This document shows, in pieces, positions 1 to 64,000 of a DNA stretch of 64,000 bases. The position numbers were made by a program, and so were the translations under genes. The number at the start of each line of letters is the position of its first letter. Positions within the stretch are counted from its first letter, which is position 1. The DNA lies in sequence record MT446413.1; one strand, given 5' to 3'. Below the pieces are notes generated by a model that saw nothing but the letters and a program-made list of their open reading frames with translations, was not told the DNA's origin and made no database searches. This DNA is from Escherichia virus TH42.

Positions 1-228
1 TACAGACTTAGAACGCCCCATTTCAGGGTCATAGACTTTGACTCGCTTGGCTGTTGAGCCAGTAACTTGCAACACTTTGAGAAGATAACCTTGATTTCCA
101 ATAGACCATGCAACAACATCACGATTCTTGATATAACGACCAAGCATATCACGATGATAGAACTGCTGCATAACTTTAGCTTTGCTAATCTCTTCAGATG
201 GCGGGGCCACTTTACTCAAATCTAACAT
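1..228 (-). CDS. hypothetical protein, N-terminal part (gene runs past window start)
   Basis: Minus-strand ATG at 226-228 (MLDLSKVAPPSEEISKAK...) with open frame to position 1; absent from ORF track because no stop in window. Confidence 0.3.
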   Translation of the reverse strand, partial: MLDLSKVAPPSEEISKAKVMQQFYHRDMLGRYIKNRDVVAWSIGNQGYLLKVLQVTGSTAKRVKVYDPEMGRSKSV

Positions 229-298
229 AACTCTCTCCTGTTTCATACAATATTCTTATACTGTATATACATTTGAGAGTTATCATATCTACTACCAA

Positions 299-514
299 CT
301 AGTAATAAACCTTGCTGGATATGAATCCAGCACTGTTCTGGATATTTTCAATCCAACGATGAATCTCCACCTTTTCAGCGATTCCTAAAGCTTTTGTAGC
401 TTTTATAGTTTTCTTAGCAAGACGAGCCTCTTGTCTTGTGTTGAATAATTGAATACAATCACCACCAAGAGCTTTGTTAGCCCATTTAGTACGAACTGCC
501 CATAATTTATCCAT
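299..514 (-). CDS. small hypothetical protein, KVYY-tail paralog family
   Basis: 71 aa; shares NTRQEAR-x2-KK core and C-terminal KVYY with 514..726 and 935..1183. Confidence 0.4.
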   Translation of the reverse strand: MDKLWAVRTKWANKALGGDCIQLFNTRQEARLAKKTIKATKALGIAEKVEIHRWIENIQNSAGFISSKVYY

Positions 515-726
515 TAGTAATGTACCTTTCCGCTGATATAGAAACGACCTGATTTAAAGTCTTGAGCTTTGTGGATAGTGATCTTATTAATTGTGCTTTC
601 ACAACTTAACAAGAACTTCTTATGAGCGCGAGCTTCTTGACGGGTATTCCTAATACCCATTGACTCTGTACCACTGCTCCAGTGAATACGAACTACCCAA
701 CGTCTTTTCATTGTTCCAAACTCCAT
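514..726 (-). CDS. small hypothetical protein, KVYY-tail paralog family
   Basis: 70 aa; IRNTRQEARAHKK ... ISGKVHY; tandem paralog. Confidence 0.4.
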   Translation of the reverse strand: MEFGTMKRRWVVRIHWSSGTESMGIRNTRQEARAHKKFLLSCESTINKITIHKAQDFKSGRFYISGKVHY

Positions 727-917
727 TATCTGTCAACCGATTTAGGGACAAACTGCATTACACAGACCTGATTACGAGGGAGATTTATTTCACAAGCGGC
801 TCTTCTCGTCTCAATCTTAACGCTAGAATCTGGACCAACGTTAGATATAAATACTCCCATAGCAAATGCCCCAACTACAAAACCAATAGCTAAGTAAGTA
901 GCTTTTTCTTCTTTCAT
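726..917 (-). CDS. small membrane protein
   Basis: 63 aa; N-terminal hydrophobic helix ATYLAIGFVVGAFAMGVFI. Confidence 0.35.
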   Translation of the reverse strand: MKEEKATYLAIGFVVGAFAMGVFISNVGPDSSVKIETRRAACEINLPRNQVCVMQFVPKSVDR

Positions 918-934
918 CTTGGTTATACACCTTA

Positions 935-1183
935 TTAGTAATATACCTTTTCATTGATAACTAAAGTGTCGTAATTCTCTGTCTGAGAGTGGACCGCTTT
1001 ATGTATAGTGGCAACTACATCAACAGCATCTTTAAAACGTCGGTAGTGGTTTATAGTTACCTGTTTGAGACGTCTAGCCTCCTCTCTTGAGGGAAGCTGA
1101 GTTTTCAGAACAGTGATTTTACCTGTTGAAAGCTTGGTAATCACAACTTTCAGTGCCCAACAATCCAGAGCAGCCTTTTTCAT
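935..1183 (-). CDS. small hypothetical protein, KVYY-tail paralog family
   Basis: 82 aa; PSREEARRLKQ ... INEKVYY. Confidence 0.4.
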   Translation of the reverse strand: MKKAALDCWALKVVITKLSTGKITVLKTQLPSREEARRLKQVTINHYRRFKDAVDVVATIHKAVHSQTENYDTLVINEKVYY

Positions 1184-1192
1184 TTTTAATCC

Positions 1193-1726
1193 TTATACAC
1201 CTTTAGATGCAACTACACCACTACTACCGTTATAACGACCCTTCACTGCATAGGAATCATCACCAGCGTGAGAGTGTTCAAACATAACCATTTGACCAAC
1301 ACGCATCCCAGCACGAACTCGTAAGCTGTGGTTGTGAGTAACATTATGGAACTCAAAGGTCAGCTTACTGTTGTTAAACCCTGCATCAGCCCAACCAGCA
1401 TGGAGGTGGTTCAAGCCACAGCGAGCCATTGAGGAGCGGAGTACAAACAAACTTGAGATATTATCTGGAAGGTTAAACTCTTCCATTGAGTGAGCTAAGA
1501 AGAATTGTCCCGGAGTGATGACAATACCATCTTCAGGGATTTTCACTTCTTTCCACTTGAGATTTTCTTTAGCATCAATGTCAACAATGCCGTCAGCCTG
1601 TTCTTCAACAAGGATAGTATCACCAATACGGATATCCACGCTAGCAGCGTTAACATATTTATGCTCCGCATCTAAAAAGCCATTATCAATAACGTTGTGT
1701 AGTTCTTGAGAACCTAAAAGACTCAT
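1193..1726 (-). CDS. dcd: dCTP deaminase
   Basis: 177 aa; dCTP deaminase/dUTPase-fold motifs (SVDIRIGDT, FVLRSSMARCGLNH, GWADAGF). Confidence 0.8.
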   Translation of the reverse strand: MSLLGSQELHNVIDNGFLDAEHKYVNAASVDIRIGDTILVEEQADGIVDIDAKENLKWKEVKIPEDGIVITPGQFFLAHSMEEFNLPDNISSLFVLRSSMARCGLNHLHAGWADAGFNNSKLTFEFHNVTHNHSLRVRAGMRVGQMVMFEHSHAGDDSYAVKGRYNGSSGVVASKGV

Positions 1727-3159
1727 GAGTTTCTGTTTCCTTGTACAGATGATGCCAAATTGTTAATCATGTTACGAGCTGTTTCACGAGTCAGCGTAAC
1801 ACCTGCTAAGTTACTATCAAGTTCACCAACTAATTCACGAGCTGTTGCTCGGAGTTCTGCACCAAGTGCAGTGTTAGAATGAGCCAGACCATTACGACGA
1901 CCAACAGGTCGAGCGTCGTTAGCTAAAGATGCAAAGCCAGTACGAGCAGCTTCACGAGCCGCTATAGCTGCTACCCGATCTTCTGTAGGGGTTGGCAAAT
2001 CACCAACTTCTACACGTTCTATATCACTAGAACGTAGACCCTGAACAACAGAGCTAACTGTTTCCCATGAACGACGGGAACGCTGCAAATCACCCATAGA
2101 TGGAGAAGAAGCAGGTCGAACAGTTACTCCACCTGTATCATGAGTGACGTGCCATGTACGAGTACCCATTCCAGAAGAACGGGCACTACCAAAACTACCA
2201 GTGAAAGTATCACGAGGTGCCTCTGTAGCAGGTGCTGCGAATCTTGTCTGTTGCCAAGAGTCACGTCTGTCAGTTCCCGGAGTCCAAGGCTGCGTAATTG
2301 CTTCAACACCAATAGTGGTTAATTCACTAGACCAATCTGTCTGTAGGTTAACCTCTTCATCCAGATAGTTACGACCCGCTTCCTGAGGAATATTTAATAC
2401 AGTTTCCATCATCTTCAAGGTGTAGTGGCGACGTTGATTCTGATACAAGTTTACACCAGCCATAGGCCCAACTAAATCACTGATCAGATGAACTTCTGGT
2501 TCACCAAAAGCTCCCATTGCAAGGTGCATATACTCAGTAGAACTGCTGTAAACTGCAACTGTTGCTTCAGGCCACTTTTTGTGGACATACTTCATGTCAC
2601 GACTTGTCACCACAGGGATATCATTAGTATATGCCATTGCAAACATACCTTCGTTCGACACATACATATCATCGAGAGTCATAAACCCTTGACAAATCAT
2701 AGGGAAGCGACCTCTCAGAGTATCCATATCCAGAGGGAGGTTAATCATCATCTGAATCTTCACTTCGTCAATCTCCACTTCCAAAATCTCTTGGAAAGTG
2801 AAAAGTGCTTCAGCGTAATTTGTCCCACTAACAGGCTGAACTAGGCGAGATGTAGTTTGAAGCCCTTTACTCTCTGTCCAAGACAAGAAGTTGTCAAGGA
2901 ACAGTGCAGCATTACCCACGTTAGCAGGGCTGTTTTCCTGACGAGTGTTCCAACGAAATCCTCCTTGAACTAGGAAGATATCAACGTCATTCGGAGTTCG
3001 ATTTTGGAAGAACGTATCACGGATAGCACCACCCGCAATAACAGGATAGATACCATCAGGGACTACGTTATCTCTGATCAAATTACGAATCAGGTCAAGC
3101 CCTACACTGAGGGCTTCTCCTTCTTGAAGGTTTAATTCAGACAATGGAATCTTAATCAT
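1723..3159 (-). CDS. nucleotidyltransferase (CCA-adding / poly(A) polymerase head-domain family) with low-complexity C-terminal tail
   Basis: 478 aa; N-terminal VIAGGAIRDTFF...NDVDIF matches the Pol-beta NTase motif GGAVRD-x-LLG...DxD; last ~150 aa Arg/Ser/Ala-rich low complexity. Confidence 0.5.
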   Translation of the reverse strand: MIKIPLSELNLQEGEALSVGLDLIRNLIRDNVVPDGIYPVIAGGAIRDTFFQNRTPNDVDIFLVQGGFRWNTRQENSPANVGNAALFLDNFLSWTESKGLQTTSRLVQPVSGTNYAEALFTFQEILEVEIDEVKIQMMINLPLDMDTLRGRFPMICQGFMTLDDMYVSNEGMFAMAYTNDIPVVTSRDMKYVHKKWPEATVAVYSSSTEYMHLAMGAFGEPEVHLISDLVGPMAGVNLYQNQRRHYTLKMMETVLNIPQEAGRNYLDEEVNLQTDWSSELTTIGVEAITQPWTPGTDRRDSWQQTRFAAPATEAPRDTFTGSFGSARSSGMGTRTWHVTHDTGGVTVRPASSPSMGDLQRSRRSWETVSSVVQGLRSSDIERVEVGDLPTPTEDRVAAIAAREAARTGFASLANDARPVGRRNGLAHSNTALGAELRATARELVGELDSNLAGVTLTRETARNMINNLASSVQGNRNS

Positions 3160-3161
3160 TT

Positions 3162-3710
3162 CTACATTTTCCAGTTGAGAGATGGGGGATTCTTATAATC
3201 AAATCCTGCCATTTGGCAAAGACACATGTAAACCTTAACTGTTAAGTTAACGTCTTGCTCACAATATGTGAACATGTCTTCAGTGAATGCATCCCATGCT
3301 TCTTCCTGCTCACCATAATCACCCTTCAGTTCACCCAGAAATTCGCCCCATTGCTTGAGGCCATGACCACGAGGGCCATGTCTAGGGTCGCCTTTGGGAT
3401 ATTCTGGATTATCTCCAATACGGTCAGGCTTGAGATAACGACTCAGGCAAAGTGTATCAAAGACATTGAAGTGGAAAGGTATTACATGAGAGTAGAATTT
3501 AAAGAGAGCTGGTAGGTCAAAATCTATGATGTTGTGTCCTACAACTATATCAGCTTCCTTCAGTTTGTGAAGAGCTTCTTCAATTTGGTGAGGGCGATAC
3601 CCCCACCGTTCACCTGTAAGAACATCAAATATCCAGATACACCAGACATTTTGGATGCCCTCATAGAGATTATCACCCTCGATATCGAAGGCGAATATTT
3701 TCTTTACCAA
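3162..3710 (-). CDS. DnaQ-like (DEDDy) 3'-5' exonuclease
   Basis: 182 aa; Exo I FDIEGD, Exo II HNIIDFD, Exo III YCEQD motifs. Confidence 0.75.
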
Positions 3711-5494
3711 GGTCGTGCCTCCCCGTCTTGTGTGAGCAGAGAAGCTGCATCCTCACCATTGGTCAAGACAAACGGATTAGCTTCATCAACTTCGTGATCT
3801 TCTCGTTCTACAAGTCGACCTGTTTCATTGATATACTTGGTGTAGCAAACACCTGTCTGACCGTAGTTACGCTCCTTGAGAAGTCGTATGATTGACAAGT
3901 TCTTGCCTAACCCATCCGCTTGCTTATCTCGCTCAAAACCGATGATGCACTGACACCAACGCATCAGTGAACGTGAACCAGTGAACTGAACTTCTTTCAC
4001 CTGCCCACCTTCTTCGTGAGGAGCACCACCTGCCGGAGCATTCAAGTGAGATAATACAAAAGCAGTGAAGTCTAATTCCTTACACATACCAGCAAGCTCT
4101 GAAGCAATCTTACTGATTTCTGTATTCACCTCAGATGGAGTTAGGTGAGAAACTAATGCAGTGATGTTATCAAGAATGATAAACTTACACTGATTCTCAA
4201 CTACCCAGAAGCGAATACACTGCTTAATATCATCCCACTCATTCTGTCCGAAGTTGTCATACAAGAAGAACTTGTCAGCGTAACGGAGTGCTTCGTCACG
4301 TAGCTGAGATTCCTCATATTCAACATCAGGTCGGTGGAAAGGTACAGATGCTGATTTACCTGCAATGTTTTTAACAGACATGCCTACCTTCTCTTCCAAG
4401 AAGAAGCCACCACCATTAAAACCATGCTCAAGGCAAAGCCATGCTACCAGTTCGTGTGCGATTAAGGTTTTACCTGAACCAACACCACCACCGATTGCAA
4501 CCATCTCTCCCCAACGAATGCCGAAGGTCATTTCATTCAGAGTTTTCCACGGATAAGGAATACCCCATTCCGCTTTCTTCAGAGCGTCTTCTAAACAATC
4601 AAAGACAGTAACAGCACCAGCAGGTGATTCCCGCTTCGCTGAATATTTCAGATTGTTGAATAGCTCTTGACCTCGACCAGCGAGTAACATGTCATTTGCA
4701 TCTTTGATTTCCTTCTCTTGACCATTGTAAGTGAAGGTTCCTTTCGGAATACGAGCAAATTTAACATGGGGATATAATGCACGACCTTTAGTTAATGCAA
4801 TCTCACCTGCATCATCATTGTCCATGCAGAGCACAATCTCCTCAAAACCATTCAAGAAGTCACGGTTACGTGAGAGAACGGAAGAGATTGAACCTGCACC
4901 AAACGGTAGAGATACACACGCAGGTTTGATGTTTGTAGCGTTCGTGAACGCAGTGAGCACATGGAAGCCAGACATACAAGAGAGTGGGTCTTCAAAGATG
5001 AAGAGCTTCTTGTTGTACACGTCCCCGCGTTGTGCTTGAGCCATACCGAATAGGTCAGCTTCTTTAACACTGCCGATGTAATAGAATTTCTTGCTGTCTA
5101 GAAGCTTAACTTCATAACCAACAATGTTTCCATCACGTTCACGAGGGAAGAAGTAACTATCAGGAGTTTGCCCATCTGTCTGACTCAAACCAATACGGCA
5201 TTCATACCGTTCAGAGACAGCTTTAGGAATCAAACGACGAGTAAGCTCACCCTGAGGCAGCTCTAAGCAATCGTCTAAGATCTCTCGGAGTTCTTCAGGG
5301 GATAGTTCTTTCTTTTCATTCGGTGTAGGAGTTGTTCCCTTTTCGAAAACTTCATAACTACCACAACGATTACAACTGCCCCACTCTTCACCGGACTCTT
5401 CGTTTCGGAAGAGAATCATGTGATTGTGGGTCTTATCACGACCATGAGAGATACATTCTTTACAACCTGTATCCCCTAAAATGATCTTTGACAT
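3704..5494 (-). CDS. DNA primase/helicase (T7 gp4-like)
   Basis: 596 aa; N-terminal Cys4 zinc motif (CKEC...CNRC), TOPRIM-like middle, Walker [10 protein letters not shown] and DnaB-like helicase C-terminus. Confidence 0.85.
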
Positions 5495-5530
5495 GCTCTA
5501 TCCTCCTTGGAATTCCTTGAGCAGACTTCT

Positions 5531-5737
5531 TCAATAAAACGAACGTATTTCTTCCCACACATCATCTTGAAGACTTTTAAAACCCTGTAAAGCTGATTGG
5601 GTTCTCATGATAAAATCTTCAGAATGTTTATTGCGGTCAAGCATACTGACAAACTTGTCATAGCGGTTAATCTTCCACCGTAACTTTAAGTAGTCAGACT
5701 CGAGCTTTCTCAGCTTCTGTCGCTCAGTTACTGTCAT
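5531..5737 (-). CDS. hypothetical protein
   Basis: Start placed at internal ATG (MTVTERQKLRKLE...) preceded by AGGTGA SD; the longer track ORF (to 5836) would overlap the upstream gene by >100 nt. Confidence 0.3.
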   Translation of the reverse strand: MTVTERQKLRKLESDYLKLRWKINRYDKFVSMLDRNKHSEDFIMRTQSALQGFKSLQDDVWEEIRSFY

Positions 5738-6155
5738 CCTGATCACCTGCCAGATACGCTGTCCAGTCGCCAGATTCAACCAGAACATCTTGTTCTTCGT
5801 CGATATGATAAATCCATGCTTCCACAGTTTCACCACTATCCAGCACTACTGGAATTAGTGTACGATTGTAGAAAGTGTATGGATTGTCTTTACCACGATA
5901 ACCTTCCAGACCGTCATACGGACCTTCCAAACCAGCTTGAGTTGTTTCAAATACTTCCACACGAACAGGCTTGCCATTGCTGTCGTGCTCCAGAGACACA
6001 CTTGGGAAGTATGCTGTGCAATACTGATACAGGTTACAGTTGTTCACTGTCCAACCCTCACCAATAGACACACCACCGGCACGAGCATTGATAGCGTGGT
6101 TGTGTTGACCTTTTCTCAAGCTGCCGTAAGTTGCTACTAATACTTTATCAGACAT
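5724..6155 (-). CDS. gamma-glutamyl cyclotransferase-like (GGCT/AIG2 fold) protein
   Basis: 143 aa; N-terminal ATYGSL motif and size typical of GGCT family. Confidence 0.5.
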   Translation of the reverse strand: MSDKVLVATYGSLRKGQHNHAINARAGGVSIGEGWTVNNCNLYQYCTAYFPSVSLEHDSNGKPVRVEVFETTQAGLEGPYDGLEGYRGKDNPYTFYNRTLIPVVLDSGETVEAWIYHIDEEQDVLVESGDWTAYLAGDQDDSN

Positions 6156-6220
6156 TATATTACCTTTTGTGTTTCAGTTAAATTTGAACTAGCCCCCTCT
6201 TCCGAAGAGGCTAAAGCAAA

Positions 6221-6406
6221 TTATTCTACTTCGAAGTGTTTGATCACACCAGTCAACACGTCAGATTGGAATGTACCTACCAACTCTACTCCTCGGAAGA
6301 AGTTAACACTTGTTCCAAGTGATTCAAAGCGATCTGCTTGAATATCTAGAGATTGAATATTACCTTCTGAGTTTACTGTACGAAACATGATTGTGTATTT
6401 ATTCAC
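6221..6406 (-). CDS. hypothetical protein
   Basis: 61 aa ORF, co-oriented and tightly packed (stop overlaps next start). Confidence 0.35.
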   Translation of the reverse strand: MNKYTIMFRTVNSEGNIQSLDIQADRFESLGTSVNFFRGVELVGTFQSDVLTGVIKHFEVE

Positions 6407-6645
6407 AGAGTTGTTACTCCCTTATCTTCTTGTGCAATTGCGATGATACGCTCAACACATTCCATTGAATATTTATCACCTCGTTTAAGGAAGGTGACAA
6501 TTGCAGAGAACTGATTACCAATCATTCTCTTGTTTGTGATTCCAAACTCTTCACAGAGTTGGTTAATAGCTTTACGAGAACCAACAATCAGAGGTTCTTT
6601 TTGTTCGGTCATTCCACGACTGATCAAATCTTCGATAGACAACAT
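6403..6645 (-). CDS. hypothetical protein
   Basis: 80 aa ORF in operon context. Confidence 0.4.
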   Translation of the reverse strand: MLSIEDLISRGMTEQKEPLIVGSRKAINQLCEEFGITNKRMIGNQFSAIVTFLKRGDKYSMECVERIIAIAQEDKGVTTL

Positions 6646-6665
6646 TACAAATTCCTTTTGTTTAA

Positions 6666-7913
6666 TTACAGAGTTACTGCCACTTCACTACCTTCAACAG
6701 TTACAGACTCTAACTTACGAGGGTTGTGGACTTGTTGCGGATGAACCGGAACGTTCCAGCCACTGCGGTAGAAGTTACGACCATCGCAGAACAGAATGAC
6801 ATTGGCAGACATTGCATTAGGTTGCAGGTTGTTATGAACATGACGAATATCTGCAATCCAGTAACCACGAGACAACACATAACCAGTAGGTGCATTACGG
6901 ATTGTCTGAGTATTCATCTGACCTTCCAGTTGCATTTCTTCAGGAACTACATCCACTGAATCAACCGGCTGTGCGACTTGGCCTTCCAGTGCGAAGTTTT
7001 CATCATCAGCACTTTCACTGTCAGCAACCAATTCACCATCTCCATCTTCAATTGGAGCTTCAACAGGAGTCTGGTAAACCACTTTATACTGAGGAGTATA
7101 GAGAGGGTTTTGAGCTTTAACAAACTCAAGGATGTTGTGACGGTAGGTATCCAGAGTTGTACCAGTCAGGCCCGGTGCTGTATTAACTTCCAGTACCCAT
7201 GCTTCTCGACCTTTGGTAATGATATCAACTGCACCAAAATCCAGACCCATCGATTCAACGGCCTTCACTGCGTTGATCAGAGATGTATCGTTCGGAACAT
7301 CCGTAAAAGAGCTTGAGTAAACCCAACCAGTGTGATGGTTACGAACATCTTCACGATAGTTAGGGTCTTCACGATAACCATTACGACGAATTTTCTTCTG
7401 AACATAGGTGATTGCACCTTTGAACACATGGACACGCCATTCACGACGTGGGCCTTGAATACCTTTGGTGTACAGTTCAGCTTGACCAACTGAATCACGA
7501 GGCTCAACAACAATAATACCCGAACCAGAGTGACCAGTCAGTTCATGACGTTCATACACAATGTTGCCAGAGTTTGACCACTCCTGAGCAATCTCTTGAA
7601 CATCTGTATACTCAACAGTTTTAACACCTGCTTGGTCCATCACGCTGAAAGCACGACGTTTGTTCGCTGCCATGTGTAAGGCTGCGGTACGGTTAAGAAC
7701 AGTTGCAGAACCAAAGAAGGATTCAGGATAGCGGCGGTTTCCGTAGTTCACAACCACATCACCCTCACGAGAACGCCAGCGACTGTTCTCAGAAAGAAGA
7801 CCCATTACGTTAGCGTTGATACGTTCATCACGGATAGTATCACTAATGGCAGTTACCAGAGCGTTAACAGAATCAGAAGGGCCATACGGAAGAACACGGA
7901 TACGAGTAGTCAT
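6666..7913 (-). CDS. ATP-grasp family ligase
   Basis: 415 aa; ATP-grasp C-terminal signature DFGAVDIITKGREAWVLEVNTAPGL, upstream GSGIIVVE; acidic C-terminal extension. Confidence 0.65.
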   Translation of the reverse strand: MTTRIRVLPYGPSDSVNALVTAISDTIRDERINANVMGLLSENSRWRSREGDVVVNYGNRRYPESFFGSATVLNRTAALHMAANKRRAFSVMDQAGVKTVEYTDVQEIAQEWSNSGNIVYERHELTGHSGSGIIVVEPRDSVGQAELYTKGIQGPRREWRVHVFKGAITYVQKKIRRNGYREDPNYREDVRNHHTGWVYSSSFTDVPNDTSLINAVKAVESMGLDFGAVDIITKGREAWVLEVNTAPGLTGTTLDTYRHNILEFVKAQNPLYTPQYKVVYQTPVEAPIEDGDGELVADSESADDENFALEGQVAQPVDSVDVVPEEMQLEGQMNTQTIRNAPTGYVLSRGYWIADIRHVHNNLQPNAMSANVILFCDGRNFYRSGWNVPVHPQQVHNPRKLESVTVEGSEVAVTL

Positions 7914-7915
7914 TT

Positions 7916-8146
7916 TTAGATACCTTTTAGTTTAAGAATTTCGTTACGACAGGATTGAATTTTAACTTCGATTTCCCAATACTTGGCGAACATCTCGTCT
8001 TCTTGGTCATCGCTTGGTGAATCAATTAGGTTAAAAGCAAACGGATACAGCTTTCGCTGCTCCGTTACCAGTTGTTGAAGTCGGAGTTGTTGATACTCCA
8101 GCATTGTCAGGTGAGGCTTAGCTCCCTTGCTTGACATGAGGCTCAA
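7916..8146 (-). CDS. hypothetical protein
   Basis: 76 aa ORF in operon context. Confidence 0.35.
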   Translation of the reverse strand: MSLMSSKGAKPHLTMLEYQQLRLQQLVTEQRKLYPFAFNLIDSPSDDQEDEMFAKYWEIEVKIQSCRNEILKLKGI

Positions 8147-8351
8147 CTTTAATCCCCTTCAATTTCACATAGTCAGCCAACACGTTGTTGATAACGGTTG
8201 GGAAAGGGATTTCAACTGGAGAGTTAACCAGTCCCCCAATACCTTCTTGCATCCATTTCTGAATAGCTCGAAGGTTATCACATCCTGTGCTTGTCATTGG
8301 GATACGTCGAGTGGTTACAACGTTATCCAACATCAATTTACGAACTTCCAT
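8118..8351 (-). CDS. hypothetical protein
   Basis: 77 aa ORF in operon context. Confidence 0.35.
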   Translation of the reverse strand: MEVRKLMLDNVVTTRRIPMTSTGCDNLRAIQKWMQEGIGGLVNSPVEIPFPTVINNVLADYVKLKGIKVEPHVKQGS

Positions 8352-8362
8352 AACTTCACCTC

Positions 8363-10366
8363 TTAATGTTTACCTTTACAGTAATCTGAATTACAGATCA
8401 CCCTGTTTTCTTTGTTTAGTGAGCAAACTTCTGCATCACGCCACGGAATTTGTTTATAACAGACTGCACAAAACCCAATTGAAGTCCAGAGGGCTTTTGT
8501 GAACTCAGCTGTTCGTTGTCCGTCGTAACTGACAACTGTTTTTCGGAGAGTTGTTTGCTTTTCTGGAAATGTTTCCGCTTTCTCAGCGGGCACCTCCTTT
8601 GGGGCATTCTTTGGACCATAAACAGAGATGGCATAGGTATCGCCACCACGTTTTTCCAAGTAAGAGTTTGGAACATCAGACAATTCAATGTCACCAGAAC
8701 GTTTAGCTGAGCTGACCATTACAATCATCCGGCTAAGCATACGCTGATCAACACGAACTGCTACTTCAGGGCGACGTGGGTTGGTTGTGTCAACTGCTTT
8801 AGTCCAAATGTAACCTTCAGACAATGTAGTGTTAGTCACTTTGTCTTTGATCTCTTTGGCACAGACATAACAAATATCTTCACCACGAAGTTTACTCATT
8901 TCGTTATCAAACTCGAAATCAGTTTTAACATTGCCACATACAGCACAGACACCCAAAGGAATGTCTTCATCTTCTTCAGACGGTTTGGACAATGCTTCGA
9001 AACAGGCCGGATGCCAATATGCTTGGTAAGCGAACACAGCTTTCTTAGCATCTTTCCATTCAATGTGCTTGTCACAACCGCCACAATCACCATGAGAATG
9101 TGATTCCCAGAACTTACGGGTGACTTCCACACCATTCTTAGTGATGAAGGAGTCTTCTAAATCAAAAGGGATATCATCATCAAAATCAGCGGTGGTGCTT
9201 TGAGGCTCCTTATCGGTAGCATCAACAAACAGCCCTGAAGTGAGTACGAGGCGAATCATACTGTCCACTTCGGAGATACAAGCAACCGTCCCGCGATACA
9301 CCACCTTTGGGTTTTCGAGAGCCTTCAAGTATTCACTCTTGGCTACATTATGAACATCACCCTCAACATACTCTTGAGCAGCGTCATCATAAATATAACC
9401 AACCATCTTACCACGGTCAGTGTTGTTGTAAGCGTGGAACTCGTGAGGGATGATATCCACACGACCGTCACGACGATACGGAAGACCACGATCGGCAGCC
9501 AGTTTATTCTGATCTTCAATCGCTTTACGACGACGAATGTCTCCGCTTGTCACGCCGGGCTTGTCGTCTTTGTTTCCGTAAATGTCGCTTGTGCTGCTGC
9601 TTGATTTGTTTGTCTGTTGGTTCTGATACAGAGAGGAGTTCGAGTAATAGCCGCCCCAGCGACTCGTTACCGTAAAAACCGGAAGCTTGTGCTCCACCTC
9701 TTGAGTCAGAGTCATACGGTTGCCAGACAAATCAAAGATGTATTCAGTTCCCACTTTACACTCAAAGTGATCATTGATACGGTTCTTGTGTGACTTGGAA
9801 CGATTAAGAATCCACATCAACATATCTTCTTCAGAAGCACCAAACCAATCCAGACCACAACGGGCCAGATGGAAAGGACGTTCATCATTACGAATGATAT
9901 GCAGAGTATTGTCTTTGGCGTCATGCCAGATTAAAGTGAACGCACCATCCAACTTCTGGATAGTCTCTGCTGCACCAATGGTGTTGATTGAATGACAGAT
10001 GTTTTCGCTATCAACTTCGAAATTCTTATGATCTGGTAATAGTTCCTGATCTAACAGTGTACCATTATGAACCAGAGTAATGTCACCATGAGAGAAAGGG
10101 TGAGCATTTCGAGCATTGACAGCACCACGTGTGGCATGTCGGCTATGACCAACAATCCACGATGGAGGAACTACATAGTTCGTAAGCCCCTTAGTAAGAT
10201 TCGTGTACCCTGTCTGGAGCATAAAGGCATAGGAAGGAAGTGCTTCTTTATAAGAAAATACTTTTTCATCACCTTTACGCTGACCGAACACACCAGTTGA
10301 GTGCTGACCACGGAAGACTCCAGCATACAGAAGCTGGTTGAATACGTCTAAGTCTGTGGAGGTCAT
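8363..10366 (-). CDS. class II (Ntn) glutamine amidotransferase domain protein with C-terminal multi-Cys zinc-ribbon region; true start probably AUU at 10396
   Basis: N-terminal ~250 aa align to PurF/GlmS-type GATase (RGQHSTGV, VGHSRHATRGAVNARNAHPF, ITLVHNGTL); C-terminal half has several CxxC pairs; nucleophile Cys lies upstream of first ATG. Confidence 0.7.
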   Translation of the reverse strand: MTSTDLDVFNQLLYAGVFRGQHSTGVFGQRKGDEKVFSYKEALPSYAFMLQTGYTNLTKGLTNYVVPPSWIVGHSRHATRGAVNARNAHPFSHGDITLVHNGTLLDQELLPDHKNFEVDSENICHSINTIGAAETIQKLDGAFTLIWHDAKDNTLHIIRNDERPFHLARCGLDWFGASEEDMLMWILNRSKSHKNRINDHFECKVGTEYIFDLSGNRMTLTQEVEHKLPVFTVTSRWGGYYSNSSLYQNQQTNKSSSSTSDIYGNKDDKPGVTSGDIRRRKAIEDQNKLAADRGLPYRRDGRVDIIPHEFHAYNNTDRGKMVGYIYDDAAQEYVEGDVHNVAKSEYLKALENPKVVYRGTVACISEVDSMIRLVLTSGLFVDATDKEPQSTTADFDDDIPFDLEDSFITKNGVEVTRKFWESHSHGDCGGCDKHIEWKDAKKAVFAYQAYWHPACFEALSKPSEEDEDIPLGVCAVCGNVKTDFEFDNEMSKLRGEDICYVCAKEIKDKVTNTTLSEGYIWTKAVDTTNPRRPEVAVRVDQRMLSRMIVMVSSAKRSGDIELSDVPNSYLEKRGGDTYAISVYGPKNAPKEVPAEKAETFPEKQTTLRKTVVSYDGQRTAEFTKALWTSIGFCAVCYKQIPWRDAEVCSLNKENRVICNSDYCKGKH

Positions 10367-10473
10367 GTTGCCCCCAGCTAATACGATACCACAAATTTTC
10401 TAATCCACCTGAAGGGTAAACCCTTTCATCTAATTAACCTTTAAATGCGCCCTTTATCAGAGCGCCCATTGTG

Positions 10474-11574
10474 TTACAGCAGTCGTTCTAATTGCATTTC
10501 CAGATGGTCTGGAATGTAACCAGTGACGTTATCATCACTGCTACCTGATTCACGCATCAGAGCAAACATGTGACGAATTTCACGAACCGTTGCGATTCGA
10601 GTGTTTTCAATCTGAGGGGTGTAATAGGTCAGGATCTCTTCGTAAACAGAGTTGGCATTACCACGTACATATCCCAAGAAACCGTAGAAGTCGCCCATAT
10701 CACGCAAGTTGATAAGGATTTCACCATCAGGTCCAGTCTGCTGTACACGAACACGACCAACCAGAGTAACAGAATGTTCACGACAGAACAGAATATCACG
10801 AGCCAAACGATAACCGCCAGTCAGGTCATCATCATTAGGTGTGTAGTCCAGAGGCAGATACTGAATCATAGGAGCGAAGCGTAGCTCATTCAGTTTCTCA
10901 ACATATGCTTCATTATCCAAATCTGCATACTCAACAGCCAGTTTCTTGAGAACCAAGAAGCGGTTGACCAGATTAAGGAGTTGGCTTTTCTTCCACTTTG
11001 GCTCTGAGATACGAAATTCAACAGAACCAAACTGAGCCAGAGGTAATAGGTTAAGGGAGGTGTACTTGTCCCAGCTATTAACAAGAGTATTGAAGAAGGC
11101 TTCACCATCTCGGTTGAACGCTGCGGAAGCATTCATTACCTGTGCTTGAACAACAGCAAAGGCAGGACAGAAGTTGCTACGATAGCGATGGTATCCAGAA
11201 CATTTGAACATCATCTTTTCATAGAACGTCCATCCAAGAATTACTTTCTTCAGGATGTTACTATCAGCGTCACGCATATCCATATGAACGTGAGTAGAGC
11301 AGCGCCAAGTCCCTTCAGCTTCAGAGTCTTGTACTGCTTCACTCAGATTGTTAATAGCACTAAGCAATTCTACACCGTTGTAAGGCCGTGCACAAACCAT
11401 CTCACAGCCATCACGAAGTGAACCATCTTCAGTACAAACCCAAAGGTCTGCATCAATTTCAGAGGTTCCTTCAACTTCCAGCTCGATGCCAATACCACAC
11501 TGAAAAGCGATGCTTGGGTGCGGCTCAGCCAGACGAGCATTACGGTATCCAAAAACTTGTGCTACGGTTGTCAT
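10474..11574 (-). CDS. amidoligase (Amidoligase_2-type, glutamine-synthetase-like fold)
   Basis: 366 aa; GIGIELEVEG, EDGSLRDGCEMV, CSTHVHMD motifs. Confidence 0.7.
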   Translation of the reverse strand: MTTVAQVFGYRNARLAEPHPSIAFQCGIGIELEVEGTSEIDADLWVCTEDGSLRDGCEMVCARPYNGVELLSAINNLSEAVQDSEAEGTWRCSTHVHMDMRDADSNILKKVILGWTFYEKMMFKCSGYHRYRSNFCPAFAVVQAQVMNASAAFNRDGEAFFNTLVNSWDKYTSLNLLPLAQFGSVEFRISEPKWKKSQLLNLVNRFLVLKKLAVEYADLDNEAYVEKLNELRFAPMIQYLPLDYTPNDDDLTGGYRLARDILFCREHSVTLVGRVRVQQTGPDGEILINLRDMGDFYGFLGYVRGNANSVYEEILTYYTPQIENTRIATVREIRHMFALMRESGSSDDNVTGYIPDHLEMQLERLL

Positions 11575-12197
11575 AACGTTTCCACCAACTCTACATTATA
11601 TGATGACAGATCTGAAGAAATATGCTTGAACTTCTCCAGAAGATTTAAAGATTGACGACCATTGTCGCCGTAACCAGCAGAAAGATCAACTTGACCTACA
11701 AGTGCCCCTTTGTAATAAACTTTACCATCGACAGGGTTGATGTAGATGAAGCGAGTAACCAGACCTTCGAAGTCAGGATTAAACAGATTATACACCAGCT
11801 CTCCCGGAATCGAACGACCCATTGAAGGAGGTGCACCACGTAATTTGTTCCCCATCAGACCCTTAGCTCGCTGACGAACAGGGTTGATATGAGTCCAGCT
11901 TACCATGTTGTTGCCGTGTTGTAAGTATCCCACATCTGGAGATTCCAGAATAAGGCTTTGATCAAACACAGGAATGCCCTGAACAACCTGTCGTTCAAAC
12001 TGCCCTTCGGCGTTCTTAGACCAGCGTTCAACTTCAAAAGTTAAGGCCATTTCTGCTTCGTGAGAGAAGTCATCTTCTCCAAAGCGGTTTGCTTGGTTCA
12101 CGTTGAGTACATAAAGAGGTAAATTAATCCCTCGTTCTGCACGTTGGGCAATCCATGTTCCGCAATAATAATGCTGAAAATCTCTTAACAGGCTCAC
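11571..12197 (-). CDS. hypothetical protein (amidoligase cluster member)
   Basis: 208 aa; start overlaps upstream stop; no motif recognised. Confidence 0.4.
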   Translation of the reverse strand: MSLLRDFQHYYCGTWIAQRAERGINLPLYVLNVNQANRFGEDDFSHEAEMALTFEVERWSKNAEGQFERQVVQGIPVFDQSLILESPDVGYLQHGNNMVSWTHINPVRQRAKGLMGNKLRGAPPSMGRSIPGELVYNLFNPDFEGLVTRFIYINPVDGKVYYKGALVGQVDLSAGYGDNGRQSLNLLEKFKHISSDLSSYNVELVETL

Positions 12198-12206
12198 GAT
12201 AACACC

Positions 12207-13013
12207 TTAGATAATCTGGAGTTTAGAGGAGAATTTATCCGCTTCTTTAACATCGTTGCTATTGATGATGTTGTGAAGCTTTTCGATAGGCAGACGGGAG
12301 TGCAGAGACATGAGAATTTCCATATCACAGCCCTGAATAACCTTATCAACTTGATCGTAAACAAACTTACGAGTGGACTGTTCACCAATCCAGAAGTTCG
12401 ACAGAGAACGATATTCAATACCGTAATCTTTATAACGAATAGCAGATGCCTTGCCGTAAAGTTCTTTACGACGAGTGTCCTTATCCATAATTACTGCTGG
12501 AAGTGACAGGAAGTAATCACACAGAACACCCAGCATCATCTGAGTCTGTCGAGTTACTTCCAAAGACCCTGCAACACCGAGGTGTACGTGACCGCCAGCA
12601 GTACGCAGACCTTTGTCTGTCGCTACCGGAGATGGGTTTTTCTGACCAGTGAAGGCGTTGAAATCAGGAGTACAGCCAAACACAAAGGCTGATGGATGGA
12701 ATGATTGCAGCTCTTCAGAAGTGTACACATGAGAACTAATCCCAAGTGCAGCTTCCATACCACGTTCATTAAGAACTTTGTTGGTCAGATCAATACCACG
12801 CTGGATGTTATCATCAAACGCTTCGAACCCTTTCTGTGGGTTAATATCGAATTCAGCCAGAACGTTGTCTTCTTGAAGACGAACATCAGGGGCCAGATCG
12901 ATTTTGTTATCTTTAGAACAGCCCAGCTTACCAGCCACAGAGGTGATAACACCAGAAGCAGTACGAACAAACATTTCAGGGTCAGAACCAATAAGGAAAG
13001 CACGCTTAGTCAT
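12207..13013 (-). CDS. putative COOH-NH2 ligase-type amidoligase
   Basis: Start at internal ATG with GGAG SD (track ORF begins at GTG 13058); MTKRAFLIGSDPEMFV and GGHVHLG resemble GCS2/COOH-NH2 ligase family; tentative. Confidence 0.45.
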   Translation of the reverse strand: MTKRAFLIGSDPEMFVRTASGVITSVAGKLGCSKDNKIDLAPDVRLQEDNVLAEFDINPQKGFEAFDDNIQRGIDLTNKVLNERGMEAALGISSHVYTSEELQSFHPSAFVFGCTPDFNAFTGQKNPSPVATDKGLRTAGGHVHLGVAGSLEVTRQTQMMLGVLCDYFLSLPAVIMDKDTRRKELYGKASAIRYKDYGIEYRSLSNFWIGEQSTRKFVYDQVDKVIQGCDMEILMSLHSRLPIEKLHNIINSNDVKEADKFSSKLQII

Positions 13014-13956
13014 TGTAATACTCCACAAGTTCATCAAAAAGGGAAACAACACGGGCACCAGCTTCTTCTGGTGTCATTGAGGAAGGTACTGCTTGCATCA
13101 AGCGTTCAATAAAACTGCGAACAGTAATTCTGTCCATACGCTGATCTAATACTTCACGTTTATGGCCTGCACACATTGACCAGAGACGCAACCACTCACT
13201 CATACTTTCGTAATAGTCAGGGTCTTGGTCACGACGACGAGCCATACGGCGGAGAACTCCGTCATTATGGTTTCGTACATAACCATCTCTGTTATCGTCA
13301 ATACCAAATACATTCTGAACCCATACGTTTTCAGAAAATTCATCAGTTGAACAGACCAGTGGCAAGAATGCGATTGCACTCATATCGCCAGTAAAATAGG
13401 TCGCTGCTGATTCATCATCAGTGTCTACATCATTTGAATAAGACCAACGACCAAAGAAGTTACGACTCAAACCGGCTAAACGTAAAGCTAAGCTGATTCG
13501 TTGTCGCTTGAGTAACTCTTCCTTGTCTTGAACGCCTTCCTGAAGGAACTCCATTCCCATAAAATCTCCATCCAGATAACTCCGGAGGGTCATTAATCCA
13601 GTAAACACCTTGTCTGCTGGGTGGTCTCGAAGGTTCACGGCAACTGAGTTCACCGAAGTGACAGAGAACATGTTTTTATAGCAAGACATTGAGTTAAAAA
13701 TGTCTGTTGCTTCAACTAAAGCTCTTTCGATATCTTTAGCTGGTACGCCATAAAAATTGTGAGGCCAGAAGTTAATAACTCCAATTTCTGAAGTTCTATC
13801 ACGAAGGCTTGAGAGATTGATACTGTCGCCATTAATGTCTGTAACAGAATACATATGCTGACAGTTGAAAGTACCAAAACAAGCTCGCCCTCTGAACACT
13901 GACTCACCAAAGTCCCCTGATGGTGTTACCGGAGCAGTCGATGCGGAGATTGACAT
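13006..13956 (-). CDS. hypothetical protein (amidoligase cluster member)
   Basis: 316 aa ORF, co-oriented, overlaps neighbours by a few nt. Confidence 0.45.
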   Translation of the reverse strand: MSISASTAPVTPSGDFGESVFRGRACFGTFNCQHMYSVTDINGDSINLSSLRDRTSEIGVINFWPHNFYGVPAKDIERALVEATDIFNSMSCYKNMFSVTSVNSVAVNLRDHPADKVFTGLMTLRSYLDGDFMGMEFLQEGVQDKEELLKRQRISLALRLAGLSRNFFGRWSYSNDVDTDDESAATYFTGDMSAIAFLPLVCSTDEFSENVWVQNVFGIDDNRDGYVRNHNDGVLRRMARRRDQDPDYYESMSEWLRLWSMCAGHKREVLDQRMDRITVRSFIERLMQAVPSSMTPEEAGARVVSLFDELVEYYND

Positions 13957-13964
13957 ATTCGCCT

Positions 13965-15182
13965 CTATTTATTGAAGAATAATTTTTCCAAAATGTTTTC
14001 CCACTCTTCTGAGGGACGTACTGTATAATTACTACCTGTCAGTCCATTGGACATACTACTGATAATGTTATACATGTTGTAGCTTCGAGCTGAAGCTGTT
14101 TCATTGTTCCAGTTATAACCGAACACAATTTTAGCAAAAGATGTTTCAGATTCAGCCACCTCTCGGATAAATTCAACCAAGAGTGACTTTTCTGTGATGA
14201 TTGGTCGGGTATCTTCCGACAGATGGCAATATTGAGGCAAAAGGATTGGCAAGAACATCGAATTGTTCACTCGACAATCACGAACACCTTCACTGCGATA
14301 GATCAGACTGGAGAAGTCTTCATCACGCAGGTGGCCTTCACCTTCAGTGTATTCACACTGTCGCCATTTGGTCTGGCGAGGCTCAACCATTGTACTACCA
14401 ACACCCACTGTATACAGAGATGCTTGGAAGATACAGGAATCGTAATCATTCCCTGTTAAAGCAACACGTTCGTTACCGAACACATCCACTGAAGAGTTGA
14501 TCAGTCGGCTGAATGCAAGAGAGGCTAAAGGAGACCAGCCCTTCTTATACATCTTGTTCAACATTTCATACACAGCAGATTTTTCATCATCTGTATAGAA
14601 TGTGCGATTCAACATCAGATAGAACAGAGCACGATCAGCGGGACAGCCATCAGTACAAACACCCATGAACCCTACTTCATGCCATACCAGACATGAGTCA
14701 AGGTCTTTATCCATGAATGCTGCAAAGGTTTCCATAACAACACGATCAGTGATATCAGGACGGTTGTTTTCTTCTGCCCATGTTTCCACATGAGAAGGAG
14801 GACGAGGGTCTTCATTTTCTAACCCTTCACGGAAATACTGAGTAGCGATATATTCAGTATCACCATAACATCTTACACCGTGAGCTGGAAGATGTGTTCC
14901 GGAGTTCCAGATATACTTGATTTCAGACATAGGCAACATATTCTCAAGAACGTTCTCTTCAGCAGTGCCTTGACGAACCATCATATTTCCACTCCACACC
15001 TTGATGCGGATATTCCAGCCGAAATTACTATCGTATGTATTATAGTAATCAGGATCACCATCTTCATCTTCGTCATAATCACCACCCTGATAGTAACCTG
15101 CTTTCAGGAAACCATAACAAGGGGGCCAGACGGTTACAACGTCTTCTGATTCTTTCCAGCTTTGAAGTGTTACAGGGAACAT
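13965..15182 (-). CDS. hypothetical protein (amidoligase cluster member), acidic N-terminal tract
   Basis: 405 aa ORF; DYDEDEDGDPDYY tract; no motif recognised. Confidence 0.45.
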   Translation of the reverse strand: MFPVTLQSWKESEDVVTVWPPCYGFLKAGYYQGGDYDEDEDGDPDYYNTYDSNFGWNIRIKVWSGNMMVRQGTAEENVLENMLPMSEIKYIWNSGTHLPAHGVRCYGDTEYIATQYFREGLENEDPRPPSHVETWAEENNRPDITDRVVMETFAAFMDKDLDSCLVWHEVGFMGVCTDGCPADRALFYLMLNRTFYTDDEKSAVYEMLNKMYKKGWSPLASLAFSRLINSSVDVFGNERVALTGNDYDSCIFQASLYTVGVGSTMVEPRQTKWRQCEYTEGEGHLRDEDFSSLIYRSEGVRDCRVNNSMFLPILLPQYCHLSEDTRPIITEKSLLVEFIREVAESETSFAKIVFGYNWNNETASARSYNMYNIISSMSNGLTGSNYTVRPSEEWENILEKLFFNK

Positions 15183-15193
15183 CTTTTACCTCT

Positions 15194-15556
15194 TTACTCT
15201 GCTACCAAAAGGCTCAGAGATTTACGAATGTAGGCAATGCTACGGAAGTTTCGATAGTTCTCTTGGAAGCGCATCTTTTCAAATTCTGCTTCCTGAAGTT
15301 CTACCTCTGCTGCATTGTATCCTGCCACAGCCAAACTCACCACATCCTGAGGTAAGGTATTACGACGACGAATAAGATATTTATTCGCCTTTAGTTTGCT
15401 TTGTGCACGAGCCATTTTGGCCTTTGCCGCCTTAATGCCATGAGCAATCCAGAGCAGTTGCTGCTCCAAATCATTCTCGTCCATGCCACCCAAATCATTT
15501 GCTACTTTATGCAGCGTAGACAGGTTCACATGGCCTTTGATGGGGCGTAGGTTCAT
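15194..15556 (-). CDS. hypothetical protein
   Basis: 120 aa ORF; start ATG overlaps stop of upstream small ORF (ATGA). Confidence 0.4.
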   Translation of the reverse strand: MNLRPIKGHVNLSTLHKVANDLGGMDENDLEQQLLWIAHGIKAAKAKMARAQSKLKANKYLIRRRNTLPQDVVSLAVAGYNAAEVELQEAEFEKMRFQENYRNFRSIAYIRKSLSLLVAE

Positions 15557-15720
15557 AACTTCTCCTGTTTATCACATTGATTGGTCAGCCAGTTGTAAGC
15601 CCCTCTGTTGTTCTTGCTTAACTCACAAGATGCAAAAGAATAGGTTCTGACAAACCCCACGGTGGCTAAGCAAATAAAGATTGCTGCCAATAAGAACTTA
15701 ACTTTCAACTTATTATCCAT
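15553..15720 (-). CDS. small membrane protein (unlisted 55-aa ORF)
   Basis: ATG 15718-15720; MDNKLKVKFLLAAIFICLATVGFV... hydrophobic N-terminus; stop TGA overlaps next ATG; below ORF-track size cutoff. Confidence 0.35.
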   Translation of the reverse strand: MDNKLKVKFLLAAIFICLATVGFVRTYSFASCELSKNNRGAYNWLTNQCDKQEKL

Positions 15721-15740
15721 ACAACCTCTTCTTTGAACTT

Positions 15741-15765
15741 AAAAAAGGACTCTCCTAAGAGAGCC
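15741..15765 (-). terminator. intrinsic terminator (minus strand)
   Basis: Minus-strand RNA GGCTCTC-TTAG-GAGAGTCC followed by UUUUUU. Confidence 0.45.
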
Positions 15766-15904
15766 AAGCTTTAAGGCCAATTAAATAGATATCACCCAAT
15801 ATCTGTGGATAACCTGCTCTTAAAATATTCTATCCGACGGATGTTCGAGGACTATTCCTCTCCCTAGCATCGGCCCCATACGGGTAAGATTAAATTAAGT
15901 TTAG

Positions 15905-15956
15905 GTTAGTTGAGCCAGAATAGCTCACATAGCCCTCTGATACTCACAAGGGCTAT
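15905..15956 (-). repeat. conserved composite RNA element, copy 1 (8-bp hairpin + TCAACTAACC on minus strand)
   Basis: Plus: GGTTAGTTGAG...ATAGCCCT-ctgatactcaca-AGGGCTAT; immediately 3' of gene 15962..16210. Confidence 0.5.
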
Positions 15957-15961
15957 AGATG

Positions 15962-16210
15962 TTACTCTGTGGCTCCGTCAAAGCGAAGGATTGCTGTTGG
16001 AACAGGGATTACAACCATATCAAAATCTAAGCGGAAGAGGTGTCCTGTGCTCAGTTGAACTGCTGTTACAGGCTTAGCAATTCCTGAGACTTCTGCGGAA
16101 GGGATTCTGATAAAGAATTCTCCCGGATACTCAGGTGAATGAAACACTTCTCCCGCTGTCATATTTACCAACTTAATGTCGGGTACGGGTTGTTTATTTT
16201 CAATTTGCAT
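15962..16210 (-). CDS. small protein, PG(D/E)xF paralog family
   Basis: 82 aa; MTAGEVF...PGEFF and C-terminal VIPVP; followed by conserved hairpin element. Confidence 0.45.
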   Translation of the reverse strand: MQIENKQPVPDIKLVNMTAGEVFHSPEYPGEFFIRIPSAEVSGIAKPVTAVQLSTGHLFRLDFDMVVIPVPTAILRFDGATE

Positions 16211-16443
16211 TACAGACCCTTCTTGGCACGATCTTTGGCAGTTTTGCCAGTGCGGATACGATGGGAAACATTAACCAGCTCACCACCTTCGACGATAGTT
16301 ACGCTTTTGTTTTTCGCAATATCAAACACAGACTTCTCTGTTCCGCCTAGACGAATCTGACGCGGTTCACTTTGGGTCTGAGTTGACTTGGACTGGAACT
16401 GGAACGGCTGACGGATGGCATCAATTGCGCTAACTTTAGACAT
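16210..16443 (-). CDS. hypothetical protein
   Basis: 77 aa ORF in operon context. Confidence 0.4.
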   Translation of the reverse strand: MSKVSAIDAIRQPFQFQSKSTQTQSEPRQIRLGGTEKSVFDIAKNKSVTIVEGGELVNVSHRIRTGKTAKDRAKKGL

Positions 16444-16471
16444 GTTTTTATTACCTTAAATTAAAGAGAGA

Positions 16472-16885
16472 TTAAACAACGAATTGGAACGCTTCGTATC
16501 CAAACTTATAAGAGAAGTCATGCTTGAATTTCACTACACGACCACGGTCACGGAAAGATTTCAGACGAGTGATGAACCCAGCCATCGGCTCAAGGTCAAT
16601 AGGGCTACGAATCTTCATAGCTACAGAGTGCAGCTTGAAGCGCTTACCAGTGCTACAGGCCATCATCACATACTCCATACGAGTAGTCCAGATGTTGAGC
16701 ACCATGCTTGTTTTCTCCGCTGACCAACCAGTCTTACGGGCGATTTCCTTATGGATGTTAAGCTCCAAAGGAAGAGGGAATTGCTTGTTGAATGAAGCCG
16801 GATAAAGTTTGACCAGAAGATCAATGTTTTCTTTATACGTGAGGTAGGCCAATTTTTTGCTTACGTTGGGGAATTTCCCAGCCAT
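16472..16885 (-). CDS. ProQ/FinO-like RNA-binding protein
   Basis: 137 aa; KKLAYLTYKENIDLLVKLYPASFNKQFPLPLELNIHKEI...NIWTTRMEYV parallels the ProQ N-terminal domain (FP-CF, PLKIGI, YT-x2-W-x-Y). Confidence 0.5.
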   Translation of the reverse strand: MAGKFPNVSKKLAYLTYKENIDLLVKLYPASFNKQFPLPLELNIHKEIARKTGWSAEKTSMVLNIWTTRMEYVMMACSTGKRFKLHSVAMKIRSPIDLEPMAGFITRLKSFRDRGRVVKFKHDFSYKFGYEAFQFVV

Positions 16886-16904
16886 TTTTGAAGCTCCAAA
16901 ACAG

Positions 16905-16962
16905 CGCCGAAAAGAGAGGCGTCATAGTAGCTAAAGGGAGGAGAGAAGAGGGCTTATTTACT
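16905..16962. repeat. ~45-nt direct repeat, copy 1
   Basis: GCGTCATAGTAG ... AGAGAAGAGG(G)CTTA-TTTACT shared with 23476-23522. Confidence 0.45.
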
Positions 16963-17070
16963 TGCCTTTTTCTGTCCGTTAATGTACCAGATAACTGAGC
17001 CATCAGGCTGTCGCTGACCAAAGCCTTTCAGGTTAACCATTTCTTCTTCAGAGTAGGCACGTTTTCTCAC
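16954..17070 (-). CDS. possible small protein (38 aa, GTG start)
   Basis: GTG preceded by AGGAG SD at 7 nt; followed by the 45-nt repeat; track ORF 16833..17021 in another frame judged less likely. Confidence 0.25.
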   Translation of the reverse strand: MRKRAYSEEEMVNLKGFGQRQPDGSVIWYINGQKKASK

Positions 17071-17083
17071 TGATTTTCTCCTG

Positions 17084-17341
17084 TCAATAGAAGGTGTGTG
17101 TAGAGTCGTCGTTCATAGATAACCAAACGAAGAAGACAATCACACAGAAAGCAATAATACCGAGAATTGCAAGGATTATAGTGTTAGCTAATGTGATATC
17201 TAACACGCTTTGCAGATACATAAAGAACTGTACGACACCACATATCATTAGCACGACACCAACAACAATGAGGAGCCAATATGTGCAGAGAAGGGCTGCA
17301 TCCAATAGTGACACATATTTTGGATGATCTTTACGTTTCAC
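17084..17341 (-). CDS. membrane protein (two predicted TM helices)
   Basis: 85 aa; LLCTYWLLIVVGVVLMICGVV and ILAILGIIAFCVIVFFVWL. Confidence 0.45.
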   Translation of the reverse strand: MKRKDHPKYVSLLDAALLCTYWLLIVVGVVLMICGVVQFFMYLQSVLDITLANTIILAILGIIAFCVIVFFVWLSMNDDSTHTFY

Positions 17342-17597
17342 TAACCTTCTCCACTAAATCCAGAGTTGCTGATTCAAATACAACACCAACTGGCATATTA
17401 GGTGCCATATTACGAACGTACCCACTCTGCATAGACACGGCTCGAGAGTATTCAGAACCGTTAGAGCTTTTGTTTACTTTCATGTAAAGGGTTTGTTCTT
17501 TATCTTCTTTAAGGGTAAAGAAAGAACCGGGAAGAAGTCCCTGAACGGTTACAGGGATATCTGCAACACGAGTCTTATTGATAGTAAGGACTGTCAT
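17331..17597 (-). CDS. small protein, PG(D/E)xF paralog family
   Basis: 88 aa; GLLPGSFFTLK ... LYMKV. Confidence 0.45.
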   Translation of the reverse strand: MTVLTINKTRVADIPVTVQGLLPGSFFTLKEDKEQTLYMKVNKSSNGSEYSRAVSMQSGYVRNMAPNMPVGVVFESATLDLVEKVSET

Positions 17598-17600
17598 TAT

Positions 17601-17855
17601 TTATTCCTTAATAATTGCTTCAGCTTTAATAGGAATAACAGCAACATCTTTACGAGGCGCTGTCGCTCGGCCTGTGTTAAGACAGGCTACAAGTCTATGC
17701 TCGTCCGCACCCTTAATGCACAAGCGAGTGGAGAACTCTGTAGAGAGTAAGATGTATAAATCACCATCTTCACTGTTAGGGTACATGAAGCAATCCCCAA
17801 GTCGCAAAGCACTGAGGGGTATTGAATTTTTACCTGCTGGCATGTTAACTTTCAT
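17601..17855 (-). CDS. small protein, PG(D/E)xF paralog family
   Basis: 84 aa; LSALRLGDCFMY ... LYILL ... VAVIPI. Confidence 0.45.
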   Translation of the reverse strand: MKVNMPAGKNSIPLSALRLGDCFMYPNSEDGDLYILLSTEFSTRLCIKGADEHRLVACLNTGRATAPRKDVAVIPIKAEAIIKE

Positions 17856-18069
17856 TTAACCACCTTTAGTTATGGACCAATTTATGAGAGAACTCTCGGA
17901 AGAATGCTTTCATAAATAGGGGGGAGGGGACGAATCCTCCCATATCCTATTAATTAATGTTGCATGTAAGACCTAACAATCCGATGCTGTAGTGGATAGC
18001 GTAAAACGCTTACCGGCATTAAACCCAGCCCATGAGGGGCTTATGTGATTAAAATGCTCAACATTGAGC

Positions 18070-18110
18070 GGTTAGTTGATAGGAGATCTGAAGTCCTATC
18101 TCAAAGGACT
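18070..18110 (-). repeat. related composite element, copy 3 (different hairpin, same GGTTAGTTGA flank)
   Basis: Plus: GGTTAGTTGATAGG...AGTCCT-atctcaa-AGGACT. Confidence 0.35.
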
Positions 18111-18132
18111 CTCGTAAGAATCCTTCACGATA

Positions 18133-18399
18133 TTACTTAGTAATAAAGACTGTCACCTTATCCATTACCCAGCCTATCAACATAAGTAAAGGTAAGAAGA
18201 GGATAAAGATCAGCATAAAAGGCCAGAAGAATATCACCGTCCAAATAGAGTATTCATCAGGCTTACCACTCCATGAGGAATGGAAGAAGTTGTAGAGTGT
18301 ATTGGTTTTAAAGCACCATTTAACTACAATGGCTGCCAACCACCAACCAATAACATAAATCAGGAGGACATACGCTGCTGTAACCATTGACCGTTCCAT
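18133..18399 (-). CDS. membrane protein (multiple TM helices)
   Basis: 88 aa; highly hydrophobic (VLLIYVIGWWLAAIVV, FFWPFMLIFILFLPLLMLIGWV). Confidence 0.45.
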   Translation of the reverse strand: MERSMVTAAYVLLIYVIGWWLAAIVVKWCFKTNTLYNFFHSSWSGKPDEYSIWTVIFFWPFMLIFILFLPLLMLIGWVMDKVTVFITK

Positions 18400-18614
18400 T
18401 GATAGTTGCGAGTTACCACGTTTCCGTGGATAAGGAAGTGCTGGCGGCGAAGGATATCTTTAACGTTGTAGTAGGCAGCGTTACCGAGATGGCCTTCTTT
18501 GATAAGCCAGCGCAGATTACGAATATCAACCAACAACATGCTTACTTGTTGCTTGCATGAAGTCTGAGCCGCTGTTTCAATCAGAGATTTCGTATCAGAA
18601 TAATGACCAGACAT
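18360..18614 (-). CDS. hypothetical protein
   Basis: 84 aa ORF; overlaps downstream gene start. Confidence 0.35.
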   Translation of the reverse strand: MSGHYSDTKSLIETAAQTSCKQQVSMLLVDIRNLRWLIKEGHLGNAAYYNVKDILRRQHFLIHGNVVTRNYQWNGQWLQQRMSS

Positions 18615-18615
18615 A

Positions 18616-18915
18616 TCACCACTCCTTACCTGTTGTTGTCACAGAACCACCACACCACAATGCCGTATCAATCACAACCTTGTCTGGTGTAGACTTCTCT
18701 TCGTTGATAGACGGGTTGGCATTAGAACAGGTTGCCCCGTTGTAGCGCATATCAATCTCACCACTAGGAACCTTGTTCCCTGAATGCCAGCGAGATACGC
18801 ACACACCTTCTACCGATAATGCACACCATCCATCAGGACGATGCTGTACACAGCCTGTAAGAGCTACACAGGCGATAAAGATACAGGTTAAGGTAATTAC
18901 ACCACCCCAGCTCAT
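18616..18915 (-). CDS. Cys-rich lipoprotein
   Basis: 99 aa; signal peptide with lipobox LTGC ([12 protein letters not shown]); six further Cys. Confidence 0.55.
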
Positions 18916-19052
18916 GATCCCTCCTGAAGCGCCTTACGGCGGCTATCTCGCCAAGCCATCCATAGGTAGGTTTTAAGTTCTTCTCTTTCTTCTTCGCTGA
19001 ACAAAGGAGAAGTAAAGATATCATCGAACCACTCATTAAACTCAGGGGTCAT
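18912..19052 (-). CDS. possible small protein (46 aa), translationally coupled to lipoprotein gene
   Basis: ATG with GGAGG SD; [31 protein letters not shown]...; stop TGA overlaps lipoprotein ATG; preferred over track ORF 18833..19036. Confidence 0.3.
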
Positions 19053-19072
19053 AAACCCTCCTATTTGATTTG

Positions 19073-19224
19073 GTGGACTATCTGGAATCGAACCAGAAGC
19101 TCACTAAGAAAGCAATTCCCACTGTTATAAAAGCACTTGCCTCAACAGGGATACACTAACTCTGGTGCCGTACCCATACTAGCCCTTGTTTAAAATTGGT
19201 CGGGACGGAAGGATTCGAACCCTC
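19073..19224 (-). other. two tRNA 3'-half-like motifs (T-arm plus acceptor 3' strand) with no detectable 5' acceptor partner
   Basis: Minus strand TCTGG-TTCGATT-CCAGA (~19081-19097) and GAGGG-TTCGAAT-CCTTC-CGTCCCG-A-CCA (~19197-19224, CCA encoded). Confidence 0.3.
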
Positions 19225-19248
19225 TTACGTTGATTTAAAAGCTCTTAG

Positions 19249-19327
<79 letters not shown>

Positions 19328-19350
19328 ATTAAGAGCTTTCAATATTTTGT

Positions 19351-19560
19351 TTAACTGAAAATACGCAAGGCCACATCATGACCGATATGACCGGGAACTT
19401 TGTGCTGCTCTATTTTCAAACAGAGTTTACAAACACGAGACACACGAGACTCTTTCGCTTCGACTGGAGTGTCTTTAGCGTGAGTGATGTGTAGGTTTTC
19501 AGTGATCACCCACTCGTGTTTACATCCAGAATCTTCGGGCTTTTTCTTACGAAAGAACAT
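19351..19560 (-). CDS. small zinc-finger-like protein (tandem paralog 1 of 3)
   Basis: Start at internal ATG (MFFRKKKPEDSGCKHEWVITE...CKLCLK); H-x-H/E-W and CxxC pattern shared with the next two ORFs. Confidence 0.4.
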   Translation of the reverse strand: MFFRKKKPEDSGCKHEWVITENLHITHAKDTPVEAKESRVSRVCKLCLKIEQHKVPGHIGHDVALRIFS

Positions 19561-19568
19561 AATACCCC

Positions 19569-19733
19569 TTAGATCAGATCTGTTTTCTTGTGCAGACCAC
19601 ACACTTTACAGCGAGAGTAGATACGCAACCCTTGTCGCTCTCTGTCAGTAAGTTTATTTGTGATCGTCAGTTCATAAGTATGAAGATCTTCCCACTCATG
19701 GAAATGAAAGAAACGTTTGAACCATTTAATCAT
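19569..19733 (-). CDS. small zinc-finger-like protein (tandem paralog 2 of 3; unlisted 54-aa ORF)
   Basis: MIKWFKRFFHFHEWEDLHTYELTITNKLTDRERQGLRIYSRCKVCGLHKKTDLI; ATG 19731-19733; below track size cutoff. Confidence 0.4.
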   Translation of the reverse strand: MIKWFKRFFHFHEWEDLHTYELTITNKLTDRERQGLRIYSRCKVCGLHKKTDLI

Positions 19734-19742
19734 AATGATTCC

Positions 19743-19904
19743 TTAGATTACATCACGATGACTAACATCACCACACACCTTACACTGAATAACGTAACGT
19801 GTGCCCTTGTCATTGTTCCCATCTGAATCTGTATAGACCAGAGGACGGGTGTTAATAATCTTCCAATCATGACAATGGAAGACACGCTTTAGCCATTTAA
19901 TCAT
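19743..19904 (-). CDS. small zinc-finger-like protein (tandem paralog 3 of 3)
   Basis: Start at internal ATG (MIKWLKRVFHCHDW...CKVCGD). Confidence 0.4.
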   Translation of the reverse strand: MIKWLKRVFHCHDWKIINTRPLVYTDSDGNNDKGTRYVIQCKVCGDVSHRDVI

Positions 19905-19905
19905 A

Positions 19906-20196
19906 CTAAGCACACGCCGGTAATTCAATTAACTGAGGAGTACGACAAGGGCCATCCTCATACACACCTACTAGTGTTGGCATGTAAGGCCCAGCGCACT
20001 GGTATTCATCGAACAGTTCGTTATAGGTAGGCTTCCACTTCCAAGCCCACACATAGCCCATTCGATCAATGGCAATGTAACGAGTGTTCAGAGGAACCTG
20101 CATCATCACATCACCAACTGCTATTACTTTCGTAATAACTGCTGCTCGGAAGTTTGTCTTCATAGTCTCACCGCTTAACCATAAATTGATACTCAC
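19906..20196 (-). CDS. hypothetical protein
   Basis: 96 aa ORF in operon context. Confidence 0.4.
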   Translation of the reverse strand: MSINLWLSGETMKTNFRAAVITKVIAVGDVMMQVPLNTRYIAIDRMGYVWAWKWKPTYNELFDEYQCAGPYMPTLVGVYEDGPCRTPQLIELPACA

Positions 20197-20359
20197 GGAT
20201 CGAGTCTACGTACTCCAACACCGCAGACTCTAACGTTTCCCACACCGAAGCCGCCCCCTCGCCTACGAGAACCTCCCATAACTCCGGTGATATCTGCGTT
20301 AGTTTTATCGTCGGTTTACCCGCAGCCTTACTCACCCCTAAAATAATTTCTTCCTGCAT
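20168..20359 (-). CDS. hypothetical protein
   Basis: 63 aa ORF; overlaps downstream gene by 29 nt. Confidence 0.3.
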   Translation of the reverse strand: MQEEIILGVSKAAGKPTIKLTQISPELWEVLVGEGAASVWETLESAVLEYVDSIREYQFMVKR

Positions 20360-20385
20360 AGTCTCACCTCTATTATATTCACCAG

Positions 20386-20694
20386 TTAATCCGACAATGC
20401 CGCCATCATTTTATTCATTTTAGCCACACCTTTACGGATAAGTGGCATGAACTCATCGGCCAGTTCAGTGGATAAAAGTTTAAGACCACCTGATTTAATT
20501 CCATTCACTGCCTTCTCAACCTCATCCGACAGCAATGTCATTGTTAACAATGGGGATTTTATTACCACAGTAAAGCCCGGTTCGTACCGTGAGTGACTGT
20601 AGGTGAACTCTAAGTGAGTGACACCGGGCATCTTAGACATTTGAGCACGGATATCTACATTAGGGTTACAGTGGGTTGAAGATGAAATTGTCAT
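20386..20694 (-). CDS. hypothetical protein
   Basis: 102 aa ORF. Confidence 0.4.
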   Translation of the reverse strand: MTISSSTHCNPNVDIRAQMSKMPGVTHLEFTYSHSRYEPGFTVVIKSPLLTMTLLSDEVEKAVNGIKSGGLKLLSTELADEFMPLIRKGVAKMNKMMAALSD

Positions 20695-20942
20695 GGCTTT
20701 TTAATCTCAATCTGGACGTTGACAACAAATACAGTATGGTTTGCACTGTACACCGAAGTGCCTATGATTGGTTTGTCATCACTGAGGATTTCAACAGCGT
20801 GCTCAAGGTTAATCTTCAGATGAAGTCGACCTGATTCCATGAAGAAGTCACCAGCACGAATCTCACCAAACTTGGATGGCACACCGATAGAGGGTATCAG
20901 TATGTCAGTACGACCTTTACGGTCAAATAAACGATTGAACAT
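20691..20942 (-). CDS. small protein, PG(D/E)xF paralog family
   Basis: 83 aa; FGEIRAGDFFMESGRLHLKI ... VFVVNVQIEI. Confidence 0.45.
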   Translation of the reverse strand: MFNRLFDRKGRTDILIPSIGVPSKFGEIRAGDFFMESGRLHLKINLEHAVEILSDDKPIIGTSVYSANHTVFVVNVQIEIKKP

Positions 20943-20951
20943 ATCAACCCC

Positions 20952-21161
20952 TTATGTGATATCAACCTCAAACCAACAGGTAAGAGCTTTTTCATTGTTG
21001 CGCTTTGGTTCAAAGGATTTAGTAACTGATAACACCCGTCGCTGTTGTCCATCAAACCAGATAGTTTCATTTCTTTCAGGAAGTAGGTTGTGTGCAGCAC
21101 AAACGATTTCACCTAGCACAACCTGTCTGCCATCTTGTTTACGAACTAAATGAATGTTCAT
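20952..21161 (-). CDS. hypothetical protein
   Basis: 69 aa ORF. Confidence 0.4.
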   Translation of the reverse strand: MNIHLVRKQDGRQVVLGEIVCAAHNLLPERNETIWFDGQQRRVLSVTKSFEPKRNNEKALTCWFEVDIT

Positions 21162-21204
21162 ATCAACCTCTCTTATTAGTTTAAGTAAGAGTTATCCCTT
21201 AATT

Positions 21205-21235
21205 AAAACAACAAAGGCCACCCCGAAGGGCAGCC
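21205..21235 (-). terminator. intrinsic terminator (minus strand)
   Basis: Minus-strand GGCUGCCC-UUCG-GGGUGGCC (8-bp stem with G-U pairs) then UUUGUUGUUUU. Confidence 0.55.
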
Positions 21236-21627
21236 TCTTATTAATTATCCACCGTAAAACCAATCACCTTGACGTTTACGGATGTTAGTTGTCAGACGAA
21301 GCATGGCAGACTCAATCTTCAGAGCACCATTTGCTACTGCATCCATACGTTCAGGACGGTTCATACGCTTGGTTGACTTCTTCATAACGTTCTCTCTTTG
21401 TTAGTGGAGGCAGGATTGCCAGTTAATATAAAGGGAAGCCCTACACGTTAAGGCTTCCGCTTGTACAAACTGTCGAGAACTCTCTACCCCTAGATTGTTC
21501 TCTATCCCAAACCGATACATACCCCTACATATCGGAATGCCATTCGAAAATTAACAGGTTTTAGTCTATCACCGGATGTTTGAGACAAGTCTCGCCCTAG
21601 CGGTGAGCCATATGGCACTGAGATTAT

Positions 21628-21678
21628 GGTTAATTGAGGAACACCCTCACATAGCCCTCTGATAATCACAAGAGCTAT
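21628..21678 (-). repeat. conserved composite RNA element, copy 2
   Basis: Plus: GGTTAATTGAGG...ATAGCCCT-ctgataatcaca-AGAGCTAT; the G-to-A change keeps pairing only in the minus-strand RNA (U-G wobble); 3' of gene 21688..21912. Confidence 0.5.
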
Positions 21679-21687
21679 AAGTCGATG

Positions 21688-21912
21688 TTACTTGTTGGTC
21701 AGTCTAACATTAGGTACACGATATACCTCTGTTGGTTTACGATCAGAGGAACGTTTACCAGTGTAGAGGTTAACAAAATAGGTTTTGTGTTCCCCATAAC
21801 ACGAAGTACACATGTAGTATTGGGTTTCAGCAGTATTAAACTGGAAGACTTCACCCGGCTCTAAATCACCGAGAGTTACAACCGCTGGTGTATTGTCGAT
21901 ATCAATCTTCAT
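21688..21912 (-). CDS. small protein, PG(D/E)xF paralog family
   Basis: 74 aa; LGDLEPGEVFQF ... VPNVRLTN; followed by conserved hairpin element. Confidence 0.45.
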   Translation of the reverse strand: MKIDIDNTPAVVTLGDLEPGEVFQFNTAETQYYMCTSCYGEHKTYFVNLYTGKRSSDRKPTEVYRVPNVRLTNK

Positions 21913-22143
21913 TTAACCACCAATATTCGTTACTTGTACATTAGGTACAGAGATAACTTCATGATCTTCAGGTATCTGGAACAAAGTCCCCTGACCAAGA
22001 CCAACGACACGGTGCATACCCTGCACATAGGTGTCTGTCTTTAGGTAGAGGTGTTCAGTGTTATTTTGTAATCGGAATACGTCACCCGGACGTAACTCAC
22101 TAAGCTTTTTAGTAACAACTTCAGAGGAGAGATTGATTTTCAT
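21913..22143 (-). CDS. small protein, PG(D/E)xF paralog family
   Basis: 76 aa; LSELRPGDVFRL ... VPNVQVTN; tandem duplicate of 21688..21912. Confidence 0.45.
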   Translation of the reverse strand: MKINLSSEVVTKKLSELRPGDVFRLQNNTEHLYLKTDTYVQGMHRVVGLGQGTLFQIPEDHEVISVPNVQVTNIGG

Positions 22144-22299
22144 TTGATTAACACCAAATCAGTACGACGTTCGAAGGAAGGAGAGGATTCACCATTCCAC
22201 TGAACAAGATAACAGAGAACACCATCAATCGTTGTTCTCCGACGAATAACACCTGTTTGAGTACCGCCAACAAGGCGAACAGTGTGACCAGTGGTAAAC

Positions 22300-22605
22300 T
22301 TAACCTTTGAGCGCATCCTCTGTTTCCTCATTCTGGCGTTTAATTTCTTCAGTGAGTTGCTTATTGAGATCTTGAATACGCTTAATCTCCCAACCCAAAG
22401 AAGCCAAACGATCATTACGTGCTTCAATTTGCTCCTGCATCTTAACCAATTTGGAACGAACATCAGCATTAAAGACTTCCTCTTGCTTAAGAAGGAACTC
22501 ATAACGACGCTTCCAGCTTGCTGACTTATTACTTAAAGCAATAAATCCCAGAGTAGAAATCGTTACAGTGAGTACGAGAAGGAACTTATAAACCTCTAAA
22601 GACAT
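22300..22605 (-). CDS. i-spanin-like membrane protein (N-terminal TM helix plus coiled coil)
   Basis: 101 aa; FLLVLTVTISTLGFIAL then heptad-rich charged segment; adjacent to cell-wall hydrolase gene. Confidence 0.4.
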   Translation of the reverse strand: MSLEVYKFLLVLTVTISTLGFIALSNKSASWKRRYEFLLKQEEVFNADVRSKLVKMQEQIEARNDRLASLGWEIKRIQDLNKQLTEEIKRQNEETEDALKG

Positions 22606-22668
22606 ATCTTTATCCTCTTAAAGTAAGATATTATAAGAAATATTATTTAGAATTTATTATTTCTAAAC

Positions 22669-23193
22669 TTAATTTCTATCAATAATTTTCAGAGGTCTAT
22701 ATACAGTCATTACCTCTGGTTCCGAATCACTACCACTTTTTGCAGAGAAAATCATAAGTAGGTGATTTATAAGGGAATTTAGTTTGTCAATCTTGGCACC
22801 TATGAACCAGTCACGGGCACTATTATTGAACACTAAATCACCACAATACATTGGATTGGTATACCACTTTGGCACCCCTTCGCTCTTACTCTGAAAGTAT
22901 GTACCGCTATACAAAGGCACATAGCTTTTCTTCAGTGCACGTCTTGCAAGCTGCTCGCTCTCCCTGATTGACTTCTTTGTCAGAGGATTATCATCACGAA
23001 TTAGCTTTACATAACGTTTAAAAGGCTTCTCCTTCTTTAATAAGACGGGTATCCACTCGAACTGGTTTCGTTGTTTTATAACCTGCTCGGCAGTCAGTTT
23101 TCGTTGTGACATTCTGTTTATTACGGTATCCGCTACTAATGCTTTGCAAGCGGTTGGCTGATTCCCTGCCTCATAATAAATAGTCAATGTCAA
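22669..23193 (-). CDS. SleB-type cell-wall hydrolase (candidate endolysin)
   Basis: 174 aa, TTG start; motifs ALVADTVINRMSQ, NQFEW, PLYSGTYF resemble Hydrolase_2 (SleB) family. Confidence 0.55.
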   Translation of the reverse strand: MTLTIYYEAGNQPTACKALVADTVINRMSQRKLTAEQVIKQRNQFEWIPVLLKKEKPFKRYVKLIRDDNPLTKKSIRESEQLARRALKKSYVPLYSGTYFQSKSEGVPKWYTNPMYCGDLVFNNSARDWFIGAKIDKLNSLINHLLMIFSAKSGSDSEPEVMTVYRPLKIIDRN

Positions 23194-23244
23194 AAGTAGC
23201 TGGGCTGTCGTTATCAGAACTTACTACCCCCTTGTTTTACGGGC

Positions 23245-23272
23245 ATAAAAAAGCCCCATCCGAAGACGGGGC
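23245..23272 (-). terminator. intrinsic terminator (minus strand)
   Basis: Minus-strand GCCCCGUC-UUCG-GAUGGGGC then UUUUUUAU; two weaker hairpin+U-run structures at ~23327-23350 and ~23432-23452. Confidence 0.5.
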
Positions 23273-23475
23273 GACCTGAAAAGTGAACATGACCTCACTC
23301 GTTTAAGAACCCTCTCAAAGACTCTTAAAAAAGCGGCCTCATTAGAGGCCCGGTCAAATGACCATCCAATAGGGATTGAACCATGCCAATGATTCACAAA
23401 GGGCTTTCCCTTTAGGCATCACTAGCTACGCAAAAAGCCGCACAAAGGCGGCAGGCACAAAGACGCCCTAGAAGA

Positions 23476-23522
23476 GCGTCATAGTAGTTGACTACAGGTG
23501 TAGAGAAGAGGCTTACTTTACT
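23476..23522. repeat. ~45-nt direct repeat, copy 2
   Basis: GCGTCATAGTAG identical 12-mer plus AGAGAAGAGGCTTACTTTACT; overlaps stop codon of 23513..23956. Confidence 0.45.
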
Positions 23523-23956
23523 CTCGCTTCCTTGATAGGGTCTATGTATTTTTCGACTCCCCATTTATGCTGACTATCAGCGTAGAAAACATCCGGTGCA
23601 CATTGGCTGGTAGTAGGGAAAGCTTTCGGTGGCTTAGTGCTACCTTTATTCTTCTGCTTACCCTTAGTGCGGCCGTTACAATAGATTTCTAAACGTTTCT
23701 CTTCTTCTGTTTTCGCTGCACCGTTGGTTAACAAGGAACGTTTATGATCAGCAAGAAGAAGTGCATCAGCACGGTGAACACGACGCCCTAACACCTTTGC
23801 TACGGTAGACGGTTTATGTTCTTGAGCGGCTTGTTTGATAGCTCTACGTTTAAGGCTACGTTTGCTAACGTGGTTAGTAGCGACTGGCTTATCTTTTTCC
23901 AGTTCACTCATCGAGAACACACGCCCGCCTTTCATGCTGATTTTAGATTTAGCCAT
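23513..23956 (-). CDS. basic hypothetical protein
   Basis: 147 aa; Lys/Arg-rich, possible nucleic-acid binding; no motif recognised. Confidence 0.4.
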   Translation of the reverse strand: MAKSKISMKGGRVFSMSELEKDKPVATNHVSKRSLKRRAIKQAAQEHKPSTVAKVLGRRVHRADALLLADHKRSLLTNGAAKTEEEKRLEIYCNGRTKGKQKNKGSTKPPKAFPTTSQCAPDVFYADSQHKWGVEKYIDPIKEARVK

Positions 23957-24026
23957 TGCTTTATTCCTTTCGCTGATAAATTATATCGTGCAAGCCTTAC
24001 CACATAGCAAGGCTTAACCAAATAAC

Positions 24027-24236
24027 TTAATCAATCAAACTAAACGACTTCCAGCTACGCGTAATTGCTACCCGTTCGCCATCAAAGAGAACACTTACAG
24101 AGATTAGCTTACCGCGACAACTGGATACCGTGGTAATACGTCCGGTTAGTGCCTTACCTTTATTCAGATAGTGATAGCGGACACGACGCCCTAGTAGTCG
24201 AGTAGCTTTCTTCTCTAATGTGCTTAAGCTGGTCAT
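24027..24236 (-). CDS. hypothetical protein
   Basis: 69 aa ORF. Confidence 0.35.
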   Translation of the reverse strand: MTSLSTLEKKATRLLGRRVRYHYLNKGKALTGRITTVSSCRGKLISVSVLFDGERVAITRSWKSFSLID

Positions 24237-24457
24237 TAAACAACCTCTTTATATTGGAGTGATCTTACACGACGATACATTACAGAAGATGCATTAATCG
24301 CCGCTTGTTTTCTTTCGTGCTCATGCTGGTTTTTGTGTATCTTATCCATCTCGGCATCATTACGACGACGCTGTAAGATTCTGCTACACTTGCGATGGTT
24401 ATTGTTAGCACGTGCTTTCTTACAGATAGGGCACAAGTGAGATTGAGTTAAGATCAT
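24236..24457 (-). CDS. hypothetical protein with CxxC pair
   Basis: 73 aa; LCPICKK...HRKC. Confidence 0.35.
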   Translation of the reverse strand: MILTQSHLCPICKKARANNNHRKCSRILQRRRNDAEMDKIHKNQHEHERKQAAINASSVMYRRVRSLQYKEVV

Positions 24458-24678
24458 TTTCGCAGTCCTAACTTACGAAGGAATCGGCCTAGCTTAGTTT
24501 CCTGCGTGATAGTGTAAGTAACAGAGTTTTCAATTAATGCTTGTTCTTGAATCGGTGACGGATACCATTCACCGGTAAGGATGCATTTACACTCGATTCC
24601 ATACTTATCGGTTTTACGATAGGTCATGTTGTTTAAGATATTACGATACATCTTAACTTCTGTTTTCAATTTTGGCAT
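24454..24678 (-). CDS. hypothetical protein
   Basis: 74 aa ORF. Confidence 0.35.
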   Translation of the reverse strand: MPKLKTEVKMYRNILNNMTYRKTDKYGIECKCILTGEWYPSPIQEQALIENSVTYTITQETKLGRFLRKLGLRK

Positions 24679-24732
24679 GGTGTTTATCTCTTTTTAGTTT
24701 CTTTGATTAGTACACTGAATCAATGCACTAGT

Positions 24733-24766
24733 AAAAGAAAAGGCGCTACCCTTTCGAATAGCGCCT
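24733..24766 (-). terminator. intrinsic terminator (minus strand) after 24787..25689
   Basis: Minus-strand AGGCGCUA-loop-UAGCGCCU followed by UUUCUUUUAC. Confidence 0.45.
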
Positions 24767-24786
24767 TATATGTTCTTTATTGTAGG

Positions 24787-25689
24787 TTATGCAGCTTGTT
24801 GGCGTGCTGCCATGATCTCGGCAGCTTTACGCAATACTTCTTCCTCGTCTGCCGCCGCTTTCTCGTTCGCTTTGACAGTAGAAGCTGTAGAGATACGACC
24901 GCGAAGGTTAGACAATTTTTCAGTCATTTCGTTGATCGCTTTTTCCATTTCATCAGCGTATGAGTCCAGCGATTCAAGCTCTTTAACTGAGGCATTGATC
25001 AGATAGTCATCGCTGATAGATACAGTTGATGCGGTTACTTTCTTAAGGAGTGAATCAAAAGTTTTCTTAACTTTGCCTACTTCTTCACTCAATGCGATAG
25101 TGTTATCAGAAGATGCACCGTTGCGCTCGTCTGCCAACAAGGCCGCTTCAATACGGATGGCAGCTAAACGATCAGTTAGAGCGTAAATATCCTGATTAAA
25201 GTTTTCGTTAACCTTCTGGTTAATCTGATTTGCTACCGGAACGTTGTCGTTGCAGCCTTTATAGAAAGCTGGATTATCGACCTGTACATCTTCACCTTTA
25301 GCAAAGCGTTCGAAGGAGTTAGACCAGCGGGCACGGTTTTGCTCCATTTTGGTTTTAACCTGTTCCGGTTTAGCATCTTCTTTCGCTTTCGCTTCACCTT
25401 CCAGATTAATCCATTTCTTTTTACCGTTCGCCCCGTCGCTGTTGTACTTGATAGGAGTGAGGAAAGAGATTGCAACCGCAATCACATCTAAATCACGGTA
25501 ACGCTCAGTCAGTAAGAAATCTACCGCCCCCTGCAATACATCCAGCTTCTTACCGTTAGCACGGAAGTGCTGCAAATGACCTAACAGGAAGTTAGAAACA
25601 TCTTGCTTAATCGCTGCGTTGTTGCTACGGATATTGTTAGCCAGTGCGTTAAAGCCAGATTCGTTAACCAGATTGAAAGATTTAGCCAT
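24787..25689 (-). CDS. hypothetical protein (first gene of leftward block)
   Basis: 300 aa ORF with AAGG SD; Ala/Lys/Glu-rich, probably helical; terminator hairpin immediately downstream. Confidence 0.5.
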   Translation of the reverse strand: MAKSFNLVNESGFNALANNIRSNNAAIKQDVSNFLLGHLQHFRANGKKLDVLQGAVDFLLTERYRDLDVIAVAISFLTPIKYNSDGANGKKKWINLEGEAKAKEDAKPEQVKTKMEQNRARWSNSFERFAKGEDVQVDNPAFYKGCNDNVPVANQINQKVNENFNQDIYALTDRLAAIRIEAALLADERNGASSDNTIALSEEVGKVKKTFDSLLKKVTASTVSISDDYLINASVKELESLDSYADEMEKAINEMTEKLSNLRGRISTASTVKANEKAAADEEEVLRKAAEIMAARQQAA

Positions 25690-26594
25690 GATAATTTACC
25701 TTTTAATTAAAACGCTCTATGCGCCGCTCTCTATGAGCTATTCAAGTCACAATGACTTAACACTAATCACTAACTATTAGTAACCAGTGGTAAATCAGGC
25801 GGACTTATCAGGAGTTAACCTTGCCGCCTAACTTTCCATGATGTTTCATCCGGTGGATTCTATTAATCGCTATAAACGAAGCCGATTTGCCAGCGATGAT
25901 TAATCATCATAATAAGGCAGTGTGCCCATCTCTAATTAGCTAACGTTCTAGCCGATGGTAATGCTGTTTACTTTACGTTCGCTCCGCGATACCCTTTTAT
26001 ATTAACTCTCTAAGCCGACTTATCACCTACTACGGGAAAGTATATGGCAAAGAGTCACTAACCGCCTGATAGATTGGCGTTTGATTATCTCTCTCGCGAT
26101 TTACTACAGTGCATTGTTATGTACTCACATCTTATTGACGTGTTTCAAACAACTTGCTTAGTAAACACTCACACTTAAACCTTATTATTAAATAGCAATT
26201 TGCTACTCTTTAACCTTCACACCGTCGCTCGCTATTGAGCGTTAATTCGTCGGGATTGACTACCCTGATTAACGTCTATTACCGTAGCACTTTACTAGCA
26301 CCGCCGCCGCTACCCTTTAACCGTAGGTGATTAGCTTAAGCCTTGCATGTACTCGATAACTTCGTTTATCAGTGGCATCGTTTCCAGTAAGGGAATGTAA
26401 AGCGGTTTTCTCTGATATTTTAGAGCGCCTTACATCGTTTTATCTGGCATAACTTGCAATGGTTATTATTGCTCGTTATGTTCAACCGATATAGGAAGAA
26501 GTTTAAATTGTTAAAGAGCGGTAAATCTATCGAAGTGCTTTCTCACTTCCCGCCACCGTTCGCCGTGGTTTCGCGTTTCACTAGTTGCCTAGTG

Positions 26595-26645
26595 AGTGCT
26601 CATTATGAATCATCCCGTTTAGCGTGTCAACCACTTTTTTTAAAT
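26595..26645 (-). promoter_or_regulatory. sigma70-type promoter (leftward)
   Basis: On minus strand: A-tract, -35 TTGACA (26625-26630), 17-bp spacer, -10 CATAAT (26602-26607). Confidence 0.45.
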
Positions 26646-26897
26646 CTTTTTCTCGTCTATTCTTTCGAATGACCAGTTAATCACACATTGGATTAACAAG
26701 ATTGTAAGCGGTTGCGCTTAACTTTCTGATTCATATTTTTAAAGAGCGGTGCGGTTTTCATGACTCCGCAAACATTTTCATTTTGAAGTCTACTTATGCA
26801 CTAACGGGGCGACTACACCCGACCTACACGCTGCACTATGTGCCACCTTTCCCGCGCTACGTCACTTAGGGGAACTGTTTAGCAAGTTGCCTTGCTT

Positions 26898-26947
26898 AGT
26901 GAACATTCTAACAGAGTGTTTCACCTTGTCAACTCTTTTTATCATCT
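26898..26947 (-). promoter_or_regulatory. sigma70-type promoter (leftward)
   Basis: On minus strand: A-rich upstream, -35 TTGACA (26927-26932), 16-bp spacer, -10 TAGAAT (26905-26910). Confidence 0.45.
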
Positions 26948-27129
26948 TCTTTTATTCTATTCCCTTATCTCGCGTGAATCTTTGCGAAAGGGCAAGATGA
27001 TAATTTGTTAAAGAGCGTTAAATCTGTCGCCGTCTTCCTCGGCTTCGTGCCTTGAGTGTTCCCACTCCTTCCAGTTTAAGCCTTTTTACATGATGCTAAT
27101 CATCTATCTGGAAGTGTTCTGTACTGCTG

Positions 27130-27180
27130 AGATCACATCTTATCATAGTGATTCGACGTGTCAACAACTATTTTTCGATT
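27130..27180 (-). promoter_or_regulatory. sigma70-type promoter (leftward, weaker -10)
   Basis: On minus strand: -35 TTGACA (27159-27164), 16-bp spacer, -10 TAAGAT (27137-27142). Confidence 0.35.
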
Positions 27181-27225
27181 AATGCATCTTGATAAACTAG
27201 CGACCATTGAGGCCGCTAACCTACC

Positions 27226-27465
27226 TTAGTTCATACGTTTAAAGGTTAAATCTTTATCCGTACTTACCAGCGATAACACCGCGATAGATTTGCCATTGTC
27301 GGCATCAGCTATCATTTCTTTCGCTTGCTGTAACGTGCTACCGACTATTCTCATAATCATGTTAGTAACGTTAATGCTAGTGCAAGTGATTTGCGTGTCT
27401 TTGCTTGAGAAGGTGTAAATGTTCATGGATAAATCCTCATTATGGCATGGTTGGGAGTTTATCAA
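27226..27465 (-). CDS. hypothetical protein
   Basis: 79 aa ORF, TTG start. Confidence 0.35.
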   Translation of the reverse strand: MINSQPCHNEDLSMNIYTFSSKDTQITCTSINVTNMIMRIVGSTLQQAKEMIADADNGKSIAVLSLVSTDKDLTFKRMN

Positions 27466-27928
27466 GATACACTAATCGAATTTTTAAAGAGCTAGTAAAC
27501 AAAGTTTGCCTTGAGAGAATCTAGTACACTGTTAAACGCTGATTTCTTTGAAGTATCGACCTTATAGGCCGCCAAATCCACGCATGAAAGAGGAATCGAC
27601 TAGGATAATCAACTAAGTGCCTTATAGTAATGACGCTTGTTAGCACCACTCCTAAGCAAACCTTGTTTTTAAAGAGCAAGGCTAAAAGTCTAGCCTATCA
27701 GGCTTGTTACCGACTGCATAACTAAACCTGAGATTCAAATATAAATCTATCAAGCAAAGAAAGCAATACCTTTTTCTAAAATAATTTCACTTTCTTTTAG
27801 GTATAGATGAGCACGCGCACGAATAACATCAGGGGAGGAAGAAAACAAGCCTTATAATCGAAAATAAGGCATACAGGAGGCGTTCTAACGAGCTAAACAG
27901 GGGCAAGATGTGCAATCACCTTAGAAAT

Positions 27929-27953
27929 GAAAAAAGCGCCTCAAAAGGGCGCT
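27929..27953 (-). terminator. intrinsic terminator (minus strand) after 27974..28315
   Basis: Minus-strand AGCGCC-CUUUUGA-GGCGCU then UUUUUUCAUUU. Confidence 0.5.
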
Positions 27954-27973
27954 TAGGAAGTCTTACGGGTTGG

Positions 27974-28315
27974 TTACGGATTGGTGCAAGTGCCGTTACC
28001 GGATGATATTTCGTTCATCGACTCATCGAACAACGTCATACTAGACCGCATCATGTGATCAATAGTAATTTGTTTGCCTGTAGCTTCGTTAACAAGCATC
28101 GCATATTTGCTATCAACAACCTTGTTGTCGTAGTCATTCAGGTCAATCAATACTACCTTGCTGGACTTCTTGCCAGTGTCGTAATTTTCCATAAGGTAGG
28201 TACATTGCAGGCCATCGAGATTAGCCTCATTGAATACGGCAGCATAAGACACGGAAGAAACAGCGAACAAGGCAGCACATACAGCTAATTTAATTTTCAT
28301 AATCCAATCCTCCAA
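27974..28315 (-). CDS. secreted/periplasmic small protein
   Basis: 113 aa; signal-peptide-like MKIKLAVCAALFAVSSVSYAAVF (internal ATG probable start); terminator downstream. Confidence 0.45.
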   Translation of the reverse strand: MEDWIMKIKLAVCAALFAVSSVSYAAVFNEANLDGLQCTYLMENYDTGKKSSKVVLIDLNDYDNKVVDSKYAMLVNEATGKQITIDHMMRSSMTLFDESMNEISSGNGTCTNP

Positions 28316-28427
28316 TACGATTGGGGCAATCCTTAAAAAGAACGTGCAACATAAGAAATCATGTCATAGGTAAATAACATGATACAGAAAGCAATCAGGC
28401 AATGCAAAAAGTATTTATGAATCACCA

Positions 28428-28676
28428 TTAACGATCCTCGACGGTTAACAGTTCTTCCAGTGATAGACCGGATTTAACCAGCAAATCACGATATTCGTTA
28501 GCATCCATCGGATCAAGGCCGGACAACCGGGCAATAGTCATGCGTGCATGTGCTGAAGACAAGGAAGCCAAAGCACGGATAGGAATCAGTACAAGCCCAT
28601 ATTTACCGCTGATAACCAAATCACCATGCTGGATGCACATATGGGAGTTTATTACGGTTGCAAATGATTCGTTCAC
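28428..28676 (-). CDS. hypothetical protein
   Basis: 82 aa ORF. Confidence 0.35.
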   Translation of the reverse strand: MNESFATVINSHMCIQHGDLVISGKYGLVLIPIRALASLSSAHARMTIARLSGLDPMDANEYRDLLVKSGLSLEELLTVEDR

Positions 28677-29536
28677 TGGATAGCCTCACAATTAGCAAAG
28701 TTAATAAAGGTTGTATAAACTGCTACACCGTCATTGTAAGCAGTGGTAGCGAGTACAGTTTCACTAACATCACCATAGCTAACGAGATTAGTCACGAACT
28801 GTAATTTCTCTTTCTCAACCTTCTGATATAGAGAGTATGTAACCATGTCATGATCACTATCAGCACGCTTTAAATTAATAACCGACTGAATGCCTGATTT
28901 CTCACTTAACGGGGTAAGAGTGACACGCACATCTTTTACGGTTACAGAGTTAAAATGCACCTTCCAGAATGAATCATTACCATCACTGCCAACGTCACGG
29001 CAAGCCATATCAGGAGCATTCTTAAACGTGCTAACAAAGGATTGAAGACCTGTAGAAAGAGAGTCTTTTGCCTGCACATTGGTAGCGATAGCACTAACAC
29101 TGATAGCTGCAACCAGCGCATAACTTGCAAGGTTGACAGACTTCATAATCTTACTTGCAATAGAAGGCTTACTATCTTTCTTCTTCTTGTTCTGAACAGC
29201 TTCAACCATAGCAGACAAGCGGGATAATACTGCGTTAACATCGCGGCAAGATTCAGGCCAATCATTCTGAGTCCAACTATCTAAATTAGCCTGAATGTAA
29301 CAGTTGATAGCATCTTGCATATCTGTAAAACCATTCTCTTTCATTGACTGCTCATCTTCACACTGTAAGGCGTTCGCAGCGGAATCTATGATAAGACAAG
29401 CCAGAATGACAGAGTTTTTAAAGCTGGTGCGAGCTTGCTGGTTATCCATCCATTGAGAAGGCACACCAACGGAAAGACCTAACAGAGAAAGTACATCATT
29501 TGCCTGATTCAAGTATTTAATTGCTAACTTTGACAT
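28673..29536 (-). CDS. hypothetical protein
   Basis: Start at internal ATG (MSKLAIKYLNQ...) with AAGGA SD; track ORF begins at TTG 29569. Confidence 0.45.
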   Translation of the reverse strand: MSKLAIKYLNQANDVLSLLGLSVGVPSQWMDNQQARTSFKNSVILACLIIDSAANALQCEDEQSMKENGFTDMQDAINCYIQANLDSWTQNDWPESCRDVNAVLSRLSAMVEAVQNKKKKDSKPSIASKIMKSVNLASYALVAAISVSAIATNVQAKDSLSTGLQSFVSTFKNAPDMACRDVGSDGNDSFWKVHFNSVTVKDVRVTLTPLSEKSGIQSVINLKRADSDHDMVTYSLYQKVEKEKLQFVTNLVSYGDVSETVLATTAYNDGVAVYTTFINFANCEAIQ

Positions 29537-29824
29537 TTCATTAATCCTTTCGGTTGATGTGAACTGCAAACTACAGTCGCAACTATATATTAAAGGAAAA
29601 ACATGTCAACCACTTATTTTCAAACTATTTCATAACTCATTGAATCTAAAAGGAATTTAATTTACTAAACTTTCTTACTCAGAGGTACAGCTTACTAACA
29701 GAATGTTACTTTATAACGCTTATAGAACGGGTAGCAGATCAACGGTAACGACAGATGGGTAGAACGTGCCGCATAGGTTAGCCAATGGGTAAGAAGCCTA
29801 ACGAGGAAGGGGAAACGGGTAGGA

Positions 29825-29835
29825 TATAATGTAAG
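29825..29835 (+). promoter_or_regulatory. TATAAT / TAATGTA-type promoter element in control region
   Basis: ggaTATAATGTAAG: TATAAT 29825-29830 overlapping TAATGTAAG 29827-29835. Confidence 0.3.
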
Positions 29836-30059
29836 TTAGTTACAGGTAACAGGTCAGACCATGCGGGAGTTAATTACCAGTCAAATAATTTACTCAAACA
29901 ACAAAAGAAAAAGACCAACAGCACGCTGAAAAAGAAAAAGATTAAAAGAAAGGATTAACATAATCACTTAAGTAAACAATAACCAGTCTAAACATACATA
30001 CATCAATAATCCACTCATAAATAATCACATAAGTTATTACATTCAAACTATGGGGAGTG

Positions 30060-30082
30060 TGTGGGTTGATATAATTGCATGG
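30060..30082 (+). promoter_or_regulatory. extended -10 promoter (rightward)
   Basis: TGaTATAAT at 30067-30075. Confidence 0.4.
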
Positions 30083-30544
30083 TGTTACCATGTGGGTATC
30101 ATTAATGTTCTTACTATTAATACCGGTTAGTTATAGTCTTCTATTAGTATGCCTGTACAGTACATCAGAGTCTAGCCTTTCATCCCTTCTCAACATGAGT
30201 AAGAGAAATACGGGTAGGAAATCACTGGTTAGATATACATGGGTAGATTCGCATTACTAGATAATGCTCATGGGTAAATAATGCATGTCTAATATCAATG
30301 GGTAGGGTATTTATGGGTAGGTGTGCCACTGAACGCAGATAGGGCAAGGCTTAGAGCTTAAAGGCTGATTGATTTCCTAAAGGCGATTGCATTCCCTATA
30401 ACCCTTTTTTAAATGAGGACTCCCCCTTTTACCAAAACACGCTCGGAGGGGCTAGGTCCACTCGGTCAAATCAGAATTTTAAACCCTTATATATAACTAT
30501 ATGCCCCAACGTTAGTTGTGGATTTAAGAGTGAGGAACAACTTT

Positions 30545-30709
30545 ATGTGGAAATTGAAGATGATTATCAGGCAGATTAAATGTAATCACGAGTACTACCC
30601 AATCCGGATATCGAGAGGTGATGAACGGTTACATGCTTATTACAAGAGTACATGGAGGTGTGCAGATTGTGGTAAGGTTAAGAATAGTAAATGGGTGGAT
30701 AGGCCTTAA
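30545..30709 (+). CDS. small zinc-ribbon protein
   Basis: Start at ATG (MWKLKMIIRQIKCNHEYY...RCADCGKVKNS) with GAGG SD; track ORF begins at GTG 30518. Confidence 0.35.
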   Translation: MWKLKMIIRQIKCNHEYYPIRISRGDERLHAYYKSTWRCADCGKVKNSKWVDRP

Positions 30710-30831
30710 CATGACATGGCCTTTATGAAGTCCCCTTTACATCAGCGTACATGGGTTCATACATGGGTGGGCCTTTAGATGAGTAAGCCTTTATGGGTTG
30801 ATCACTCTCGTTTATCAGAGGAGATATAAAA

Positions 30832-31080
30832 ATGATTCTAGACTTTTTATCAGAGCTGCTTCCTTACTTCCGCACTGAAAGATGTGCATTTGTATTTGAT
30901 GAAGGGGAGGAGGTATTGAGTTGTTTGGGTAGATTAGTAGACCTAGATGACGATGAAGATTTTGATGCTACGATGGATATTAGTTCATTGGGCTGGTTGT
31001 ACATGAGATGCTTTGTAACCTACAAGGCTGAGACGTTTAAAGACTATCGTTATAACACGGAAGGAGAGAATGATGAATAA
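30832..31080 (+). CDS. acidic hypothetical protein
   Basis: 82 aa ORF; DLDDDEDFD tract. Confidence 0.4.
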   Translation: MILDFLSELLPYFRTERCAFVFDEGEEVLSCLGRLVDLDDDEDFDATMDISSLGWLYMRCFVTYKAETFKDYRYNTEGENDE

Positions 31081-31726
31081 TATGACAGGAACTAATACAC
31101 TGAATGCAATCTACGAGAACATGGGATGTAAAGGCGAGGTTGTTTACAATGGTAATCTCCGTCCCTTATCAGAGGACACTCTCTATCTGAATCGTGTTCA
31201 TGAAACCACTGGAGGTAAATCCCGAGTTGAGATGGTAAAACAATTGGCTCATGGTTCTGTGTATGGTCATGCTCCTTCAACCCGTGAACTATGGGAAAGT
31301 TTGATTCCTCGTACAGAAGCTAAAGATGTGAAAGATTATTTTACTGTAGCAAAAGAAGTTAAACGCAAGTGTCCATCCAATTTAGAAGTTGTTCCGTATG
31401 TATCTGACAAACATGCACACCTACCGGATTATGCCCGTGAGATGATTGAGATGATAGAAGAAGCTGAGTATGAAGCTCTGAATAATTATTTAAATTCGAA
31501 AGATCAGTGGTCACGTAATGTAGTAATTGATGAAGAAGGTAATGAAGTAGTTACGTGGGTACATGCTAGTGAACAAGCTCTGGACCCCGAGCTTGAAGAA
31601 TACAAAAAATTTTTGGCGTCCTCTTCTTTTGATGTAGAGAATGACAAATCTGTTCCAGTGACTTGGGAAGGTGAAACTGTAGCTCTCCAGACTTTGTTCA
31701 ACCTACACGTAGGTAATGTAGATTAA
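31070..31726 (+). CDS. hypothetical protein
   Basis: 218 aa ORF; intrinsic terminator follows. Confidence 0.5.
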   Translation: MMNNMTGTNTLNAIYENMGCKGEVVYNGNLRPLSEDTLYLNRVHETTGGKSRVEMVKQLAHGSVYGHAPSTRELWESLIPRTEAKDVKDYFTVAKEVKRKCPSNLEVVPYVSDKHAHLPDYAREMIEMIEEAEYEALNNYLNSKDQWSRNVVIDEEGNEVVTWVHASEQALDPELEEYKKFLASSSFDVENDKSVPVTWEGETVALQTLFNLHVGNVD

Positions 31727-31737
31727 TAAAAGGTGTT

Positions 31738-31762
31738 GCCTCCTCTAGTGGGAGGCTTTTTG
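31738..31762 (+). terminator. intrinsic terminator
   Basis: GCCUCC-UCUAGUG-GGAGGC then UUUUUGUU. Confidence 0.5.
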
Positions 31763-31771
31763 TTATAACGA

Positions 31772-31780
31772 TAATGTAGA
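31772..31780 (+). promoter_or_regulatory. candidate phage-sigma-dependent promoter motif (TAATGTAGA)
   Basis: Matches TAATGTATA-like motif just upstream of 31792 gene start. Confidence 0.3.
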
Positions 31781-31791
31781 AGGAGTATAAG

Positions 31792-32259
31792 ATGTTTGGA
31801 GAAAAAGGAGAACTCACGCCTGCACAGGTAGCTGAGGTTACAGGAAGATTACCCGGTGTAACTGATGAATTGGAAAACCGTGGTATGGAGCCAAGCACAG
31901 GGAAGTTCCAAAAGGGAAATAAGTTCGGACGACCCAAAGGTAGTAGAGGTAAGTTGACACAGCTCATGTTGGACCGAGTTGCTTCAAGTCATCTGTCCCC
32001 TGATGAAGTGTTGATTCAAATTTATGAAGATCCAAATATTCCACCTGATCTTAGATTCAAGGCTGCAAGTAAAGTTGCAGATCTGGTATATCCGAAGGCA
32101 GCTTCTGTTGAGATTAAGATTGAGGAAGAGAATGTAATTAATGAAGATTCATTGAACGCACAAATCAAGGACTTCTTGGCTGGAGCATTAGGTGCAGATG
32201 TGCTACCTCCAGAGGACTCTGAGGACGCTGAAAAGGAGGAGGAAGCGGACGAGAGTTAA
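31792..32259 (+). CDS. candidate terminase small subunit
   Basis: 155 aa; immediately upstream of terminase large subunit; acidic C-terminus; assignment by position only. Confidence 0.4.
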   Translation: MFGEKGELTPAQVAEVTGRLPGVTDELENRGMEPSTGKFQKGNKFGRPKGSRGKLTQLMLDRVASSHLSPDEVLIQIYEDPNIPPDLRFKAASKVADLVYPKAASVEIKIEEENVINEDSLNAQIKDFLAGALGADVLPPEDSEDAEKEEEADES

Positions 32260-32325
32260 TAGGAATAAAGGGGAGGGTTCTTTTCGCGAGGGATCTCTCC
32301 CTTTTCTATTTTAATTGGAGGAAAC

Positions 32326-33867
32326 ATGTCATTAGATAAAGAAATATATGAAGCACTAACTGGAGACAAACTATCGGTAGAGGAGAAGAAGGCTCTGCTT
32401 GAAATGCTGAAGGATAGAGATCAATGGAGAAAGTATAATAGGATTCTTTCTTTTAAAGCATACCAGTTTCAGAAAGACTTTTATGCAGCGGGACTGAAGC
32501 ATCGCTTTAGATTCCTGTGTGCAGCTAACCGTGTTGGTAAATCTTACAGCGAGGCATACGAGTTTGCTTGTCATGTCACAGGTCGCTACCCAACTTGGTG
32601 GACAGGATATAGATTTAATCGACCCATATTGGCTTGGGCAGTAGGGATTACAGGGGACTCTACAAGAAAGGTATTGCAAAAGGAATTGTTTGGAACACCT
32701 ATCGGAAAGGATACAAACTTATTAGGGACGGGTGTTATTCCTCGTGATGCTATCGTCATTGACACGATAGAACGAGATGGAAACAAATTACAGATCGTAC
32801 AAATCAAGCACCAAAATGCTAGAGGCGAATTTGATGGGCTGAGTACGTTAGAGTTTCGTTCTACCCAACAAGGTGAACACACATTAATGGGTGCTACAGT
32901 GGATTACATTTGGCTGGATGAAGAAGATCCTTATGAAAGTATGGCAATCTTCTCTCAGTGCGTAACACGTACACTTACTACTAAAGGTTTAGTTACGATT
33001 ACAGCTACACCAGAGAACGGATTAACAGAGCTGGTGGACAAGTTTATGAAAGGTGAAGGGGACGAGAACACAGGTTCTCTATATTTCCAAAATGCTTCTT
33101 GGTGGGATGCTCATGTGGACCTAGGTGGTCACATCTCTGACCAAGATATAAAGGATATGACAGAAGGTATTCCGGCATGGCAGCTAGAGATGCGCTCTAA
33201 AGGTATGCCTCTGTTGGGTTCAGGTTTGATTTATGATGTATCTGATGATTCAATTAAGTGTGACCCGTTTGAAATTCCTGATACGTGGAAACGTGTTTGT
33301 GCCATTGATATTGGTATTGATCACCCGACGGCAGCTGTATGGTCAGCTTATGATGCTAACACCGATACAATCTACATTTATGACTGCTATAAAGAAAGTG
33401 GCTTTACTCCAGTGTATCATGCACCAGCTATTAATGGTCGTGGTCAGTGGATTCCAGTCATTCTTCCTCACGATGCTGATAACATTGAGAAGGGAAGTGG
33501 TGCTTCTGTAGCACAATTCTATAAAAATGCAGGAGTAAACGTACAAAATGATACCTTCCATAACAAGATCGGAATGGATGGTAAGAAGAACTTCTTTGTG
33601 GAGCCAGGAATTACTGATATTCGTGAGCGTATGATGTCAGGTCGATTCAAAGTCTTTAATACTACCGCATGTGCTAAGCTCTTTGAAGAGAAAGCACGTT
33701 ACCATCGAAAAGTTGGTAAGATTATTAAAGAACATGATGACCTTATGGACGCAATGCGATATTCAGCTTGTTCTGTTACACACAGAGGTCGGTCTAAGCA
33801 TGACGCTAGCTATGGTAGCTCGTCGCTTTATCAAGAAAATATTAACAGATGGAATCAAAGCTACTAA
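32326..33867 (+). CDS. terminase large subunit
   Basis: 513 aa; Walker A-like CAANRVGKS, ATPase plus C-terminal nuclease-type acidic residues; precedes portal. Confidence 0.75.
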   Translation: MSLDKEIYEALTGDKLSVEEKKALLEMLKDRDQWRKYNRILSFKAYQFQKDFYAAGLKHRFRFLCAANRVGKSYSEAYEFACHVTGRYPTWWTGYRFNRPILAWAVGITGDSTRKVLQKELFGTPIGKDTNLLGTGVIPRDAIVIDTIERDGNKLQIVQIKHQNARGEFDGLSTLEFRSTQQGEHTLMGATVDYIWLDEEDPYESMAIFSQCVTRTLTTKGLVTITATPENGLTELVDKFMKGEGDENTGSLYFQNASWWDAHVDLGGHISDQDIKDMTEGIPAWQLEMRSKGMPLLGSGLIYDVSDDSIKCDPFEIPDTWKRVCAIDIGIDHPTAAVWSAYDANTDTIYIYDCYKESGFTPVYHAPAINGRGQWIPVILPHDADNIEKGSGASVAQFYKNAGVNVQNDTFHNKIGMDGKKNFFVEPGITDIRERMMSGRFKVFNTTACAKLFEEKARYHRKVGKIIKEHDDLMDAMRYSACSVTHRGRSKHDASYGSSSLYQENINRWNQSY

Positions 33868-33875
33868 ATATAGTG

Positions 33876-33895
33876 GGGAGGCTAGTCCTCCCTTT
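33876..33895 (+). terminator. weak terminator-like hairpin after terminase gene
   Basis: GGGAGG-CUAGU-CCUCCC then UUU only. Confidence 0.3.
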
Positions 33896-33934
33896 AGTAG
33901 TTTACTCCAAGCTATCAACCGAGGGAGAGATTAG

Positions 33935-36178
33935 ATGGCTAAGAAGAAATTTAGTGAAGATATTTTGGATGAATTACGCGTTGACCTTCAACGTCGATTC
34001 AATTATGCACAAGGTTATGTAGACCTCGCTGTAAAAGGTTATTCTCGTGAAGCATGGGAATACTTCTACGGAAACTTACCAGCTCCAGTAACTGCTGGAA
34101 GCTCTAGTTGGGTAGATCGTACAGTATGGGAGTCTGTTAACGGAACTCTCCAAGATATCATTAACGTATTCTGTTCAGGCGATGAAGCGGTGACGTTTGT
34201 TGCGGACAACCAAGCAGATTCGGATGCAGCTGATGTAGCAACTAAGCTGGTAAACCAAATCTTGCTTCGTGATAATCCGGGATATAACATCATTTCCTCA
34301 GCGGCTCAGGAATGTCTGGTTACACGTAACTCTTTTATCAAATACTATTGGGATGAACAAACCTCCACTCAAACAGAAGAGGCTGAGGGCGTACCTCCAG
34401 AAGCTTTGGCTGCATACGTACAAGGTATGGAAGCAGGCGGACTTCAAGATTTAGAAATCTTTACCACTGAAAACGATGATGGAACAGTGGATGTTAAAGT
34501 AACTTACAAACAAACAGTAAAACGTGTTAAAGTAGAATATGTTCCTTCAGAGCAAATCTTTGTTGATGAACATGCTACCTCTTTTGCAGATGCTCAGTAT
34601 TTCTGTCATCGCACACGTAAATCTAAAGATGATTTATTAGCAATGGGCTTCCCTAAAGACGAGATCGAAGCGTTTAACGACTGGACTGATACAATGGACA
34701 CCACTCAGTCTACAGTTGCTTGGTCACGTACTGACTGGAGACAGGACATTGATGCAGACATTGGTGTGGACACTGAAGATGTGGCTTGCATGGTTTGGGT
34801 TTATGAGCATTACATCCGTACAGGTGTATTGGATAATAACAAAGAATCTAAACTCTATCAAGTAATCCAAGCAGGTGAGCATATTCTCTCTTGTGAAGAA
34901 GTAACTAGCATTCCGTTTGTTACTTTCTGTCCTTACCCTATTCCGGGTTCCTTCTATGGTCAATCCGTGTATGACATTACTAAAGATATTCAAGACCTAC
35001 GTACAGCACTTGTCCGTGGTTACATTGATAACGTTAACAACGCAAACTATGGTCGATATAAAGCCATTGTAGGAGCCTATGACCGTCGTTCTTTACTAGA
35101 CAACCGTCCGGGTGGTGTAGTTGAAATGGAGCGTCAGGATGCGATTGATCTCTTCCCTTACCACAACCTACCTCAAGGTATTGATGGTCTGTTAGGAATG
35201 TCTGAAGAGTTGAAAGAAACTCGTACAGGTGTTACTAAACTTGGTATGGGTATTAACCCTGATGTATTTAAGAATGATAACGCATATGCAACCGTAGGTT
35301 TAATGATGAATGCTGCACAGAACCGTCTCCGTATGGTCTGTCGTAACATTGCTCATAATGGTATGGTTGAATTAATGCGTGGTATTTACAACCTTGTCAG
35401 AGAAAATGGTGAAGTTCCTTTACAGGTTCAAACCCCTCGTGGCATGGTTGAAGTAAATCCTAAACAATTACCAGCTCGTCATAATTTACAAGTTGTTGTA
35501 GCTATCTCTCCTACTGAGAAATCAGAACGTGCACAGAAACTGATTAGCCTGAAGCAATTGATTGCTGCTGATGCTCAGCTTGCACCTCTCTTTACTCTGG
35601 AGCAAGATCGTTATATGACTGCACAGATCTTTGAGTTGATGGGTATTAAAGACACTCATAAATATCTTATGCCTCTTGAACAGTATCAACCTCCTCAGCC
35701 TTCTCCGATGGAAATCCTCCAGCTCGAGATGACTAAAGCTCAGGTTGAGAACGTACAGGCTTCTTCTCAGAAGATGATTGCTGATGCATTCGACCAGCGT
35801 GAACGTACTACGTTTGAACAGCAGAAAGCTGCGGACGAGTTCAGCTTACGTCAAGAAGAATTGCAATTCAAGCAAGAGAATGCTGCTGATCAGATGACTC
35901 TTGAAAATCGTAAGGAAGATAACTCAGCTACTCTTGAACAAGCTAAGCATAAGCTTTCTCTCCTTCAGCAACAGGTTCGTCAATATGAATCTATACTGAA
36001 AGAACTTCAGATGACTATGAATCATCAGGTTGATCTTGAGAAGGTAGACCAGCAAGCTAAAATTCAAGATAAGACTTTGGAACTCCAAAAGAAAGAAGCA
36101 AATGAAACTAAGAAAGAACAACAAAGTTCTCTCAAAGATTCTAGGATTCCTAATAGAAAGCTTGGTAGTAGAAAATAA
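33935..36178 (+). CDS. portal protein
   Basis: 747 aa; position between terminase and scaffold; coiled-coil C-terminus. Confidence 0.55.
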   Translation: MAKKKFSEDILDELRVDLQRRFNYAQGYVDLAVKGYSREAWEYFYGNLPAPVTAGSSSWVDRTVWESVNGTLQDIINVFCSGDEAVTFVADNQADSDAADVATKLVNQILLRDNPGYNIISSAAQECLVTRNSFIKYYWDEQTSTQTEEAEGVPPEALAAYVQGMEAGGLQDLEIFTTENDDGTVDVKVTYKQTVKRVKVEYVPSEQIFVDEHATSFADAQYFCHRTRKSKDDLLAMGFPKDEIEAFNDWTDTMDTTQSTVAWSRTDWRQDIDADIGVDTEDVACMVWVYEHYIRTGVLDNNKESKLYQVIQAGEHILSCEEVTSIPFVTFCPYPIPGSFYGQSVYDITKDIQDLRTALVRGYIDNVNNANYGRYKAIVGAYDRRSLLDNRPGGVVEMERQDAIDLFPYHNLPQGIDGLLGMSEELKETRTGVTKLGMGINPDVFKNDNAYATVGLMMNAAQNRLRMVCRNIAHNGMVELMRGIYNLVRENGEVPLQVQTPRGMVEVNPKQLPARHNLQVVVAISPTEKSERAQKLISLKQLIAADAQLAPLFTLEQDRYMTAQIFELMGIKDTHKYLMPLEQYQPPQPSPMEILQLEMTKAQVENVQASSQKMIADAFDQRERTTFEQQKAADEFSLRQEELQFKQENAADQMTLENRKEDNSATLEQAKHKLSLLQQQVRQYESILKELQMTMNHQVDLEKVDQQAKIQDKTLELQKKEANETKKEQQSSLKDSRIPNRKLGSRK

Positions 36179-36187
36179 GGACACTAA

Positions 36188-36424
36188 ATGAATACTAGAC
36201 AACAATTCAATAAAGAGCATGCCGCCGCTTTGGCGGCTCTCAATCATAACGGCATTCTTGACGCAGCATTAGAGGCATTAAAAGAAACCCTCATGAAAGA
36301 CATAGTTTTAACTGATGTGCATGAGTCAAAGAAACGCGAAGAGTGTTATCAAAAGTATAAAATGGTTGGTAGCTTAAAAGAGGTCATAAAAGCTGCTATC
36401 AATAGTGCAGGAGATAATTCCTAA
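36188..36424 (+). CDS. hypothetical protein
   Basis: 78 aa ORF between portal and scaffold. Confidence 0.4.
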   Translation: MNTRQQFNKEHAAALAALNHNGILDAALEALKETLMKDIVLTDVHESKKREECYQKYKMVGSLKEVIKAAINSAGDNS

Positions 36425-37503
36425 TGGCAAATGAATTTTTAGACCCAAACGATTTTAAATCATTCCTCCAACTTGATGACTTGAAAGGATCTTTTAAAGA
36501 AGACCTAAGTCGATTAGAATCTGAACAAGAACCAGAAGTGGACATTGACAGTGAGTTTCCAGAAGATACTGGAGATAACTTTGACTTTGATTCCGACCTT
36601 CTCGGTAAGGGTGATGAACTCACGTTCGAAGATGAAGAAGGATGGGATGATTCAGAAGAGGAAGGAGAAGACGATGAAGGTGATTCAGACGACGACTCTG
36701 ATGAAGTTGTTGAAGATGAAGAACCAAGTGATGTAGATCACGATGATTCTACTGACAGTGAATACGAAGAAGGTGACGCTTTCGACGTAGATTATGAAAC
36801 TGTTATCACCCTTCCTGATGGTCGTGAGATGACTATTGAAGAGTTATCAAATGGCTATGTTACTGGCTCCGATATGACTGAACGGGAAGCTGTTCTTCAG
36901 CGTCATGTTGAAGCTTTTGAAGAGCGTGTAGGTGGTTTAGCGGATGTATTAGAATTAGCGTCCTTAGAAGCAGACCGAGTAATTGAAGATTATAACGGTT
37001 TTGATTGGGACAAGCTAGCAGTTGAAGATCCACAAGCCTATGTTGAAAACAAACGCTTTTTAGAGAAGTACACTGCTCGTCGTCAGCAGCTTGAACAAGC
37101 GCAAGTTAAGATCAAGCAAGATGCAGCAGCAAAAGAACAGCAAGCCTTCCAAGCTAAATGTACCGAATGTGTTAATGTATTGAAACGTGAAATTCCTAAT
37201 TGGGATGACAGTGTTTATCAGAATCTGATGCAATATGCAATTGATCTCGGTGCTACAGAAGAAGAAGTCTTGAAAGAGAATCGTCCGTCTATTTTCCTAG
37301 CTTTGCACAAAGCATACCAATTCGATAAAGGTAAGCAACAAGTAATGGCTAAGATTAAACGTCCGGGTTCTCCACGTAAGGTTGTGAAGTCCGACTCTTC
37401 TAAGTCTCGTACTTCCAATACGCCAGACAACGCTAAGGTTGCCAAGGCATTTTCAGAGGGTCGAATTCGTCACGAAGATGCATTTAAGTATCTCGTAGAT
37501 TAA
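36424..37503 (+). CDS. scaffolding protein
   Basis: 359 aa; extremely acidic N-terminal half (poly-D/E), helical C-terminus; directly upstream of capsid gene. Confidence 0.5.
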   Translation: MANEFLDPNDFKSFLQLDDLKGSFKEDLSRLESEQEPEVDIDSEFPEDTGDNFDFDSDLLGKGDELTFEDEEGWDDSEEEGEDDEGDSDDDSDEVVEDEEPSDVDHDDSTDSEYEEGDAFDVDYETVITLPDGREMTIEELSNGYVTGSDMTEREAVLQRHVEAFEERVGGLADVLELASLEADRVIEDYNGFDWDKLAVEDPQAYVENKRFLEKYTARRQQLEQAQVKIKQDAAAKEQQAFQAKCTECVNVLKREIPNWDDSVYQNLMQYAIDLGATEEEVLKENRPSIFLALHKAYQFDKGKQQVMAKIKRPGSPRKVVKSDSSKSRTSNTPDNAKVAKAFSEGRIRHEDAFKYLVD

Positions 37504-37543
37504 TCGACAAATTATTTTTAAATAGTATAGGAGCTAACATAAC

Positions 37544-38602
37544 ATGGCAAATCCAACTTTATTTGTATCTTACGACCAGAACGGTAAAAAACTTTCTTTT
37601 GCTAACTGGATTTCTGTCCTCTCTCCGCAAGATACTCCGTTTGTGTCTATGACTGGTAAAGAGTCTATCAACCAGACTATTTTCAGCTGGCAGACCGATG
37701 CACTGGCAAGTGTTGATGCTAACAACGCACACGTTGAAGGCTCTCGCGCTGATGACGGTGAAATGCAACCGACTGTTATCAAATCTAACGTAACTCAGAT
37801 CCTGCGTAAAGTAGTTCGTGTTTCTGATACTGCTAACACCACCGCTAACTACGGTCGTGGTCGTGAACTGATGTATCAGCTGGAGAAGAAAGGTAAAGAG
37901 ATTAAACGTGACCTCGAGAAAATCTTGCTGTCCGGTCAGGCTCGTACCGACGTTCTGGCTGACCAGTATCTGACTAACTCAGCAGCTGATCCTGCTCTGG
38001 CTGGTCTGAATGACACTCATGCAGCTCGTAAGACTGGTGCTTTCCAGTTCCTGTGTGCCCATGGTGGTCTGTCTGGTAGCGTTGTTGATAAGACTAAGAA
38101 CGGTCCTGCTGACCCGGATACCGGTGCAGTAACTGTTAAAGTTGCACAGAACGCATCTAACCCTACCACTAACGTAGGTTTTGATGAAGCAGATATCTTT
38201 GATATGACCCTTCAGCTGTATACCGCAGGTTCTGAAGCTGATATCATCATGATTAACCCTGCTCACGCTAGCGTTTTCGCTAAGCTGCAGGAAAACTCTG
38301 TTGGTTCTCGTCAGCGTATCTTTGAGAACACTAAACAATTCATCTACGAAGTTAATAGCATCACCGACCCGCTGGGTCAGAGTTATAAAATCATCGTTAA
38401 CCGTTGGATGCCTACTGATGCAGTTTACTTCTTCCGTAGCTCTGATTGGACGCAGATGGTTCTTCGTGCACCGAAGCGTACTGAACTGGCTAAAGACGGT
38501 TCTTACGAGAAGTGGATGATCGAGATGGAAGTTGGTCTGCGTCACCGCAACCCGTATGCTTCCGGTGTTCTGTTCACTGCTGCGGGAAAGGTAGCGGCGT
38601 AA
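37544..38602 (+). CDS. major capsid protein
   Basis: 352 aa; position after scaffold; strong SD; slippery heptamer and stem-loop at 3' end leading into an Ig-like frame. Confidence 0.6.
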   Translation: MANPTLFVSYDQNGKKLSFANWISVLSPQDTPFVSMTGKESINQTIFSWQTDALASVDANNAHVEGSRADDGEMQPTVIKSNVTQILRKVVRVSDTANTTANYGRGRELMYQLEKKGKEIKRDLEKILLSGQARTDVLADQYLTNSAADPALAGLNDTHAARKTGAFQFLCAHGGLSGSVVDKTKNGPADPDTGAVTVKVAQNASNPTTNVGFDEADIFDMTLQLYTAGSEADIIMINPAHASVFAKLQENSVGSRQRIFENTKQFIYEVNSITDPLGQSYKIIVNRWMPTDAVYFFRSSDWTQMVLRAPKRTELAKDGSYEKWMIEMEVGLRHRNPYASGVLFTAAGKVAA

Positions 38603-39405
38603 CAGTTGACAGCGTAACTGTTAGCCCTGCGTCAGTGGCAAGTCTACTGACCGGGGCTACCCAACAGTTTACAGCTCAAGCAGAACTAAGCGACGGCTCC
38701 ACATCAACTACTGGCTTTGATTGGTCAGTATCCGGTGGTGGGGCTATTTCTGCTTCTGGACTGTTCACTGCTCCGGGTTCGCCTCAAACCGCTGATATCA
38801 CAGTGACTGCTACGCTTAAAGGTGTATCAAGTACTGCCGTTATTTCGGAAATTAAAGCTCCAATCCCTGACCCAGCTTCCATTGCTGTAACTGGGGGTGG
38901 TCTAACTGGTGATACTCTCACCATAACTGTTCCAGATGCTACCAGCCTGACTGCTTCTGTATCTCCTGCTGGTGCACCTCAAGGTGTTACTTGGGAAATT
39001 GCAGATCCGACTAAGGCTACGGTAACAACTGCTGGTCGTGTAACTGCTGTTGCAGCAGGTAGCACTACCCTTACAGTTAAATCTTCTACTAAACCTTCTG
39101 TCACTAAAGTGATTAATGTTGTTGTCAACCCCCAGCCTCCAACTATCGCGGCTAAAGCTGCTATTACTGGAAAATCTGGTGGAGACAGTGTCGCTTTTAC
39201 AGACATGTTTACTGTTCAACGCTCAGCTGCTAGTGACTATAATTTTGTAGTAACTCCATCTGCTGCTGGTACAGTGAATGCTGCTGGTCAGCTCACTTTA
39301 GCTGGTACGGCTAGCGGTAACGTAACTGTTAAAGCTACTCATAAAACTCAGACCTCAGTAACTGCAACTTCTACTATCACTGTTGTGGAATCAGGGTTAC
39401 CCTGA
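37544..39405 (+). CDS. predicted capsid-Ig-like fusion produced by -1 programmed ribosomal frameshift at 38584-38590
   Basis: -1 frame ORF 38512..39405 encodes Big_2-type Ig-like repeats and has no start context of its own; G_GGA_AAG heptamer 12 nt before capsid stop; stem-loop 38600-38623. Confidence 0.45.
38584..38623 (+). other. -1 frameshift signal (slippery heptamer GGGAAAG plus downstream 8-bp stem-loop)
   Basis: GGGAAAG at 38584-38590 in capsid zero frame (G GGA AAG); hairpin TAACAGTT/AACTGTTA with 8-nt loop starting 9 nt downstream. Confidence 0.5.
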
Positions 39406-39467
39406 GAACTGACCTAGGTTCTACAGTGTTCAAAACTTACACCATTAAATCTGGTGCTTAAAACTAA

Positions 39468-39492
39468 GGCTGCCTTCGGGTGGCCTTTTCTC
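39468..39492 (+). terminator. intrinsic terminator after capsid/Ig-like ORF
   Basis: GGCUGCC-UUCG-GGUGGCC then UUUUCUCAUUUU. Confidence 0.55.
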
Positions 39493-39519
39493 ATTTTAAG
39501 ACCCTTATAAGGAGATATG

Positions 39520-39528
39520 TAATGTATT
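39520..39528 (+). promoter_or_regulatory. candidate phage-sigma-dependent promoter motif (TAATGTATT)
   Basis: TAATGTATA-like motif ~35 nt upstream of 39562 gene, just after capsid terminator. Confidence 0.35.
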
Positions 39529-39561
39529 CTCTTTGTCTATACATAACTAGGAGGACACACT

Positions 39562-40308
39562 ATGGCAATGCCTGAAGTTCAGTATCCTATCAATACCTAT
39601 GGCTGGCTTAAAAAGGCTGTGTCACTCTGGGCCGATAGGGATGATGGTGAATTTGTAGATCAAATTCCAAACTTTATTAACTTTGCAGAGAAAGAAATCT
39701 ATCGTAACTTACGAATCCCTCCTCTGGAAAAAGAAGTATATTTAGATATCAAGGATGGTATTGCTTTTATCCCTCCTGACTTTTTAGAAGCACAGTGGAT
39801 TATGAGAGCTTCAAATGGAATGATGTTCAGAGTAACCTCTCCTGAAGAACTTGACTGGTTGAAGAGAAATAACTCAGTCAACCCATCCAATTGGAATCAA
39901 GGGGAAGTTGTTTTTGCTCGTTTAGGTAGTCGGTTTATGTTCTACCCTCTAATTGATGCAGATACTCCTGTTTATCCTGATGATGGAGCACCTGAAATCC
40001 CTGCTGAGAATGCTGTAGTTTTAAGTTATTATGCAGACCCACCGGAGTTCCACTCTGATGAAGATACCAGTGCTATTCTAACTATTGCTCCTGAGCTGCT
40101 TCTATATTTTACTCTGCGTCATGCTTCTTTATTCGTTCAAGATGATAATGGAGTTCAAAAGTGGTCAGCACTTGGTAAAGCAATCCTTGACGAGATTGTG
40201 GAGCAGAGTAAGAAAGCAGAATACTCAGGTTCCCCTCTAGTAATCCCTAATACTATTAGCCGTCTTAATAGCTCACGAGAAGTGTACGGCATTCGTAGAT
40301 ACAGATAA
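39562..40308 (+). CDS. virion structural protein (head-tail joining or tail tube candidate)
   Basis: 248 aa ORF between capsid and tail fibre genes. Confidence 0.45.
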   Translation: MAMPEVQYPINTYGWLKKAVSLWADRDDGEFVDQIPNFINFAEKEIYRNLRIPPLEKEVYLDIKDGIAFIPPDFLEAQWIMRASNGMMFRVTSPEELDWLKRNNSVNPSNWNQGEVVFARLGSRFMFYPLIDADTPVYPDDGAPEIPAENAVVLSYYADPPEFHSDEDTSAILTIAPELLLYFTLRHASLFVQDDNGVQKWSALGKAILDEIVEQSKKAEYSGSPLVIPNTISRLNSSREVYGIRRYR

Positions 40309-40317
40309 GGAGAACAT

Positions 40318-42951
40318 ATGATCGTTTATAACAACCAAGAACCTACTACAGTAAATAATGTAGGCCAATTTGGTGCAACAGAAGGCTCTATCGGAGCCTA
40401 TAAACAAGCAGCTGAGTATGCTGCTGATTCTAAATATTGGGCACTTTTAGCTGAGTCTAAGTTTGGTACAGTTGATGATCTTATTGCTGAAGTAGAGAAA
40501 CTTTATAAGCAAGGTATTCTATTACAGCAAGATATTGAAGATCTGAAACAGGACTTTAAAGATCAAGATGCTCGACTGATGCAACTGATTGCACAGACTA
40601 ACGCAGCTGTTGCTAATGCTAACAACTCTATTGCTTTGATTAACCAAAAACTGATTGAAGTCGATCAGCAACTTGATATCCTGTTGGCTATGAAAGTTAC
40701 AGTGACCACTCTTCCTCCGGGTTCTGAAGCTACTGGTTCTTTCAATAACCAAACTGGTGAAATCAAGCTAGGTATTCCTGAAGGTGAGCCGGGTCGTGAT
40801 GGTTCTGTAACCGACTTAAACACTGCCCCAACGGGGGTTCCAGAAGCAGGGGATATTGGTTTTTATGTTGACCCTGATGACAACAAAGTGTATAAAACCA
40901 GCCTCAGTAATATCGCTAACTTAATCCCTTCTGTTCGTTCTATCAAAGTTAATGATGGTCCAGAACAAACTGGAGATGTAGCCCTTACTCTTGATAAGAA
41001 CGTTGTTGGCCTAGGTAACGTTCTGAACGTTGCTCAATATAGTCGTCAAGAGATTAATGACAAATTCGATAAACCTATTAAAATATATCAAACTAAAGCT
41101 GATGCTGATGCAAATGCTCAATATCGTCAAACAGGCGAATCTGTTATGGTTTGGGAAAACACTCAATATGTTTTCTACACCGTTTCAGCTAATAAAACAC
41201 TAATTCCAGCTAAAACCGAAGGTCGTATTATTACAGTTAACTCACGATCTCCTGACTCATCTGGCAACATTGATATTACTATTCCTACAGGGAACCCTTC
41301 TTTGTATCTCGGTGAGATGGTTATGTTCCCATATGACCCAGCTAAGAATATCTCTTACCCCGGTGTACTACCTGCTGATGGTCGCTTGGTTTCTAAGGAA
41401 AGTGCTTTAGATTTAGGTCCATCTTTGGTCAGTGGCCAATTACCAGTAGTTAGTGAAACTGAATGGCAGTCCGGTGCTAAGCAGTATTTCTCTTGGGGTA
41501 AACTGGCTGATGGTTTTACTGATGCAGACTCTAGCAACTTCATCAGCATCCGACTTCCAGATTGGACTGGTGGGGAAGCTATTCGTGCTCCAGACGCTGA
41601 CAAAGATTCTCAATATGACGGGTCTGTTCAATCTCAGAAACCTTATGTGGTTACTGTTAACAATCAAGCTCCTGATGAAGCTACAGGTAATGTTACTATT
41701 TCTAGAACTACTCTAGGAGCTGCTTCTTCTGGTGCAAACTCAGACATAACCTCTATTACAGGACTTACGACTGCTCTCTCTGTTTCTCAGGGTGGTACAG
41801 GTGGTAAGACAGCAACCGAAGCCCGTGGAAATTTAGGGTTGGATAAGATTGATCAACAGGAATCTGAAACTAAGATTTTATCCCCTGACAAAAGTACTTA
41901 CATGTTTGTAGATAATGCCGGCTGGGGTTGTTATAATAACACAACAGGAACAGTTGCACTTACTGTAGAACGTGGAGGCACTGGAGCTACTGATGCTGCT
42001 ATCGCTAGAACAAATTTAGGCCTTGGCTCAATTTCTACCTTAAGCAACGTCCCTGTTGCTAGTGGTGGTACAGGTGCAACTAATGCAGCTGGAGCAAGAA
42101 CTAATCTTGGATTAGGGAACATCTCTACACTAAATAACGTCCCTGTTGCTAGTGGTGGTACAGGTGCAACTAATGCAGCTGGAGCAAGAACTAATCTTGG
42201 ATTAGGCAACTCAGCCACAATGAACACTGGAACAAATAGTGATAACGTTCTTAAGGTAGGTGATTTTGGTATTGGGAGACCTGATGGTGCTTTAGTTTTT
42301 GATACAACGTCCCAAGACGCCCTTCTTGCATCACTTGGCAACTACGGTCTTAGTGTCTTTAGAAATAACCAACAAATTCCAGCTCCTTGGGACATATGGA
42401 ATTATTCCTCAAACCTTTTCTTTAAGGCAGGTGATACGTACAGTATGATAAGTATCCCATTTGAGAGTGCTGGCAAGATAAAAGTTTTTGGTGGTGCTGA
42501 GGGGCAGGGATGGAAAACTTCGAGGACGGTATACGATACCGTAAATACAACTGTTGACGTCAATGGTTTTATTAAAGCAGCGTCACCAATAGTAAAAGTG
42601 TTTCATGATGGAAGTTTTGAAACAAATGAACAATCAGATGGAGTTAGTGTTAAAAGAATTTCAGCTGGAGTGTATTTAGTTTCAGGATGCCTAGGTCTCA
42701 ATTCAGATGCAGGGTGGGGTGGGGTTAATGGTGGTTTTGAGATACCGTGTGATATTAACAAACAAGCGAAAGTATGGCTTGATTACGAAGTGAAAGAAGA
42801 TGGTTCTATTCTGGTAAAAACTTACCACAGAACACATCCTACTTCTCCCGTCTTTGCTCGTAATGAGATTGAAGGATATTCTGATGGGGACCCTATTGAC
42901 ATACCGAAAGATACTTTCATCTCTGTTCGTATTGAAATGCCATCTAAGTAA
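40318..42951 (+). CDS. tail fibre protein
   Basis: 877 aa; four copies of the phage tail-fibre repeat GGTG-x-T-x-A-x-AR-x-NLGL, two of them near-identical at DNA level. Confidence 0.6.
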   Translation: MIVYNNQEPTTVNNVGQFGATEGSIGAYKQAAEYAADSKYWALLAESKFGTVDDLIAEVEKLYKQGILLQQDIEDLKQDFKDQDARLMQLIAQTNAAVANANNSIALINQKLIEVDQQLDILLAMKVTVTTLPPGSEATGSFNNQTGEIKLGIPEGEPGRDGSVTDLNTAPTGVPEAGDIGFYVDPDDNKVYKTSLSNIANLIPSVRSIKVNDGPEQTGDVALTLDKNVVGLGNVLNVAQYSRQEINDKFDKPIKIYQTKADADANAQYRQTGESVMVWENTQYVFYTVSANKTLIPAKTEGRIITVNSRSPDSSGNIDITIPTGNPSLYLGEMVMFPYDPAKNISYPGVLPADGRLVSKESALDLGPSLVSGQLPVVSETEWQSGAKQYFSWGKLADGFTDADSSNFISIRLPDWTGGEAIRAPDADKDSQYDGSVQSQKPYVVTVNNQAPDEATGNVTISRTTLGAASSGANSDITSITGLTTALSVSQGGTGGKTATEARGNLGLDKIDQQESETKILSPDKSTYMFVDNAGWGCYNNTTGTVALTVERGGTGATDAAIARTNLGLGSISTLSNVPVASGGTGATNAAGARTNLGLGNISTLNNVPVASGGTGATNAAGARTNLGLGNSATMNTGTNSDNVLKVGDFGIGRPDGALVFDTTSQDALLASLGNYGLSVFRNNQQIPAPWDIWNYSSNLFFKAGDTYSMISIPFESAGKIKVFGGAEGQGWKTSRTVYDTVNTTVDVNGFIKAASPIVKVFHDGSFETNEQSDGVSVKRISAGVYLVSGCLGLNSDAGWGGVNGGFEIPCDINKQAKVWLDYEVKEDGSILVKTYHRTHPTSPVFARNEIEGYSDGDPIDIPKDTFISVRIEMPSK
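42050..42210 (+). repeat. near-identical tandem DNA repeat inside tail fibre gene
   Basis: cgtccctgttgctagtggtggtacaggtgcaactaatgcagctggagcaagaactaatcttggattagg occurs twice ~90 nt apart. Confidence 0.5.
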
Positions 42952-42996
42952 AACTAAGAATGCCCTCTCTTCAGAGGGCTTTATGGAGGATTATAA

Positions 42997-45174
42997 ATGT
43001 CTAGAGAGTTAATGCCCAAGTCTGGGATAATGATGCCTCATGTTGTAGTATCACGAGATGCTGCTGTTGTCGGTGTATCTACTGTTGATGGTGCCGCTGG
43101 CGCTATCGACCTAACTAATAAATATTTACAGAAGACTGCAGCTGAAAACACCTATATGACAAAAACTGAAGGTGCTACTAAGGTTTATGTTTCAGACTCT
43201 ATTGCCCCTATTATGGAAGGTGCTCTGTTTAAATCTGATCCTTTTGTAGCTAATGATGTACCATTCCGTGCTGCTGGGGCTAATGGTGTAGAGTCTGTCG
43301 ATATGATTAAAGTTACACCAGAGAACACTATCAAAATCGGTAGCTACGCTTCTTCTGTTCAGGGTGTAGAAGTTCACACTGCTGGTCGTCTTCAGGTTGT
43401 GGATTTGAATGACGGTGGTGTAGAAACTAAATATCCTGTCTACTCAAAACGGTATCGTCCTGAGATTGATGAACTTCCTTTTGCAGCGATCGGTTCATAT
43501 GTCAAGGATTCTAAAGGACGCACTATTGGTGTAACTCGTACTGGTATCAACTCTGATATAACTCAGATGACTCAGAAAGTAACCTTCACACAACCAGTAA
43601 CTGTTGCAGATGCTGTAGGAGATTATGATGCAGTTACCTACCGTCAACTTAAGAATCAGGGTGGTGGTTCTGGTGGTCCTACCATGAGTGGTATCTCCAA
43701 CTTTGGTATTGGTGATTTCCATCTTCGTGATAGTCGTGCTTTCATTCCTGCATTCGAAGTTGTATCCGATGGTCAGCTACTGAATCGTGCTGATTACCCT
43801 GATCTTTGGGCTTATGCCCAGCTGTTAACTCCTATCACAGATGCTGCTTGGTTGGCTGATGCACAGCAACGAGGTAAATATTCAACTGGTGATGGTTCTA
43901 CTACCTTCCGTGTTCCTGATAGGAATGGTGTTCAGAGTGGCTCTCTGAAAGAACTCTTTGCTCGTGGTGATGGTGGTAATAGTAGTAATAATGGAATGGC
44001 TTATGATGCGGCACTTCCTAACATCGTAGGTTACACTGCCCACACTCTTTTAACTGCTGCGAGTAATCAAGGACAGGTTGCTACCGATGGAGCTTTTACC
44101 TCTACAACCTCAACCTCAGGTGTTTGGCCTTTGTCTGGCGGCGGCGGTCTTTATACCAACATTCAGCTTAACGCTAACAACAGTGATGCTACTTATGGTC
44201 GCTACGGAATCACAGCGAATGCTATCCCTCGTAACTTCATTGGTGTTTGGACTATCCGTGCTCATGGTGGGTTTGTAGCAGCTAATACTTCTTGGGCTGT
44301 TATTAACAGTGATACCTCTCGACCTTCAGCTGGTTCAAAAGCGACTGGTGGTTCTATCTTATCTCAGTATAAAATAGGCTCTGATGTAGAAGCTGAGACT
44401 TACTTGAAAACTGATGCTTATATCAACGGAACTTACTACGGAGTTATTGGTGTTATTAACAAAACCAAAGGAGTGACTTCTGAGCTAACCTTTGGTGATG
44501 ATGGCATCCTAAACTCTAACAAATACAGAGCAAGGCAAGTCTCGGGTTTGAGTTGGAATAATACAGGAGTTGAGAAGGGTACTTATGCAATTGAAGATGT
44601 TAACATAGGAACTAACTATAACTTCAACAGTATAATCAGTGCTGCACAATCTTCTAATTCTGGTTACAGAACTTCTACTCATATCGGTCAAATTCATAAT
44701 GACGGTGGCTCTTTTGCTCAATCCTGCTGGCATGTATCAGGAGATGAAACTAACCAATATGGTGTTCGTCTTGCCATCCAACCTAACTATGAAGATATTT
44801 ATTACTACTTCTGGGCACCAGATGTTTCTCGAACCTACACTCTTCAGAAGAATGCTGTCTCTGATGAACGTCTTAAGCGTGACATTTACGATCTTGATGC
44901 GTCTAGGCCTATTGAAATTTTGAAAGGTTTGACTTTCCGTTCCTTTGTCTATAAGGATGATGAAAAGCAGAGAACTCGTCGTGGTGTTATTGCACAGGAG
45001 GCAGAGAAGGTAGAACCTCTGTATGTTAAGACGATTAACTTCTATGACCCTGATGGTAGCAAGAAAGATCAGAAACAGCTGGATACAACTCCTATGCTTC
45101 TTGATACAATGGCGGTAGTTCAAGACCTCCTAAAACGTGTTGAAGAGTTAGAAGCTAAACTGGCTGCTAAGTAA
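42997..45174 (+). CDS. tail fibre/spike with C-terminal intramolecular chaperone (peptidase S74-type) domain
   Basis: 725 aa; C-terminus SDERLKRDIYDL...GVIAQEAEKVEPLYV...coiled coil; terminator follows. Confidence 0.7.
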   Translation: MSRELMPKSGIMMPHVVVSRDAAVVGVSTVDGAAGAIDLTNKYLQKTAAENTYMTKTEGATKVYVSDSIAPIMEGALFKSDPFVANDVPFRAAGANGVESVDMIKVTPENTIKIGSYASSVQGVEVHTAGRLQVVDLNDGGVETKYPVYSKRYRPEIDELPFAAIGSYVKDSKGRTIGVTRTGINSDITQMTQKVTFTQPVTVADAVGDYDAVTYRQLKNQGGGSGGPTMSGISNFGIGDFHLRDSRAFIPAFEVVSDGQLLNRADYPDLWAYAQLLTPITDAAWLADAQQRGKYSTGDGSTTFRVPDRNGVQSGSLKELFARGDGGNSSNNGMAYDAALPNIVGYTAHTLLTAASNQGQVATDGAFTSTTSTSGVWPLSGGGGLYTNIQLNANNSDATYGRYGITANAIPRNFIGVWTIRAHGGFVAANTSWAVINSDTSRPSAGSKATGGSILSQYKIGSDVEAETYLKTDAYINGTYYGVIGVINKTKGVTSELTFGDDGILNSNKYRARQVSGLSWNNTGVEKGTYAIEDVNIGTNYNFNSIISAAQSSNSGYRTSTHIGQIHNDGGSFAQSCWHVSGDETNQYGVRLAIQPNYEDIYYYFWAPDVSRTYTLQKNAVSDERLKRDIYDLDASRPIEILKGLTFRSFVYKDDEKQRTRRGVIAQEAEKVEPLYVKTINFYDPDGSKKDQKQLDTTPMLLDTMAVVQDLLKRVEELEAKLAAK

Positions 45175-45180
45175 AGGACT

Positions 45181-45198
45181 GCCCCTTCGGGGGCTTTT
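45181..45198 (+). terminator. intrinsic terminator after tail fibre gene
   Basis: GCCCC-UUCG-GGGGC then UUUU. Confidence 0.55.
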
Positions 45199-45267
45199 AG
45201 AAGTTAAATTAGTGAATAGGTAATGAAACTAATATATCTAAAAGGATAAACACATAGGAGAAAGAAG

Positions 45268-45486
45268 ATGAAATTAATGAAACAAATCACATATGGACTG
45301 GCTTGCTTAGGTACCGGTTTTGTAGTATCTACAGCAATCCCTGTTAGTGCTGTCAGCTCCCATTCAGTTATTGAAGCTCCAGTAGAAAAACTTAGCGCTG
45401 AATGTAAGCAAAGAACTATCCAGAATAATCTCGTAGTTATTTGTCCAGATGCCCAATCTTCAGCGTTGAGAAAAGTTCTACCTTGA
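45268..45486 (+). CDS. small secreted/membrane protein
   Basis: 72 aa; N-terminal hydrophobic segment ITYGLACLGTGFVVSTAIPVSAV; directly upstream of lysozyme. Confidence 0.4.
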   Translation: MKLMKQITYGLACLGTGFVVSTAIPVSAVSSHSVIEAPVEKLSAECKQRTIQNNLVVICPDAQSSALRKVLP

Positions 45487-45514
45487 TACAATAATAAAAA
45501 TAGAGGAGGTCAAG

Positions 45515-46006
45515 ATGGACGCTATCGCATTGCCACCTGTACAGCATAATTTAAGTCCTGAGGGTTTGGAGTTCATTATGAAGCATGAAGGTATGAGAAC
45601 CCGTGCTTATCAAGACTCCGCTGGCATATGGACTATATGTGTCGGAGCAACGCGCGATATGAATGGGTATCCAGTCAGAAAAGGATTAACGTATTCTATA
45701 GAGGATTGTTTGATATTACTAGATCGTGACACTCAAGACTCTGTTCGTGCTACTCAGAAAAATATAAGGGTTCCTTTGTTTACTAATGAGTTTGATGCTT
45801 TAACCTCTTTCAACTTTAATGTTGGTGGTACAGCTCTCGCTACTTCTAAACTAAGGAAAGTGATCAACGGAGATGTTAGAGGTGATGTTTACTCTGAGTT
45901 TTTGCGTTGGGATAAAATAACAGTCAGAGGTGTAAAACAACAGAGTCCGGGACTTCACAACCGAAGGGTTGCAGAAGCAGACCTATACACCACAGGTAAA
46001 TACTAA
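45515..46006 (+). CDS. T4-type lysozyme (GH24)
   Basis: 163 aa; catalytic region EGMRTRAYQDSAGIWTICVGAT. Confidence 0.75.
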   Translation: MDAIALPPVQHNLSPEGLEFIMKHEGMRTRAYQDSAGIWTICVGATRDMNGYPVRKGLTYSIEDCLILLDRDTQDSVRATQKNIRVPLFTNEFDALTSFNFNVGGTALATSKLRKVINGDVRGDVYSEFLRWDKITVRGVKQQSPGLHNRRVAEADLYTTGKY

Positions 46007-46018
46007 TGGAGGTGCCTT

Positions 46019-46822
46019 TTGGCTATTGAAACTACAGCGGTAGTAACTACCGATTTAAACCCCCTGTACCCTCGTGACAGGGATTATATTTATGAAGGGG
46101 CGGCTCAACTCCGCCTTATCAAACAAGTCTTGATTAACACATTCCCTAACATCACTGAACCAGTGAACCTTTCTTCTGAATCCTTTAAGGCTTTGTCAGA
46201 GAAAATCACTTTTACTGGTGATGCTATGGATGTTGGTAATCTGATGATTAAAAACCTGACTCCGGGCACTGGTGATAAAGATGCTGTAACCAAAGGTCAG
46301 ATGGAAGCTTTCATGTTGAATTGGATGCAGAATAAACTATATCGTATTGGTGCTTACTACATCACTGAAGAAGATATTAACCCCGGTGATTCTAGCTCTC
46401 TCGGCTTTGGCTCTTGGGCTAAAGTTACTGGTGTTGTTATGGGTACTGGTGTTGTCAACCCCGATGGGTCTGTTCCTAACGCCCAACGTGTTGAGTTCCA
46501 AGCAGGCGGTACAGGTGGTCGTGTGTTTAATACAGTTCGTACTGAGAATATGCCTCTAACTACAATCAATGGTTCTAGTTTCCAAGTTAGCTCCTACTCT
46601 CACGCACACAACATTACGATGGGCCGAGGGGATGCTAGTGGTCATAACAGCAGCCCTAACTGGTATAGTCCGGGTGGTGGTTATACTCAAGTAACTGACA
46701 CAAACACTCACTCACACTCAATCTCAGGTTCTGTTAGTTTTGGTTATGATGACATTTCTCGTCAACCTATCAACACATTACCGCCATTCCGAGCAGCACA
46801 TATTTGGAGACGTATTAGCTAA
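46019..46822 (+). CDS. tail protein (fibre/baseplate-like)
   Basis: 267 aa; GDKDAVTKGQM motif common in tail-fibre N-termini; Gly/Ser-rich C-terminus. Confidence 0.5.
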   Translation: MAIETTAVVTTDLNPLYPRDRDYIYEGAAQLRLIKQVLINTFPNITEPVNLSSESFKALSEKITFTGDAMDVGNLMIKNLTPGTGDKDAVTKGQMEAFMLNWMQNKLYRIGAYYITEEDINPGDSSSLGFGSWAKVTGVVMGTGVVNPDGSVPNAQRVEFQAGGTGGRVFNTVRTENMPLTTINGSSFQVSSYSHAHNITMGRGDASGHNSSPNWYSPGGGYTQVTDTNTHSHSISGSVSFGYDDISRQPINTLPPFRAAHIWRRIS

Positions 46823-46831
46823 GGAGGTAGC

Positions 46832-49800
46832 ATGGCTCTCTATCCAATTAAATCACTAGGCGCAGTTGGGGTTATCGCTGACCAAGCACCTACTGACTTA
46901 GCACCAAATGCTTTCACTAACGCTATTAATGCTCGGTTTGTTGAGCAGAGGGTCTTTAAGACGGGGGGCAATGCCCCTCTTTCTTATGTAGACGAAGATA
47001 AAGATCTGACTCCTCTCTCATTCCTTTCAATGCCTTTCGACTATTATAGCGCAGGTAATAGCTTTCTTGTGGTAGGTACAGATAAGAAACTGTATAAACT
47101 TACCGACGAGAGTTTAACTGATATCAGCCGTAAGGTTGCTACAGCGACAAAGAAAGCATCAGCGACAATTAAGATTTATCCAGTAGTCTCAAATATTGTT
47201 CCTAAAGAGACTTCTGTATCTATGAATTTTAACCAGACCAAGATTCTCGAAGTTGAAGTCACCCCTACAGATGCTCAAAATGCTAATCTAGTTTGGGAAG
47301 TAAGCAACTCTTCTTACGGCAGTATTGAAGTTGACCCTACTGACTCCAAGAAGGCTACCCTAACTTCTAAGTCTGTTGAAGGTAATTTAGTTGTGACAGT
47401 GAGCACATCTGATGAATCTATCTCAGCTCAGATTGCAGTTAATATCATTGATGGTGATTCAGGTATCTATTTGAGCCAAGACACTTTGACTATGCGTAAA
47501 GGTGGTACATCAACCCTTACAGCAATTACAGGCAAACCGTCTGTAACTTGGTCTTCCTCTAACCCATCGTTAGTTTCTGTTTCTCCTAATGCTAATACAA
47601 AGACAGTTGTTCTTACAGCTCTTGGAGAAGGACAGGTAACTATAACTGCTGATAATGAGACAAAGACTGCATCTTGTATAGTAACAGCAATACCTCAAAT
47701 TGATAGCATCACATTAAGTCAGACAGATATTCAAATGAGCCGTGGTACTCAGTACATCCTAACTGCAACAGTTAGTCCAGCTAACGCACCCAACCAAACA
47801 ATCACTTGGACTTCTTCTAATACCAACATTGCTACAGTAAGTGGTACAGGTACAGAAGCTACAATAACTGGATTGCTTGCAGGGTATACAGAGATTACAG
47901 CAGTTACAGCGGAAGGAGGTCGTTCAGCAGTTTGTACTGTACGTGTTGATTTATCTTCTCGTCTGGCAAGTAGGGCTATGTCAGCAATGACTATCACTAC
48001 AGAAGCTCCTGTAGAAGAACCAATGGTTGGCTCAGAAGAGGTAACATACTTCGACACTGATAACATTGGTATTGATACGACAGGAATGGCAGAAGGGAAT
48101 AACTTCTACGACTACTCTAACGTCATGGACTTGGAAGGTTTTGGTAGAGCAGCAATGCTTGCTAATGATCCACCTTTGACTGGAGTTACTCTTGATGTTA
48201 TTGATGCCTCTCTTGATGTAGGTGAAGAGATTGTTATCACAGCTACAGCATCTCCTACTGGAAGCTATACTTACAAGTGGACAGTTGATAAGAGTGGTTA
48301 TGTTTCTACTACTTCTACAACTGACTCAACTTTGAAACTTACTGCTATTCGTAAGGGTGAGGTTAAAGTGACTTGTACTGTAAGCCAGATGGTTCAGAAA
48401 GACTATGATGCGTTTGAAGATTATCCTTGGTATCATGCGATCATCTCTAACTGTGCAGTAGCAACTACTCACTACGAAACTCCTCAGGTTAAGGAATTCG
48501 ATTCTGAATACTTCACTGATCTTCCGGGATGGGGTGAGCAGACGGTTGTTGATGCAGATGGTAATCCTTCTGTTAAGAAGTATAACTGGAAATGTGAACG
48601 AGTGAGAGCTTTTAACAATAGACTGTTTGCTCTGAATATGAGAGAGTCTAATGCCTCTGGTGTTACTACTCACTACCCTCTTCGTTTGCGTTGGTCTAAC
48701 TTTGCAGAGGAAAACAAAGCCCCTCAGCTTTGGGATGATTATGCATATGACCGAGCAGTGAGTTCTGACCTAGCAGCTAACATCGTAGGACAGACAGAAG
48801 CTCTTGAGAATGGTTATGCAGGATATATTGATTTGGCTGACTCTAATGGTAGTTTGTTAGATGTTCTTCCTCTGAAAGATTATCTGTTCGTTTACACTGA
48901 GTTTGAAACTTATATCGGCTCTCCTACCAACAACACCTATCAGCCTTTGATGTTTAAAAAGCTGTTTAACGATTCAGGAATACTTGCTCCTGAGTGTGTG
49001 GTGGAAGTTGAAGGTGGTCACTTTGTGGTAACTCAGAACGACGTCATTCTACACAATGGTGCTTCTAAGAAATCTATTGCTTCTAACCGAGTGAAGAACA
49101 TGCTCATTAATGAGATTTGTCTGGTGAACCCAATTGCTACACGAGTTCATCTTCATCAGGATAAGAAAGAAGTATGGGTTCTTTATGTAGGTCCGGGTGA
49201 GCCTAAGGAAAGTTTTGCCTGTACTAAAGCAGCAGTATGGAATTATGAGTTCGACACTTGGTCTTTCCGTACGATTCCTTATTCTTATTGTATCGGTCTT
49301 GTTGATCCTCCGGTTCTGGAACGCGGTCCTATCTGGGCTGATTTCCAAGAGATCACTTGGGATGACCCTTCGATTGACAAACTGGTGTGGAGAAAAGATG
49401 CAACTAACTTCCGTCAGCGAGTTACAATCATAGGTTCTTTCTTGAAAGGATTCTACCAAGTTGATATAGGAGCTTTGGATTATATCTATGACAGAACAAA
49501 CGATGTGGTTATAGAGAAGCCTCTGGAAATGAGACTAGAGAGAACGGGGATTGATTTTGATAACGTCACTAATGAATGGAATCAGAAACACATTAACCGA
49601 TTTAGACCTCAAGTAACAGGAACGGGGACTTATACTTTTGAAGCAGGTGGTAGTCAATTCTCTAATGAGTATGGACACAACCACTCTACTAAAGAGTTTA
49701 GGGTTGGTGTGGATCGTCACGTAGCAGTCAGACTGAACCATCCATACCTATTCTATAATGTTATAGATAATGATGTTAACAGTAATGCGTCTATGAATGG

Positions 49801-49837
49801 TTTAACCATAGAGTTTGCTGTTGGCGGTCGAAGATAA
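46832..49837 (+). CDS. large virion protein with several Ig-like (Big_2-type) domains
   Basis: 1001 aa; repeated ~80-aa Ig-like units in N-terminal 400 aa (e.g. GQVTITADNETKTASCIVT, YTEITAVTAEGGRSAVCTVRV); terminator follows. Confidence 0.55.
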   Translation: MALYPIKSLGAVGVIADQAPTDLAPNAFTNAINARFVEQRVFKTGGNAPLSYVDEDKDLTPLSFLSMPFDYYSAGNSFLVVGTDKKLYKLTDESLTDISRKVATATKKASATIKIYPVVSNIVPKETSVSMNFNQTKILEVEVTPTDAQNANLVWEVSNSSYGSIEVDPTDSKKATLTSKSVEGNLVVTVSTSDESISAQIAVNIIDGDSGIYLSQDTLTMRKGGTSTLTAITGKPSVTWSSSNPSLVSVSPNANTKTVVLTALGEGQVTITADNETKTASCIVTAIPQIDSITLSQTDIQMSRGTQYILTATVSPANAPNQTITWTSSNTNIATVSGTGTEATITGLLAGYTEITAVTAEGGRSAVCTVRVDLSSRLASRAMSAMTITTEAPVEEPMVGSEEVTYFDTDNIGIDTTGMAEGNNFYDYSNVMDLEGFGRAAMLANDPPLTGVTLDVIDASLDVGEEIVITATASPTGSYTYKWTVDKSGYVSTTSTTDSTLKLTAIRKGEVKVTCTVSQMVQKDYDAFEDYPWYHAIISNCAVATTHYETPQVKEFDSEYFTDLPGWGEQTVVDADGNPSVKKYNWKCERVRAFNNRLFALNMRESNASGVTTHYPLRLRWSNFAEENKAPQLWDDYAYDRAVSSDLAANIVGQTEALENGYAGYIDLADSNGSLLDVLPLKDYLFVYTEFETYIGSPTNNTYQPLMFKKLFNDSGILAPECVVEVEGGHFVVTQNDVILHNGASKKSIASNRVKNMLINEICLVNPIATRVHLHQDKKEVWVLYVGPGEPKESFACTKAAVWNYEFDTWSFRTIPYSYCIGLVDPPVLERGPIWADFQEITWDDPSIDKLVWRKDATNFRQRVTIIGSFLKGFYQVDIGALDYIYDRTNDVVIEKPLEMRLERTGIDFDNVTNEWNQKHINRFRPQVTGTGTYTFEAGGSQFSNEYGHNHSTKEFRVGVDRHVAVRLNHPYLFYNVIDNDVNSNASMNGLTIEFAVGGRR

Positions 49838-49843
49838 CAACTA

Positions 49844-49866
49844 GGGAGCTTCGGCTCCCTTTTATT
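49844..49866 (+). terminator. intrinsic terminator after 1001-aa gene
   Basis: GGGAGC-UUCG-GCUCCC then UUUUAUU. Confidence 0.55.
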
Positions 49867-49874
49867 GTTTATAA

Positions 49875-50897
49875 TTGGAGGTACTTATGGGTGCTGGAGG
49901 TTTTCGTAAGAATACTGGAAGAAACAACACCACACTTCCCTACAACGTTGGGTTTTTAAACAATGTAGAGGATACGGATAAATATAACGTTGCAGTTTAT
50001 GATGAATTGCAGAAAGTCAGTACAGCAACTAACCAGATGTTCCAAGCAATCGACGAGATTCATGAAGAAATAGATGTTCGTATTAAAGCTCTTAATGCAA
50101 TGAACCTACAGTTTGATGAACTTGAGAACCGAATTACTACAGAGATTGAAACAGCTATTGCTGATATTCAAACACAGATGGGTAATCTTTCTACTGAAGA
50201 CATTTGGGATAGAAGCACTAACCCTCCGACTAAACTGGATGGTACAGTTGCAGGTTTCAAAACTTCTATTGAAGGTAATGATTTAAAGATTCAGACAGTA
50301 CAAGGTATTGTGAATGAACAAGGACAAGAGATTGCTTTAGTTCAGACAGAACTTACTGCTCAAGGTACTCAGATTGCTGAAGTGGATGGTAAGGTTACTA
50401 CTGTACAGAATTCTCTTTCTCAATACATGAGACTAGATAGTTACGAAGCTACATGGGGTGTCAACTCTTCTATTAATGGTCAGTACGCTGGTGTTAAACT
50501 AACTAACAACGGCACGAACAGCCAATTCCAAGTAACGGCTAATAAATTTATTGTTGGTGATGGCAACTCTGGTAATACTCCTTTTGTTTTTGAAGGTGGT
50601 AGAGCTAGAATGGAATTCGCTGATATCAAGAATGTCAACATTACAACTGCTCAGATTGCTAATGCTCGAATCCAATTTGCTCAGATTGATAACGTATGGA
50701 TTCAAGATGGACAGATTGCTAACCTTACTGCTAACAAGATTACTGCTGGCTCTATGAGTGGTTCAAACTGGAGACTTACTGTTGGCGGGGATTTTGTGAT
50801 GGGTGGTACAGGCGGTTCTCAGTTGTGGATGAACGGTAATAGAATAGATTTTTATGATGGGAGTGGAACTCTTCGTATAAGAATAGGGAGTTGGTAA
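49875..50897 (+). CDS. tail fibre-like protein
   Basis: 340 aa; N-terminal coiled coil then repeat-like IANARIQFAQIDNVWIQDGQIANL. Confidence 0.45.
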   Translation: MEVLMGAGGFRKNTGRNNTTLPYNVGFLNNVEDTDKYNVAVYDELQKVSTATNQMFQAIDEIHEEIDVRIKALNAMNLQFDELENRITTEIETAIADIQTQMGNLSTEDIWDRSTNPPTKLDGTVAGFKTSIEGNDLKIQTVQGIVNEQGQEIALVQTELTAQGTQIAEVDGKVTTVQNSLSQYMRLDSYEATWGVNSSINGQYAGVKLTNNGTNSQFQVTANKFIVGDGNSGNTPFVFEGGRARMEFADIKNVNITTAQIANARIQFAQIDNVWIQDGQIANLTANKITAGSMSGSNWRLTVGGDFVMGGTGGSQLWMNGNRIDFYDGSGTLRIRIGSW

Positions 50898-50898
50898 T

Positions 50899-51933
50899 AT
50901 GGCATATGGAATATGGACAAGCCCTGTTGGTCCGGGTCCGGCGGCACCTGCTGATATTTACATCGATAGTGGTAGCACGTTTCCTCAACTCAAGAATAGA
51001 GTTAGCGGTAACTTTGCATTTAGTGGAAACATTTGTGACCTCCCTATAAACGGGTGGGATGGAAGTGGTCAAATAGTTATTGTCCCAACAGGCTCTGTGG
51101 TATGGGAAAGATACATACCGCCTAATGTGACCTCGGACGTATACTGGATAGACAACATCTCAGTTATTAATAACTCTACTTTTCGAGTTACTATGGATTA
51201 TAATGTTAATGGGTGGGTATTTGATATGGCTTTTAATGTGTATCAGATATGGCCTAGAGCTAATAGAAACTACGGAATTACTTTTTCTAACACAGCTGAT
51301 TACTTCTCTATTTCTGACTCTGGCACTGTTGGTCAGTGTATCTGGGCTTGGGAAGGTGACATAAACGGCTCTCTTCAGATACCAGATATTGGAGGTTTTG
51401 ATATGAGCCGGGCAACTGTTTATGCAAACTGGAGTCACGGAGGGGCGGGGTTGTTGTATAACCCATCTAACAGGGTTGTTTATGTGTACCAAAACAGGTC
51501 TCACGATAACAGTAACACAAACCAAACAGGATCTATTGGTGGTGTTAGGATTGCTGTTTTCTGCGATGGTTCTGGGGTACCAACCCACAACGGTGGCCTA
51601 AACATCTTTTCCCCAAATGGGTCTCAGTGCGTATTCTCTACCTATAGAACCCCTTTTAGTGTTGAAGGGTTTATGCCTATGAGTGGAGGTAATACATCTC
51701 TGGCCTATCCAATGATACCACTGTCTTATGGGGCTGGGGCTATACGAGGAAGTGCTAGTGGTTGGTACTTTCAACACACAAGATCTCATATGATGAATGG
51801 ATCTTCTTTTGGGACAGGGTATGGAAGAATGATATACTCTTGGTCAAATCAGTATGATCTCGGTGGTGGGGGTGCTCTAGGATTAAGTATTCCGGTATTA
51901 GACGCCAAGAAGATTTTTAGAAGCATACAATAA
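50899..51933 (+). CDS. virion structural protein
   Basis: 344 aa ORF, start adjacent to upstream stop. Confidence 0.45.
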   Translation: MAYGIWTSPVGPGPAAPADIYIDSGSTFPQLKNRVSGNFAFSGNICDLPINGWDGSGQIVIVPTGSVVWERYIPPNVTSDVYWIDNISVINNSTFRVTMDYNVNGWVFDMAFNVYQIWPRANRNYGITFSNTADYFSISDSGTVGQCIWAWEGDINGSLQIPDIGGFDMSRATVYANWSHGGAGLLYNPSNRVVYVYQNRSHDNSNTNQTGSIGGVRIAVFCDGSGVPTHNGGLNIFSPNGSQCVFSTYRTPFSVEGFMPMSGGNTSLAYPMIPLSYGAGAIRGSASGWYFQHTRSHMMNGSSFGTGYGRMIYSWSNQYDLGGGGALGLSIPVLDAKKIFRSIQ

Positions 51934-51942
51934 GGAGAGGAT

Positions 51943-52737
51943 ATGGATAGGATTTTAGGAGTTTCAGAACTAGATCCACTGGTTCAACAAGCTGCTAAGA
52001 AGTATGGTATTCCTGCTGCTCTTGTTCATGCGGTCATTCAGAGGGAGTCTAGTGGTAAGCCCTCTGCCGCTTCAGGAACAGGGCCAGTAGGATTGATGCA
52101 GATTAGTAAAGGTTTGGCTAAAGATTATGGTTACAAATTAGAAGATCGTCTAGACCCAGCTAAGAATATCGACATGGGTGCTAGATATATCAGGGACAAC
52201 CTAAAAGCGTTTAATGGTGATGTAAGAAAGGCAATGGTAGGTTATTCAGAAGGGACTGGTGGAGCAAAACAAATGTTCGCTGGTAAGAGAGGGTTTACAC
52301 CTCAAGCTCTCGATTCTATGAATAATAAAAACTTCCTCCCTTTCTATACAGCCAATGATGCTGCTGGTCAGGTAGCTAATCCGGTTGGGGCTTTACAGTC
52401 AGCACAGCCAGTGAACCAGTTCTCTCCTGAATTGGTTACTAAAGAAGGTGCTGCTAATTCCCCTACTCAAGCTGAGATTGCTGCTGCTAAGACAGGTGCT
52501 CTAGGTGGTTCTCCTGCTGAGTTCTATTCCGATGCTGTAGCAGAGACTGGGGAAGATCAGAAACCACAACAGAACTTCGGTAATGCTGCACTAGCTGCTG
52601 CTGCGATGTTAGCAGGGAAGGCTCCTAAGTCTCAAACAGTTCAGAGAGCACATGCACCAACTCAAGCAGGTTCTCAATACAGCCCACAGACACAAGCCGT
52701 TCTTAGACGTTTGGCAAGTGTTGGTGTTATTAAATAA
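51943..52737 (+). CDS. lytic transglycosylase (SLT domain) virion protein
   Basis: 264 aa; AALVHAVIQRESSGKP...GPVGLMQIS motif. Confidence 0.7.
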   Translation: MDRILGVSELDPLVQQAAKKYGIPAALVHAVIQRESSGKPSAASGTGPVGLMQISKGLAKDYGYKLEDRLDPAKNIDMGARYIRDNLKAFNGDVRKAMVGYSEGTGGAKQMFAGKRGFTPQALDSMNNKNFLPFYTANDAAGQVANPVGALQSAQPVNQFSPELVTKEGAANSPTQAEIAAAKTGALGGSPAEFYSDAVAETGEDQKPQQNFGNAALAAAAMLAGKAPKSQTVQRAHAPTQAGSQYSPQTQAVLRRLASVGVIK

Positions 52738-52749
52738 TAAGGAGGACGT

Positions 52750-53799
52750 ATGTCTTTATTCGGGTCTGCTTCTAAGACTAAAACTACAGTGGCTCCATCC
52801 TCTCAGGTTGATGCTCTGTTAAAACAGATTGTGGCTAATGCTCAGAATATGAACAGCAATGATGCTGGATTTATTTCTCAGCAACTAGCTGGCCTTAACC
52901 CTAACCAACAAGCTGCTCTATCTAACTTAGCTAACTCTTCCACCTTGAATCAACTGAGTAATATGTACACTCCTCGGACACAACAAGGTCTGGATCAGAT
53001 GAACACTTTGGCTCAGAGATATCAAGACTTGGCTAATAGTTCAATCAGTGCTAGTGATGTTAACAAGTTCAGTTCTGGTCTAAACAATTCTGCACTGGCT
53101 CAGGCAACAGGAAAGGCTGCATCTAACGTATCTCTTGGTAATGGTTCTGATTCAGGATCTCTTCGTAGGGCTGCTGCTCAGGGTGCTGCTTTGAATTCTG
53201 CTAATACCAACCTGTCTCGTACTATCTCTGGTAAGAACTTAGGTGTTGACGCTTTAAGATCTAACAGTTCCTTCCAGCAAGGCCTTCTGAACGCACAAAC
53301 AGGGTTGGCTGGACAAAACCTTAACCTCGGCTCTCAAGGCACTCAGGCAGCTCAACAGGCTATCCAGAATCAACTTACTGCTGGTAACTTACAACAGCAG
53401 CAAGATCAGACTCAAGCTGACCTTAATTGGCAGAATGCTATTGGTAGTCAACAGTACGGATGGAATCAACTCAACAACCAATTAAATGTATTAAACTCAG
53501 TAAGCCCTATGGCTGGTTATACAATTACTAATAAAGGAGCCTCTCCTAACACATCCCAGCAAATTCTTGGTGCTGGAGTGACTGGTCTAGGTATTGCTGG
53601 TAGATTGGGTGCTTTCACTCCTAGTCAACAAACTCAGAATGCTTGGAACTCTTATAATGCTTCGGGTGGTCAATCTGGTATGGCTGGTCCTATGATCGGT
53701 GGGTCTAACCTATCCAATCAGAGTAATCAGAATAACTGGTTGTCTACAGCTGGGAGTAATATTTTGGGTGGTGTTCTAGGTGCCTTCGGGGCAAACTAA
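52750..53799 (+). CDS. internal virion protein (Q/N/S/A-rich)
   Basis: 349 aa low-complexity protein in internal-protein block. Confidence 0.45.
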   Translation: MSLFGSASKTKTTVAPSSQVDALLKQIVANAQNMNSNDAGFISQQLAGLNPNQQAALSNLANSSTLNQLSNMYTPRTQQGLDQMNTLAQRYQDLANSSISASDVNKFSSGLNNSALAQATGKAASNVSLGNGSDSGSLRRAAAQGAALNSANTNLSRTISGKNLGVDALRSNSSFQQGLLNAQTGLAGQNLNLGSQGTQAAQQAIQNQLTAGNLQQQQDQTQADLNWQNAIGSQQYGWNQLNNQLNVLNSVSPMAGYTITNKGASPNTSQQILGAGVTGLGIAGRLGAFTPSQQTQNAWNSYNASGGQSGMAGPMIGGSNLSNQSNQNNWLSTAGSNILGGVLGAFGAN

Positions 53800-53810
53800 G
53801 GAGGTAAATA

Positions 53811-54782
53811 ATGGCAGGTTTATTCGGTGGAGGGGGTAGCTCTTCTACTTCCAAAATGACAAGACCTGAATATATTCAATCCTATATTGACCAACTGGTT
53901 AATCAGGTGAATAACACAAGTTCAGGCGATTATGTTTATAGAGATAATGTAGGTTTCAATCAGAACCAAACTGAGGCTCTGAATAACCTTTCTCAATCAG
54001 GAGCACTTGGTGCTCTGTCTTCTCAATATATGGATGCTGCTCAATCTGGTCTGGGATATCTCGACCAAGCCAATTCAGGCTATAACAACCTATCTAACTC
54101 TGGTCAAATTACTGGTGAACAGATTGGTGCCTTGGCTGGTCAGCTCTATGACGATGAAGCTGTTCAGGCTGCTATTACAGCTAACAATGAACAGACACAA
54201 CAGGATTTGGCTCGTAATGCTCTACCTCAGTTGGCTCAGCAATATGCTGGACAGCAAGGTTCAGGTGCTAGAATGGCTAAATCTTTTGCTCAAGGTGATG
54301 CTCTTAATCAGATGCAGAACACAGCAACCAATATTACCAACAGTGCTTATGATTCAGCTCTTAATCAAGCTCAAAGCATTCTGTCAGGTAATAGACAATC
54401 TCAAGCTTCTGCTCTAAGTGGACTCTCTGGAATTGGTAGTTCTTTATCTAATTTAGGAACCCAAGCAGGTCAACTATCCCAGCAGCAGATGCAGAATCAG
54501 TGGGCAGCAGGTTTGCAGCAACAGCAACAGCAACAAGCTGGTCTGGATAATGCTTATACAAACGCTCAGAATGCAGCCAATTGGGGCTGGCAAGACATTA
54601 ACAACCAACTCGGTGCAGCTGGTGTTCTCAACGGTGCTTTAGGTACTACAACTACTAATAAGGTTTCAGGTGGTGGGAGTGGTTTCTTAGGTGGTGCTAT
54701 GAGTGGCGCAGCAGCAGGCTCTTCCTTCGGACCTTGGGGTGCATTAGCAGGTGGGGTTATCGGTGGGTTGGCTAGTTCTTAA
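53811..54782 (+). CDS. internal virion protein (Q/N/G-rich)
   Basis: 323 aa low-complexity protein. Confidence 0.45.
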   Translation: MAGLFGGGGSSSTSKMTRPEYIQSYIDQLVNQVNNTSSGDYVYRDNVGFNQNQTEALNNLSQSGALGALSSQYMDAAQSGLGYLDQANSGYNNLSNSGQITGEQIGALAGQLYDDEAVQAAITANNEQTQQDLARNALPQLAQQYAGQQGSGARMAKSFAQGDALNQMQNTATNITNSAYDSALNQAQSILSGNRQSQASALSGLSGIGSSLSNLGTQAGQLSQQQMQNQWAAGLQQQQQQQAGLDNAYTNAQNAANWGWQDINNQLGAAGVLNGALGTTTTNKVSGGGSGFLGGAMSGAAAGSSFGPWGALAGGVIGGLASS

Positions 54783-54796
54783 TTAGGAGATTAATT

Positions 54797-56428
54797 ATGC
54801 AACAAACATCTTACGCGTATCTTCGTAGTCAAGACCCGCGAAATCAGATTTATGGTGATCGTCAGAGAGGGGTTACGGCCTCTCCTTACATGTCCAGACC
54901 TGCTGGTCCAGCAGCTGACTTATCTATGTATCAGCGTCCAGCTCTTCCTGCTGTCTTAGGAGCTACAGTTGAACAAGCACAGGCTGACCAAGAAGCTATG
55001 ATGAATCCGGGATTCAAGCAACGTCTTTATGAACAGCAGGGTATTTCCACTCCTACTAGTTTGGCTGGTATTGATGCTGGCATTAATCCGGGTGATGAAG
55101 GCTCTATGATGCCTGCTGATGTAGCTCCTGCTTCTAGCCCTCTTCCGGTTACAGCTCCTGCTAAACCAATTGAAGAGTCGGATAAAGAGTTTGCCCCTGA
55201 ACAAGTACAACAGGCACAAGGTGTCATGAATACTATCGCTTCTGGTGTTCCTCAGGGTGAAGGTATGAGTGGTGCTACTCGTGCTGCTGACCAAGAACGT
55301 GTGAATCAGGATATTCTTAAAGTTGCACAATCTAAGAACCCGGCAGATGCGTGGAAGACTATGCAGAAACAGCCTTTCTATCAAAACTCTAGTTTCTATA
55401 CAGGATTGATGGGTGTGGGTCTTTCTATTATGTCTGGTAAATCTCCGATTGAAGCATTCCAGATTGGCTCTGGTATGGCATCTCAGGATGAAGCTAAACA
55501 ACAATTAGAACTGAACCGTGATAACCTGATCGAACAAGGTTACTCTCAGGATTCTGTAGCTGCTGCTGTAGCTGCTGGTGACCCTTCTCTTCTGAAGATG
55601 CGTCAGATTAGTCCTCAAGAGAAGATGGCTCTAGCCGCTCAAGATGAAGCTCGTGCTAATCAAGAGTGGGATAGACGTCAACAGATTCAAGAGAATTCGA
55701 TGCGGGAACGTGCTGCTGAAACCCGTCGTGCTGCTGAACAACGTGCTGATGCTCAGTTTGAGAAGCAGAAAGAGTTGATTGGTTATCGTGATCAAGTTAA
55801 GGCAGACCGTGCAGAACAAGCTGCTCAAAGTTTTAACTTTAACCCGAAAGAAGTTCGTCTTGCTCAGAACACTGCTGAAGGTACGGTTGCTAAGCAATGG
55901 GCAGAGAAGGCAGGACTGTTTAACCAGTCTCATAAAGACTTGGATTTGGCAGACAAAGCAGTTAAGGATGGTGATTATCAGACTGCTCGTTCTGCGTACA
56001 TGCAGGCTATCATGAACTCCGCGAGAGCTGAGATTGGTGCTAACCGTTCTCTGCAAGCTGATGACTTGTCACACTTCGCAGAAGACCCATCCATTCTTGT
56101 TAAGGTAGGTAACACTTGGTCTCTTAAAGCTGGTTATCGTCCATCCGATGCCGCTCTTTCCTATGCCCGTAAGCAAGCAACTGTTGGTGCTTCTTCTGCT
56201 GAGAAAGGTGTTAAGGATTCTAAGAAAGCAACTATTGAAGCTTATGTTGGTTCTGGTATGGACAAGAAACGTGCAACTGCTCTTGTTAACCGAGCTATTC
56301 CTTCTGCTGGTTTCTATGACCCTCTCGGTGTATTCGAAGCAGAGTCTGAAGCAGCTGTTGGTGGTTCAGCAACCAATCCTAAACTTAATGGTGCTTTGTC
56401 TTCTAACACTGATTGGATGACTCAGTAA
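54797..56428 (+). CDS. internal virion protein
   Basis: 543 aa ORF. Confidence 0.45.
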   Translation: MQQTSYAYLRSQDPRNQIYGDRQRGVTASPYMSRPAGPAADLSMYQRPALPAVLGATVEQAQADQEAMMNPGFKQRLYEQQGISTPTSLAGIDAGINPGDEGSMMPADVAPASSPLPVTAPAKPIEESDKEFAPEQVQQAQGVMNTIASGVPQGEGMSGATRAADQERVNQDILKVAQSKNPADAWKTMQKQPFYQNSSFYTGLMGVGLSIMSGKSPIEAFQIGSGMASQDEAKQQLELNRDNLIEQGYSQDSVAAAVAAGDPSLLKMRQISPQEKMALAAQDEARANQEWDRRQQIQENSMRERAAETRRAAEQRADAQFEKQKELIGYRDQVKADRAEQAAQSFNFNPKEVRLAQNTAEGTVAKQWAEKAGLFNQSHKDLDLADKAVKDGDYQTARSAYMQAIMNSARAEIGANRSLQADDLSHFAEDPSILVKVGNTWSLKAGYRPSDAALSYARKQATVGASSAEKGVKDSKKATIEAYVGSGMDKKRATALVNRAIPSAGFYDPLGVFEAESEAAVGGSATNPKLNGALSSNTDWMTQ

Positions 56429-56448
56429 GACCTAAGTCCTATCTCTTA

Positions 56449-56457
56449 TAATGTATA
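56449..56457 (+). promoter_or_regulatory. candidate phage-sigma-dependent promoter motif (TAATGTATA, exact)
   Basis: Exact TAATGTATA 37 nt upstream of the 1472-aa gene start. Confidence 0.4.
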
Positions 56458-56493
56458 TAGGAGGTAGGACATTTTTATTTATAAGGAGAAATT

Positions 56494-59400
56494 ATGGCTA
56501 ACTTAAAACCGTGGGAAGAAGCTTCTAAAAGCCCTGCGTATTTGAATGCCTCCCCTGAGCAACAGTCTCAGATGCGAGAACAGTATAAAGCAGCGGGTGG
56601 AACGATTCCTGAGGCTGCTCCAGCTCCTAAACAAGAAGAGCAACCGGGGTTGGTTGGTGATTTTGCCCAAGGTGTGTCCAACGCTATTCAATCAGGTGGT
56701 GCAAACATTGCAGCTAGTGCTGCTAGAGGTATTGGTGGATTAGTTGAGATTGGAGAAAATCTAGCTGGTACACAGACAAGTTATGGTAAGCGTATTCAAG
56801 ACAACTCTAAAAACTTACTAGAAGAACGTCTTTCTCAAATCGAAGATGGTGTAGGTAAATCTGTAGGTCAGTATGCTGGCGTTGCCGCTGATATCGGTCT
56901 TACGGTCGCTAACCCAGCTGTAGCTGCTGCTGTTATTGCAGCTCGTGAAACAGGTAGGGCTTATGCGGACCAAACTCCAGAAGAGGGTGAAGAGAAGTCT
57001 GTTCTTGATGCTGGTCTAGTTGGTGGTGCTAACTTTGCAGCTCAGAAGATTCTTCCGGGGATGACAGGAACTGCTTCTACTACTCTAGGTCGTGTTGGTC
57101 AGAGTGTAGCATCTAACGCAGTGGCTGGTGCTAAAGGTGGTGCTCTTGTAGGTGCTGCTGAAGCACAGAACAAATATGGTGATGACACTACTCTTGCTAA
57201 CATTATTGAAGGTGCTGTAGAAGAAGGTGCGATGGGTGCTGCTTACGGTGGGGCTATCGGTGGGGTTCATGGATTGATAAGTCGTCCTAGTCCTCAAGTC
57301 TTTGACCGTACTCCAGAACACGTTAAGACTGACATTGCCGCTGAAGATGAAGCTATTCGCTCAGCTAAAAATGCAGACGAACTAAGAGAGGCTTACTCTA
57401 AAGCTGATAACGCTAACACAGCTTCCGCTCTTAACCTCCTCGATGAGAACGGTTTCCGTGTTACTGATGCTGTGGCTATGGACTCCCCTGCTGCTCAGCG
57501 TATCCTTAATACTGATCAAAGTCGTGCTGAGAAGGCTGCTACTATTCTGGAAGATCGTTCTAATGTTCCGGGTTTAAATCCTCTTGCTGCTCCTAATAAA
57601 AAGCAAGGTAAAGCTAACGCAGACAACGAACATAACCAGAAACAAGCTGTGGCAATGAAAGATGCAATGGCTGATTATACAAAAGACAACACTAAATCTC
57701 TGTCTGATGTTCTGGATAATCTTGATCGTGAATTAACAGCTGCTCGTGCCAGTGGTGATTTTACTGGTAGTGCTATGGACATTAAGAATCGTACCCAAGC
57801 AGATCGTGATTTCATTGATGCTTATAAAACTTTCTATAACGAAGCTAATCGATTCAAAGCTCGTGATGGTGAAGACTTTAATAACTTCATAGAGAAAGCT
57901 ACAGAGCTTCAGAAACTGGCTGATAATGTATCTCCAGAAATGAAAACTGCTATTGGTGGTTTGAAGAAACTTAAAGGAATGCCTGAAGGTTTCAACCCAA
58001 TCCAAGATGCTTTCACTCTGAATAATACAGCTAAGTTAATGAGTAATCAAGACCGTGGTTGGACTTCTCTGACTGCTGATGGTTTTAAAGAAGCTGCTCC
58101 TCCAGTTCTGATTAAGAATCCTCTTGGTGCTGCTAAGCATGTTCTTAACCGTTTCCGTTCTGACCGTGCTCGCTCTCAACGCGAAAGCCAGCAGGCTGCT
58201 AACAGTGAAGCTATTCGTTCTCTTGCTCGTAGTGATATGGAAGTAACTCGTGCTCGTGCTCAGGCTGATGAAGCCCGTGCTGCGATGGAGAAAGAACCTG
58301 AAGTTGATGACATTAAATTTAAGACTCAAAATGACACGGAAATCGAACCGGTTCGGGAGCCTTCTGCTACTACTGTGACGGAAGAAATTTCCTCTCCAGA
58401 AACCTCTCCTTTAACTGCTCGTGATTTGGTCGCACAGAGACGTGCTTTGAAGGAAGCTGAAGCTAGACGTCAAGAAGCCGAAGCTAATAAGGTTCAGGAA
58501 GAACCAACTCCAGAGCCAGTTCCACAAGAACCAGTTACTACCGCAAGGGATTTAGTTGCCCAGCGTCGTGCTGTTGCAGAAGCTCGTAAACGTCAAGAAG
58601 CAGAAGAGGCTAGCAAGGCTGCTGAGAGCGTTCCTGAGGAGCCTACCGTTCAAGCCGAGCCATTACCTACCCGTGCTCCTAAAGCTCCTGAGATTGAGCC
58701 TGAGCCTGTTAAACCAGCTACTGGAATAGAACGTCTAGCTGCTATGTCAAGTGCTGCCCGTCAAGCTACTAAAGATCGTGCAGATCGCTTTGCTCGTTCC
58801 CTGTATACGGCAGGTGCTAAGGCTAAAGCCACAGCGGAGAATTTCCTTTCTTATAAAGGTGACCCGAAAGAGTTGATGCGTCGTATCCGTCAGGAAGACC
58901 AAGCTAACAACGCTGAACGTCATGCTGAGATGGCTCGTAACCAGCTTGCTTCTCAACAGGGTATTGCTGCTGCTAAGTCACAACGTGTTCGTTCTTCGTT
59001 TGCTGATTGGGTTAAGGAACGTGGTCTACCTTCTGATATTGCTACCAAGGCATTACGTGCTGAGGAGAAAGGTATTGGTGGGAACGTGACTAGTCTGGAT
59101 TCACTGAAGCGTAGGTCTGAACGTCTGTATCAGAAACAGCGCGATGATGAATTTAACAAGATGTATGAAGAAGCTCTTGCAGAGAATAAGAAGCTTGATA
59201 AAGCTGATGCTCCTAAACTGGTTGACCAGAAGAAAGAGTTACACAGCGAAATCAATTTACTTCTTGATGCAGAGCCATTACGTCCAGCTCAAAAAGATGC
59301 TATGCGTAAGTTGATGGAAGACTTTGTAGATGGGAAGTTTAAAGCTTCAGAGAAGGCTGGAAGGGAAGATGCTTTGGAAGTGGGACAGATGAAGGATATA

Positions 59401-60912
59401 TGGGATGGATTCATTAACACATATAACCGTGAAGTTAACATGTTCAACAAAGCTAATAAGAACTCTCAGTACGAAGCAGCAGCTAAACATTTGCAAGCAC
59501 GTCAAGAACGTCTTGAGACGCTCCGTAACAGAGCTAAAGCTCGTAGTGATGCCAAGGCAGCAATAGAGACAGAAAGACAGTCTCTCGAGGCTATAGCGGC
59601 TCAGAAATCGGAGATGGAGAACCTGTTGAAAGATTTACCAGAGTCGGTACGTGAGTCTCAGGAAGGTCGTACACTGAAACAGTTAGCAGCTCACCACGAT
59701 AAGAACTCTCCTGTACCACCGGAGCGTTTCCGTAGTATTATCGAACGTATCCACAACGCAGAAAGTGATTACATTGACCGTAAGCGTCGTCTCACTGAAG
59801 CGGAAGAAGATGCTCGAGAAGCTAAGTGGAATAAGATGTATGAACAGGCGGAAGAGATGAACCGTAAATACGACATTGATTCCCGTGTACAACGTGACAA
59901 GAAGCTCAAAGAAGCTCAGGAAGCAGAGAACGATCGCATGGCAATACAACGCCAACGTGATGACATTCATAAGCGCCTGATGCGTTCTATGGAGGATAAA
60001 GGGATTCCTAAAGAAGATGCAGAAATCTTTGCAGGTTCTTATATGGATAACCGTTACTCTCTTCTGGAGAAACCTATGACTCCTACTGAGCACCAGAATG
60101 CTCGTTCTCGTATTGAATCGGATATTTCAAAGTTTGCTAAGGATTTTGAGAAGATGACACCAATCGAGAAAGATATTGCTAAGGCAACTGGTGATATGGA
60201 TGGGAAGGTAGAGGTGGATGCAGACACTTCGAAAGCTATCGAAGATGCGAAGAAGGTAGATTCTGAGTTGAAGAAACTTCAGGATGAGGAGTTGGAAATG
60301 GAGAAAGTTCGTTCGGCATTGCCAGAAGATGAAAGATCTCAAGCCTCCTCTGATATACTGGAAAGCATTAAGAAGCAGGAAGATGACTTTGCTAACAAAG
60401 CAGAGAAAGCTTTTATCGAAGGTAAAGACTTGCAGGAACTGGCTAGTGTAGCAGAGGTTCTAGATAGAGTTCATGGTGCTGACAAGGCTGGTAACAACCG
60501 TCGCTTTGTACGTGCATTACAAACTGCTGCGGAGAACAAGAAACAGTATGGGGATAATCCAGTGGCTTGGTTTAGTGCTGATGACTATTCTGCTATTGCT
60601 AAACTTGGGGCTGCTTCAGCGGGTGGTAACAAATCTAGAGCACTGGAGAAAATCTTTGGTTCTACTGCTGAACAAGCTAAAGGGAAACTTTTAGGGCGGG
60701 ATGATGTAGCGAAGATTAGACGTGTGATTGAAGAGAATCCTGATGTTAAGATCCCTTCTTACAAGACAACTACTCGACAAGAGTATTTACAGTTCTTGGA
60801 GAAGTATAATGACGAGGGAGAGTTGAAAGTCAAACGTGGTTCTCTGTCTGACAAGTTGGAGAGAAGTAAGCGTCAAGCTAAACTCCGTGTTAGAGTTCGA
60901 GCTAAGGAGTAA
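56494..60912 (+). CDS. very large virion protein (internal core/ejection protein or tape-measure-like)
   Basis: 1472 aa, Ala/Glu/Lys/Arg-rich with long helical repeats; TAATGTATA motif upstream; bidirectional terminator downstream. Confidence 0.55.
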   Translation: MANLKPWEEASKSPAYLNASPEQQSQMREQYKAAGGTIPEAAPAPKQEEQPGLVGDFAQGVSNAIQSGGANIAASAARGIGGLVEIGENLAGTQTSYGKRIQDNSKNLLEERLSQIEDGVGKSVGQYAGVAADIGLTVANPAVAAAVIAARETGRAYADQTPEEGEEKSVLDAGLVGGANFAAQKILPGMTGTASTTLGRVGQSVASNAVAGAKGGALVGAAEAQNKYGDDTTLANIIEGAVEEGAMGAAYGGAIGGVHGLISRPSPQVFDRTPEHVKTDIAAEDEAIRSAKNADELREAYSKADNANTASALNLLDENGFRVTDAVAMDSPAAQRILNTDQSRAEKAATILEDRSNVPGLNPLAAPNKKQGKANADNEHNQKQAVAMKDAMADYTKDNTKSLSDVLDNLDRELTAARASGDFTGSAMDIKNRTQADRDFIDAYKTFYNEANRFKARDGEDFNNFIEKATELQKLADNVSPEMKTAIGGLKKLKGMPEGFNPIQDAFTLNNTAKLMSNQDRGWTSLTADGFKEAAPPVLIKNPLGAAKHVLNRFRSDRARSQRESQQAANSEAIRSLARSDMEVTRARAQADEARAAMEKEPEVDDIKFKTQNDTEIEPVREPSATTVTEEISSPETSPLTARDLVAQRRALKEAEARRQEAEANKVQEEPTPEPVPQEPVTTARDLVAQRRAVAEARKRQEAEEASKAAESVPEEPTVQAEPLPTRAPKAPEIEPEPVKPATGIERLAAMSSAARQATKDRADRFARSLYTAGAKAKATAENFLSYKGDPKELMRRIRQEDQANNAERHAEMARNQLASQQGIAAAKSQRVRSSFADWVKERGLPSDIATKALRAEEKGIGGNVTSLDSLKRRSERLYQKQRDDEFNKMYEEALAENKKLDKADAPKLVDQKKELHSEINLLLDAEPLRPAQKDAMRKLMEDFVDGKFKASEKAGREDALEVGQMKDIWDGFINTYNREVNMFNKANKNSQYEAAAKHLQARQERLETLRNRAKARSDAKAAIETERQSLEAIAAQKSEMENLLKDLPESVRESQEGRTLKQLAAHHDKNSPVPPERFRSIIERIHNAESDYIDRKRRLTEAEEDAREAKWNKMYEQAEEMNRKYDIDSRVQRDKKLKEAQEAENDRMAIQRQRDDIHKRLMRSMEDKGIPKEDAEIFAGSYMDNRYSLLEKPMTPTEHQNARSRIESDISKFAKDFEKMTPIEKDIAKATGDMDGKVEVDADTSKAIEDAKKVDSELKKLQDEELEMEKVRSALPEDERSQASSDILESIKKQEDDFANKAEKAFIEGKDLQELASVAEVLDRVHGADKAGNNRRFVRALQTAAENKKQYGDNPVAWFSADDYSAIAKLGAASAGGNKSRALEKIFGSTAEQAKGKLLGRDDVAKIRRVIEENPDVKIPSYKTTTRQEYLQFLEKYNDEGELKVKRGSLSDKLERSKRQAKLRVRVRAKE

Positions 60913-60920
60913 ATGAGAAA

Positions 60921-60957
60921 AGCCCCCAACCTGAAAAGGAAGGGGGCTTCTTTATTT
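60921..60957. terminator. bidirectional intrinsic terminator between convergent transcription units
   Basis: AGCCCCC-14 nt loop-GGGGGCT with T-rich runs on both sides (UCUUUAUUU on plus; UUUUCUCAUUU on minus). Confidence 0.55.
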
Positions 60958-61070
60958 CTAGATGTTAGAATCCATCGAATTCATCATACATCCCAATTTT
61001 CTTCTTGATGAAGGAGGTCTGGACGTTCATCAAACACTCCCCCAATCTTCTTCTTCGATCATAAGACCTC

Positions 61071-61307
61071 CTAGATTAAATCATAATACTTAATAATATC
61101 AGAGAGCTTAAACTCTCGAATGTCATTCTTGTCATTGTCCCAAGCGGTCATTATCCAACAAGGTTTGCCCCCATTATGATAACGGGAAGAAGCAACTGAG
61201 GTTCGTATAGGAACAACGGAGCGGTCTGCAATTTCACCTCTCCAATTACGATAGCTAAAGCGAAGAACTTGTTTCGTAGATACTTGATCATAGGTGTTTT
61301 CCTTGTT
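61071..61307 (-). CDS. hypothetical protein
   Basis: Start at internal ATG (MNKENTYDQ...) to avoid overlap with HNH gene; track ORF 61071..61430. Confidence 0.35.
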   Translation of the reverse strand, partial: NKENTYDQVSTKQVLRFSYRNWRGEIADRSVVPIRTSVASSRYHNGGKPCWIMTAWDNDKNDIREFKLSDIIKYYDLI

Positions 61308-61332
61308 CATAGATTCAAAGACTTCTCTTTCT

Positions 61333-61737
61333 TCAGGAGTCTCTAGATTTTTTAAATTCTCGTCTTGCATCATTCTCTTCCTTAGTTTTAATCTTATGAC
61401 AAGGCTCTTTACACAAGACTTGAAAGCCATCTACTTCAACCAAAGCTCTCTCGATGATTTCATCCCAAGAAGCTTCATGGTCCACTGGAACAATAGGGTT
61501 GATATGGTCAACAGCTACCTCTTTGAGAGGAGAGTCATTACCGCACATGGCACACTCATAGTGCATTGCCAGTTTACCAGTTTTGGGGTTGATCTTACGC
61601 TCTGTCTGAGCCTCTTTAAGAGAGTCAAACATAGGCTTCCACTTTCTAGTGAGAGAACGAATCCCTGACTTGATGAAGGAATTATATCGTGCTTCAGTCC
61701 ACTGACCAGAGCATCTAGTTTTCTCAGCTTTCGCCAT
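61333..61737 (-). CDS. HNH endonuclease
   Basis: Start at internal ATG (MAKAEKTR...); CAMCG ... VDHINPIV ... CKEPCH zinc-finger HNH motif. Confidence 0.6.
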   Translation of the reverse strand: MAKAEKTRCSGQWTEARYNSFIKSGIRSLTRKWKPMFDSLKEAQTERKINPKTGKLAMHYECAMCGNDSPLKEVAVDHINPIVPVDHEASWDEIIERALVEVDGFQVLCKEPCHKIKTKEENDARREFKKSRDS

Positions 61738-61915
61738 AACCCACATCCATGTCAGCATCTTCCCAAATACGTTTGTTAATACGATGTGATTCTTTTTCAG
61801 CACGAGGGATACGTCCTGTACGACGATCAAATGCTTGGTGTTTAATCTTCTGGTCTTTACGAGACTCACGATTAGAGGAATTTTCATCATACGAACGATA
61901 GTCAAATTTACCCAT
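61724..61915 (-). CDS. hypothetical protein
   Basis: 63 aa charged ORF between exonuclease and HNH genes. Confidence 0.3.
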   Translation of the reverse strand: MGKFDYRSYDENSSNRESRKDQKIKHQAFDRRTGRIPRAEKESHRINKRIWEDADMDVGYGES

Positions 61916-61925
61916 TATAATATCC

Positions 61926-62771
61926 TTATTCCCAAGATTTATCTAACCACGACCAATCAAAGAGGTCGCCTTCAGCTTGTCCAACGAAGAGCAATCGAGC
62001 ATTTTCTAACATCTTAGCTTCTGCTTCTTCCTCGAACCTCTTATAGTATTCCATTCGTATAATATGATAAAGAGTCCACTTATCGAATACCTTCTCAATA
62101 AGTTTGATAGCAGCTTTGCTACCAATACCCTTACGACGCATAACTAAGTTACCGCCCCACATCATTTCAACTTTCTCACCACATCCGGGGATGTTATCTG
62201 TACTGTCTCCAATCAACATCTGATAGAAGAAGTTCTGCCATGCTACTTCCTCTGATACGTAATGAGGGGGTACTTCTTTCTGTCGTTCACCGCAAGCCCA
62301 GCGGTAATGCCATCCGGGAGTGATTAACAAATCCTTATCACGAGTACAGATGATTGTGTTCTTTTCTATACGCTGTCGTTCAGCGAGTGCATCATCTGCT
62401 TCTCTACCAAACACCTCAACGTACTGATAATGTTCTTTGATGTAATCACTAACGTTCTGCCAGTGATGTGGTCTTTCTCCCGGAGGTCGGTTAGCTTTGT
62501 AACCTTGTTGCTGAGCAATATCAAATCGGAAGTTACCACCTTCACTAAAATAGAAGACAGTTCTTTCACAACCAGCTCTTGAGATGATTACATCAATCTT
62601 ATGTTGGAGACGTTCAATCAAGAATCCATAATCAACTGGAACACGACCTGTGTCTAGGAAAGGATGCTCTTGTGTAAGAGCACCAACTTCATACCTAAGA
62701 ACATCTGCATCCACAATTGCTACTTCAGGATAGATTACATCAGGCATAGAGATCTCTCCGTGTCTGTGCAA
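61926..62771 (-). CDS. 5'-3' exonuclease (T7 gene 6-like, FEN family)
   Basis: 281 aa; IVDADVL, YKANR, FGREADD, CTRDKDLL, GDSTDNIPGCG motifs. Confidence 0.8.
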   Translation of the reverse strand: MHRHGEISMPDVIYPEVAIVDADVLRYEVGALTQEHPFLDTGRVPVDYGFLIERLQHKIDVIISRAGCERTVFYFSEGGNFRFDIAQQQGYKANRPPGERPHHWQNVSDYIKEHYQYVEVFGREADDALAERQRIEKNTIICTRDKDLLITPGWHYRWACGERQKEVPPHYVSEEVAWQNFFYQMLIGDSTDNIPGCGEKVEMMWGGNLVMRRKGIGSKAAIKLIEKVFDKWTLYHIIRMEYYKRFEEEAEAKMLENARLLFVGQAEGDLFDWSWLDKSWE

Positions 62772-63336
62772 TACTGTATTCTAAATACTCCACCGCCTCT
62801 TCTACAGAACAATCATTAAAGAGAAGGTAGGTTGAAAGGTTCGCGCCTTCAATATAGGAACGAGAGTCTCCTTCAAAAGTACAGCCATCACGATGAATCT
62901 GAATTACTCGAACATGGAAATGTTTTTCCAGTTCTTCAACTTCTGCTTTAAATCCACCATCAGAGAATACAATAACATCATTCTGTGTTGGGATGCGTTG
63001 TTGAATACTGCTAACAGCAAGCTTACCCATGCAGGTGTCACCAAACATTGGTTTCAGGTAGTTCTCACTAGTCGCAATCATTAAATCTCGAACTGTCTTA
63101 CCGCCCCATTCAGGACGGCTATATTCTTTCCACTCACGGTCGTTGTATAGCTCCATGAACTCATAAAGAGGAAGTCCTAATGCAGCAGCAGCCACTCGAT
63201 ACATAGGCTCCTTAAAAGCCTTTACATGCGGTCTAAACTCAGTGTTACCGACGGTCTTCTCTAACCAAGCATTAGCGATTGTATCTTTACCACAACCCGG
63301 TGGTCCATTCAGAATTACTACTAACGGTTTACTCAT
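62740..63336 (-). CDS. P-loop nucleotide kinase (dNMP kinase-like)
   Basis: 198 aa; Walker A GPPGCGKDT near N-terminus, size and pattern of phage dNMP kinases. Confidence 0.6.
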   Translation of the reverse strand: MSKPLVVILNGPPGCGKDTIANAWLEKTVGNTEFRPHVKAFKEPMYRVAAAALGLPLYEFMELYNDREWKEYSRPEWGGKTVRDLMIATSENYLKPMFGDTCMGKLAVSSIQQRIPTQNDVIVFSDGGFKAEVEELEKHFHVRVIQIHRDGCTFEGDSRSYIEGANLSTYLLFNDCSVEEAVEYLEYSIAQTRRDLYA

Positions 63337-63986
63337 TATTGAATCATCCCTTGAAGATCTTCTTTATCAAAGTGCTTCTCTACTACAGCTTCATACAGAT
63401 CACGATTCTCTGCATAACGGCGATAGAAGGTTCCGTGTGAAATTCCTAACTGCTGCTGAATATGATCATGAGGAATTCCAAGGAAGAGCATAGAGAACAT
63501 GCTTGCCATTTTCTTGGTATCCATAATATCACTTAAGTCTTGGAAGAAGAAAAAGATTCTAGATTCCAAGAAGGGGTCTCCAGTAGAGTCATGCTTATCC
63601 ATCGCAATCTCTAAAGGACTTTCCCATGAGTTCATCTCAGGAGGTCTAAACATATCAGCCTCTGGAATAGAGTAGATACGTCGATCTCCAACTGTCTGAC
63701 GGTTAGAACGAATAGACCAGATGATATTCTTAACACGATAAGTCATGTGTTCAATATCTTTTTCATCAGTGAGCAGAAGTTCTTCTTGCTTTGCAAACAC
63801 AAAACGCCAAGCGTTCAGTAACACTTCCTGAGCAACATCCTCTGCTTCGTGATAATCTTTAATGTCATACATGAAATAGCGATGCACAACTTTCCAGTTC
63901 TCTCGATAGAATTCATCGAAGGTTGGATAATATTTAATAGGAATGCCATGAATACGATAGCGTGTGGGTGTTGTCTTCTTCTTCAT
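63336..63986 (-). CDS. ECF-like sigma factor
   Basis: 216 aa; region-2-like [18 protein letters not shown] and C-terminal [16 protein letters not shown]. Confidence 0.55.
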
Positions 63987-64000
63987 AAGTCGTCCTTAAC

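Follow-up and report, generated by a model that had tools for sequence, protein, structure and literature searches.

Three small genes on the minus strand at the left end of the window (the whole 64-kb stretch of DNA analysed here), designated A, B and C below, are shown by profile comparison to be homologous members of one family; this family is newly recognised as a multi-subtype paralog array that occupies one slot in the phage genome, with an extra copy at a second site in some phages. Catalogue entries already exist for A and B as hypothetical proteins (ECBP2_0067 and ECBP2_0068; phrog_4939), and C is a new, rare fifth subtype.

Organization of the locus

The first 6 kb of the window match Escherichia phages of the Gordonclarkvirinae, which are phiEco32-like podoviruses with elongated heads; the closest is TH34 (99.7% identity), followed by ECBP2 of the genus Suseptimavirus (94.5%). 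The three open reading frames (ORFs) put forward by the original prediction exist on the minus strand, amid the following features:

1..228, minus strand: 5' part of a gp68-like gene, whose product has 109 aa in relatives (as annotated in ECBP2, Bas88 and phiEco32)
266..274, minus strand: AAATGTATA, promoter-like element (motif search; invariant in the 7 phages aligned)
287..310, minus strand: stem-loop of ~10 bp (RNA folds of four phages)
299..514, minus strand: paralog A, 71 aa, pI 9.9, ortholog of phiEco32 gp69 (ORF list; phrog_4939, E 1.6e-22)
514..726, minus strand: paralog B, 70 aa, pI 10.5-10.75, ortholog of phiEco32 gp70 (phrog_4939, E 3.5e-26)
726..917, minus strand: membrane-protein ORF, 63 aa, one hydrophobic helix (phrog_7508, E 1.6e-27)
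923..1203, no strand: insertion footprint, with 270 bp inserted at 934-1203 and repeats at 923-933 and 1193-1203 (alignment)
935..1183, minus strand: paralog C, 82 aa, pI 9.8, divergent and rare subtype (phrog_4939, E 9.5e-5)
1193..1726, minus strand: dCTP deaminase gene (Pfam DCD, E 9.7e-35; phrog_1663, E 1.1e-58)

On the minus strand the genes follow one another in the order primase/helicase, DNA polymerase exonuclease subunit, a 478-aa nucleotidyltransferase, dCTP deaminase, and then C, the membrane-protein ORF, B and A. The dCTP deaminase, after which the paralogs had been predicted to lie, is indeed identified at 1193-1726 by both Pfam DCD and phrog_1663, and in all relatives the array has this gene as its upstream neighbour. 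The gp68-like gene starts at 228, runs past the left edge of the window and shares 87% nucleotide identity with the metagenomic contig L003; as its position is left of A, the leftward series of genes extends beyond A, and in relatives it is followed by a Dps-like gene, thioredoxin and ThyX.

Homology of A, B and C

A and B align over their full length in BLASTP (32% identity, E 2e-10), whereas pairwise BLASTP of A against C and of B against C yields no significant alignment. All three nevertheless match the 67-position phrog_4939 profile from end to end (E-values of 1.6e-22, 3.5e-26 and 9.5e-5, respectively), a family that includes phiEco32 gp69, gp70 and gp71 and to which, as anticipated, no function is assigned in any database searched; it was also the sole match for each of 43 diverse members scanned singly. 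When C was compared with an HMM built from 92 family members, from which every C-type sequence and three aberrant ones had been excluded, it scored 23.8 bits (E 2e-9 for one target); shuffled versions of C (n=2000) reached at most 13.4 bits, and none of the 2000 attained 23.8. The similarity originally claimed is significant on formal alignment for A and B and, in the case of C, by profile but not by pairwise comparison, and the description of the three as paralogs holds.

Multiple alignments, in which C is ~25% identical to A and B, reveal a shared signature made of a tryptophan in the first strand, a helix with the pattern (T/S)R-x-x-A-R-x-x-K and a C-terminal K-V-[YH]-Y, the last of these present in all three proteins as had been noted. 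The core had been described as N-(T)-RQEAR-x2-KK; a common core does exist, better written W...(T/S)R-x-E-A-R-x-x-K, but C (PSREEARRLKQ) lacks the 'N-T' and the second lysine, having serine in place of threonine and glutamine in place of that lysine while keeping the W, R, R and K and a terminal KVYY.

Genes A and B are contiguous. The ATG of A shares a base with the stop codon of B in a one-base TAATG overlap at 514, a TAATG overlap of the same kind occurs at 726, and in phiEco32 gp71, gp70 and gp69 also share boundaries; such overlaps between adjacent copies are consistent with translational coupling. B has an alternative start, an ATG at 711 with GGAG ahead of it, which yields a protein of 65 aa beginning MKRRW; many B homologues are annotated from MK(R/K)xW, and position 711 may be the true start. 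The product of A is 100% identical to ECBP2_0067 and to the copy in TH34. A ribosome-binding site is present for each of the three genes, C having its own (AAGGA), and dN/dS against orthologues amounts to 0.30-0.46 for A, 0.035-0.18 for B and 0.095 for C, values which mark each of them as a genuine gene maintained by purifying selection. That the likeness of C to A and B is due to chance, or that the ORFs are not real genes, as the silence of BLASTP for A-C and B-C might suggest, has a negligible probability in the face of the phrog_4939 match (E 9.5e-5), the 23.8 bits against a shuffle maximum of 13.4 (n=2000), the same fold predicted with high confidence for A and C, the purifying range of dN/dS and the ribosome-binding site of each ORF.

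The gap between B and C is filled by the membrane-protein ORF, which is unrelated to A, B and C and has no match to the family HMM. In phiEco32 its slot is taken by gp71, the third family member, and KBNP1711 carries both genes. The three genes had been called tandem, an apt term for A and B but not for C, which is set apart by the ORF at 726-917 and has a horizontal origin.

Distribution, copy number and synteny of the family

The slot between the dCTP deaminase and gp68-like genes holds one to four copies per phage. In phiEco32 three members (gp71, gp70 and gp69) stand side by side, KBNP1711, EP335, Bas89 and NJ01 have three each, and the LAMP locus has a single member, of the gp70 type; ECBP2, Bas88 and SU7 combine the membrane-protein gene with one gp70-type and one gp69-type gene, and arrays of four occur on both L003 and L016, which are metagenomic contigs, a count which for L003 includes C. 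At a distance of ~2 kb, ECBP2, Bas88, TH34 and L018 carry a further subtype, flanked by the thioredoxin and ThyX genes; on account of this copy in relatives, the genome from which the window derives very probably carries a fourth copy just past the left edge. Five subtypes are distinguished (gp71, gp70, gp69, thioredoxin-ThyX and C types), and their order is fixed across genera.

In a tblastn search of 50,697 phage records, the gp70 type, to which B belongs, was found in 98, namely every Gordonclarkvirinae relative; 65 records had the gp71 type, 43 the gp69 type (A) and 42 the thioredoxin-ThyX type. A HMMER search of 1.84 billion cluster representatives (E <=1e-3) returned only 26 clusters, all of them stand-alone proteins of 64-82 aa, and no family copy outside phages of the Gordonclarkvirinae type. 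Five distant clusters were looked up: three belong to the same slot, one to the thioredoxin-ThyX position, and one lies on contigs too short to tell. In the contexts recovered, which cover 12 phage and metagenome loci, the copies stand between dCTP deaminase and gp68-like or Dps-like genes, the thioredoxin-ThyX slot being the exception. The family HMM found A, B and C and no other member in the whole 64-kb window, and a scan of the 2.5 kb on each side of the gp68 homologues of SE131, GAP52 and LAh_8 detected no member at the sequence level.

The reference for comparison is phiEco32, whose gp69, gp70 and gp71 share with the proteins of the window the profile family, the length, the signature (W ... 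TR-x-EAR-x-x-K ... KV[YH]Y-COOH) and the slot after dCTP deaminase; the window differs in lacking the gp71 type and carrying C instead. The literature searched, which excludes the primary phiEco32 papers (PMC2587145, PMC3275717), contains no experiment on gp69-71 and no mention of them or of their paralogy.

C as a recently acquired cassette

A segment of 270 bp (934-1203) that contains C is missing from ECBP2 and Bas88, as seen by alignment, and from TH34 and TH43, as seen from split matches. Its edges are marked by an 11-bp direct repeat, TTATACACCTT, at 923-933 and 1193-1203, which corresponds to the last bases of the dCTP deaminase gene at its 3' end. C was gained by recombination at this microhomology. 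TH34 has A, B and the membrane-protein gene in a form 100% identical to that of the window, yet it lacks C. The C type had no tblastn match in the 50,697 GenBank phage records, and its close relatives among 5.8 billion proteins are limited to two metagenomic clusters, with 95% and 88% identity.

At the nucleotide level, C is 93.6% identical to its counterpart on the metagenomic contig L003, while the neighbouring genes of the two loci are far more divergent (60% identity for dCTP deaminase, 73% for the membrane protein, 64% for B, 59% for A and 74.5% for the exonuclease). C has therefore moved horizontally between divergent phages as a gene-sized unit, comprising a ribosome-binding site and an ORF; it is a recent acquisition. 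An origin of C as a local tandem duplicate was considered and rejected: it is absent from the otherwise identical array of TH34, it is only ~25% identical to A and B, and it is 93.6% identical to the L003 copy. On L003, C lies between the membrane-protein gene and a Y13I-like gene, with an HNH endonuclease gene ahead of the latter, and in relatives, too, genes of the HNH endonuclease and Y13I-like kinds have entered the slot; a published remark that synteny at the locus is broken only by homing-endonuclease insertions fits this (PMC11990801).

End of the transcription unit

Between A and the gp68-like gene, 38 nt upstream of the ATG of the latter, stands the element AAATGTATA (266-274, minus strand). 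It does not vary among the seven phages aligned, distant metagenomic ones included, and in a motif search it fits tAATGTAtA, the consensus of the single-element promoters that gp36, the phage sigma factor, recognises. Both this consensus and a promoter mapped upstream of phiEco32 gene 68 have been described (PMC8948821, PMC4281155), and the putative element corresponds to that experimentally mapped, gp36-dependent promoter. By homology to phiEco32, the SU10 paper counts CDS 69-125 among the early genes and CDS 25-68 among the middle ones (PMC4281155). From the position of AAATGTATA and this class assignment, A, B and C would be the last genes of a transcription unit before the first middle promoter. 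The original prediction had called them the last genes of the leftward operon: they do come last before the gp36-type promoter, but the string of genes itself continues into the gp68-like gene.

Predicted fold and conserved residues

Models obtained with AlphaFold2 from family alignments (pLDDT 84 and pTM 0.69 for A; pLDDT 91.9 and pTM 0.76 for C) display the same order of elements, that is, two strands, a helix of ~15 residues, a long strand and a short strand. A common strand-strand-helix-strand-strand fold is predicted for A and C, and for these two structure prediction bears out the proposed relationship, as do the profile searches with their full-length phrog_4939 match for A, B and C.

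The 97 members collected are uniformly basic, with pI values of 9.5-11.1 (median 10.1) and a net charge of about +6 to +10. Sequence-weighted conservation was computed over 43 diverse members with a mean identity below 35% and is given in the numbering of A: W5, R27, R31 and K34 are conserved at 100%, a basic residue (K/R) occupies positions 53 (96%), 35 (93%) and 8 (88%), K68 is found in 60% and the terminal tyrosine in 88%, so that seven positions in all are conserved as basic. To judge from helical periodicity only, residues 27, 31, 34 and 35, together with the next turn, would line up as one continuous positive stripe on one face of the helix, beside a hydrophobic stripe (30, 33 and 37) that, we infer, has to face the sheet; T26 and E29 resemble a capping box of the helix.

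Structural and sequence comparisons

Foldseek searches against BFVD returned family members first and then uncharacterised proteins of 73-80 aa from SE131, vB_CsaP_009, GAP52 and LAh_8. The one from GAP52, GAP52_050, is an uncharacterised Grimontviridae protein with orthologs in A24 and ECO319P1; it has 80 aa, a pI of 10.1, a motif W...TRKAAR..LK and a Foldseek match to the A model with E 8.7e-3, TM 0.67 and 25% identity, and it differs in lacking the KV[YH]Y C-terminus and in being encoded at another locus. Profile-profile comparison gave a weak signal limited to the N-terminal half (hhalign P 0.0018, probability 14.6%), and in a scan of the whole GAP52 genome GAP52_050 was the sole candidate, again a weak one. 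GAP52_050 is a possible distant relative of the family; its gene lies directly 3' of a DNA polymerase gene, a location that was counted for a replication role.

T4 Dmd (PDB 5hy3_B) and the anti-CRISPRs AcrIIC3 and AcrIC8, which are small phage binder proteins of the α+β kind, also appeared in structural comparison, with no sequence similarity and with scores no better than those of dozens of unrelated ferredoxin-like domains. HU, Sso7d/Cren7 and Alba are strongly basic, β-sheet-rich proteins of 7-10 kDa whose phage versions are encoded with replication genes; the present family resembles them in being small, basic and rich in β structure, a likeness that amounts to functional analogy only. An AP2 or integrase-arm DNA-binding domain, to which the W...F-x-T-x-EA pattern had pointed, was discarded as the models do not have the strand-strand-strand-helix order of that domain. 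The ubiquitin-like β-grasp and the swapped hairpin of AbrB/MazE have the same order of elements as the models and were rejected on structural superposition.

Scans of A, B, C and the membrane-protein ORF against Pfam, NCBIfam and PADLOC found nothing above threshold, with CMAS and ScmF at chance level only; the 43 diverse members scanned singly showed no recurrent Pfam family, and a profile search of PDB sequences gave only a spurious match to SEC3. The neighbouring dCTP deaminase raised the idea of an inhibitor of uracil-DNA glycosylase, or a DNA mimic. Known inhibitors of these kinds are acidic, and the idea is ruled out by the pI of the family (9.5-11.1); as the phage also encodes ThyX, the dCTP deaminase is explained by the supply of dTTP.

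Possible functions of the paralogs

Our best guess, held tentatively and short of an even chance, is that the paralogs are nucleic-acid-binding accessory factors of the phage's own early or replication programme. The conserved positive ridge would bind a polyanion, most likely DNA or RNA, the copies would be made in fixed ratios through translational coupling, and the paralogs would represent specialised variants of one biochemical activity and not binders of unrelated targets. The uniformly high positive charge suggests a polyanion as ligand, and charged residues of the surface type that remain invariant across subtypes with less than 30% identity point to a ligand common to all of them. This role is favoured because the B type is universal and strongly constrained, because the family is found in one phage group and because its neighbours serve replication and nucleotide metabolism: the genes belong to a unit of primase/helicase, exonuclease, nucleotidyltransferase and dCTP deaminase and stand just ahead of the gene 68-type gp36 promoter. 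Against nucleic-acid binding, no such family or fold was matched in Pfam, NCBIfam, PADLOC or PDB sequences, and the basic surface could equally bind an acidic protein.

The main rival, which we regard as rather unlikely, is that the paralogs are protein-binding inhibitors of host factors, used in takeover or counter-defence; each would plug a site, acidic or nucleic-acid-binding, on a host enzyme of its own, as many small phage early proteins do. They are small, single-domain proteins of the early class (PMC4281155). There are five subtypes, C travels as a cassette between divergent phages, and the slot is a hot spot that also receives HNH endonuclease and Y13I-like genes; in their variable copy number (one at the LAMP locus, up to four in L003 and L016) and in the mobility of C, the genes are reminiscent of accessory or counter-defence genes. 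Gordonclarkvirinae moreover resist nearly all defence systems tested, with no known inhibitor (PMC11990801). The conservation of R27, R31, K34 and K/R53 across subtypes, on the other hand, argues for one ligand and not for diversified targets, the B type is universal and strongly constrained, and no PADLOC-related or known anti-defence match was found; the family is also confined to one phage group, unlike typical anti-defence genes. The occurrence of B in 98 of 98 relatives, with low dN/dS and no copies outside, fits a process of the phage's own better than it fits a promiscuous anti-defence gene.

A role as subunits of homo- or hetero-oligomers, acting as structural or regulatory accessories of enzymes of nucleotide metabolism or replication (for example dCTP deaminase, ThyX, thioredoxin or the replisome), with nucleic acid not the primary ligand, seems improbable to us. 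Coupled, stoichiometric synthesis is suggested by the overlapping stop and start codons at 514 and 726 and in phiEco32 gp71/gp70/gp69, and would suit this reading, as do the fixed order of subtypes across genera, the adjoining dCTP deaminase gene and the extra copy between thioredoxin and ThyX; in the models, the one-helix sandwich would leave one face of the sheet free for oligomerisation. The LAMP locus, with its single copy of the B type, indicates that a fixed hetero-oligomer is not essential.

Far less probable still is a coating of the DNA, by which the proteins would shield unmodified phage DNA from host nucleases and the subtypes, the mobile C included, would tune the protection. Gordonclarkvirinae resist restriction-modification, with neither a DNA modification nor a restriction inhibitor known (PMC11990801), and DNA coating, if true, would explain this resistance. 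The position of the genes at the far end of the early unit counts against it, since by the time of their expression the incoming DNA would already have met the restriction enzymes.

On present evidence, this is an ordinary, lineage-restricted phage gene family, a modest finding and not a surprise. Gordonclarkvirinae are abundant, broad in host range, resistant to restriction and poorly studied (PMC11990801), and the universal, constrained and basic B type, encoded beside replication and nucleotide genes, is a reasonable target for work in the BASEL isolates that infect K-12.

RNA structure at the 3' end of A

A terminator-like hairpin at the 3' end of A (313-332) was set aside as probably lineage-specific, three other phages having different structures at this place. 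In the stem-loop at 287-310, the last codons of A (..V-Y-Y-stop) pair with a conserved downstream segment, GGTAGTAGAT, and no run of U follows; in 7 phages the arm on the downstream side, TGGTAGTAG, shows no variation.

RNA structures at the 3' end of the family array

Two predicted structures lie at the end of paralog A, the last gene of the phrog_4939 array of small basic proteins:
287-310, minus strand: stem-loop of about 10 bp spanning the stop codon, the final codons of A pairing with downstream sequence
313-332, minus strand: 8-bp GC-containing hairpin within the last codons of A, flagged as terminator-like

The arms of the first are formed by the codons of the conserved C-terminal ..V-Y-Y-stop and the invariant downstream GGTAGTAGAT, and an equivalent stem-loop occupies the corresponding place in six loci of related phages and metagenomic contigs (L005, L006, L007, L009, L014 and L017). 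It is located about 20 nt upstream of the promoter element of the phage sigma factor gp36 and is devoid of a U-run; it could serve as a processing site, stabilise the 3' end or form part of the promoter context. The second structure, TGCTGGAT-TCAT-ATCCAGCA, has no more than a weak T-run behind it, and in three other phages this position folds differently.

Further members and a possible distant branch

A further family subtype of 71 aa, with the sequence pattern MEKKPW..FWVVKW...TR(K/R)EARRFKR...KKIHY, is encoded between the thioredoxin and ThyX genes of related loci:
L022:2450-2674 (TH34 43749-43973)
L002:1222-1446 (ECBP2_0060)
L018:710-925

In the window's source genome, this copy would be expected about 1.9 kb past the left edge, outside the window. 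In Grimontviridae phages, an 80-aa basic protein is encoded directly after the DNA polymerase gene:
L023:38271-38513 (GAP52_050)
L025:1501-1743
L026:1501-1743

This protein is a structural match to the AlphaFold2 model of A and shares the W...TR..AR..K motif with the phrog_4939 family but lacks its KV[YH]Y end; it is possibly a distant branch of the family.

Neighbouring genes and a putative late promoter

An insertion hot spot lies where the family array adjoins the dCTP deaminase gene. Depending on the relative, it holds a gene for an HNH homing endonuclease, one resembling T4 Y13I (PF26888), the membrane-protein gene (phrog_7508) or the cassette carrying paralog C. The site is represented by:
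L003:4294-5004
L010:194-703
L011:489-695

Two other features of the window are:
1723-3159, minus strand: 478-aa 'nucleotidyltransferase' (phrog_12715, E 2.7e-155)
56449-56457, plus strand: TAATGTATA, its sole exact occurrence in the window

The 'nucleotidyltransferase' has no Pfam match, and its C-terminal half is of low complexity, rich in Ser/Thr/Arg/Ala; it has been speculated that nucleotidyltransferase and dCTP deaminase might underlie an unknown DNA modification explaining restriction resistance (PMC11990801). TAATGTATA lies 37 nt upstream of a 1472-aa ORF (56494-60912) and probably belongs to the late promoters that depend on gp36; because the loosened motif gives 2 matches in 64 kb versus a chance mean of 1.5, which is not above expectation, this argument rests on position and not on count.

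Follow-up and report, generated by a model that had tools for sequence, protein, structure and literature searches.

Escherichia virus TH42 encodes, among its replication genes, a protein (hereafter NTase) that, judged by its sequence, is probably an active, template-independent nucleotidyltransferase but no canonical CCA-adding enzyme. Its N-terminal ~140 residues are a Pol-beta-fold head, derived from or closest to the head of class II CCA-adding enzymes and poly(A) polymerases. The full account that we favour, a catalytically competent, lineage-specific NTase combining a class II-like head with a new domain and a genus-specific tail, is held tentatively, at a confidence a little short of even. 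NTase is an annotated orphan enzyme and no new kind of system: its family is restricted to a single group of E. coli phages and is already annotated in relatives, and NTase is a core gene of Gordonclarkvirinae-type phages. The window, by which we mean the whole stretch of 64,000 nucleotides analysed (record MT446413.1), is from a Suseptimavirus-type, phiEco32-like E. coli podophage of the Gordonclarkvirinae.

The gene (Table 1) is exactly the minus-strand reading frame of the original prediction, and it is the sole gene between those for dCTP deaminase and the exonuclease, where it had been noted as the only large enzyme. Its start codon is supported by the N-terminus, MIxIP, which is conserved in all relatives. 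The protein matches the profile PHROG 12715 ‘nucleotidyltransferase’ over its full length (residues 1–471, E 2.7e-155), is 99.8% identical to the version in phage TH34 and 83–94% identical to those of other Suseptimavirus-type phages (84–99% within Suseptimavirus), and is the orthologue of SU10 gp74, phiEco32 gp73, LAMP gp73 and Bas88_0064. SU10 gp74 has been detected by mass spectrometry, as one peptide (PMC4281155). The upstream exonuclease gene, whose product shares 32% identity with the T7 gp5 N-terminus, has its stop codon 2 nt ahead of the NTase ATG (junction sequence), and the dCTP deaminase ATG overlaps the NTase stop codon in a 4-nt ATGA junction. Promoter-like sites are not in excess across positions 900–6200, and no terminator-like sites are listed at the gene junctions of the replication string. 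NTase is apparently translationally coupled with the genes for the primase/helicase, the PolA exonuclease subunit and dCTP deaminase.

Table 1. Coordinates in the window of the NTase gene, its parts and its neighbours
Feature	Position	Strand	Remarks
NTase CDS, complete, 478 aa	1723..3159	(-)	ATG start; stop codon 1723-1725, counted in the coordinates
Pol-beta-fold nucleotidyltransferase head, residues 1-143	2731..3159	(-)	Nearest to class II (PolyA_pol) head
Motif A, I-A-G-G-A-I-R-D ... P-N-D-V-D-I-F, residues 41-63	2971..3039	(-)	Aligns with GGAVRD...D.D of CCA-adding enzymes
E124, candidate third catalytic carboxylate	2788..2790	(-)	Start of predicted strand 122-130; column always acidic
Family-specific alpha/beta domain, residues 144-295	2275..2730	(-)	No structural relative detected
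R-D-M-K-Y-V-H-K-K-W-P, residues 187-197	2569..2601	(-)	Top-conserved motif beyond the head; on predicted helix 186-195
Variable linker, residues 296-360	2080..2274	(-)	Indel-rich, pLDDT 33-57
Genus-specific Ala/Arg/Ser/Thr-rich tail, residues 361-478	1726..2079	(-)	Four low-confidence helices, pLDDT <50
dCTP deaminase, downstream neighbour	1193..1726	(-)	Pfam DCD, E 9.7e-35
T7-gp5-like 3'-5' exonuclease subunit of split PolA, encoded separately, upstream neighbour	3162..3710	(-)	Pfam DNA_pol_A_exo1 and PHROG ‘DNA polymerase exonuclease subunit’
Primase/helicase, head of the same co-directional gene string	3704..5494	(-)	PHROG 239, E 6.9e-174; Pfam DnaB_C and Toprim

The catalytic signature is conserved across deep divergence. 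VIAGGAIRDTFFQNRTPNDVDIF is found at residues 40–62 of NTase, and motif A holds the putative metal-binding aspartates D58 and D60. Among 25 relatives with an overall identity of 22–30%, G43, G44, R47, D48, D58, D60 and F62 are invariant. Column 124 contains D in 16/25, E in 9/25 and a non-acidic residue in 0/25, and the adjoining I125 is invariant; this conservation suggests a catalytic role for E124. The head shows the hG[GS]-x9-13-Dh[DE]h pattern, a third carboxylate on a neighbouring strand and the alpha-beta-alpha-beta-alpha-beta core of the Pol-beta-like superfamily.

Sequence and profile searches differ in what they recover. With the single NTase protein, phmmer found no match among PDB sequences, and scans against Pfam, NCBIfam and PADLOC found none either; the Pfam family PolyA_pol, to which the original prediction pointed, is unmatched by the window protein even at E ≤ 1, yet 17/25 family members match it below threshold (E 2.5e-4 to 1), and the two members with listed scores reach 13.5 and 22.3 bits, under the 23-bit cut-off (PF01743). 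Searched against the PDB, the family profile did match CCA-adding enzymes (E 0.0015). Comparison by hhalign with the single Cca and PcnB sequences was very weak, and we used a profile of nine class II sequences instead, to which residues 41–136 of the family aligned (Cca 5–85) at 88.7% probability and E 2.6e-6; in it the invariant family Y115 falls opposite a Tyr of Cca, in the segment equivalent to the class II flexible loop. The best 20 Foldseek matches to the predicted NTase fold are all class II enzymes, at only 10–16% identity in the structural alignments. Homology to class II enzymes is confined to about 95 residues. The class II head motif that had been read from the sequence is thus real, its carboxylates are conserved and class II is nearest both by profile and by predicted fold, but it does not make the protein a class II member in the working sense of that family.

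Other class II parts are missing from NTase. Motif B (RRD[F/L]TxNA, for ribose recognition) is present in 9/9 class II references, whereas the family has no RRD or equivalent conserved column, and the local hhalign alignment to the class II profile ends ahead of it. Family columns contain no conserved EDxxR for motif D ([E/D]DxxR, the amino-acid template for CTP/ATP), and motifs C and E are likewise absent. R-D-x-x-Y-x-x-K-K could be an analogue of motif D, but we make no claim that R187-D188-x-x-Y191 is a remodelled form of it: forced global hhalign, unreliable at 9.6% probability, places S-R-D-M-K-Y opposite EDPLR off register and with no residues matching. Neither an HD domain nor the helical neck, body and tail that bind tRNA or RNA were found. 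The tRNA-binding body, a check for which had been proposed, is replaced by a domain at residues 144–296 and a tail that is probably disordered, as predicted by structural modelling. The domain carries the motifs F/M-P153, R187-D188-x-x-Y191-x-x-K194-K195-x-P197 and, near residue 275, (W/Y)(S/T)xG(L/R). Within the second of these Y191 and K195 are invariant, position 188 is always D/E, R187 occurs in 20/25 and position 194 is K/R in 22/25, a pattern consistent with a role in binding NTP or the phosphates of a substrate or acceptor. With motifs B–E absent and the second domain lacking a structural relative, the sequence therefore names neither the acceptor nor the nucleotide.

The C-terminal region evolves differently from the folded part. 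Residues 301–478 are 55% A+R+S+T+G, with scarce aromatics and pLDDT <50; the Arg/Ser/Ala-rich tail reported earlier is real, although it spans about 178 residues and not ~150, and its composition is biased without being strictly low-complexity. The linker is the least conserved segment and has the most indels among close relatives (dN/dS 0.3–0.6), while dN/dS is about 0.08 for residues 1–295 and about 0.2 for the tail, where GC3 is about 0.2. Columns of the tail are 92–100% conserved within the genus and its final 18 residues are nearly invariant there. The tail cannot be aligned to Kuravirus tails and is missing in metagenomic members of 275–290 aa. Elsewhere in the window we found neither a paralogue of the tail nor a docking peptide shared with it, and no internal repeat.

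The family is small and its position constant. It comprises 28 clusters among 1.8 billion proteins. Word-indexed searches with the single protein or a full-length alignment gave almost solely close relatives; the exhaustive search and core-only profile that we then used recovered the same phage lineage only, plus one marginal match (P0062) confined to motif A. NTase occurs in 97 phage records, and equally many match the replication locus as a whole; in all loci examined (Suseptimavirus, Kuravirus and three distant metagenomic lineages) it is flanked by the PolA exonuclease subunit and by dCTP deaminase. Cronobacter phage 009, the single phage examined from the sister family, has the same split polymerase but no NTase, and its exonuclease adjoins dCTP deaminase.

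In the account that we favour, NTase would use two-metal catalysis to move an NMP from its NTP onto a hydroxyl. The characterised class II relatives all suggest, by analogy, that the acceptor would most probably be a polynucleotide 3'-OH, with RNA favoured, extended without a template; the alpha/beta domain, through R-D-x-x-Y-x-x-K-K-x-P, may help to bind the NTP or the acceptor, and the tail may anchor NTase to a partner or a substrate. Residues 1–300 carry a net charge of –18 and the core has a pI of 4.6; the folded part, acidic in nearly all members, lends no positive support to polynucleotide binding, but since E. coli Cca is likewise acidic over its first 230 residues, net charge is uninformative on an RNA-binding role. 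Against this account, Cca and PAP I are already supplied by the E. coli host, and Cronobacter phage 009 replicates with the same split polymerase and no NTase gene. Literature searches returned no functional study or assay of any family member. If active, NTase would represent a minimal class II-type nucleotidyltransferase, with an unrelated domain in place of the nucleotide-templating neck and the RNA-binding body, and thus a natural experiment in re-targeting the class II catalytic head. It is among the very few unexplained enzymes of the replication module in a group of E. coli phages that is common and in therapeutic use.

One alternative, which we consider unlikely, is that NTase belongs to an undiscovered DNA-modification or anti-restriction pathway, possibly together with dCTP deaminase, in which it would nucleotidylylate a precursor or DNA itself, or else produce an unusual dNTP derivative. 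The Gordonclarkvirinae are reportedly strikingly resistant to restriction–modification without known modification genes, and the authors of the BASEL collection point to the locus of dCTP deaminase and nucleotidyltransferase (PMC11990801). Site counts in the window are near expectation (EcoRI 12, EcoRV 30, EcoKI 6, EcoP1 111), and site avoidance therefore does not explain the resistance. The location of NTase inside a string of replication and nucleotide-metabolism genes, overlapping the start of dCTP deaminase, also fits such a pathway. However, dCTP deaminase, a ThyX-type thymidylate synthase and a dNMP kinase make up an ordinary route of dTTP supply, and because the exonuclease and dCTP deaminase genes adjoin without NTase in Cronobacter phage 009, their adjacency to NTase looks like an insertion site, not a functional pair. 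Modified bases in these phages are unreported in the literature searched, and we know of no DNA-modification pathway that employs a class II-like nucleotidyltransferase. The more specific proposal, that NTase is the missing part of an undescribed mechanism behind the resistance to EcoRI, EcoRV, type I and type III systems, its class II-like head and new substrate domain serving to nucleotidylylate DNA, a precursor or a restriction component, is in our estimate slightly less probable still. The strong resistance of this phage group has no known basis.

NTase might instead nucleotidylylate a protein or small molecule as a counter-defence, by AMPylation or UMPylation of a host defence or metabolic protein or by making or consuming a signalling nucleotide, a proposal that we likewise think unlikely. 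The acidity of the folded part in nearly all members would suit it, as would the fast-evolving, genus-specific tail, a trait to be expected in a module that interacts with the host. On the other hand, the GGxVRD signature is typical of class II polynucleotide enzymes, and the PADLOC models of defence-system nucleotidyltransferases are unmatched at E ≤ 1; neither a PADLOC model nor the closest fold places NTase with the defence and counter-defence nucleotidyltransferases (CD-NTase, AbiEii/MenT, MNT).

That NTase is a bona fide tRNA CCA-adding or repair enzyme, maturing phage tRNA-like transcripts or mending host tRNA 3' ends cut by defence nucleases, appears distinctly improbable to us. CCA-adding enzymes are its nearest kin by profile and fold, many phages encode such enzymes, and a tRNA-like element on the minus strand of the window (19249–19327) has no CCA encoded at its 3' end. 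Yet motif B (RRD), motif D (EDxxR) and the helical neck, body and tail were not found, and genuine phage CCA enzymes are 33–56% identical to E. coli Cca, whereas NTase has no Pfam match at E ≤ 1. Moreover, the host supplies Cca, CCA is already encoded in the tRNA-Arg of Bas88, and NTase occurs in all 97 matching records although these phages hold at most one tRNA (PMC7881722).

About as improbable is that NTase serves mainly as a replisome accessory or scaffold for split PolA that works through the tail, catalysis being either lost or of secondary importance. In all lineages examined it directly follows the exonuclease subunit and is apparently coupled to it in translation, which would accord with this, and the tail is under purifying selection with a C-terminus that is near-invariant within the genus. 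However, the catalytic residues are invariant over deep divergence, which favours retained enzymology; the shortest members (275–290 aa) are practically without a tail; and the same split polymerase occurs without NTase in the sister-family phage.

Hardly credible is the idea that NTase replaces a missing replicative DNA polymerase, which we rejected. The observation behind it, that the window contains no DNA polymerase catalytic subunit, is literally true (tblastn of the window was negative) and nonetheless an artefact of the window: relatives encode a PolA polymerase subunit of 611–615 aa (Bas88_0041, 614 aa, and metagenomic loci), and mapping on relatives places its gene in a 12.5-kb segment outside the window. 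The split polymerase is described as common to the whole phage group (PMC9965538). Nor does NTase qualify as a family X DNA polymerase, a class defined by a palm with fingers, thumb and 8-kDa domains and by templated DNA synthesis.

Among known systems, class II enzymes (PF01743; Bacillus stearothermophilus CCA-adding enzyme 1miv, E. coli PAP I 3aql, human TRNT1 1ou5) share motif A, GGxVRD...DxD, with NTase and differ from it in having motifs B–E and a helical neck, body and tail, where NTase has a long, probably disordered tail. CCA enzymes of phages (Klebsiella phage K54_rec5, Sinorhizobium phage phiM7 gp269, Aeromonas phage 65 ST65p392) are likewise phage-borne and have the same motif A, but they also contain motifs B and D and come mostly from large phages (85–385 kb among those listed); unlike these genuine phage enzymes, the NTase family is tied to CCA enzymes by profile methods only. 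The stand-alone ‘CCA-adding enzyme head domain’ (PDB 2la3), MenT toxins and MNT antitoxins are less similar in structure than full class II enzymes, and their second domain and genomic context differ from those of NTase. The closest counterparts are the orthologues in phiEco32-like phages, which occupy the same position and range from 426 to 490 aa, with residues 1–~280 conserved at 28–42% identity to the Kuravirus versions and tails that are unalignable between genera.

The window derives from a phiEco32-like podophage of E. coli, with its 1193-5494 DNA 99.6% identical to phage TH34 and 88-95% identical to ECBP2, Bas88, SU7 and IME267 (SU7 and IME267 are classified in Gordonclarkvirinae, genus Suseptimavirus). 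The ORF list places the nucleotidyltransferase gene (NTase) exactly where the original prediction had it and gives a product of 478 residues. The gene is known and already annotated, and encodes an uncharacterised orphan enzyme: NTase aligns over its full length with PHROG 12715 'nucleotidyltransferase' (E 2.7e-155), its orthologues include phiEco32 gp73 (labelled 'hypothetical'), LAMP gp73 and Bas88_0064, and we found no functional study of it in the literature. The exonuclease/NTase junction measures 2 nt (TAG-AA-ATG) and the NTase/dCTP deaminase junction is a 4-nt ATGA overlap. Because of this spacing, and since promoter-like sites are not in excess within 900-6200 and no terminator-like sites are listed at the gene junctions, primase/helicase, exonuclease, NTase and dCTP deaminase appear to share a transcript and to be coupled in translation. 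Upstream of the replication genes lies a conserved enzyme cluster with additional ORFs of unassigned function (5724-15182, minus strand); distant metagenomic relatives share parts of it (amidotransferase and GGACT, and amidoligase in one locus).

Features of the replication locus, enzyme cluster and tRNA-like region (window positions unless Bas88 is named)
Feature	Position	Strand	Remark
dCTP deaminase	1193..1726	-	last in gene string
NTase	1723..3159	-	third in string
T7-gp5-like 3'-5' exonuclease, separately encoded	3162..3710	-	second in string
Primase/helicase	3704..5494	-	first in string
Gamma-glutamyl cyclotransferase	5724-6155	-	cluster member
ATP-grasp/RimK-like ligase	6666-7913	-	cluster member
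GlmS-like glutamine amidotransferase	8363-10366	-	cluster member
Amidoligase	10474-11574	-	cluster member
COOH-NH2 ligase	12207-13058	-	cluster member
T-arm + acceptor-like piece, ends in CCA	about 19069-19187	-	downstream of 19249-19327
T-arm + acceptor-like piece, ends in CCA	about 19198-19248	-	downstream of 19249-19327
tRNA-like element	19249-19327	-	Rfam, 36.4 bits
PolA polymerase subunit, 614 aa	Bas88 (L001) 37327-39171		~7 kb further downstream

Judged from profiles and a predicted structure, the head motif reflects true homology to class II enzymes (CCA-adding enzymes and bacterial poly(A) polymerase) rather than chance, as originally predicted. Searched exhaustively by phmmer against 1.84 billion representatives, residues 1-300 recovered only 28 clusters, 25 of which were aligned (22-30% identity). 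G43, G44, R47, D48, D58, D60, F62, Y115, I125, Q136, P153, Y191 and K195 are invariant in all 25, and positions 124 and 188 are always D or E. The family profile matches CCA-adding enzymes in the PDB (E 0.0015), and hhalign aligns family positions 41-136 with Cca 5-85 (88.7% probability, E 2.6e-6) using a class II profile of nine sequences (E. coli Cca, PcnB and seven phage CCA enzymes). The AlphaFold2 model is confident over residues 1-~290 (pLDDT about 90), and all of its 20 best Foldseek matches in the PDB are class II enzymes. Assignment to Pfam PolyA_pol, the check first proposed, was not reached: 17/25 members have matches, all sub-threshold (best 2.5e-4), and the window protein has none.

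The resemblance is confined to the head. Motif B (RRD[F/L]TxNA) and motif D ([E/D]DP[L/I]R..R..RF) occur in all class II reference sequences, but neither is present in the 25-sequence family alignment; local hhalign alignment stops ahead of motif B, and a forced global alignment reaches an unreliable 9.6% probability. The predicted class II/poly(A) polymerase identity thus holds for superfamily and nearest family, while NTase falls outside the CCA/poly(A) polymerase family itself. The strongest family motif beyond the head, R187-D188-x-x-Y191-x-x-K194-K195-x-P197, lies on a predicted helix of the second domain, and a conserved (W/Y)(S/T)xG(L/R) motif occurs close to residue 275.

Conservation of GG, RD and DxD and of a third acidic residue, with strong purifying selection, indicates that NTase is probably an active two-metal nucleotidyltransferase. 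To our knowledge, characterised enzymes with this motif-A signature all add NMPs to RNA 3'-OH ends without a template. By analogy, NTase would do the same, a best guess that we hold tentatively.

One alternative is a part in DNA modification or anti-restriction. Authors of the BASEL-collection paper suggested that a covalent DNA modification might rest on this 'nucleotidyltransferase' together with the dCTP deaminase beside it, because these phages strikingly resist restriction (PMC11990801). EcoRI (12), EcoRV (30), EcoKI (6) and EcoP1 (111) sites occur at about expected frequency in the window, so the published resistance is not due to losing those sites. Such counts keep the idea alive but do not implicate the NTase gene, and dCTP deaminase, ThyX and dNMP kinase alone make up an ordinary dTTP-supply route; we consider this role unlikely, although the significance of NTase would rise sharply if it were shown to underlie the resistance. 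CCWGG (Dcm/EcoRII) is nearly absent from the window, with 1 site where about 76 would be expected, and GATC occurs at about half of expectation. Similarly improbable is a counter-defence role in which NTase would nucleotidylylate a small molecule or a protein.

Canonical CCA addition is very unlikely, since the templating motif and tRNA-binding domains are absent. ARAGORN found no tRNAs in the window, and 19069-19327 (minus strand) is a cluster of degenerate tRNA-like elements. The Rfam-detected element carries a UCU anticodon and a long variable region of ~22 nt; its D-arm is vestigial (almost absent) and CCA is not encoded. At the equivalent position the relative Bas88 carries an ordinary tRNA-Arg(UCU) whose CCA is encoded. 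The CCA-less element is suggestive, if weakly, of a tRNA role, but NTase is universal in a subfamily whose phages have no more than one tRNA each (PMC7881722).

A mainly structural replisome role seems just as doubtful. Searches by tblastn with the window protein and two distant members each returned 97 phage records, from Escherichia and Shigella phages only, and the whole replication locus likewise matched 97. Gene order from primase/helicase to dCTP deaminase is identical in three divergent metagenomic lineages (25-31% identity). In Cronobacter phage vB_CsaP_009, which belongs to a sister family (Grimontviridae, genus Privateervirus), dCTP deaminase comes immediately after the exonuclease gene and NTase is absent, which identifies NTase as an insertion, specific to its lineage, in a T7-like replication module. 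Elsewhere the split polymerase evidently functions without NTase, arguing against both an obligatory part in the replisome and a functional link with dCTP deaminase. Privateer, a relative of phage 009 in the same genus, reportedly encodes an RtcB-type RNA ligase together with four tRNA genes, and phage 009 an RtcB homologue (PMC7881722). HNH/NUMOD4 homing-endonuclease genes occur at several points of the replication locus in relatives (L005 3184-6510; L004 1184-1675 and 5834-6343; L003 947-1468), and in one metagenomic phage such insertions separate the primase and helicase parts.

Replacement of the polymerase by NTase was rejected, as a PolA subunit is encoded outside the window. The original remark that no catalytic subunit is present is true of the window, where no PolA polymerase domain was found, but is an artefact of its extent: on the Bas88 map it runs from 45230 to the end of the record and continues from its start to 32714, omitting 32715-45229 (12.5 kb) with the polymerase gene Bas88_0041. 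Metagenomic relatives also have the polymerase subunit, ~8 kb downstream. NTase therefore need not, and almost certainly does not, stand in for a polymerase. The T7-like PolA is split, with its exonuclease subunit adjoining primase/helicase and its polymerase subunit separate; the split itself has been described as shared by the entire phage group (PMC9965538).

The C-terminus is Arg/Ser/Ala-rich as predicted: Ala, Arg, Ser, Thr and Gly make up 55% of residues 301-478, which are aromatic-poor and slightly basic (net charge +3; GC3 about 0.2) and are modelled at pLDDT <50 with four tentative helices. The distal tail (361-478) is well conserved within the genus (dN/dS about 0.2), its last 18 residues nearly invariant; residues 296-360 form an indel-rich linker (dN/dS 0.3-0.6), against about 0.08 for the folded part. 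Comparing window 1723-3159 with L001 (Bas88), L011, L012 and L013, we found that head and tail synonymous divergence is mosaic across phage pairs, which indicates that the two modules have recombined within the genus. Against Bas87, divergence is 0.44 in the head and 0.02-0.07 in the tail; Bas88 shows the reverse trend. No tail paralogue or repeat was found within the window. Metagenomic members of 275-290 residues lack a long tail, and the tails of Kuravirus orthologues, similar in length, cannot be aligned to that of NTase; the minimal functional unit is thus about 275 residues, and the tail is an extension particular to the genus, whose most plausible purpose is docking or targeting.

Genuine phage CCA-adding enzymes, which share 33-56% identity with E. 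coli Cca and occur in 416 phage records, are easily recognised, whereas NTase is far more distant. It combines a class II-like head with a second domain that is novel and a tail that is probably disordered.

Follow-up and report, generated by a model that had tools for sequence, protein, structure and literature searches.

What does a run of minus-strand genes for amide-bond enzymes, lying next to the replication genes, provide to a coliphage? The question was addressed for a 64,000-nucleotide stretch of Escherichia virus TH42 (MT446413.1), referred to as the window. The phage is a Gordonclarkvirinae coliphage with a DNA identity of 99% to TH34 and 96-98% to ECBP2 and Bas88. An earlier annotation of the same DNA (the sequence-only reading) had described a nine-gene cluster between replication genes and small early genes. 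Its eight larger ORFs were all recovered on the minus strand with the same coordinates, and the position of the cluster was confirmed by a primase/helicase gene. The count of nine was not retained: the run comprises 12-14 genes, with four small ORFs interspersed among the eight larger ones, and its former boundary blends a widely conserved core of 6-7 genes with lineage-specific genes. The features are as follows.

3704-5494, primase/helicase, neighbour of the cluster (small early genes at the other side)
5724..6155, minus strand, GGCT/GGACT-like gamma-glutamyl cyclotransferase, 143 aa (PF06094 (GGACT/AIG2), E 7.6e-16; phrog_2520, 7.5e-43)
6221-6406, minus strand, small ORF, 61 aa, lineage-specific
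6403-6645, minus strand, small ORF, 80 aa, lineage-specific
6666..7913, minus strand, RimK-family ATP-grasp ligase, 415 aa (PF08443, 3e-4; NCBIfam MptN, 5.8e-9; PHROG 2599, 1e-171)
7916..8146, minus strand, small ORF, 76 aa, lineage-specific
8118..8351, minus strand, DUF7195 small protein, 77 aa (PF23825, 1.4e-18; homologs in Aeromonas and Pseudomonas phages)
8363..10396, minus strand, class II (Ntn) glutamine amidotransferase (GATase), 677 aa (GATase_6, 9e-15)
10474..11574, minus strand, Amidoligase_2, 366 aa (PF12224, E 1.7e-6; phrog_7469, 3e-143)
11571..12197, minus strand, 208-aa protein modelled as tandem small beta-barrels, between two GS-like ligase genes
12207..13013, minus strand, COOH-NH2 ligase type 2, phiEco32-type, 268 aa (PF14395, E 4e-8; phrog_3815, 2e-112)
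13006..13956, minus strand, 316-aa protein (hhalign to Aeromonas gp137, same position, E 4.6e-5)
13965..15182, minus strand, 405-aa protein (hhalign to Aeromonas gp136, E 4.4e-4; HMM to L011 c227, E 3e-3)

The cluster is the already known "gamma-glutamyl amide" or "peptidoglycan modification" cassette of phiEco32, LUZ24 and RIO-1, and is not novel. The cassette was defined by genome comparison in 2009-2013, and cell-wall peptide modification or superinfection exclusion was suggested as its function (Iyer et al., 2009; Hardies et al., 2013). Genes, gene order and genomic position in the window are the same as in phiEco32, LUZ24 and phiRIO-1 (Iyer, Abhiman, Burroughs, Aravind, 2009; Hardies et al., 2013; Duhaime et al., 2017), with no essential difference; extras of the window are the four small ORFs including DUF7195, the 316-aa and 405-aa upstream genes, and an ATT start of the GATase gene. 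Within the same phage group, ECBP2, SU7 and Bas88 carry the phiEco32/LUZ24-type cassette at 88-99% DNA identity. Pfam family PF14395 takes its name from the phiEco32-type cassette, which is present in hundreds of phages (COOH-NH2 ligase homologs in 310 phage records). The sequence-only reading had correctly stated that surveys noted these genes in phiEco32-like phages. Its statement that the product is not known still holds, as no experimental study of the cassette was found in a literature search, nor any demonstrated substrate or product. The cassette is a known orphan pathway, a real and well conserved gene set whose enzymes form and cleave amide bonds of the glutamate type.

Conservation was evaluated across 49 complete cassette loci of unrelated phages. 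The COOH-NH2 ligase was present in 49, the Amidoligase_2, the GATase and the ATP-grasp ligase in 48 each, and the adaptor of about 200 aa (the 208-aa protein of the window) in 41. COOH-NH2 ligase, adaptor and Amidoligase_2 genes are nearly always contiguous in this order; the remaining core comprises a RimK-like ATP-grasp ligase, a GATase that carries zinc ribbons at its C-terminus, and GGCT or Peptidase C26. Synteny across more than 80 phage loci shows clustering far beyond chance. The DUF7195 gene, itself a conserved cassette member, occurs in 16 of 84 loci, each time between the GATase and ATP-grasp genes, a junction at which it is conserved in the entero/pseudomonad branch. The cultured bacterial hosts encountered for cassette phages are E. 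coli, Pseudomonas, Vibrio, Aeromonas, Sinorhizobium and cyanobacteria, and the pair of amidoligase and GATase has also been reported in viruses assigned to archaea. No transmembrane or signal-like segment was detected in any cassette protein, which indicates a cytoplasmic pathway. Cassette homologs of phage SU10 were detected as early gene products by proteomics.

Profile searches upheld the ATP-grasp, amidotransferase, amidoligase and GGCT calls of the sequence-only reading. Five cassette enzymes were assigned to families and have intact catalytic residues. As predicted from sequence, the 268-aa COOH-NH2 ligase is a carboxylate-amine ligase of the GCS2 superfamily (invariant D11/E13, H142/H144 and E200-Y-R202), and the 366-aa Amidoligase_2 is a glutamine-synthetase/GCS-like carboxylate-amine ligase, with GxExExE, HxH and ExR motifs invariant among 22 diverse homologs; sequence searches with the latter detected no solved relative. 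The ATP-grasp call was weak in Pfam and strong in PHROG. In this protein a catalytic core (approximately residues 1-260) is followed by an acidic linker and then by a small domain at the C-terminus (phrog_20552); K85, E158, R160, K174, D230, E242 and N244 are invariant. Its profile is nearest to alpha-L-glutamate ligases, matching RimK/alpha-L-glutamate ligase structures in the PDB at 4e-13 and MptN at 5.8e-9. The scores fall well short of all family cut-offs (MptN, 35 versus 350 bits; RimK, 24 versus 331), and the protein is therefore not a RimK or MptN ortholog. RimK, which glutamylates ribosomal protein S6, and the alpha-L-glutamate ligases MptN, CofF and LysX are its closest solved and curated relatives, from which it differs by the extra C-terminal domain.

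The GATase gene starts at 10396 with an ATT codon preceded by the Shine-Dalgarno sequence AGGTGG 8 nt upstream, so that the catalytic Cys directly follows the start (M-CGIVLAGG); initiation at the first ATG (10366) would remove this residue. R86/T89/N-G/D align with R73/T76/N98-G99/D123 of GlmS, which hold glutamine or a gamma-glutamyl moiety by its free alpha-amino and alpha-carboxyl groups. A low-complexity linker and a beta-rich middle region lead to the C-terminal 240 residues, in which four CxxC pairs confirm the zinc-ribbon region noted earlier. Zinc ribbons were found in all four phage groups checked.

Such ribbons could bind nucleic acid, and the primase/helicase gene is located no more than 5 kb downstream of the cassette in 26 of 43 loci. 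Both observations are compatible with the proposal of the sequence-only reading that the cassette makes a base adduct. A glutamyl or aminoacyl adduct would explain why Gordonclarkvirinae resist the tested restriction-modification systems without any known modification pathway, yet with 12 EcoRI and 30 EcoRV sites retained in the window. Phage thymidine hypermodification (5-hmdU kinase and aGPT-Pplase; glutamyl- or putrescinyl-thymine) is likewise encoded by multi-enzyme clusters near replication genes and joins glutamate or an amine to its substrate. However, those pathways have no amide-forming ligases, and their defining enzymes are absent here: no thymidylate-synthase-like hydroxymethylase, 5-hmdU DNA kinase, aGPT-Pplase, DpdA/TGT transglycosylase or glycosyltransferase was seen. 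The dCTP deaminase, formerly taken as a hint of modified DNA, is a normal enzyme feeding the ordinary dTMP route via ThyX, which the phage group encodes (5e-43); the P-loop kinase, cited for the same reason, is annotated as dNMP kinase and has no significant Pfam match. Palindromes containing all four bases are strongly avoided (601 observed, 803 expected), which indicates DNA under restriction pressure. CCWGG occurs once, GATC at a ratio of 0.48, GAGCTC 0 times (11 expected) and CTGCAG twice (19 expected). DNA of the LUZ24-like phage U17, which carries the same cassette, is readily digested by 11 of 16 restriction enzymes. No cassette enzyme family is known to act on nucleic acids. DNA hypermodification is thus disfavoured as the least supported of the earlier candidates, and we regard it as very improbable.

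The hydrolases point to another kind of substrate. In the GGCT, which is confirmed as called earlier, the YGSL motif and the D-x-LEG motif with the catalytic Glu are conserved among 46 homologs. Variant cassettes without GGCT encode a true Peptidase C26 (PF07722, 1e-16), which the window lacks. GGCT and/or C26 occur in 47 of the 49 complete loci in a near-complementary distribution (27 / 13 / 7 / 2). This implies an essential step in which a gamma-glutamyl amide whose alpha-amino group is free gives up its amine. We know of characterised GGCT/GGACT and C26 enzymes acting on free small gamma-glutamyl compounds only, none of them protein-bound. These hydrolase types favour a small metabolite, also among the earlier candidates, and a small molecule, for instance a polyamine, an amino acid or a short peptide, is the most likely acceptor, not DNA.

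We tentatively propose a soluble, cytoplasmic, early-expressed pathway of ATP-driven gamma-glutamyl ligation and release that acts on a small amine or peptide. The earlier idea of a multi-step route building and trimming a glutamyl or amino-acid adduct is supported in this respect. From the observed enzyme families, intact catalytic motifs, gene order, co-occurrence and homolog expression, we infer the following steps, with their order, substrate and product likewise deduced from the enzyme families. On an acceptor that bears an amine, ATP would be spent to assemble a small amide or peptide containing glutamate, and a gamma-glutamyl group would later be removed. First, COOH-NH2 ligase and Amidoligase_2, both of GS/GCS fold and presumably tethered by the 208-aa protein, would form one carboxylate-amine bond each, at least one of them a gamma-glutamyl amide. 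Second, the Ntn GATase would pass glutamine-derived ammonia to one of the ligases for carboxylate amidation, or else hydrolyse a gamma-glutamyl amide. Third, the RimK-like enzyme would attach an alpha-linked L-glutamate to a terminal carboxylate. Fourth, GGCT (C26 in other phages) would take off the gamma-glutamate and free the amine, yielding 5-oxoproline with GGCT and glutamate with C26. The pathway may serve host takeover, counter-defence or precursor recycling. Three gamma-glutamyl-cleaving activities per cassette appear redundant, which counts against this pathway; the putative ammonia-donor role of the class II GATase would be the sole explanation.

The proposed logic is that of three known systems. 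Glutathione synthesis and the gamma-glutamyl cycle combine the same three kinds of enzymes (GshA of GCS fold, ATP-grasp GshB, GGCT/ChaC), with formation of a gamma-glutamyl bond, lengthening of the peptide and release of 5-oxoproline. However, the phage ligases are not orthologous to GshA or GshB, the phage ATP-grasp enzyme is RimK-like, the cassette has an adaptor, an Ntn amidotransferase and another GS-like ligase in addition, and nothing points to cysteine or glycine as substrates. The Puu/Pau pathway for polyamines and other amines likewise couples an ATP-dependent GS-fold ligase (PuuA) to a gamma-glutamyl hydrolase (PuuD, Peptidase C26), but the phage ligases belong to the GCS2 and Amidoligase_2 branches and not to GlnA/PuuA, oxidase and dehydrogenase steps are absent, and the window has GGCT in place of C26. 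During formation of the butirosin side chain, the ATP-grasp enzyme BtrJ gamma-glutamylates and the GGCT-type BtrG deprotects the amine by removing the gamma-glutamyl group. The cassette shares this pair of an ATP-grasp and a GGCT-fold protein, without the carrier protein (ACP), decarboxylase and monooxygenase.

Published opinion prefers peptidoglycan peptides as the target (Iyer et al., 2009; Hardies et al., 2013), which counts against the small-molecule pathway. In the cytoplasmic precursors UDP-MurNAc-peptide or lipid II, the stem peptide would receive amino acids or amide groups from the ligases at its free carboxylates, and the wall would be changed after infection, e.g. excluding superinfecting phages or tuning lysis. 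The stem peptide offers three free carboxylates, as many as there are ligases, and contains a gamma-D-glutamyl bond; its glutamine-dependent amidation is established chemistry (MurT/GatD, AsnB/LtsA), and to our knowledge all of the cultured bacterial hosts listed above have DAP-type peptidoglycan. On the other hand, GGCT, C26 and Ntn-GATase chemistry requires a gamma-L-glutamyl group whose alpha-amine is free, and the glutamate of peptidoglycan is D-configured and N-acylated by L-Ala. Every cassette protein is cytoplasmic, wall remodelling would be a slow route to superinfection exclusion for strictly lytic phages, the amidoligase and GATase pair is also reported for viruses assigned to archaea, and the literature search retrieved no experimental support. 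Archaea are taken to be without peptidoglycan. This target is considered doubtful.

The 208-, 316- and 405-aa proteins, formerly listed as unrecognised, have no match in Pfam or NCBIfam and belong to PHROG families only (1e-69 to 1e-199). The 208-aa protein is probably non-catalytic and models as tandem small beta-barrels of Tudor/SH3/KOW-like type, with a flexible conserved loop, P-x-R-Q-x-x-K-G, as signature. Where carried, its gene sits between both GS-like ligase genes and directly adjoins both in nearly all loci. Barrels of this type typically bind peptides or nucleic acids, and recognition by adaptor, zinc ribbons and divergent upstream proteins could direct the ligases to a protein. Glutamate or a short Glu-containing peptide would then be placed on a lysine or the C-terminus of a host or phage protein, modelled on RimK glutamylation or PafA/Dop-type isopeptide chemistry, and the hydrolases would trim or reverse the mark. 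Membership of the ATP-grasp enzyme in the RimK family, two GS-fold ligases similar to a PafA/Dop pair, the ribbons kept in all groups checked, the barrels, and accessory proteins that evolve fast like host-interaction modules agree with such tagging. The substrates of RimK and of the GS-fold Pup ligase PafA are proteins, which speaks against a small acceptor. Nevertheless, protein tagging is distinctly unlikely: a conserved tag-like small protein was not found (neither DUF7195 nor the 208-aa protein has a conserved C-terminus), the known GGCT/GGACT and C26 substrates are of the free, small kind mentioned above, and no modified protein is mentioned in the accessible part of the SU10 proteomics paper.

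The 316- and 405-aa proteins can be placed, as borderline cases, in a divergent family that accompanies the cassette, has the motif PAD[KRQ]xFxxLxxxR and is encoded immediately upstream of the COOH-NH2 ligase. The former, with only 17-18 homolog clusters, is probably a divergent member, tied to the family further by HMM links; its AF2 model (pLDDT 66) gave no fold match. The latter is possibly a second, more divergent copy from this family. It had no PDB match and is confined to coliphage Gordonclarkvirinae and close relatives, with 21 representatives in 1.84 billion proteins and homologs in 97 phage records, every one from Escherichia/Shigella or unnamed-host phages. Zinc ribbons, a Tudor/SH3-like adaptor and fast-diverging 316/405-aa proteins are more typical of macromolecule recognition and count against a small-molecule pathway. 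The 61- and 80-aa ORFs (6221..6645) occur only in Gordonclarkvirinae-type loci and match phrog_8339.

The region 5700-15200 was 99.3% identical to Escherichia virus TH34, 98% to the BASEL phage StefiGeyer (Bas88), 96% to ECBP2 and 88-90% to SU7-type phages; 98 phage records matched in total. Because of these identities, the window was taken to cover most of a Gordonclarkvirinae podophage genome, from a relative of phiEco32. All ORFs named in the sequence-only reading were present on the minus strand, and its enzyme-family calls were all upheld by Pfam, PHROG and profile searches. The count of nine genes had to be abandoned, since four small ORFs are interspersed among the enzymes. One of these, DUF7195, belongs to the conserved gene set of the cassette. 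The principal genes, with the evidence for the enzyme families, are as follows.

5724-6155, minus strand: GGCT (GGACT/AIG2), PF06094, E 7.6e-16 across the full domain
6666-7913, minus strand: RimK-type ATP-grasp enzyme, weak in Pfam (3e-4), PHROG 1e-171
8118-8351, minus strand: DUF7195
8363-10396, minus strand: class II amidotransferase (GATase), GATase_6, E 9e-15
10474-11574, minus strand: Amidoligase_2, E 1.7e-6
11571-12197, minus strand: 208-aa protein
12207-13013, minus strand: COOH-NH2 ligase (COOH-NH2_lig), E 4e-8
13006-13956, minus strand: 316-aa protein
13965-15182, minus strand: 405-aa protein

The five core families (COOH-NH2 ligase type 2, PF14395; Amidoligase_2, PF12224; class II GATase; ATP-grasp; GGCT) were co-oriented, and each exceeded the Pfam cut-off or had strong PHROG support. 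The cassette of about 9.5 kb makes up roughly 12% of the genome and lies in the early/replication arm of the podophage, with primase/helicase downstream. In the Bas88 annotation the genes occur in identical order between primase/helicase on one side and an extended series of small early genes on the other. Gene order was also kept in PAA2, Aeromonas phage 4_4572 and 39 IMG/VR loci.

The cassette is a known and named system of orphan function and not a discovery of this work; PF14395 itself is named "Phage phiEco32-like COOH.NH2 ligase-type 2". Later papers give Iyer, Abhiman, Burroughs and Aravind (2009) and Hardies et al. (2013) as the source of the system. Elsewhere it is described as the seven-gene peptidoglycan modification cassette of phiEco32, 7-11, LUZ24, PaP3, tf, PA11, RIO-1 and CW02, or as the peptidoglycan modification module. 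A proteomic study of SU10 detected the homologs of the ATP-grasp enzyme, GATase and GGCT as early gene products. No experimental work on the cassette was found in the literature to mid-2026.

Upstream of the run, 240 nt at 15721-15961 are free of genes, and a good hairpin of the terminator type (GGCTCTCTTAGGAGAGTC), with a run of T after it, is located at 15748-15765 on the minus strand. From this arrangement, a transcription unit of its own probably begins with the cassette. Close upstream of GGCT, at 6181-6154, there is a sigma-70-like site with 10/12 matches. The phiEco32 middle-promoter motif TAATGTATA gave a single match, which is chance level, and was dropped.

The catalytic residues of the enzymes were compared within their families. 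In GGCT, the YGsL and lD.LEG motifs for substrate binding and the catalytic Glu were conserved in 46 homologs and read YGSL and D-x-LEG in the window. The ATP-grasp family profile matched RimK and alpha-L-glutamate ligase structures over about 200 residues (4e-13), and its ATP-Mg residues K85, E158, R160, K174, D230, E242 and N244 were invariant. Orthology to RimK, MptN or CofF was not obtained at the curated cut-offs (35.4 bits versus 350 for MptN, 24.1 versus 331 for RimK). Acidic, HxH and ExR motifs were intact in both glutamine-synthetase-like ligases. For the Amidoligase_2, COOH-NH2 ligase, 208-aa and 405-aa families, no PDB match was obtained by sequence or by profile.

The GATase start at 10396 was confirmed as an ATT codon preceded by AGGTGG as Shine-Dalgarno sequence, giving M-CGIVLAGG. 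The first ATG would drop the catalytic Cys, and ATT alone supplies the obligatory N-terminal Cys; an M-C-G N-terminus was found in 4/4 phage groups. The glutamine/gamma-glutamyl-binding residues of GlmS (R73, T76, N98-G99 and D123, aligned to 1xff) were conserved. Four CxxC pairs occur at the C-terminus, and homologs of three other phage groups end with one to three zinc ribbons. Within the C-terminal 440 residues, zinc ribbons were recognised and no known synthase domain was matched; the gene adjoins that of a glutamine-synthetase-like ligase in nearly all loci. Among 76 homologous genes of unrelated cassettes, the codon before the catalytic Cys was ATT in 13, ATG in 57, TTG in one and CTG in one. 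ATT-start genes were those of the window (10394-10396, minus strand) and of loci L006-L009, L012, L019, L047, L050, L052, L071, L074 and L076. The frequency of this rare start suggests that translation of the glutaminase is deliberately low or regulated.

Homologs of the COOH-NH2 ligase were found in 310 phage records (121 Pseudomonas, 93 Escherichia, 22 Vibrio, 11 Aeromonas, and others). For the anatomy of the cassette, 80 IMG/VR loci were seeded on this ligase and their ORFs classed with locally iterated HMMs; components were counted in the 49 loci having at least 3 kb on either side.

Table. Occurrence of cassette components in 49 loci
COOH-NH2 ligase: 49/49
Amidoligase_2: 48/49
Class II GATase: 48/49
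ATP-grasp: 48/49
208-aa family: 41/49
GGCT: 34/49
DUF7195: 13/49

Wherever the 208-aa family was present, the order COOH-NH2 ligase, 208-aa protein, Amidoligase_2 was constant, with direct adjacency in nearly all cases, and the GATase gene nearly always touched one of the two ligase genes. Variant cassettes contained a recurrent neighbour gene of about 230 aa, which encodes a Peptidase C26/class I amidotransferase, a gamma-glutamyl hydrolase of the PuuD type (PF07722, 1e-16). GGCT only was present in 27 of the 49 loci, C26 only in 13, both in seven and neither in two. Because of this near-complementarity, an enzyme freeing an amine from a gamma-glutamyl amide appears almost obligatory, and on these gene contents amine release is a near-universal step of the predicted pathway. 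C26 genes, mostly in cassettes without GGCT, were located in L045, L047, L049, L053, L055, L062, L068 and L070, and also in L005 (2953-3645). Many C26 variants carry a further conserved protein of about 230 aa (ORF clusters c20/c59) directly after the ATP-grasp gene.

No membrane or signal segment was present in any cassette protein, which places the chemistry in the cytoplasm. The substrates of GGCT, C26 and Ntn amidotransferases must all carry a gamma-L-glutamyl group whose alpha-amine is free, and to our knowledge GGCT and C26 have been characterised on small molecules only. The glutamate of peptidoglycan is D and N-acylated. Free gamma-glutamyl amides therefore fit these enzymes better than peptidoglycan or a protein-bound mark, which argues for a substrate that is a free cytoplasmic gamma-L-glutamyl compound. 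We tentatively prefer such a small molecule, at somewhat less than even confidence. The published proposal of a cell-wall peptide modification that blocks superinfection was advanced on bioinformatic grounds only; action on a peptidoglycan precursor is unlikely, as a D, N-acylated glutamate suits the release chemistry less well. A macromolecular target is possible in view of the zinc ribbons, the adaptor built of barrels and the fast evolution of the upstream proteins. Modification of a protein is nevertheless quite unlikely, given the poorer fit of a bound mark to the needs of GGCT, C26 and Ntn enzymes.

An ATP-driven pathway of gamma-glutamyl ligation and release is proposed as the most likely mechanism. 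The two ligases of GS/GCS fold, held on the 208-aa protein as adaptor, would form two carboxylate-amine bonds, with ammonia for one of them probably supplied by the amidotransferase. The RimK-like enzyme would attach an alpha-linked glutamate, and GGCT (or C26) would take off a gamma-glutamyl group. Glutathione synthesis and turnover, the gamma-glutamylation of amines in the Puu/Pau pathways and the protecting group of butirosin biosynthesis are established systems to which this scheme would be analogous in its logic. In a speculative and rather improbable extension, podophages would use such ribosome-independent glutamate conjugation to make a novel gamma-glutamyl peptide or amide, for instance an amidated tripeptide resembling glutathione or a polyamine bearing a gamma-glutamyl group, and would thereby reprogram host metabolism or disarm host defence.

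A hypermodified DNA base, also put forward in the sequence-only reading, turned out to be the least supported candidate, as the defining enzymes were not seen, restriction sites are avoided and DNA of phage U17 is cut. The phage group has ThyX (PF02511) and an ordinary dCTP deaminase; dUMP/dCMP hydroxymethylase, 5-hmdU DNA kinase, aGPT-Pplase and the base-exchange enzyme DpdA were found neither in the window nor in the Bas88 annotation. In the whole window (1-64000), restriction-type 6-bp palindromes with all four bases numbered 601 versus 803 expected. GAGCTC was observed 0 times versus 11 expected, CTGCAG 2 versus 19 and GATC 145 versus 302, and CCWGG had one site in 64 kb. Such strong avoidance is the signature of DNA exposed to restriction. 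In addition, DNA of the LUZ24-like phage U17, which has the same cassette, was cut by 11/16 restriction enzymes. DNA modification by the cassette is unlikely, and as a reading of its function it is given very low probability; part of the total probability is assigned to none of the four readings.

Gordonclarkvirinae are reported to be resistant in vivo to EcoRI and EcoRV. As 12 EcoRI and 30 EcoRV sites are left in the window, some anti-restriction mechanism is likely, which need not be the cassette. Several proteins near the dCTP deaminase lacked a Pfam match, among them, directly beside it, a 478-aa "nucleotidyltransferase" (about 1723-3159, minus strand). In SU10 it is termed CCA-adding-enzyme-like, and the BASEL authors proposed the nucleotidyltransferase, not the cassette, as a candidate for DNA modification. 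A search of ten cassette proteins with the PADLOC defence HMMs gave no match. On the speculative reading of a novel gamma-glutamyl product, the cassette might contribute to the unexplained restriction and defence resistance of Gordonclarkvirinae and leave the DNA bases untouched.

At least 310 sequenced phages have kept the cassette. Their hosts are Escherichia, Pseudomonas, Vibrio, Aeromonas and others, marine ones included, and some of these phages are under development for therapy. By size and retention the cassette is one of the most extensive conserved sets of phage enzymes of orphan function. The question has stood in the literature since 2009 and was not opened here; it was sharpened by definition of the invariant core, by the near-universal gamma-glutamyl amine release, by the argument for a free cytoplasmic gamma-L-glutamyl substrate and by the low likelihood of DNA modification. 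If its product were identified, phage auxiliary metabolism would be extended by a new type, and a new route past host defences might be exposed. Bas86-88 are tractable phages, for which E. coli K-12 serves as host once its O-antigen has been restored, and size, conservation and tractable hosts make the cassette a worthwhile experimental target.

Residues 106-113 of the 208-aa protein (P-x-R-Q-x-x-K-G) are the most conserved of the family and lie in a loop predicted by AlphaFold to be disordered; on this model, the loop might reach into the active site of a ligase or serve as a site of modification. DUF7195 and the 208-aa protein were checked as Pup/LysW-like carriers, a Pup-type tag being a small disordered protein with a conserved C-terminal Gln/Glu, and were rejected since neither C-terminus is conserved.

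The 316-aa protein had few relatives, a mediocre structure model and no fold match; three findings tie it to other cassettes. First, hhalign aligned its family (E 4.6e-5) with the Aeromonas phage protein encoded at the same position. When this homolog was added to the family for a profile search, one protein was gained and no more. Second, directly upstream of the cassette, at a median distance of 18 nt, iterative searches converged on a divergent family of 41 ORFs in 38 loci that shares the motif PAD[KRQ]xFxxLxxxR. Third, Kuravirus homologs of the 316-aa protein were the next-best matches to this upstream family (E 0.008). The 405-aa protein was confined to coliphages of this subfamily, with weak links to the upstream family (Aeromonas gp136, E 4.4e-4; another upstream protein, E 3e-3). 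Paralogy of the 405-aa and 316-aa proteins was rejected as unproven, the hhalign score of 19.7 being equalled by 11/100 column-shuffled controls. Pseudomonas PAA2 orf18 and orf19 gave no signal against either family.

Several relatives have an HNH homing endonuclease inside the cassette, which is absent from the window. ECBP2, E20-1, SU7 and EK010 matched in two pieces and exceeded the window by about 520-620 bp, and UFV-P2 ORF24 belongs to the same context of HNH insertion. In Aeromonas phage 4_4572 (L004, 16009-18789), the cassette is followed by genes for PRPP synthetase and nicotinamide phosphoribosyltransferase (NAD salvage), a neighbourhood that may be coincidental.

Follow-up and report, generated by a model that had tools for sequence, protein, structure and literature searches.

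The class II glutamine amidotransferase gene on the minus strand of the window (the whole stretch of 64,000 nucleotides of Escherichia virus TH42, record MT446413.1, that was analysed) very probably initiates at an AUU codon at positions 10396-10394, as judged from sequence comparison. Within this family of phage genes, ATT or ATC was found in the initiator position in about ten lineages scattered over the tree, and each of them has a perfect hairpin of 5-7 bp that ends 14-16 nt upstream of the start, against a strong Shine-Dalgarno (SD) sequence. The window, which comes from a podophage of the phiEco32-like group (Gordonclarkvirinae), is 97-99% identical to TH34, Bas88 and ECBP2.

The initiation codon

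The features of the gene and its start are as follows.

8363-10396, minus strand: amidotransferase CDS with a class II (Ntn-type) glutamine amidotransferase domain, 677 codons from ATT, stop at 8365-8363
10394-10396, minus strand: ATT, inferred to serve as the start codon (AUU); homologues have ATG at the aligned position, and ATT is the annotated start in phiEco32, SU10 RefSeq and Bas88
10391-10393, minus strand: TGT, the N-terminal Cys codon (predicted nucleophile, residue 1 after Met removal); C2 is invariant in the alignment
10364-10366, minus strand: ATG of the internal Met11, the start in ORF finders and several GenBank records; not conserved
10400-10402, minus strand: TAG, in-frame stop
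10405-10410, minus strand: SD sequence AGGTGG, 8 nt (ATTAGAAA) before ATT
10400-10429, minus strand: in-frame mini-ORF of nine codons, ATG AAA GGG TTT ACC CTT CAG GTG GAT TAG (MKGFTLQVD*), with its ATG at 10429-10427 and its end 3 nt before ATT

The minus strand reads CAGGTGGAT TAG AAA ATT TGT GGT ATC GTA TTA GCT GGG GGC AAC ATG. The in-frame stop is separated from the Cys codon by AAA and ATT alone, so no canonical start puts the Cys at position 2. The frame TAG-AAA-ATT-TGT, the spacing of the SD and the absence of ATG, GTG and TTG, all claimed in a sequence-only reading of the same DNA, were confirmed on the minus strand, and the ORF running from ATT to the stop at 8365-8363 had the 677 codons that had been claimed for it. 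The mechanical ORF list contained the 667-aa ATG version alone. Sequencing error was ruled out as the source of the ATT, as the codon and its leader are identical across many independent genomes; both were present in every Gordonclarkvirinae genome examined, and the 66-nt leader had an identity of at least 97% in all 96 Gordonclarkvirinae records.

Comparison with homologues revealed that ATT-TGT-GG is replaced by ATG-TGY-GG in Proteus P59, ECO319P1, SeKF_80, LAh_9, RIO-1 and about 60 IMG/VR loci, and that MCG[IL]V is the N-terminus of about 60 ATG-starting homologues. The ATT is kept in all Gordonclarkvirinae examined and also in Aeromonas phage BUCT695. The Cys directly after ATT aligns with Cys2 of the homologues, and only initiation at AUU would make it the first residue. 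In phiEco32, KBNP1711 and Paul the next canonical start lies 45-114 codons downstream. Changes in codons 2-45 fall mainly at the third position (for example 21 of the 33 differences from Paul), indicating that this segment, which has no canonical start, evolves as coding sequence. The PHROG 4736 profile matched with E=2e-184, residues 2-515 of the protein being aligned to profile positions 2-498. The ATT thus combines the properties looked for in an AUU start: it has no canonical competitor, its SD stands at a functional distance, and orthologues keep it. The claim of AUU initiation in the sequence-only reading is supported by the homologue ATG-Cys alignment, the coding character of the N-terminus, the start of the PHROG profile and the invariant glutamine-site residues described below.

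Class II amidotransferases require Cys as the N-terminal nucleophile. In the window the AUU would be read by initiator tRNA as fMet, and removal of the Met would then expose the Cys encoded by TGT at 10393-10391. The SU10 orthologue has been detected by mass spectrometry with nine peptides, and the text of that study reports no N-terminal peptide (PMC4281155).

Initiation at the Met11 ATG (10366-10364) would give a protein of 667 aa without the Cys nucleophile, the domain being a non-catalytic relic. ORF finders and several GenBank records use this start, and a weak GGGGG stands just upstream of it. However, the codon is absent in KBNP1711, Paul and phiEco32, where Leu codons occupy its position; the ten codons upstream of it, the Cys included, show protein-level conservation across families in the alignment; the glutamine-site residues are all intact; and the strong SD is placed for ATT. 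A start at Met11 is therefore very improbable.

Read-through of the TAG at 10402-10400 would instead produce MKGFTLQVD-X-KI-CGIV..., from which a 12-residue propeptide would be removed autocatalytically, as in Bacillus subtilis PurF/GltB. Some class II amidotransferases are known to lose a propeptide, read-through would be possible in amber-suppressor hosts, and the mini-ORF is in frame with the amidotransferase. Against this, a tRNA scan of the window found none, hence no suppressor, and the other AUU/AUC lineages have no in-frame ATG, GTG or TTG upstream of the Cys; one of them (L074) has TAA immediately before ATT. In BUCT695 the mini-ORF carries two nonsynonymous changes while its nucleotides are otherwise frozen, which points to constraint on the RNA and not on the peptide. 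The gene also differs from the B. subtilis PurF/GltB propeptide type in that no uninterrupted ORF with a canonical start extends upstream of the Cys, a TAG standing two codons before it. On this evidence, read-through is very improbable.

The protein, its gene neighbourhood and existing records

The N-terminal domain matched Pfam GATase_6 at 55.2 bits (cut-off 27) and GATase_7 at 25.3 bits (cut-off 25), and GATase_4 was also matched. A single-sequence PDB search with this domain gave no match and a family profile was needed, which matched the GlmS glutaminase domain (1xff) with E=3e-8. C2, R29-G30, R86, T89, N111-G112 and D129 are invariant in the alignment, and of these R86, T89, N111-G112 and D129 align with R73, T76, N98-G99 and D123 of GlmS.

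The protein has the Met-Cys-Gly-Ile-Val N-terminus and the glutamine-site residues in common with GlmS, PurF and AsnB, but is without their SIS, PRTase or asparagine-synthetase acceptor domains; these canonical enzymes start with ATG, while the phage gene very probably starts with ATT. A Pfam search at E<=0.1 found no SIS domain, of which GlmS has a tandem pair. Apart from a weak LIM-like match, residues 230-677 matched nothing but the phage family PHROG 4736, and the C-terminal 450 aa are rich in CxxC. Because acceptor domains are absent and the C-terminus matches PHROG 4736 only, the database name 'L-glutamine-D-fructose-6-phosphate aminotransferase' is a misnomer.

The gene lies in a phiEco32-type cluster of amidoligase, ATP-grasp and amidotransferase genes, its upstream neighbour being

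10474-11574, minus strand: upstream gene, Amidoligase_2 (Pfam)

The Pfam matches of the cluster were Amidoligase_2, COOH-NH2 ligase type 2, RimK-like ATP-grasp and gamma-glutamyl cyclotransferase-like, at 10474-11574, 12207-13058, 6666-7913 and 5724-6155, respectively.

The ATT start itself is not new, and is annotated in curated records. The CDS already begins at ATT in phiEco32 (phi32_83; EU330206, ABY52884.1; 2008), in SU10 RefSeq and in Bas88, whose orthologues have the same gene, leader and ATT with no biological difference. Truncated, Cys-less proteins are annotated in most of the sister records, namely SU7, KBNP1711, Paul and BUCT695 and, more distantly, O4 and Klyazma, the truncation amounting to 10 to 114 codons in the records examined. 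In the literature searched, which did not include the 2008 phiEco32 paper, the ATT start was neither discussed nor put to an experiment, and no earlier report of the pattern of hairpin, SD and AUU/AUC across the gene family was found in it.

The hairpin, the Shine-Dalgarno sequence and the leader

Three further features lie upstream of the ATT.

10412-10425, minus strand: hairpin AAGGG-TTTA-CCCTT (5 bp), -4.6 kcal/mol, with its 3' end at -16 from ATT, 1 nt before the SD
10397-10446, minus strand: conserved leader block (-50 to -1), with 0-1 differences from KBNP1711, Paul, phiEco32 and SU7
10447-10465, minus strand: stem-loop GCGCUCU-GAUAA-AGGGCGC just after the amidoligase stop, terminator-like but without a U-tract

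In the first sample, a perfect stem of at least 5 bp ending at -14 to -16 beside the SD was present at all 14 ATT/ATC loci, while a stem of this kind at -12 to -17 was present at 3 of 67 ATG loci. Counted by lineage, the hairpin occurred in 10/10 AUU/AUC lineages versus 3/63 ATG lineages (Fisher p=5e-10). Two lineages examined after the first sample, O4 and Klyazma, gave the same layout by eye. An SD spacer of 8 nt was found in 10 of the 11 ATT/ATC leaders examined. The stem sequences differ among the AUU/AUC lineages, which are scattered on the family tree, and the strength of the SD is not clearly greater in these lineages than in those starting with ATG. BUCT695 retains the stem with a different loop.

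The hairpin of the window is a small one, and the leader, taken over its full length, folds no better than shuffled sequence (z=-1.2); its predicted minimum-energy fold is an alternative pairing of GGUUUACC with GGUGGAUU that would hide the SD. This SD-sequestering hairpin was given low weight, since both BUCT695 substitutions break the pairing. No other gene of the window had the layout of hairpin, SD and ATT or ATC; two CTG matches to it are each followed by a canonical start, 1 codon downstream in one case and 8 in the other. A search of IMG/VR with a 15-nt anchor placed the window-type cassette beside the gene only in the five known Gordonclarkvirinae contigs, the remaining matches being due to chance.

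That the hairpin functions in initiation is less certain than the AUU start itself, though somewhat more likely than not. The short hairpin (10425-10412) abuts AGGTGG, which is followed by an A/U-rich spacer of 8 nt before the AUU. It may keep the SD single-stranded and correctly placed, or may dock on the 30S platform, and a poor codon would thereby still give a set, probably low, level of translation. More tentatively, hairpin, strong SD, 8-nt spacer and AUU/AUC might together form a dedicated and transferable initiation module, which phages would reuse to express this Cys-nucleophile enzyme from a non-AUG codon. The hairpin would then be mechanistically required, for example because it docks on the platform, stacks coaxially on the SD helix or makes initiation tunable by IF3.

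The leader and its hairpin could also serve a role outside initiation, as a stabilising stem-loop at the 5' terminus, a site of processing by RNase, a promoter or other DNA-level signal, or a recombination boundary, with only an indirect link to AUU/AUC. The conserved block reaches -50, past the hairpin, and the next 132 coding nt have 14-33 differences from KBNP1711, Paul, phiEco32 and SU7. It also overlaps a motif whose form in relatives is similar to AATGTA, the core of the gp36 sigma promoter. The BUCT695 leader is about 89% identical and its protein only 55-57%; the protein groups with ATG-starting Grimontviridae while the leader matches Gordonclarkvirinae, a mismatch suggesting that the leader moved by recombination. 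Conservation of the leader across families could thus come partly from recombination or from a DNA-level signal. Poorly translated mRNAs could, moreover, need protection from RNase. However, the fixed distance of the hairpin (-14 to -16, with the 8-nt spacer) in about ten lineages with unrelated stems argues for a role tied to the ribosome binding site, and the hairpin is missing where this gene starts with ATG, with 3 exceptions among 63 lineages. The promoter-like motif is degenerate in the window and is not repeated there: when the upstream part of the leader was tested as a repeated phage promoter, neither TTTAAAGGTTAATTAG nor the gp36-type TAATGTATA was enriched in the window. A role wholly outside initiation is accordingly considered improbable.

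A scan for sigma-70 promoters and intrinsic terminators over 10200-10800 called none, and the stem-loop at 10447-10465 was likewise not called by the terminator scan. Relatives have GTGCCTC...GGGGCAC at this place, in which the arms differ and the pairing is kept.

Upstream translation and the E. coli AUU genes

The mini-ORF encloses both the hairpin and the SD, and together with the hairpin it may route or boost initiation; neither of the two had been noticed in the sequence-only reading. Ribosomes finishing it 3 nt upstream may, in this lineage, contribute by re-initiating at the AUU. In the stronger form of this idea the AUU would be used mainly by termination-reinitiation: the mini-ORF would be translated and the hairpin melted, the ribosome would stop at UAG and restart 3 nt downstream, held by the SD inside the mini-ORF, and de novo 30S binding would be minor. 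Such a mechanism would refine initiation at AUU as the best explanation and not exclude it. An AAGG stands 8 nt before the ATG of the mini-ORF, which ends in TAG-AAA-ATT, a junction with the AUU that matches the thrS-infC geometry TAA-GGT-ATT. In thrS-infC reporters upstream translation doubled the use of AUU, and the contribution of reinitiation was about equal to that of de novo initiation (PMC3592434). The ATG and TAG of the mini-ORF are kept in BUCT695, an ORF likewise ends at -7 to -5 in lineages L034, L042 and L074, and the stop of the upstream gene lies inside the hairpin in L047 and Klyazma.

Four AUU/AUC lineages (L037, L055, L070 and O4), however, lack any plausible upstream ORF that ends close to the start, so coupling is not a feature common to the AUU/AUC lineages, whereas the hairpin and SD are. 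A stop at -7 to -5 was rejected as a universal sign of coupling, as four lineages have no start-bearing ORF ending there. The BUCT695 mini-ORF offers only two substitutions by which to judge it, both nonsynonymous. If a promoter like the BUCT695 AAATGTAATAT motif fires 6-8 nt downstream, following the rule in PMC4281155, the mini-ORF ATG would be at or before the 5' end of the mRNA. Reinitiation as the main route to the AUU is, on this evidence, rather unlikely.

Comparison of the AUU start with those of the E. coli genes infC (IF3) and pcnB (poly(A) polymerase I) showed a partial likeness to each. Both infC and the phage gene have AUU with a strong SD (GGAGGA in infC, AGGTGG in the phage gene) and an upstream frame that stops 3 nt before the AUU (TAA GGT ATT and TAG AAA ATT, respectively). 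In infC the upstream frame is a full gene, thrS, while in the phage it is a mini-ORF of nine codons, and infC has no SD-abutting hairpin; autoregulation by IF3 is established for infC itself. The pcnB gene also has AUU and a strong SD (GAGGTG), but its spacer is 4 nt long, and it has neither a stop upstream nor a hairpin beside the SD. Since infC and pcnB have strong SDs without an SD-abutting hairpin, AUU initiation does not in general require one. In reporters AUU was several-fold weaker than AUG, and upstream translation helped in the case of infC (PMC3592434). For pcnB, whose product does harm when overproduced, the AUU has been proposed to restrict expression (Binns and Masters 2002, as cited in PMC3592434). 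By analogy with infC and pcnB, expression of the phage gene may be low and IF3-sensitive.

For this widespread phage gene many public records are truncated and miss the catalytic Cys, and functional or structural work built on them would use a dead enzyme. Very few AUU/AUC starts have been verified, and the E. coli literature consulted for comparison cites infC and pcnB only. This one gene family holds about ten natural AUU/AUC lineages, with close relatives starting with ATG or TTG as built-in controls, and the AUU/AUC lineages have a common, simple RNA architecture that can be tested. If the hairpin matters, the family would be a compact natural system for the effects of SD-adjacent mRNA structure on start-codon discrimination, one that could also supply a part for setting low expression levels. 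If the layout is a transferable module, it would be a structural element, hitherto undescribed, that enhances or regulates the use of non-canonical start codons.

The amidotransferase gene and its start codon

The window represents a phiEco32-like podophage of the Gordonclarkvirinae. The nucleotide sequence of the region was 97–99% identical to Escherichia phages TH34, TH43, Bas88 and ECBP2, and 75–90% identical to about 90 further Gordonclarkvirinae members. Pfam matches placed the amidotransferase gene in a phiEco32-type cluster with the following features.

12207-13058, COOH-NH2 ligase type 2
10474-11574, Amidoligase_2
8118-8351, minus strand, DUF7195
6666-7913, RimK-like ATP-grasp
5724-6155, gamma-glutamyl cyclotransferase-like

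The stretch separating the amidotransferase gene from the ATP-grasp gene (7916-8351, minus strand) contains two small overlapping ORFs, one of 76 aa and one of 77 aa (DUF7195), both kept in all relatives. The GC skew of the window changes sign near 30 kb (~28000-32000), consistent with a change from leftward to rightward transcription units.

The protein matched Pfam GATase_6 with 55 bits against a cut-off of 27 and contained no Pfam SIS domain, so that the GlmS-like database name, 'L-glutamine-D-fructose-6-phosphate aminotransferase', is judged from sequence to be a misleading misnomer. No SIS, PRTase or AsnB acceptor domain was found in residues ~230-677 (window 8363-9700, minus strand), which contain several CxxC...CxxC motifs and gave just a weak LIM-like match in Pfam. 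The sole family matching this part was phage family PHROG 4736, positions 2-498 of which were matched by residues 2-515 of the protein.

On the minus strand the start of the gene reads ...CTTCAGGTGGAT TAG AAA ATT TGT GGT ATC GTA TTA GCT GGG GGC AAC ATG ACC..., with these features.

10410-10405, minus strand, Shine-Dalgarno (SD) sequence AGGTGG, 8 nt before ATT
10402-10400, minus strand, in-frame stop TAG
10396-10394, minus strand, ATT, inferred start
10393-10391, minus strand, Cys codon TGT
10366-10364, minus strand, internal ATG (Met11)

Re-reading of this strand reproduced exactly the coordinates assigned by the sequence-only reading to the TAG, ATT, TGT and ATG and its 8-nt spacing of the SD, and AAA and ATT are alone between the stop and the Cys codon, as its claim of no canonical start there implied. 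The frame from ATT is open for 677 codons, to a stop at 8365-8363; a mechanical ORF listing gave only the 667-aa ATG form.

More distant homologues (Proteus phage P59, Escherichia ECO319P1, Salmonella SeKF_80, Aeromonas LAh_9 and Pseudoalteromonas RIO-1) have ATG-TGT-GG at the exact site of ATT-TGT-GG in the window, and an ATG-TGY start was found in 62 of the 76 IMG/VR family loci whose alignment reached the N-terminus. KBNP1711, Paul and phiEco32 carry a Leu codon in place of the ATG at 10366, and their next canonical starts, a GTG and an ATG, come 45 and 114 codons further downstream. Initiation at Met11, which would yield the listed 667-aa form, is very unlikely, as this ATG is not conserved whereas the Cys and upstream codons are. 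Codons 2-45 of these three phages differ from the window mainly at third positions (21 of 33 differences in Paul, where 17 of the changed codons are synonymous and 9 nonsynonymous), indicating that the segment is translated.

Class II amidotransferases rely on Cys1 having its alpha-amino group free, which means that the Cys has to be exposed by removal of Met. The sequence-only reading named a degenerate, Cys-independent homologue as an outcome that would speak against it. C2, R29-G30, R86, T89, N111-G112 and D129, which define an active class II glutaminase site, are invariant, and the family profile aligns those from R86 onward with R73, T76, N98-G99 and D123 in 1xff, the glutaminase domain of E. 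coli GlmS (E=3e-8). AUU as the start codon is well supported by five independent lines: the ATG of the homologues, the coding evolution of codons 2-45, the site residues, the lack of any tRNA gene (and hence of a suppressor) in the window, and detection of the SU10 orthologue by mass spectrometry as an early protein (PMC4281155).

Co-occurrence of hairpin, SD and AUY

Further loci with ATT in the initiator position are IMG/VR L034, L037, L042, L055, L070 and L074, and ATC occupies it in IMG/VR L047 and in the cultured Pseudomonas phage O4 and Klebsiella phage Klyazma (ATT or ATC is hereafter ATY, AUY in RNA). All of these read ATY-TGY-GG without an in-frame canonical start upstream, L074 having TAA immediately 5' of ATT, and the ATT/ATC lineages are dispersed on a neighbour-joining tree of the amidotransferase domain. 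A perfect hairpin of 5-7 bp was present in 14 of 14 ATT/ATC loci scanned, with its 3' end at -14 to -16 from the start codon and 0-2 nt from a GGAGG-type SD; by eye, the O4 and Klyazma leaders had the same layout. The SD was followed by an 8-nt spacer beginning AT in 10 of 11 leaders. The stem sequences are unrelated (GAACCT/AGGTTC, AGACTAA/TTAGTCT, AATGC/GCATT, CCTAGA/TCTAGG and TGTGTTG/CAACACA, among others). A perfect stem of at least 5 bp ending at -12 to -17 occurred in 3/67 ATG loci, about the chance expectation of roughly 3% per locus. Counted by lineage, the hairpin was found in 10/10 AUY against 3/63 ATG lineages (Fisher p=5e-10). Hairpin, SD and AUY in the initiator position co-occur, and no other gene in the window has this layout. 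The stop codon of the upstream HNH nuclease gene lies in the loop of the Klyazma hairpin (L096 270-303), and that of a 136-codon upstream ORF in the 5' arm of the L047 hairpin (1470-1503).

The hairpin may keep the SD accessible and its distance fixed, or dock at the 30S platform, and would then allow a poor codon to yield a defined and probably low output. In reporter work AUU was six- to eight-fold below AUG/GUG (PMC3592434). The known AUU genes infC (SD GGAGGA) and pcnB (SD GAGGTG) of E. coli have a strong SD but no adjoining hairpin; it is the hairpin that sets the phage family apart from them. It is also conceivable that the conserved leader has a non-translational role, as mRNA stabiliser, promoter or recombination boundary, but this would leave both the fixed geometry and the exclusive link with AUY unexplained. 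Many ATG-starting relatives (L005, L007, L008, L018, L020, L021-L023) carry TTTAAATGTAAA-like motifs just 5' of the SD, ~20-35 nt upstream of ATG, that resemble tAATGTAtA, reported as the core of gp36-sigma promoters in phiEco32 (PMC4281155); at the corresponding place (10431-10445) the window shows a degenerate form, TTTAAAGGTTAAT.

The leader in the TH42 lineage

In the window the SD lies within a 9-codon mini-ORF, ATG(10429-10427) AAA GGG TTT ACC CTT CAG GTG GAT TAG, in frame with the amidotransferase and preceded at 8 nt by AAGG. A single nucleotide separates the 3' end of the hairpin AAGGG-TTTA-CCCTT (10425-10412) from the SD; the hairpin is small, and the fold of the whole leader was no better than that of shuffled sequence (z=-1.2). 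Positions -50 to -1 showed 0-1 differences from phages differing at 14-33 of 132 adjacent coding positions. Directly after the amidoligase stop lies a terminator-like stem-loop, GCGCUCU-GAUAA-AGGGCGC (10447-10465, minus strand), which in relatives reads GTGCCTC...GGGGCAC, both arms changed and pairing kept; it lacks a U-tract and was not called in a terminator scan.

The Aeromonas phage BUCT695 (Grimontviridae), whose amidotransferase domain is 55-57% identical and groups with ATG-starting relatives, has this cassette too, altered by two substitutions (GGGTTaACCC, AGGcGG). Mini-ORF, hairpin, conserved leader and BUCT695 cassette had all escaped the sequence-only reading. Each of the two changes an amino acid of the mini-ORF; one falls in the loop of the hairpin, and the stem is left intact by both, which places the constraint on the RNA and not on a peptide. 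In the predicted minimum-energy fold GGUUUACC pairs with GGUGGAUU (10403-10422, minus strand), which would hide the SD and exclude the AAGGG/CCCUU hairpin; this pairing is probably non-functional because both substitutions disrupt it, though a switch between the two is conceivable. The cassettes are ~89% identical (L006 340-410 against window 10391-10450) although the proteins lie apart on the tree, which suggests that the leader either was transferred horizontally or is under extreme constraint.

Read-through of the TAG, followed by propeptide cleavage, would join the mini-ORF to the enzyme but is very unlikely: the window has no tRNA genes and hence encodes no suppressor, other lineages have no in-frame start upstream, and the constraint is at the nucleotide level. 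Initiation at AUU could be aided by re-initiation. The junction TAG-AAA-ATT has the same arrangement as TAA-GGT-ATT of E. coli thrS-infC, making re-initiation after the mini-ORF plausible by analogy, as a lineage-specific addition; it is not shared, since in four other lineages no ORF terminates close to the start codon. An upstream cistron ending 3 nt before improves AUU about two-fold (PMC3592434).

Annotation and recurrence of weak starts

The CDS begins at ATT in three records, phiEco32 GenBank 2008 (phi32_83, L011 2551-4581, ATT at 2551-2553), SU10 RefSeq and Bas88. It begins at Met11 in SU7, at the GTG 45 codons in for KBNP1711, at the ATG 114 codons in for Paul and at an internal ATG in BUCT695, and is truncated in O4 and Klyazma (by 37 codons in O4 RefSeq). 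In a spread sample of ~40 annotated Gordonclarkvirinae records only 8 had a feature over leader and start. The AUU call is therefore not new, being present in curated annotations, and AUU initiation is of a known kind; the searchable literature, which does not extend to the phiEco32 genome paper, yielded no experiment on or discussion of the ATT start. No description of the hairpin-SD-AUY layout was found, and it is directly testable.

Within Paundecimvirus, O4 (L095 240-303) has hairpin-GGAGG-8nt-ATC and TC6 and PP21 (L216/L217 240-303) have GGAGGTG-4nt-TTG without a hairpin, so that identical first 20 residues follow different weak starts. Weak starts seem to have been repeatedly selected for the amidotransferase gene, and leaders exchanged or remodelled. 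The value added is twofold, a widespread mis-annotation and a hairpin-SD-AUY layout that recurs in ~10 lineages.
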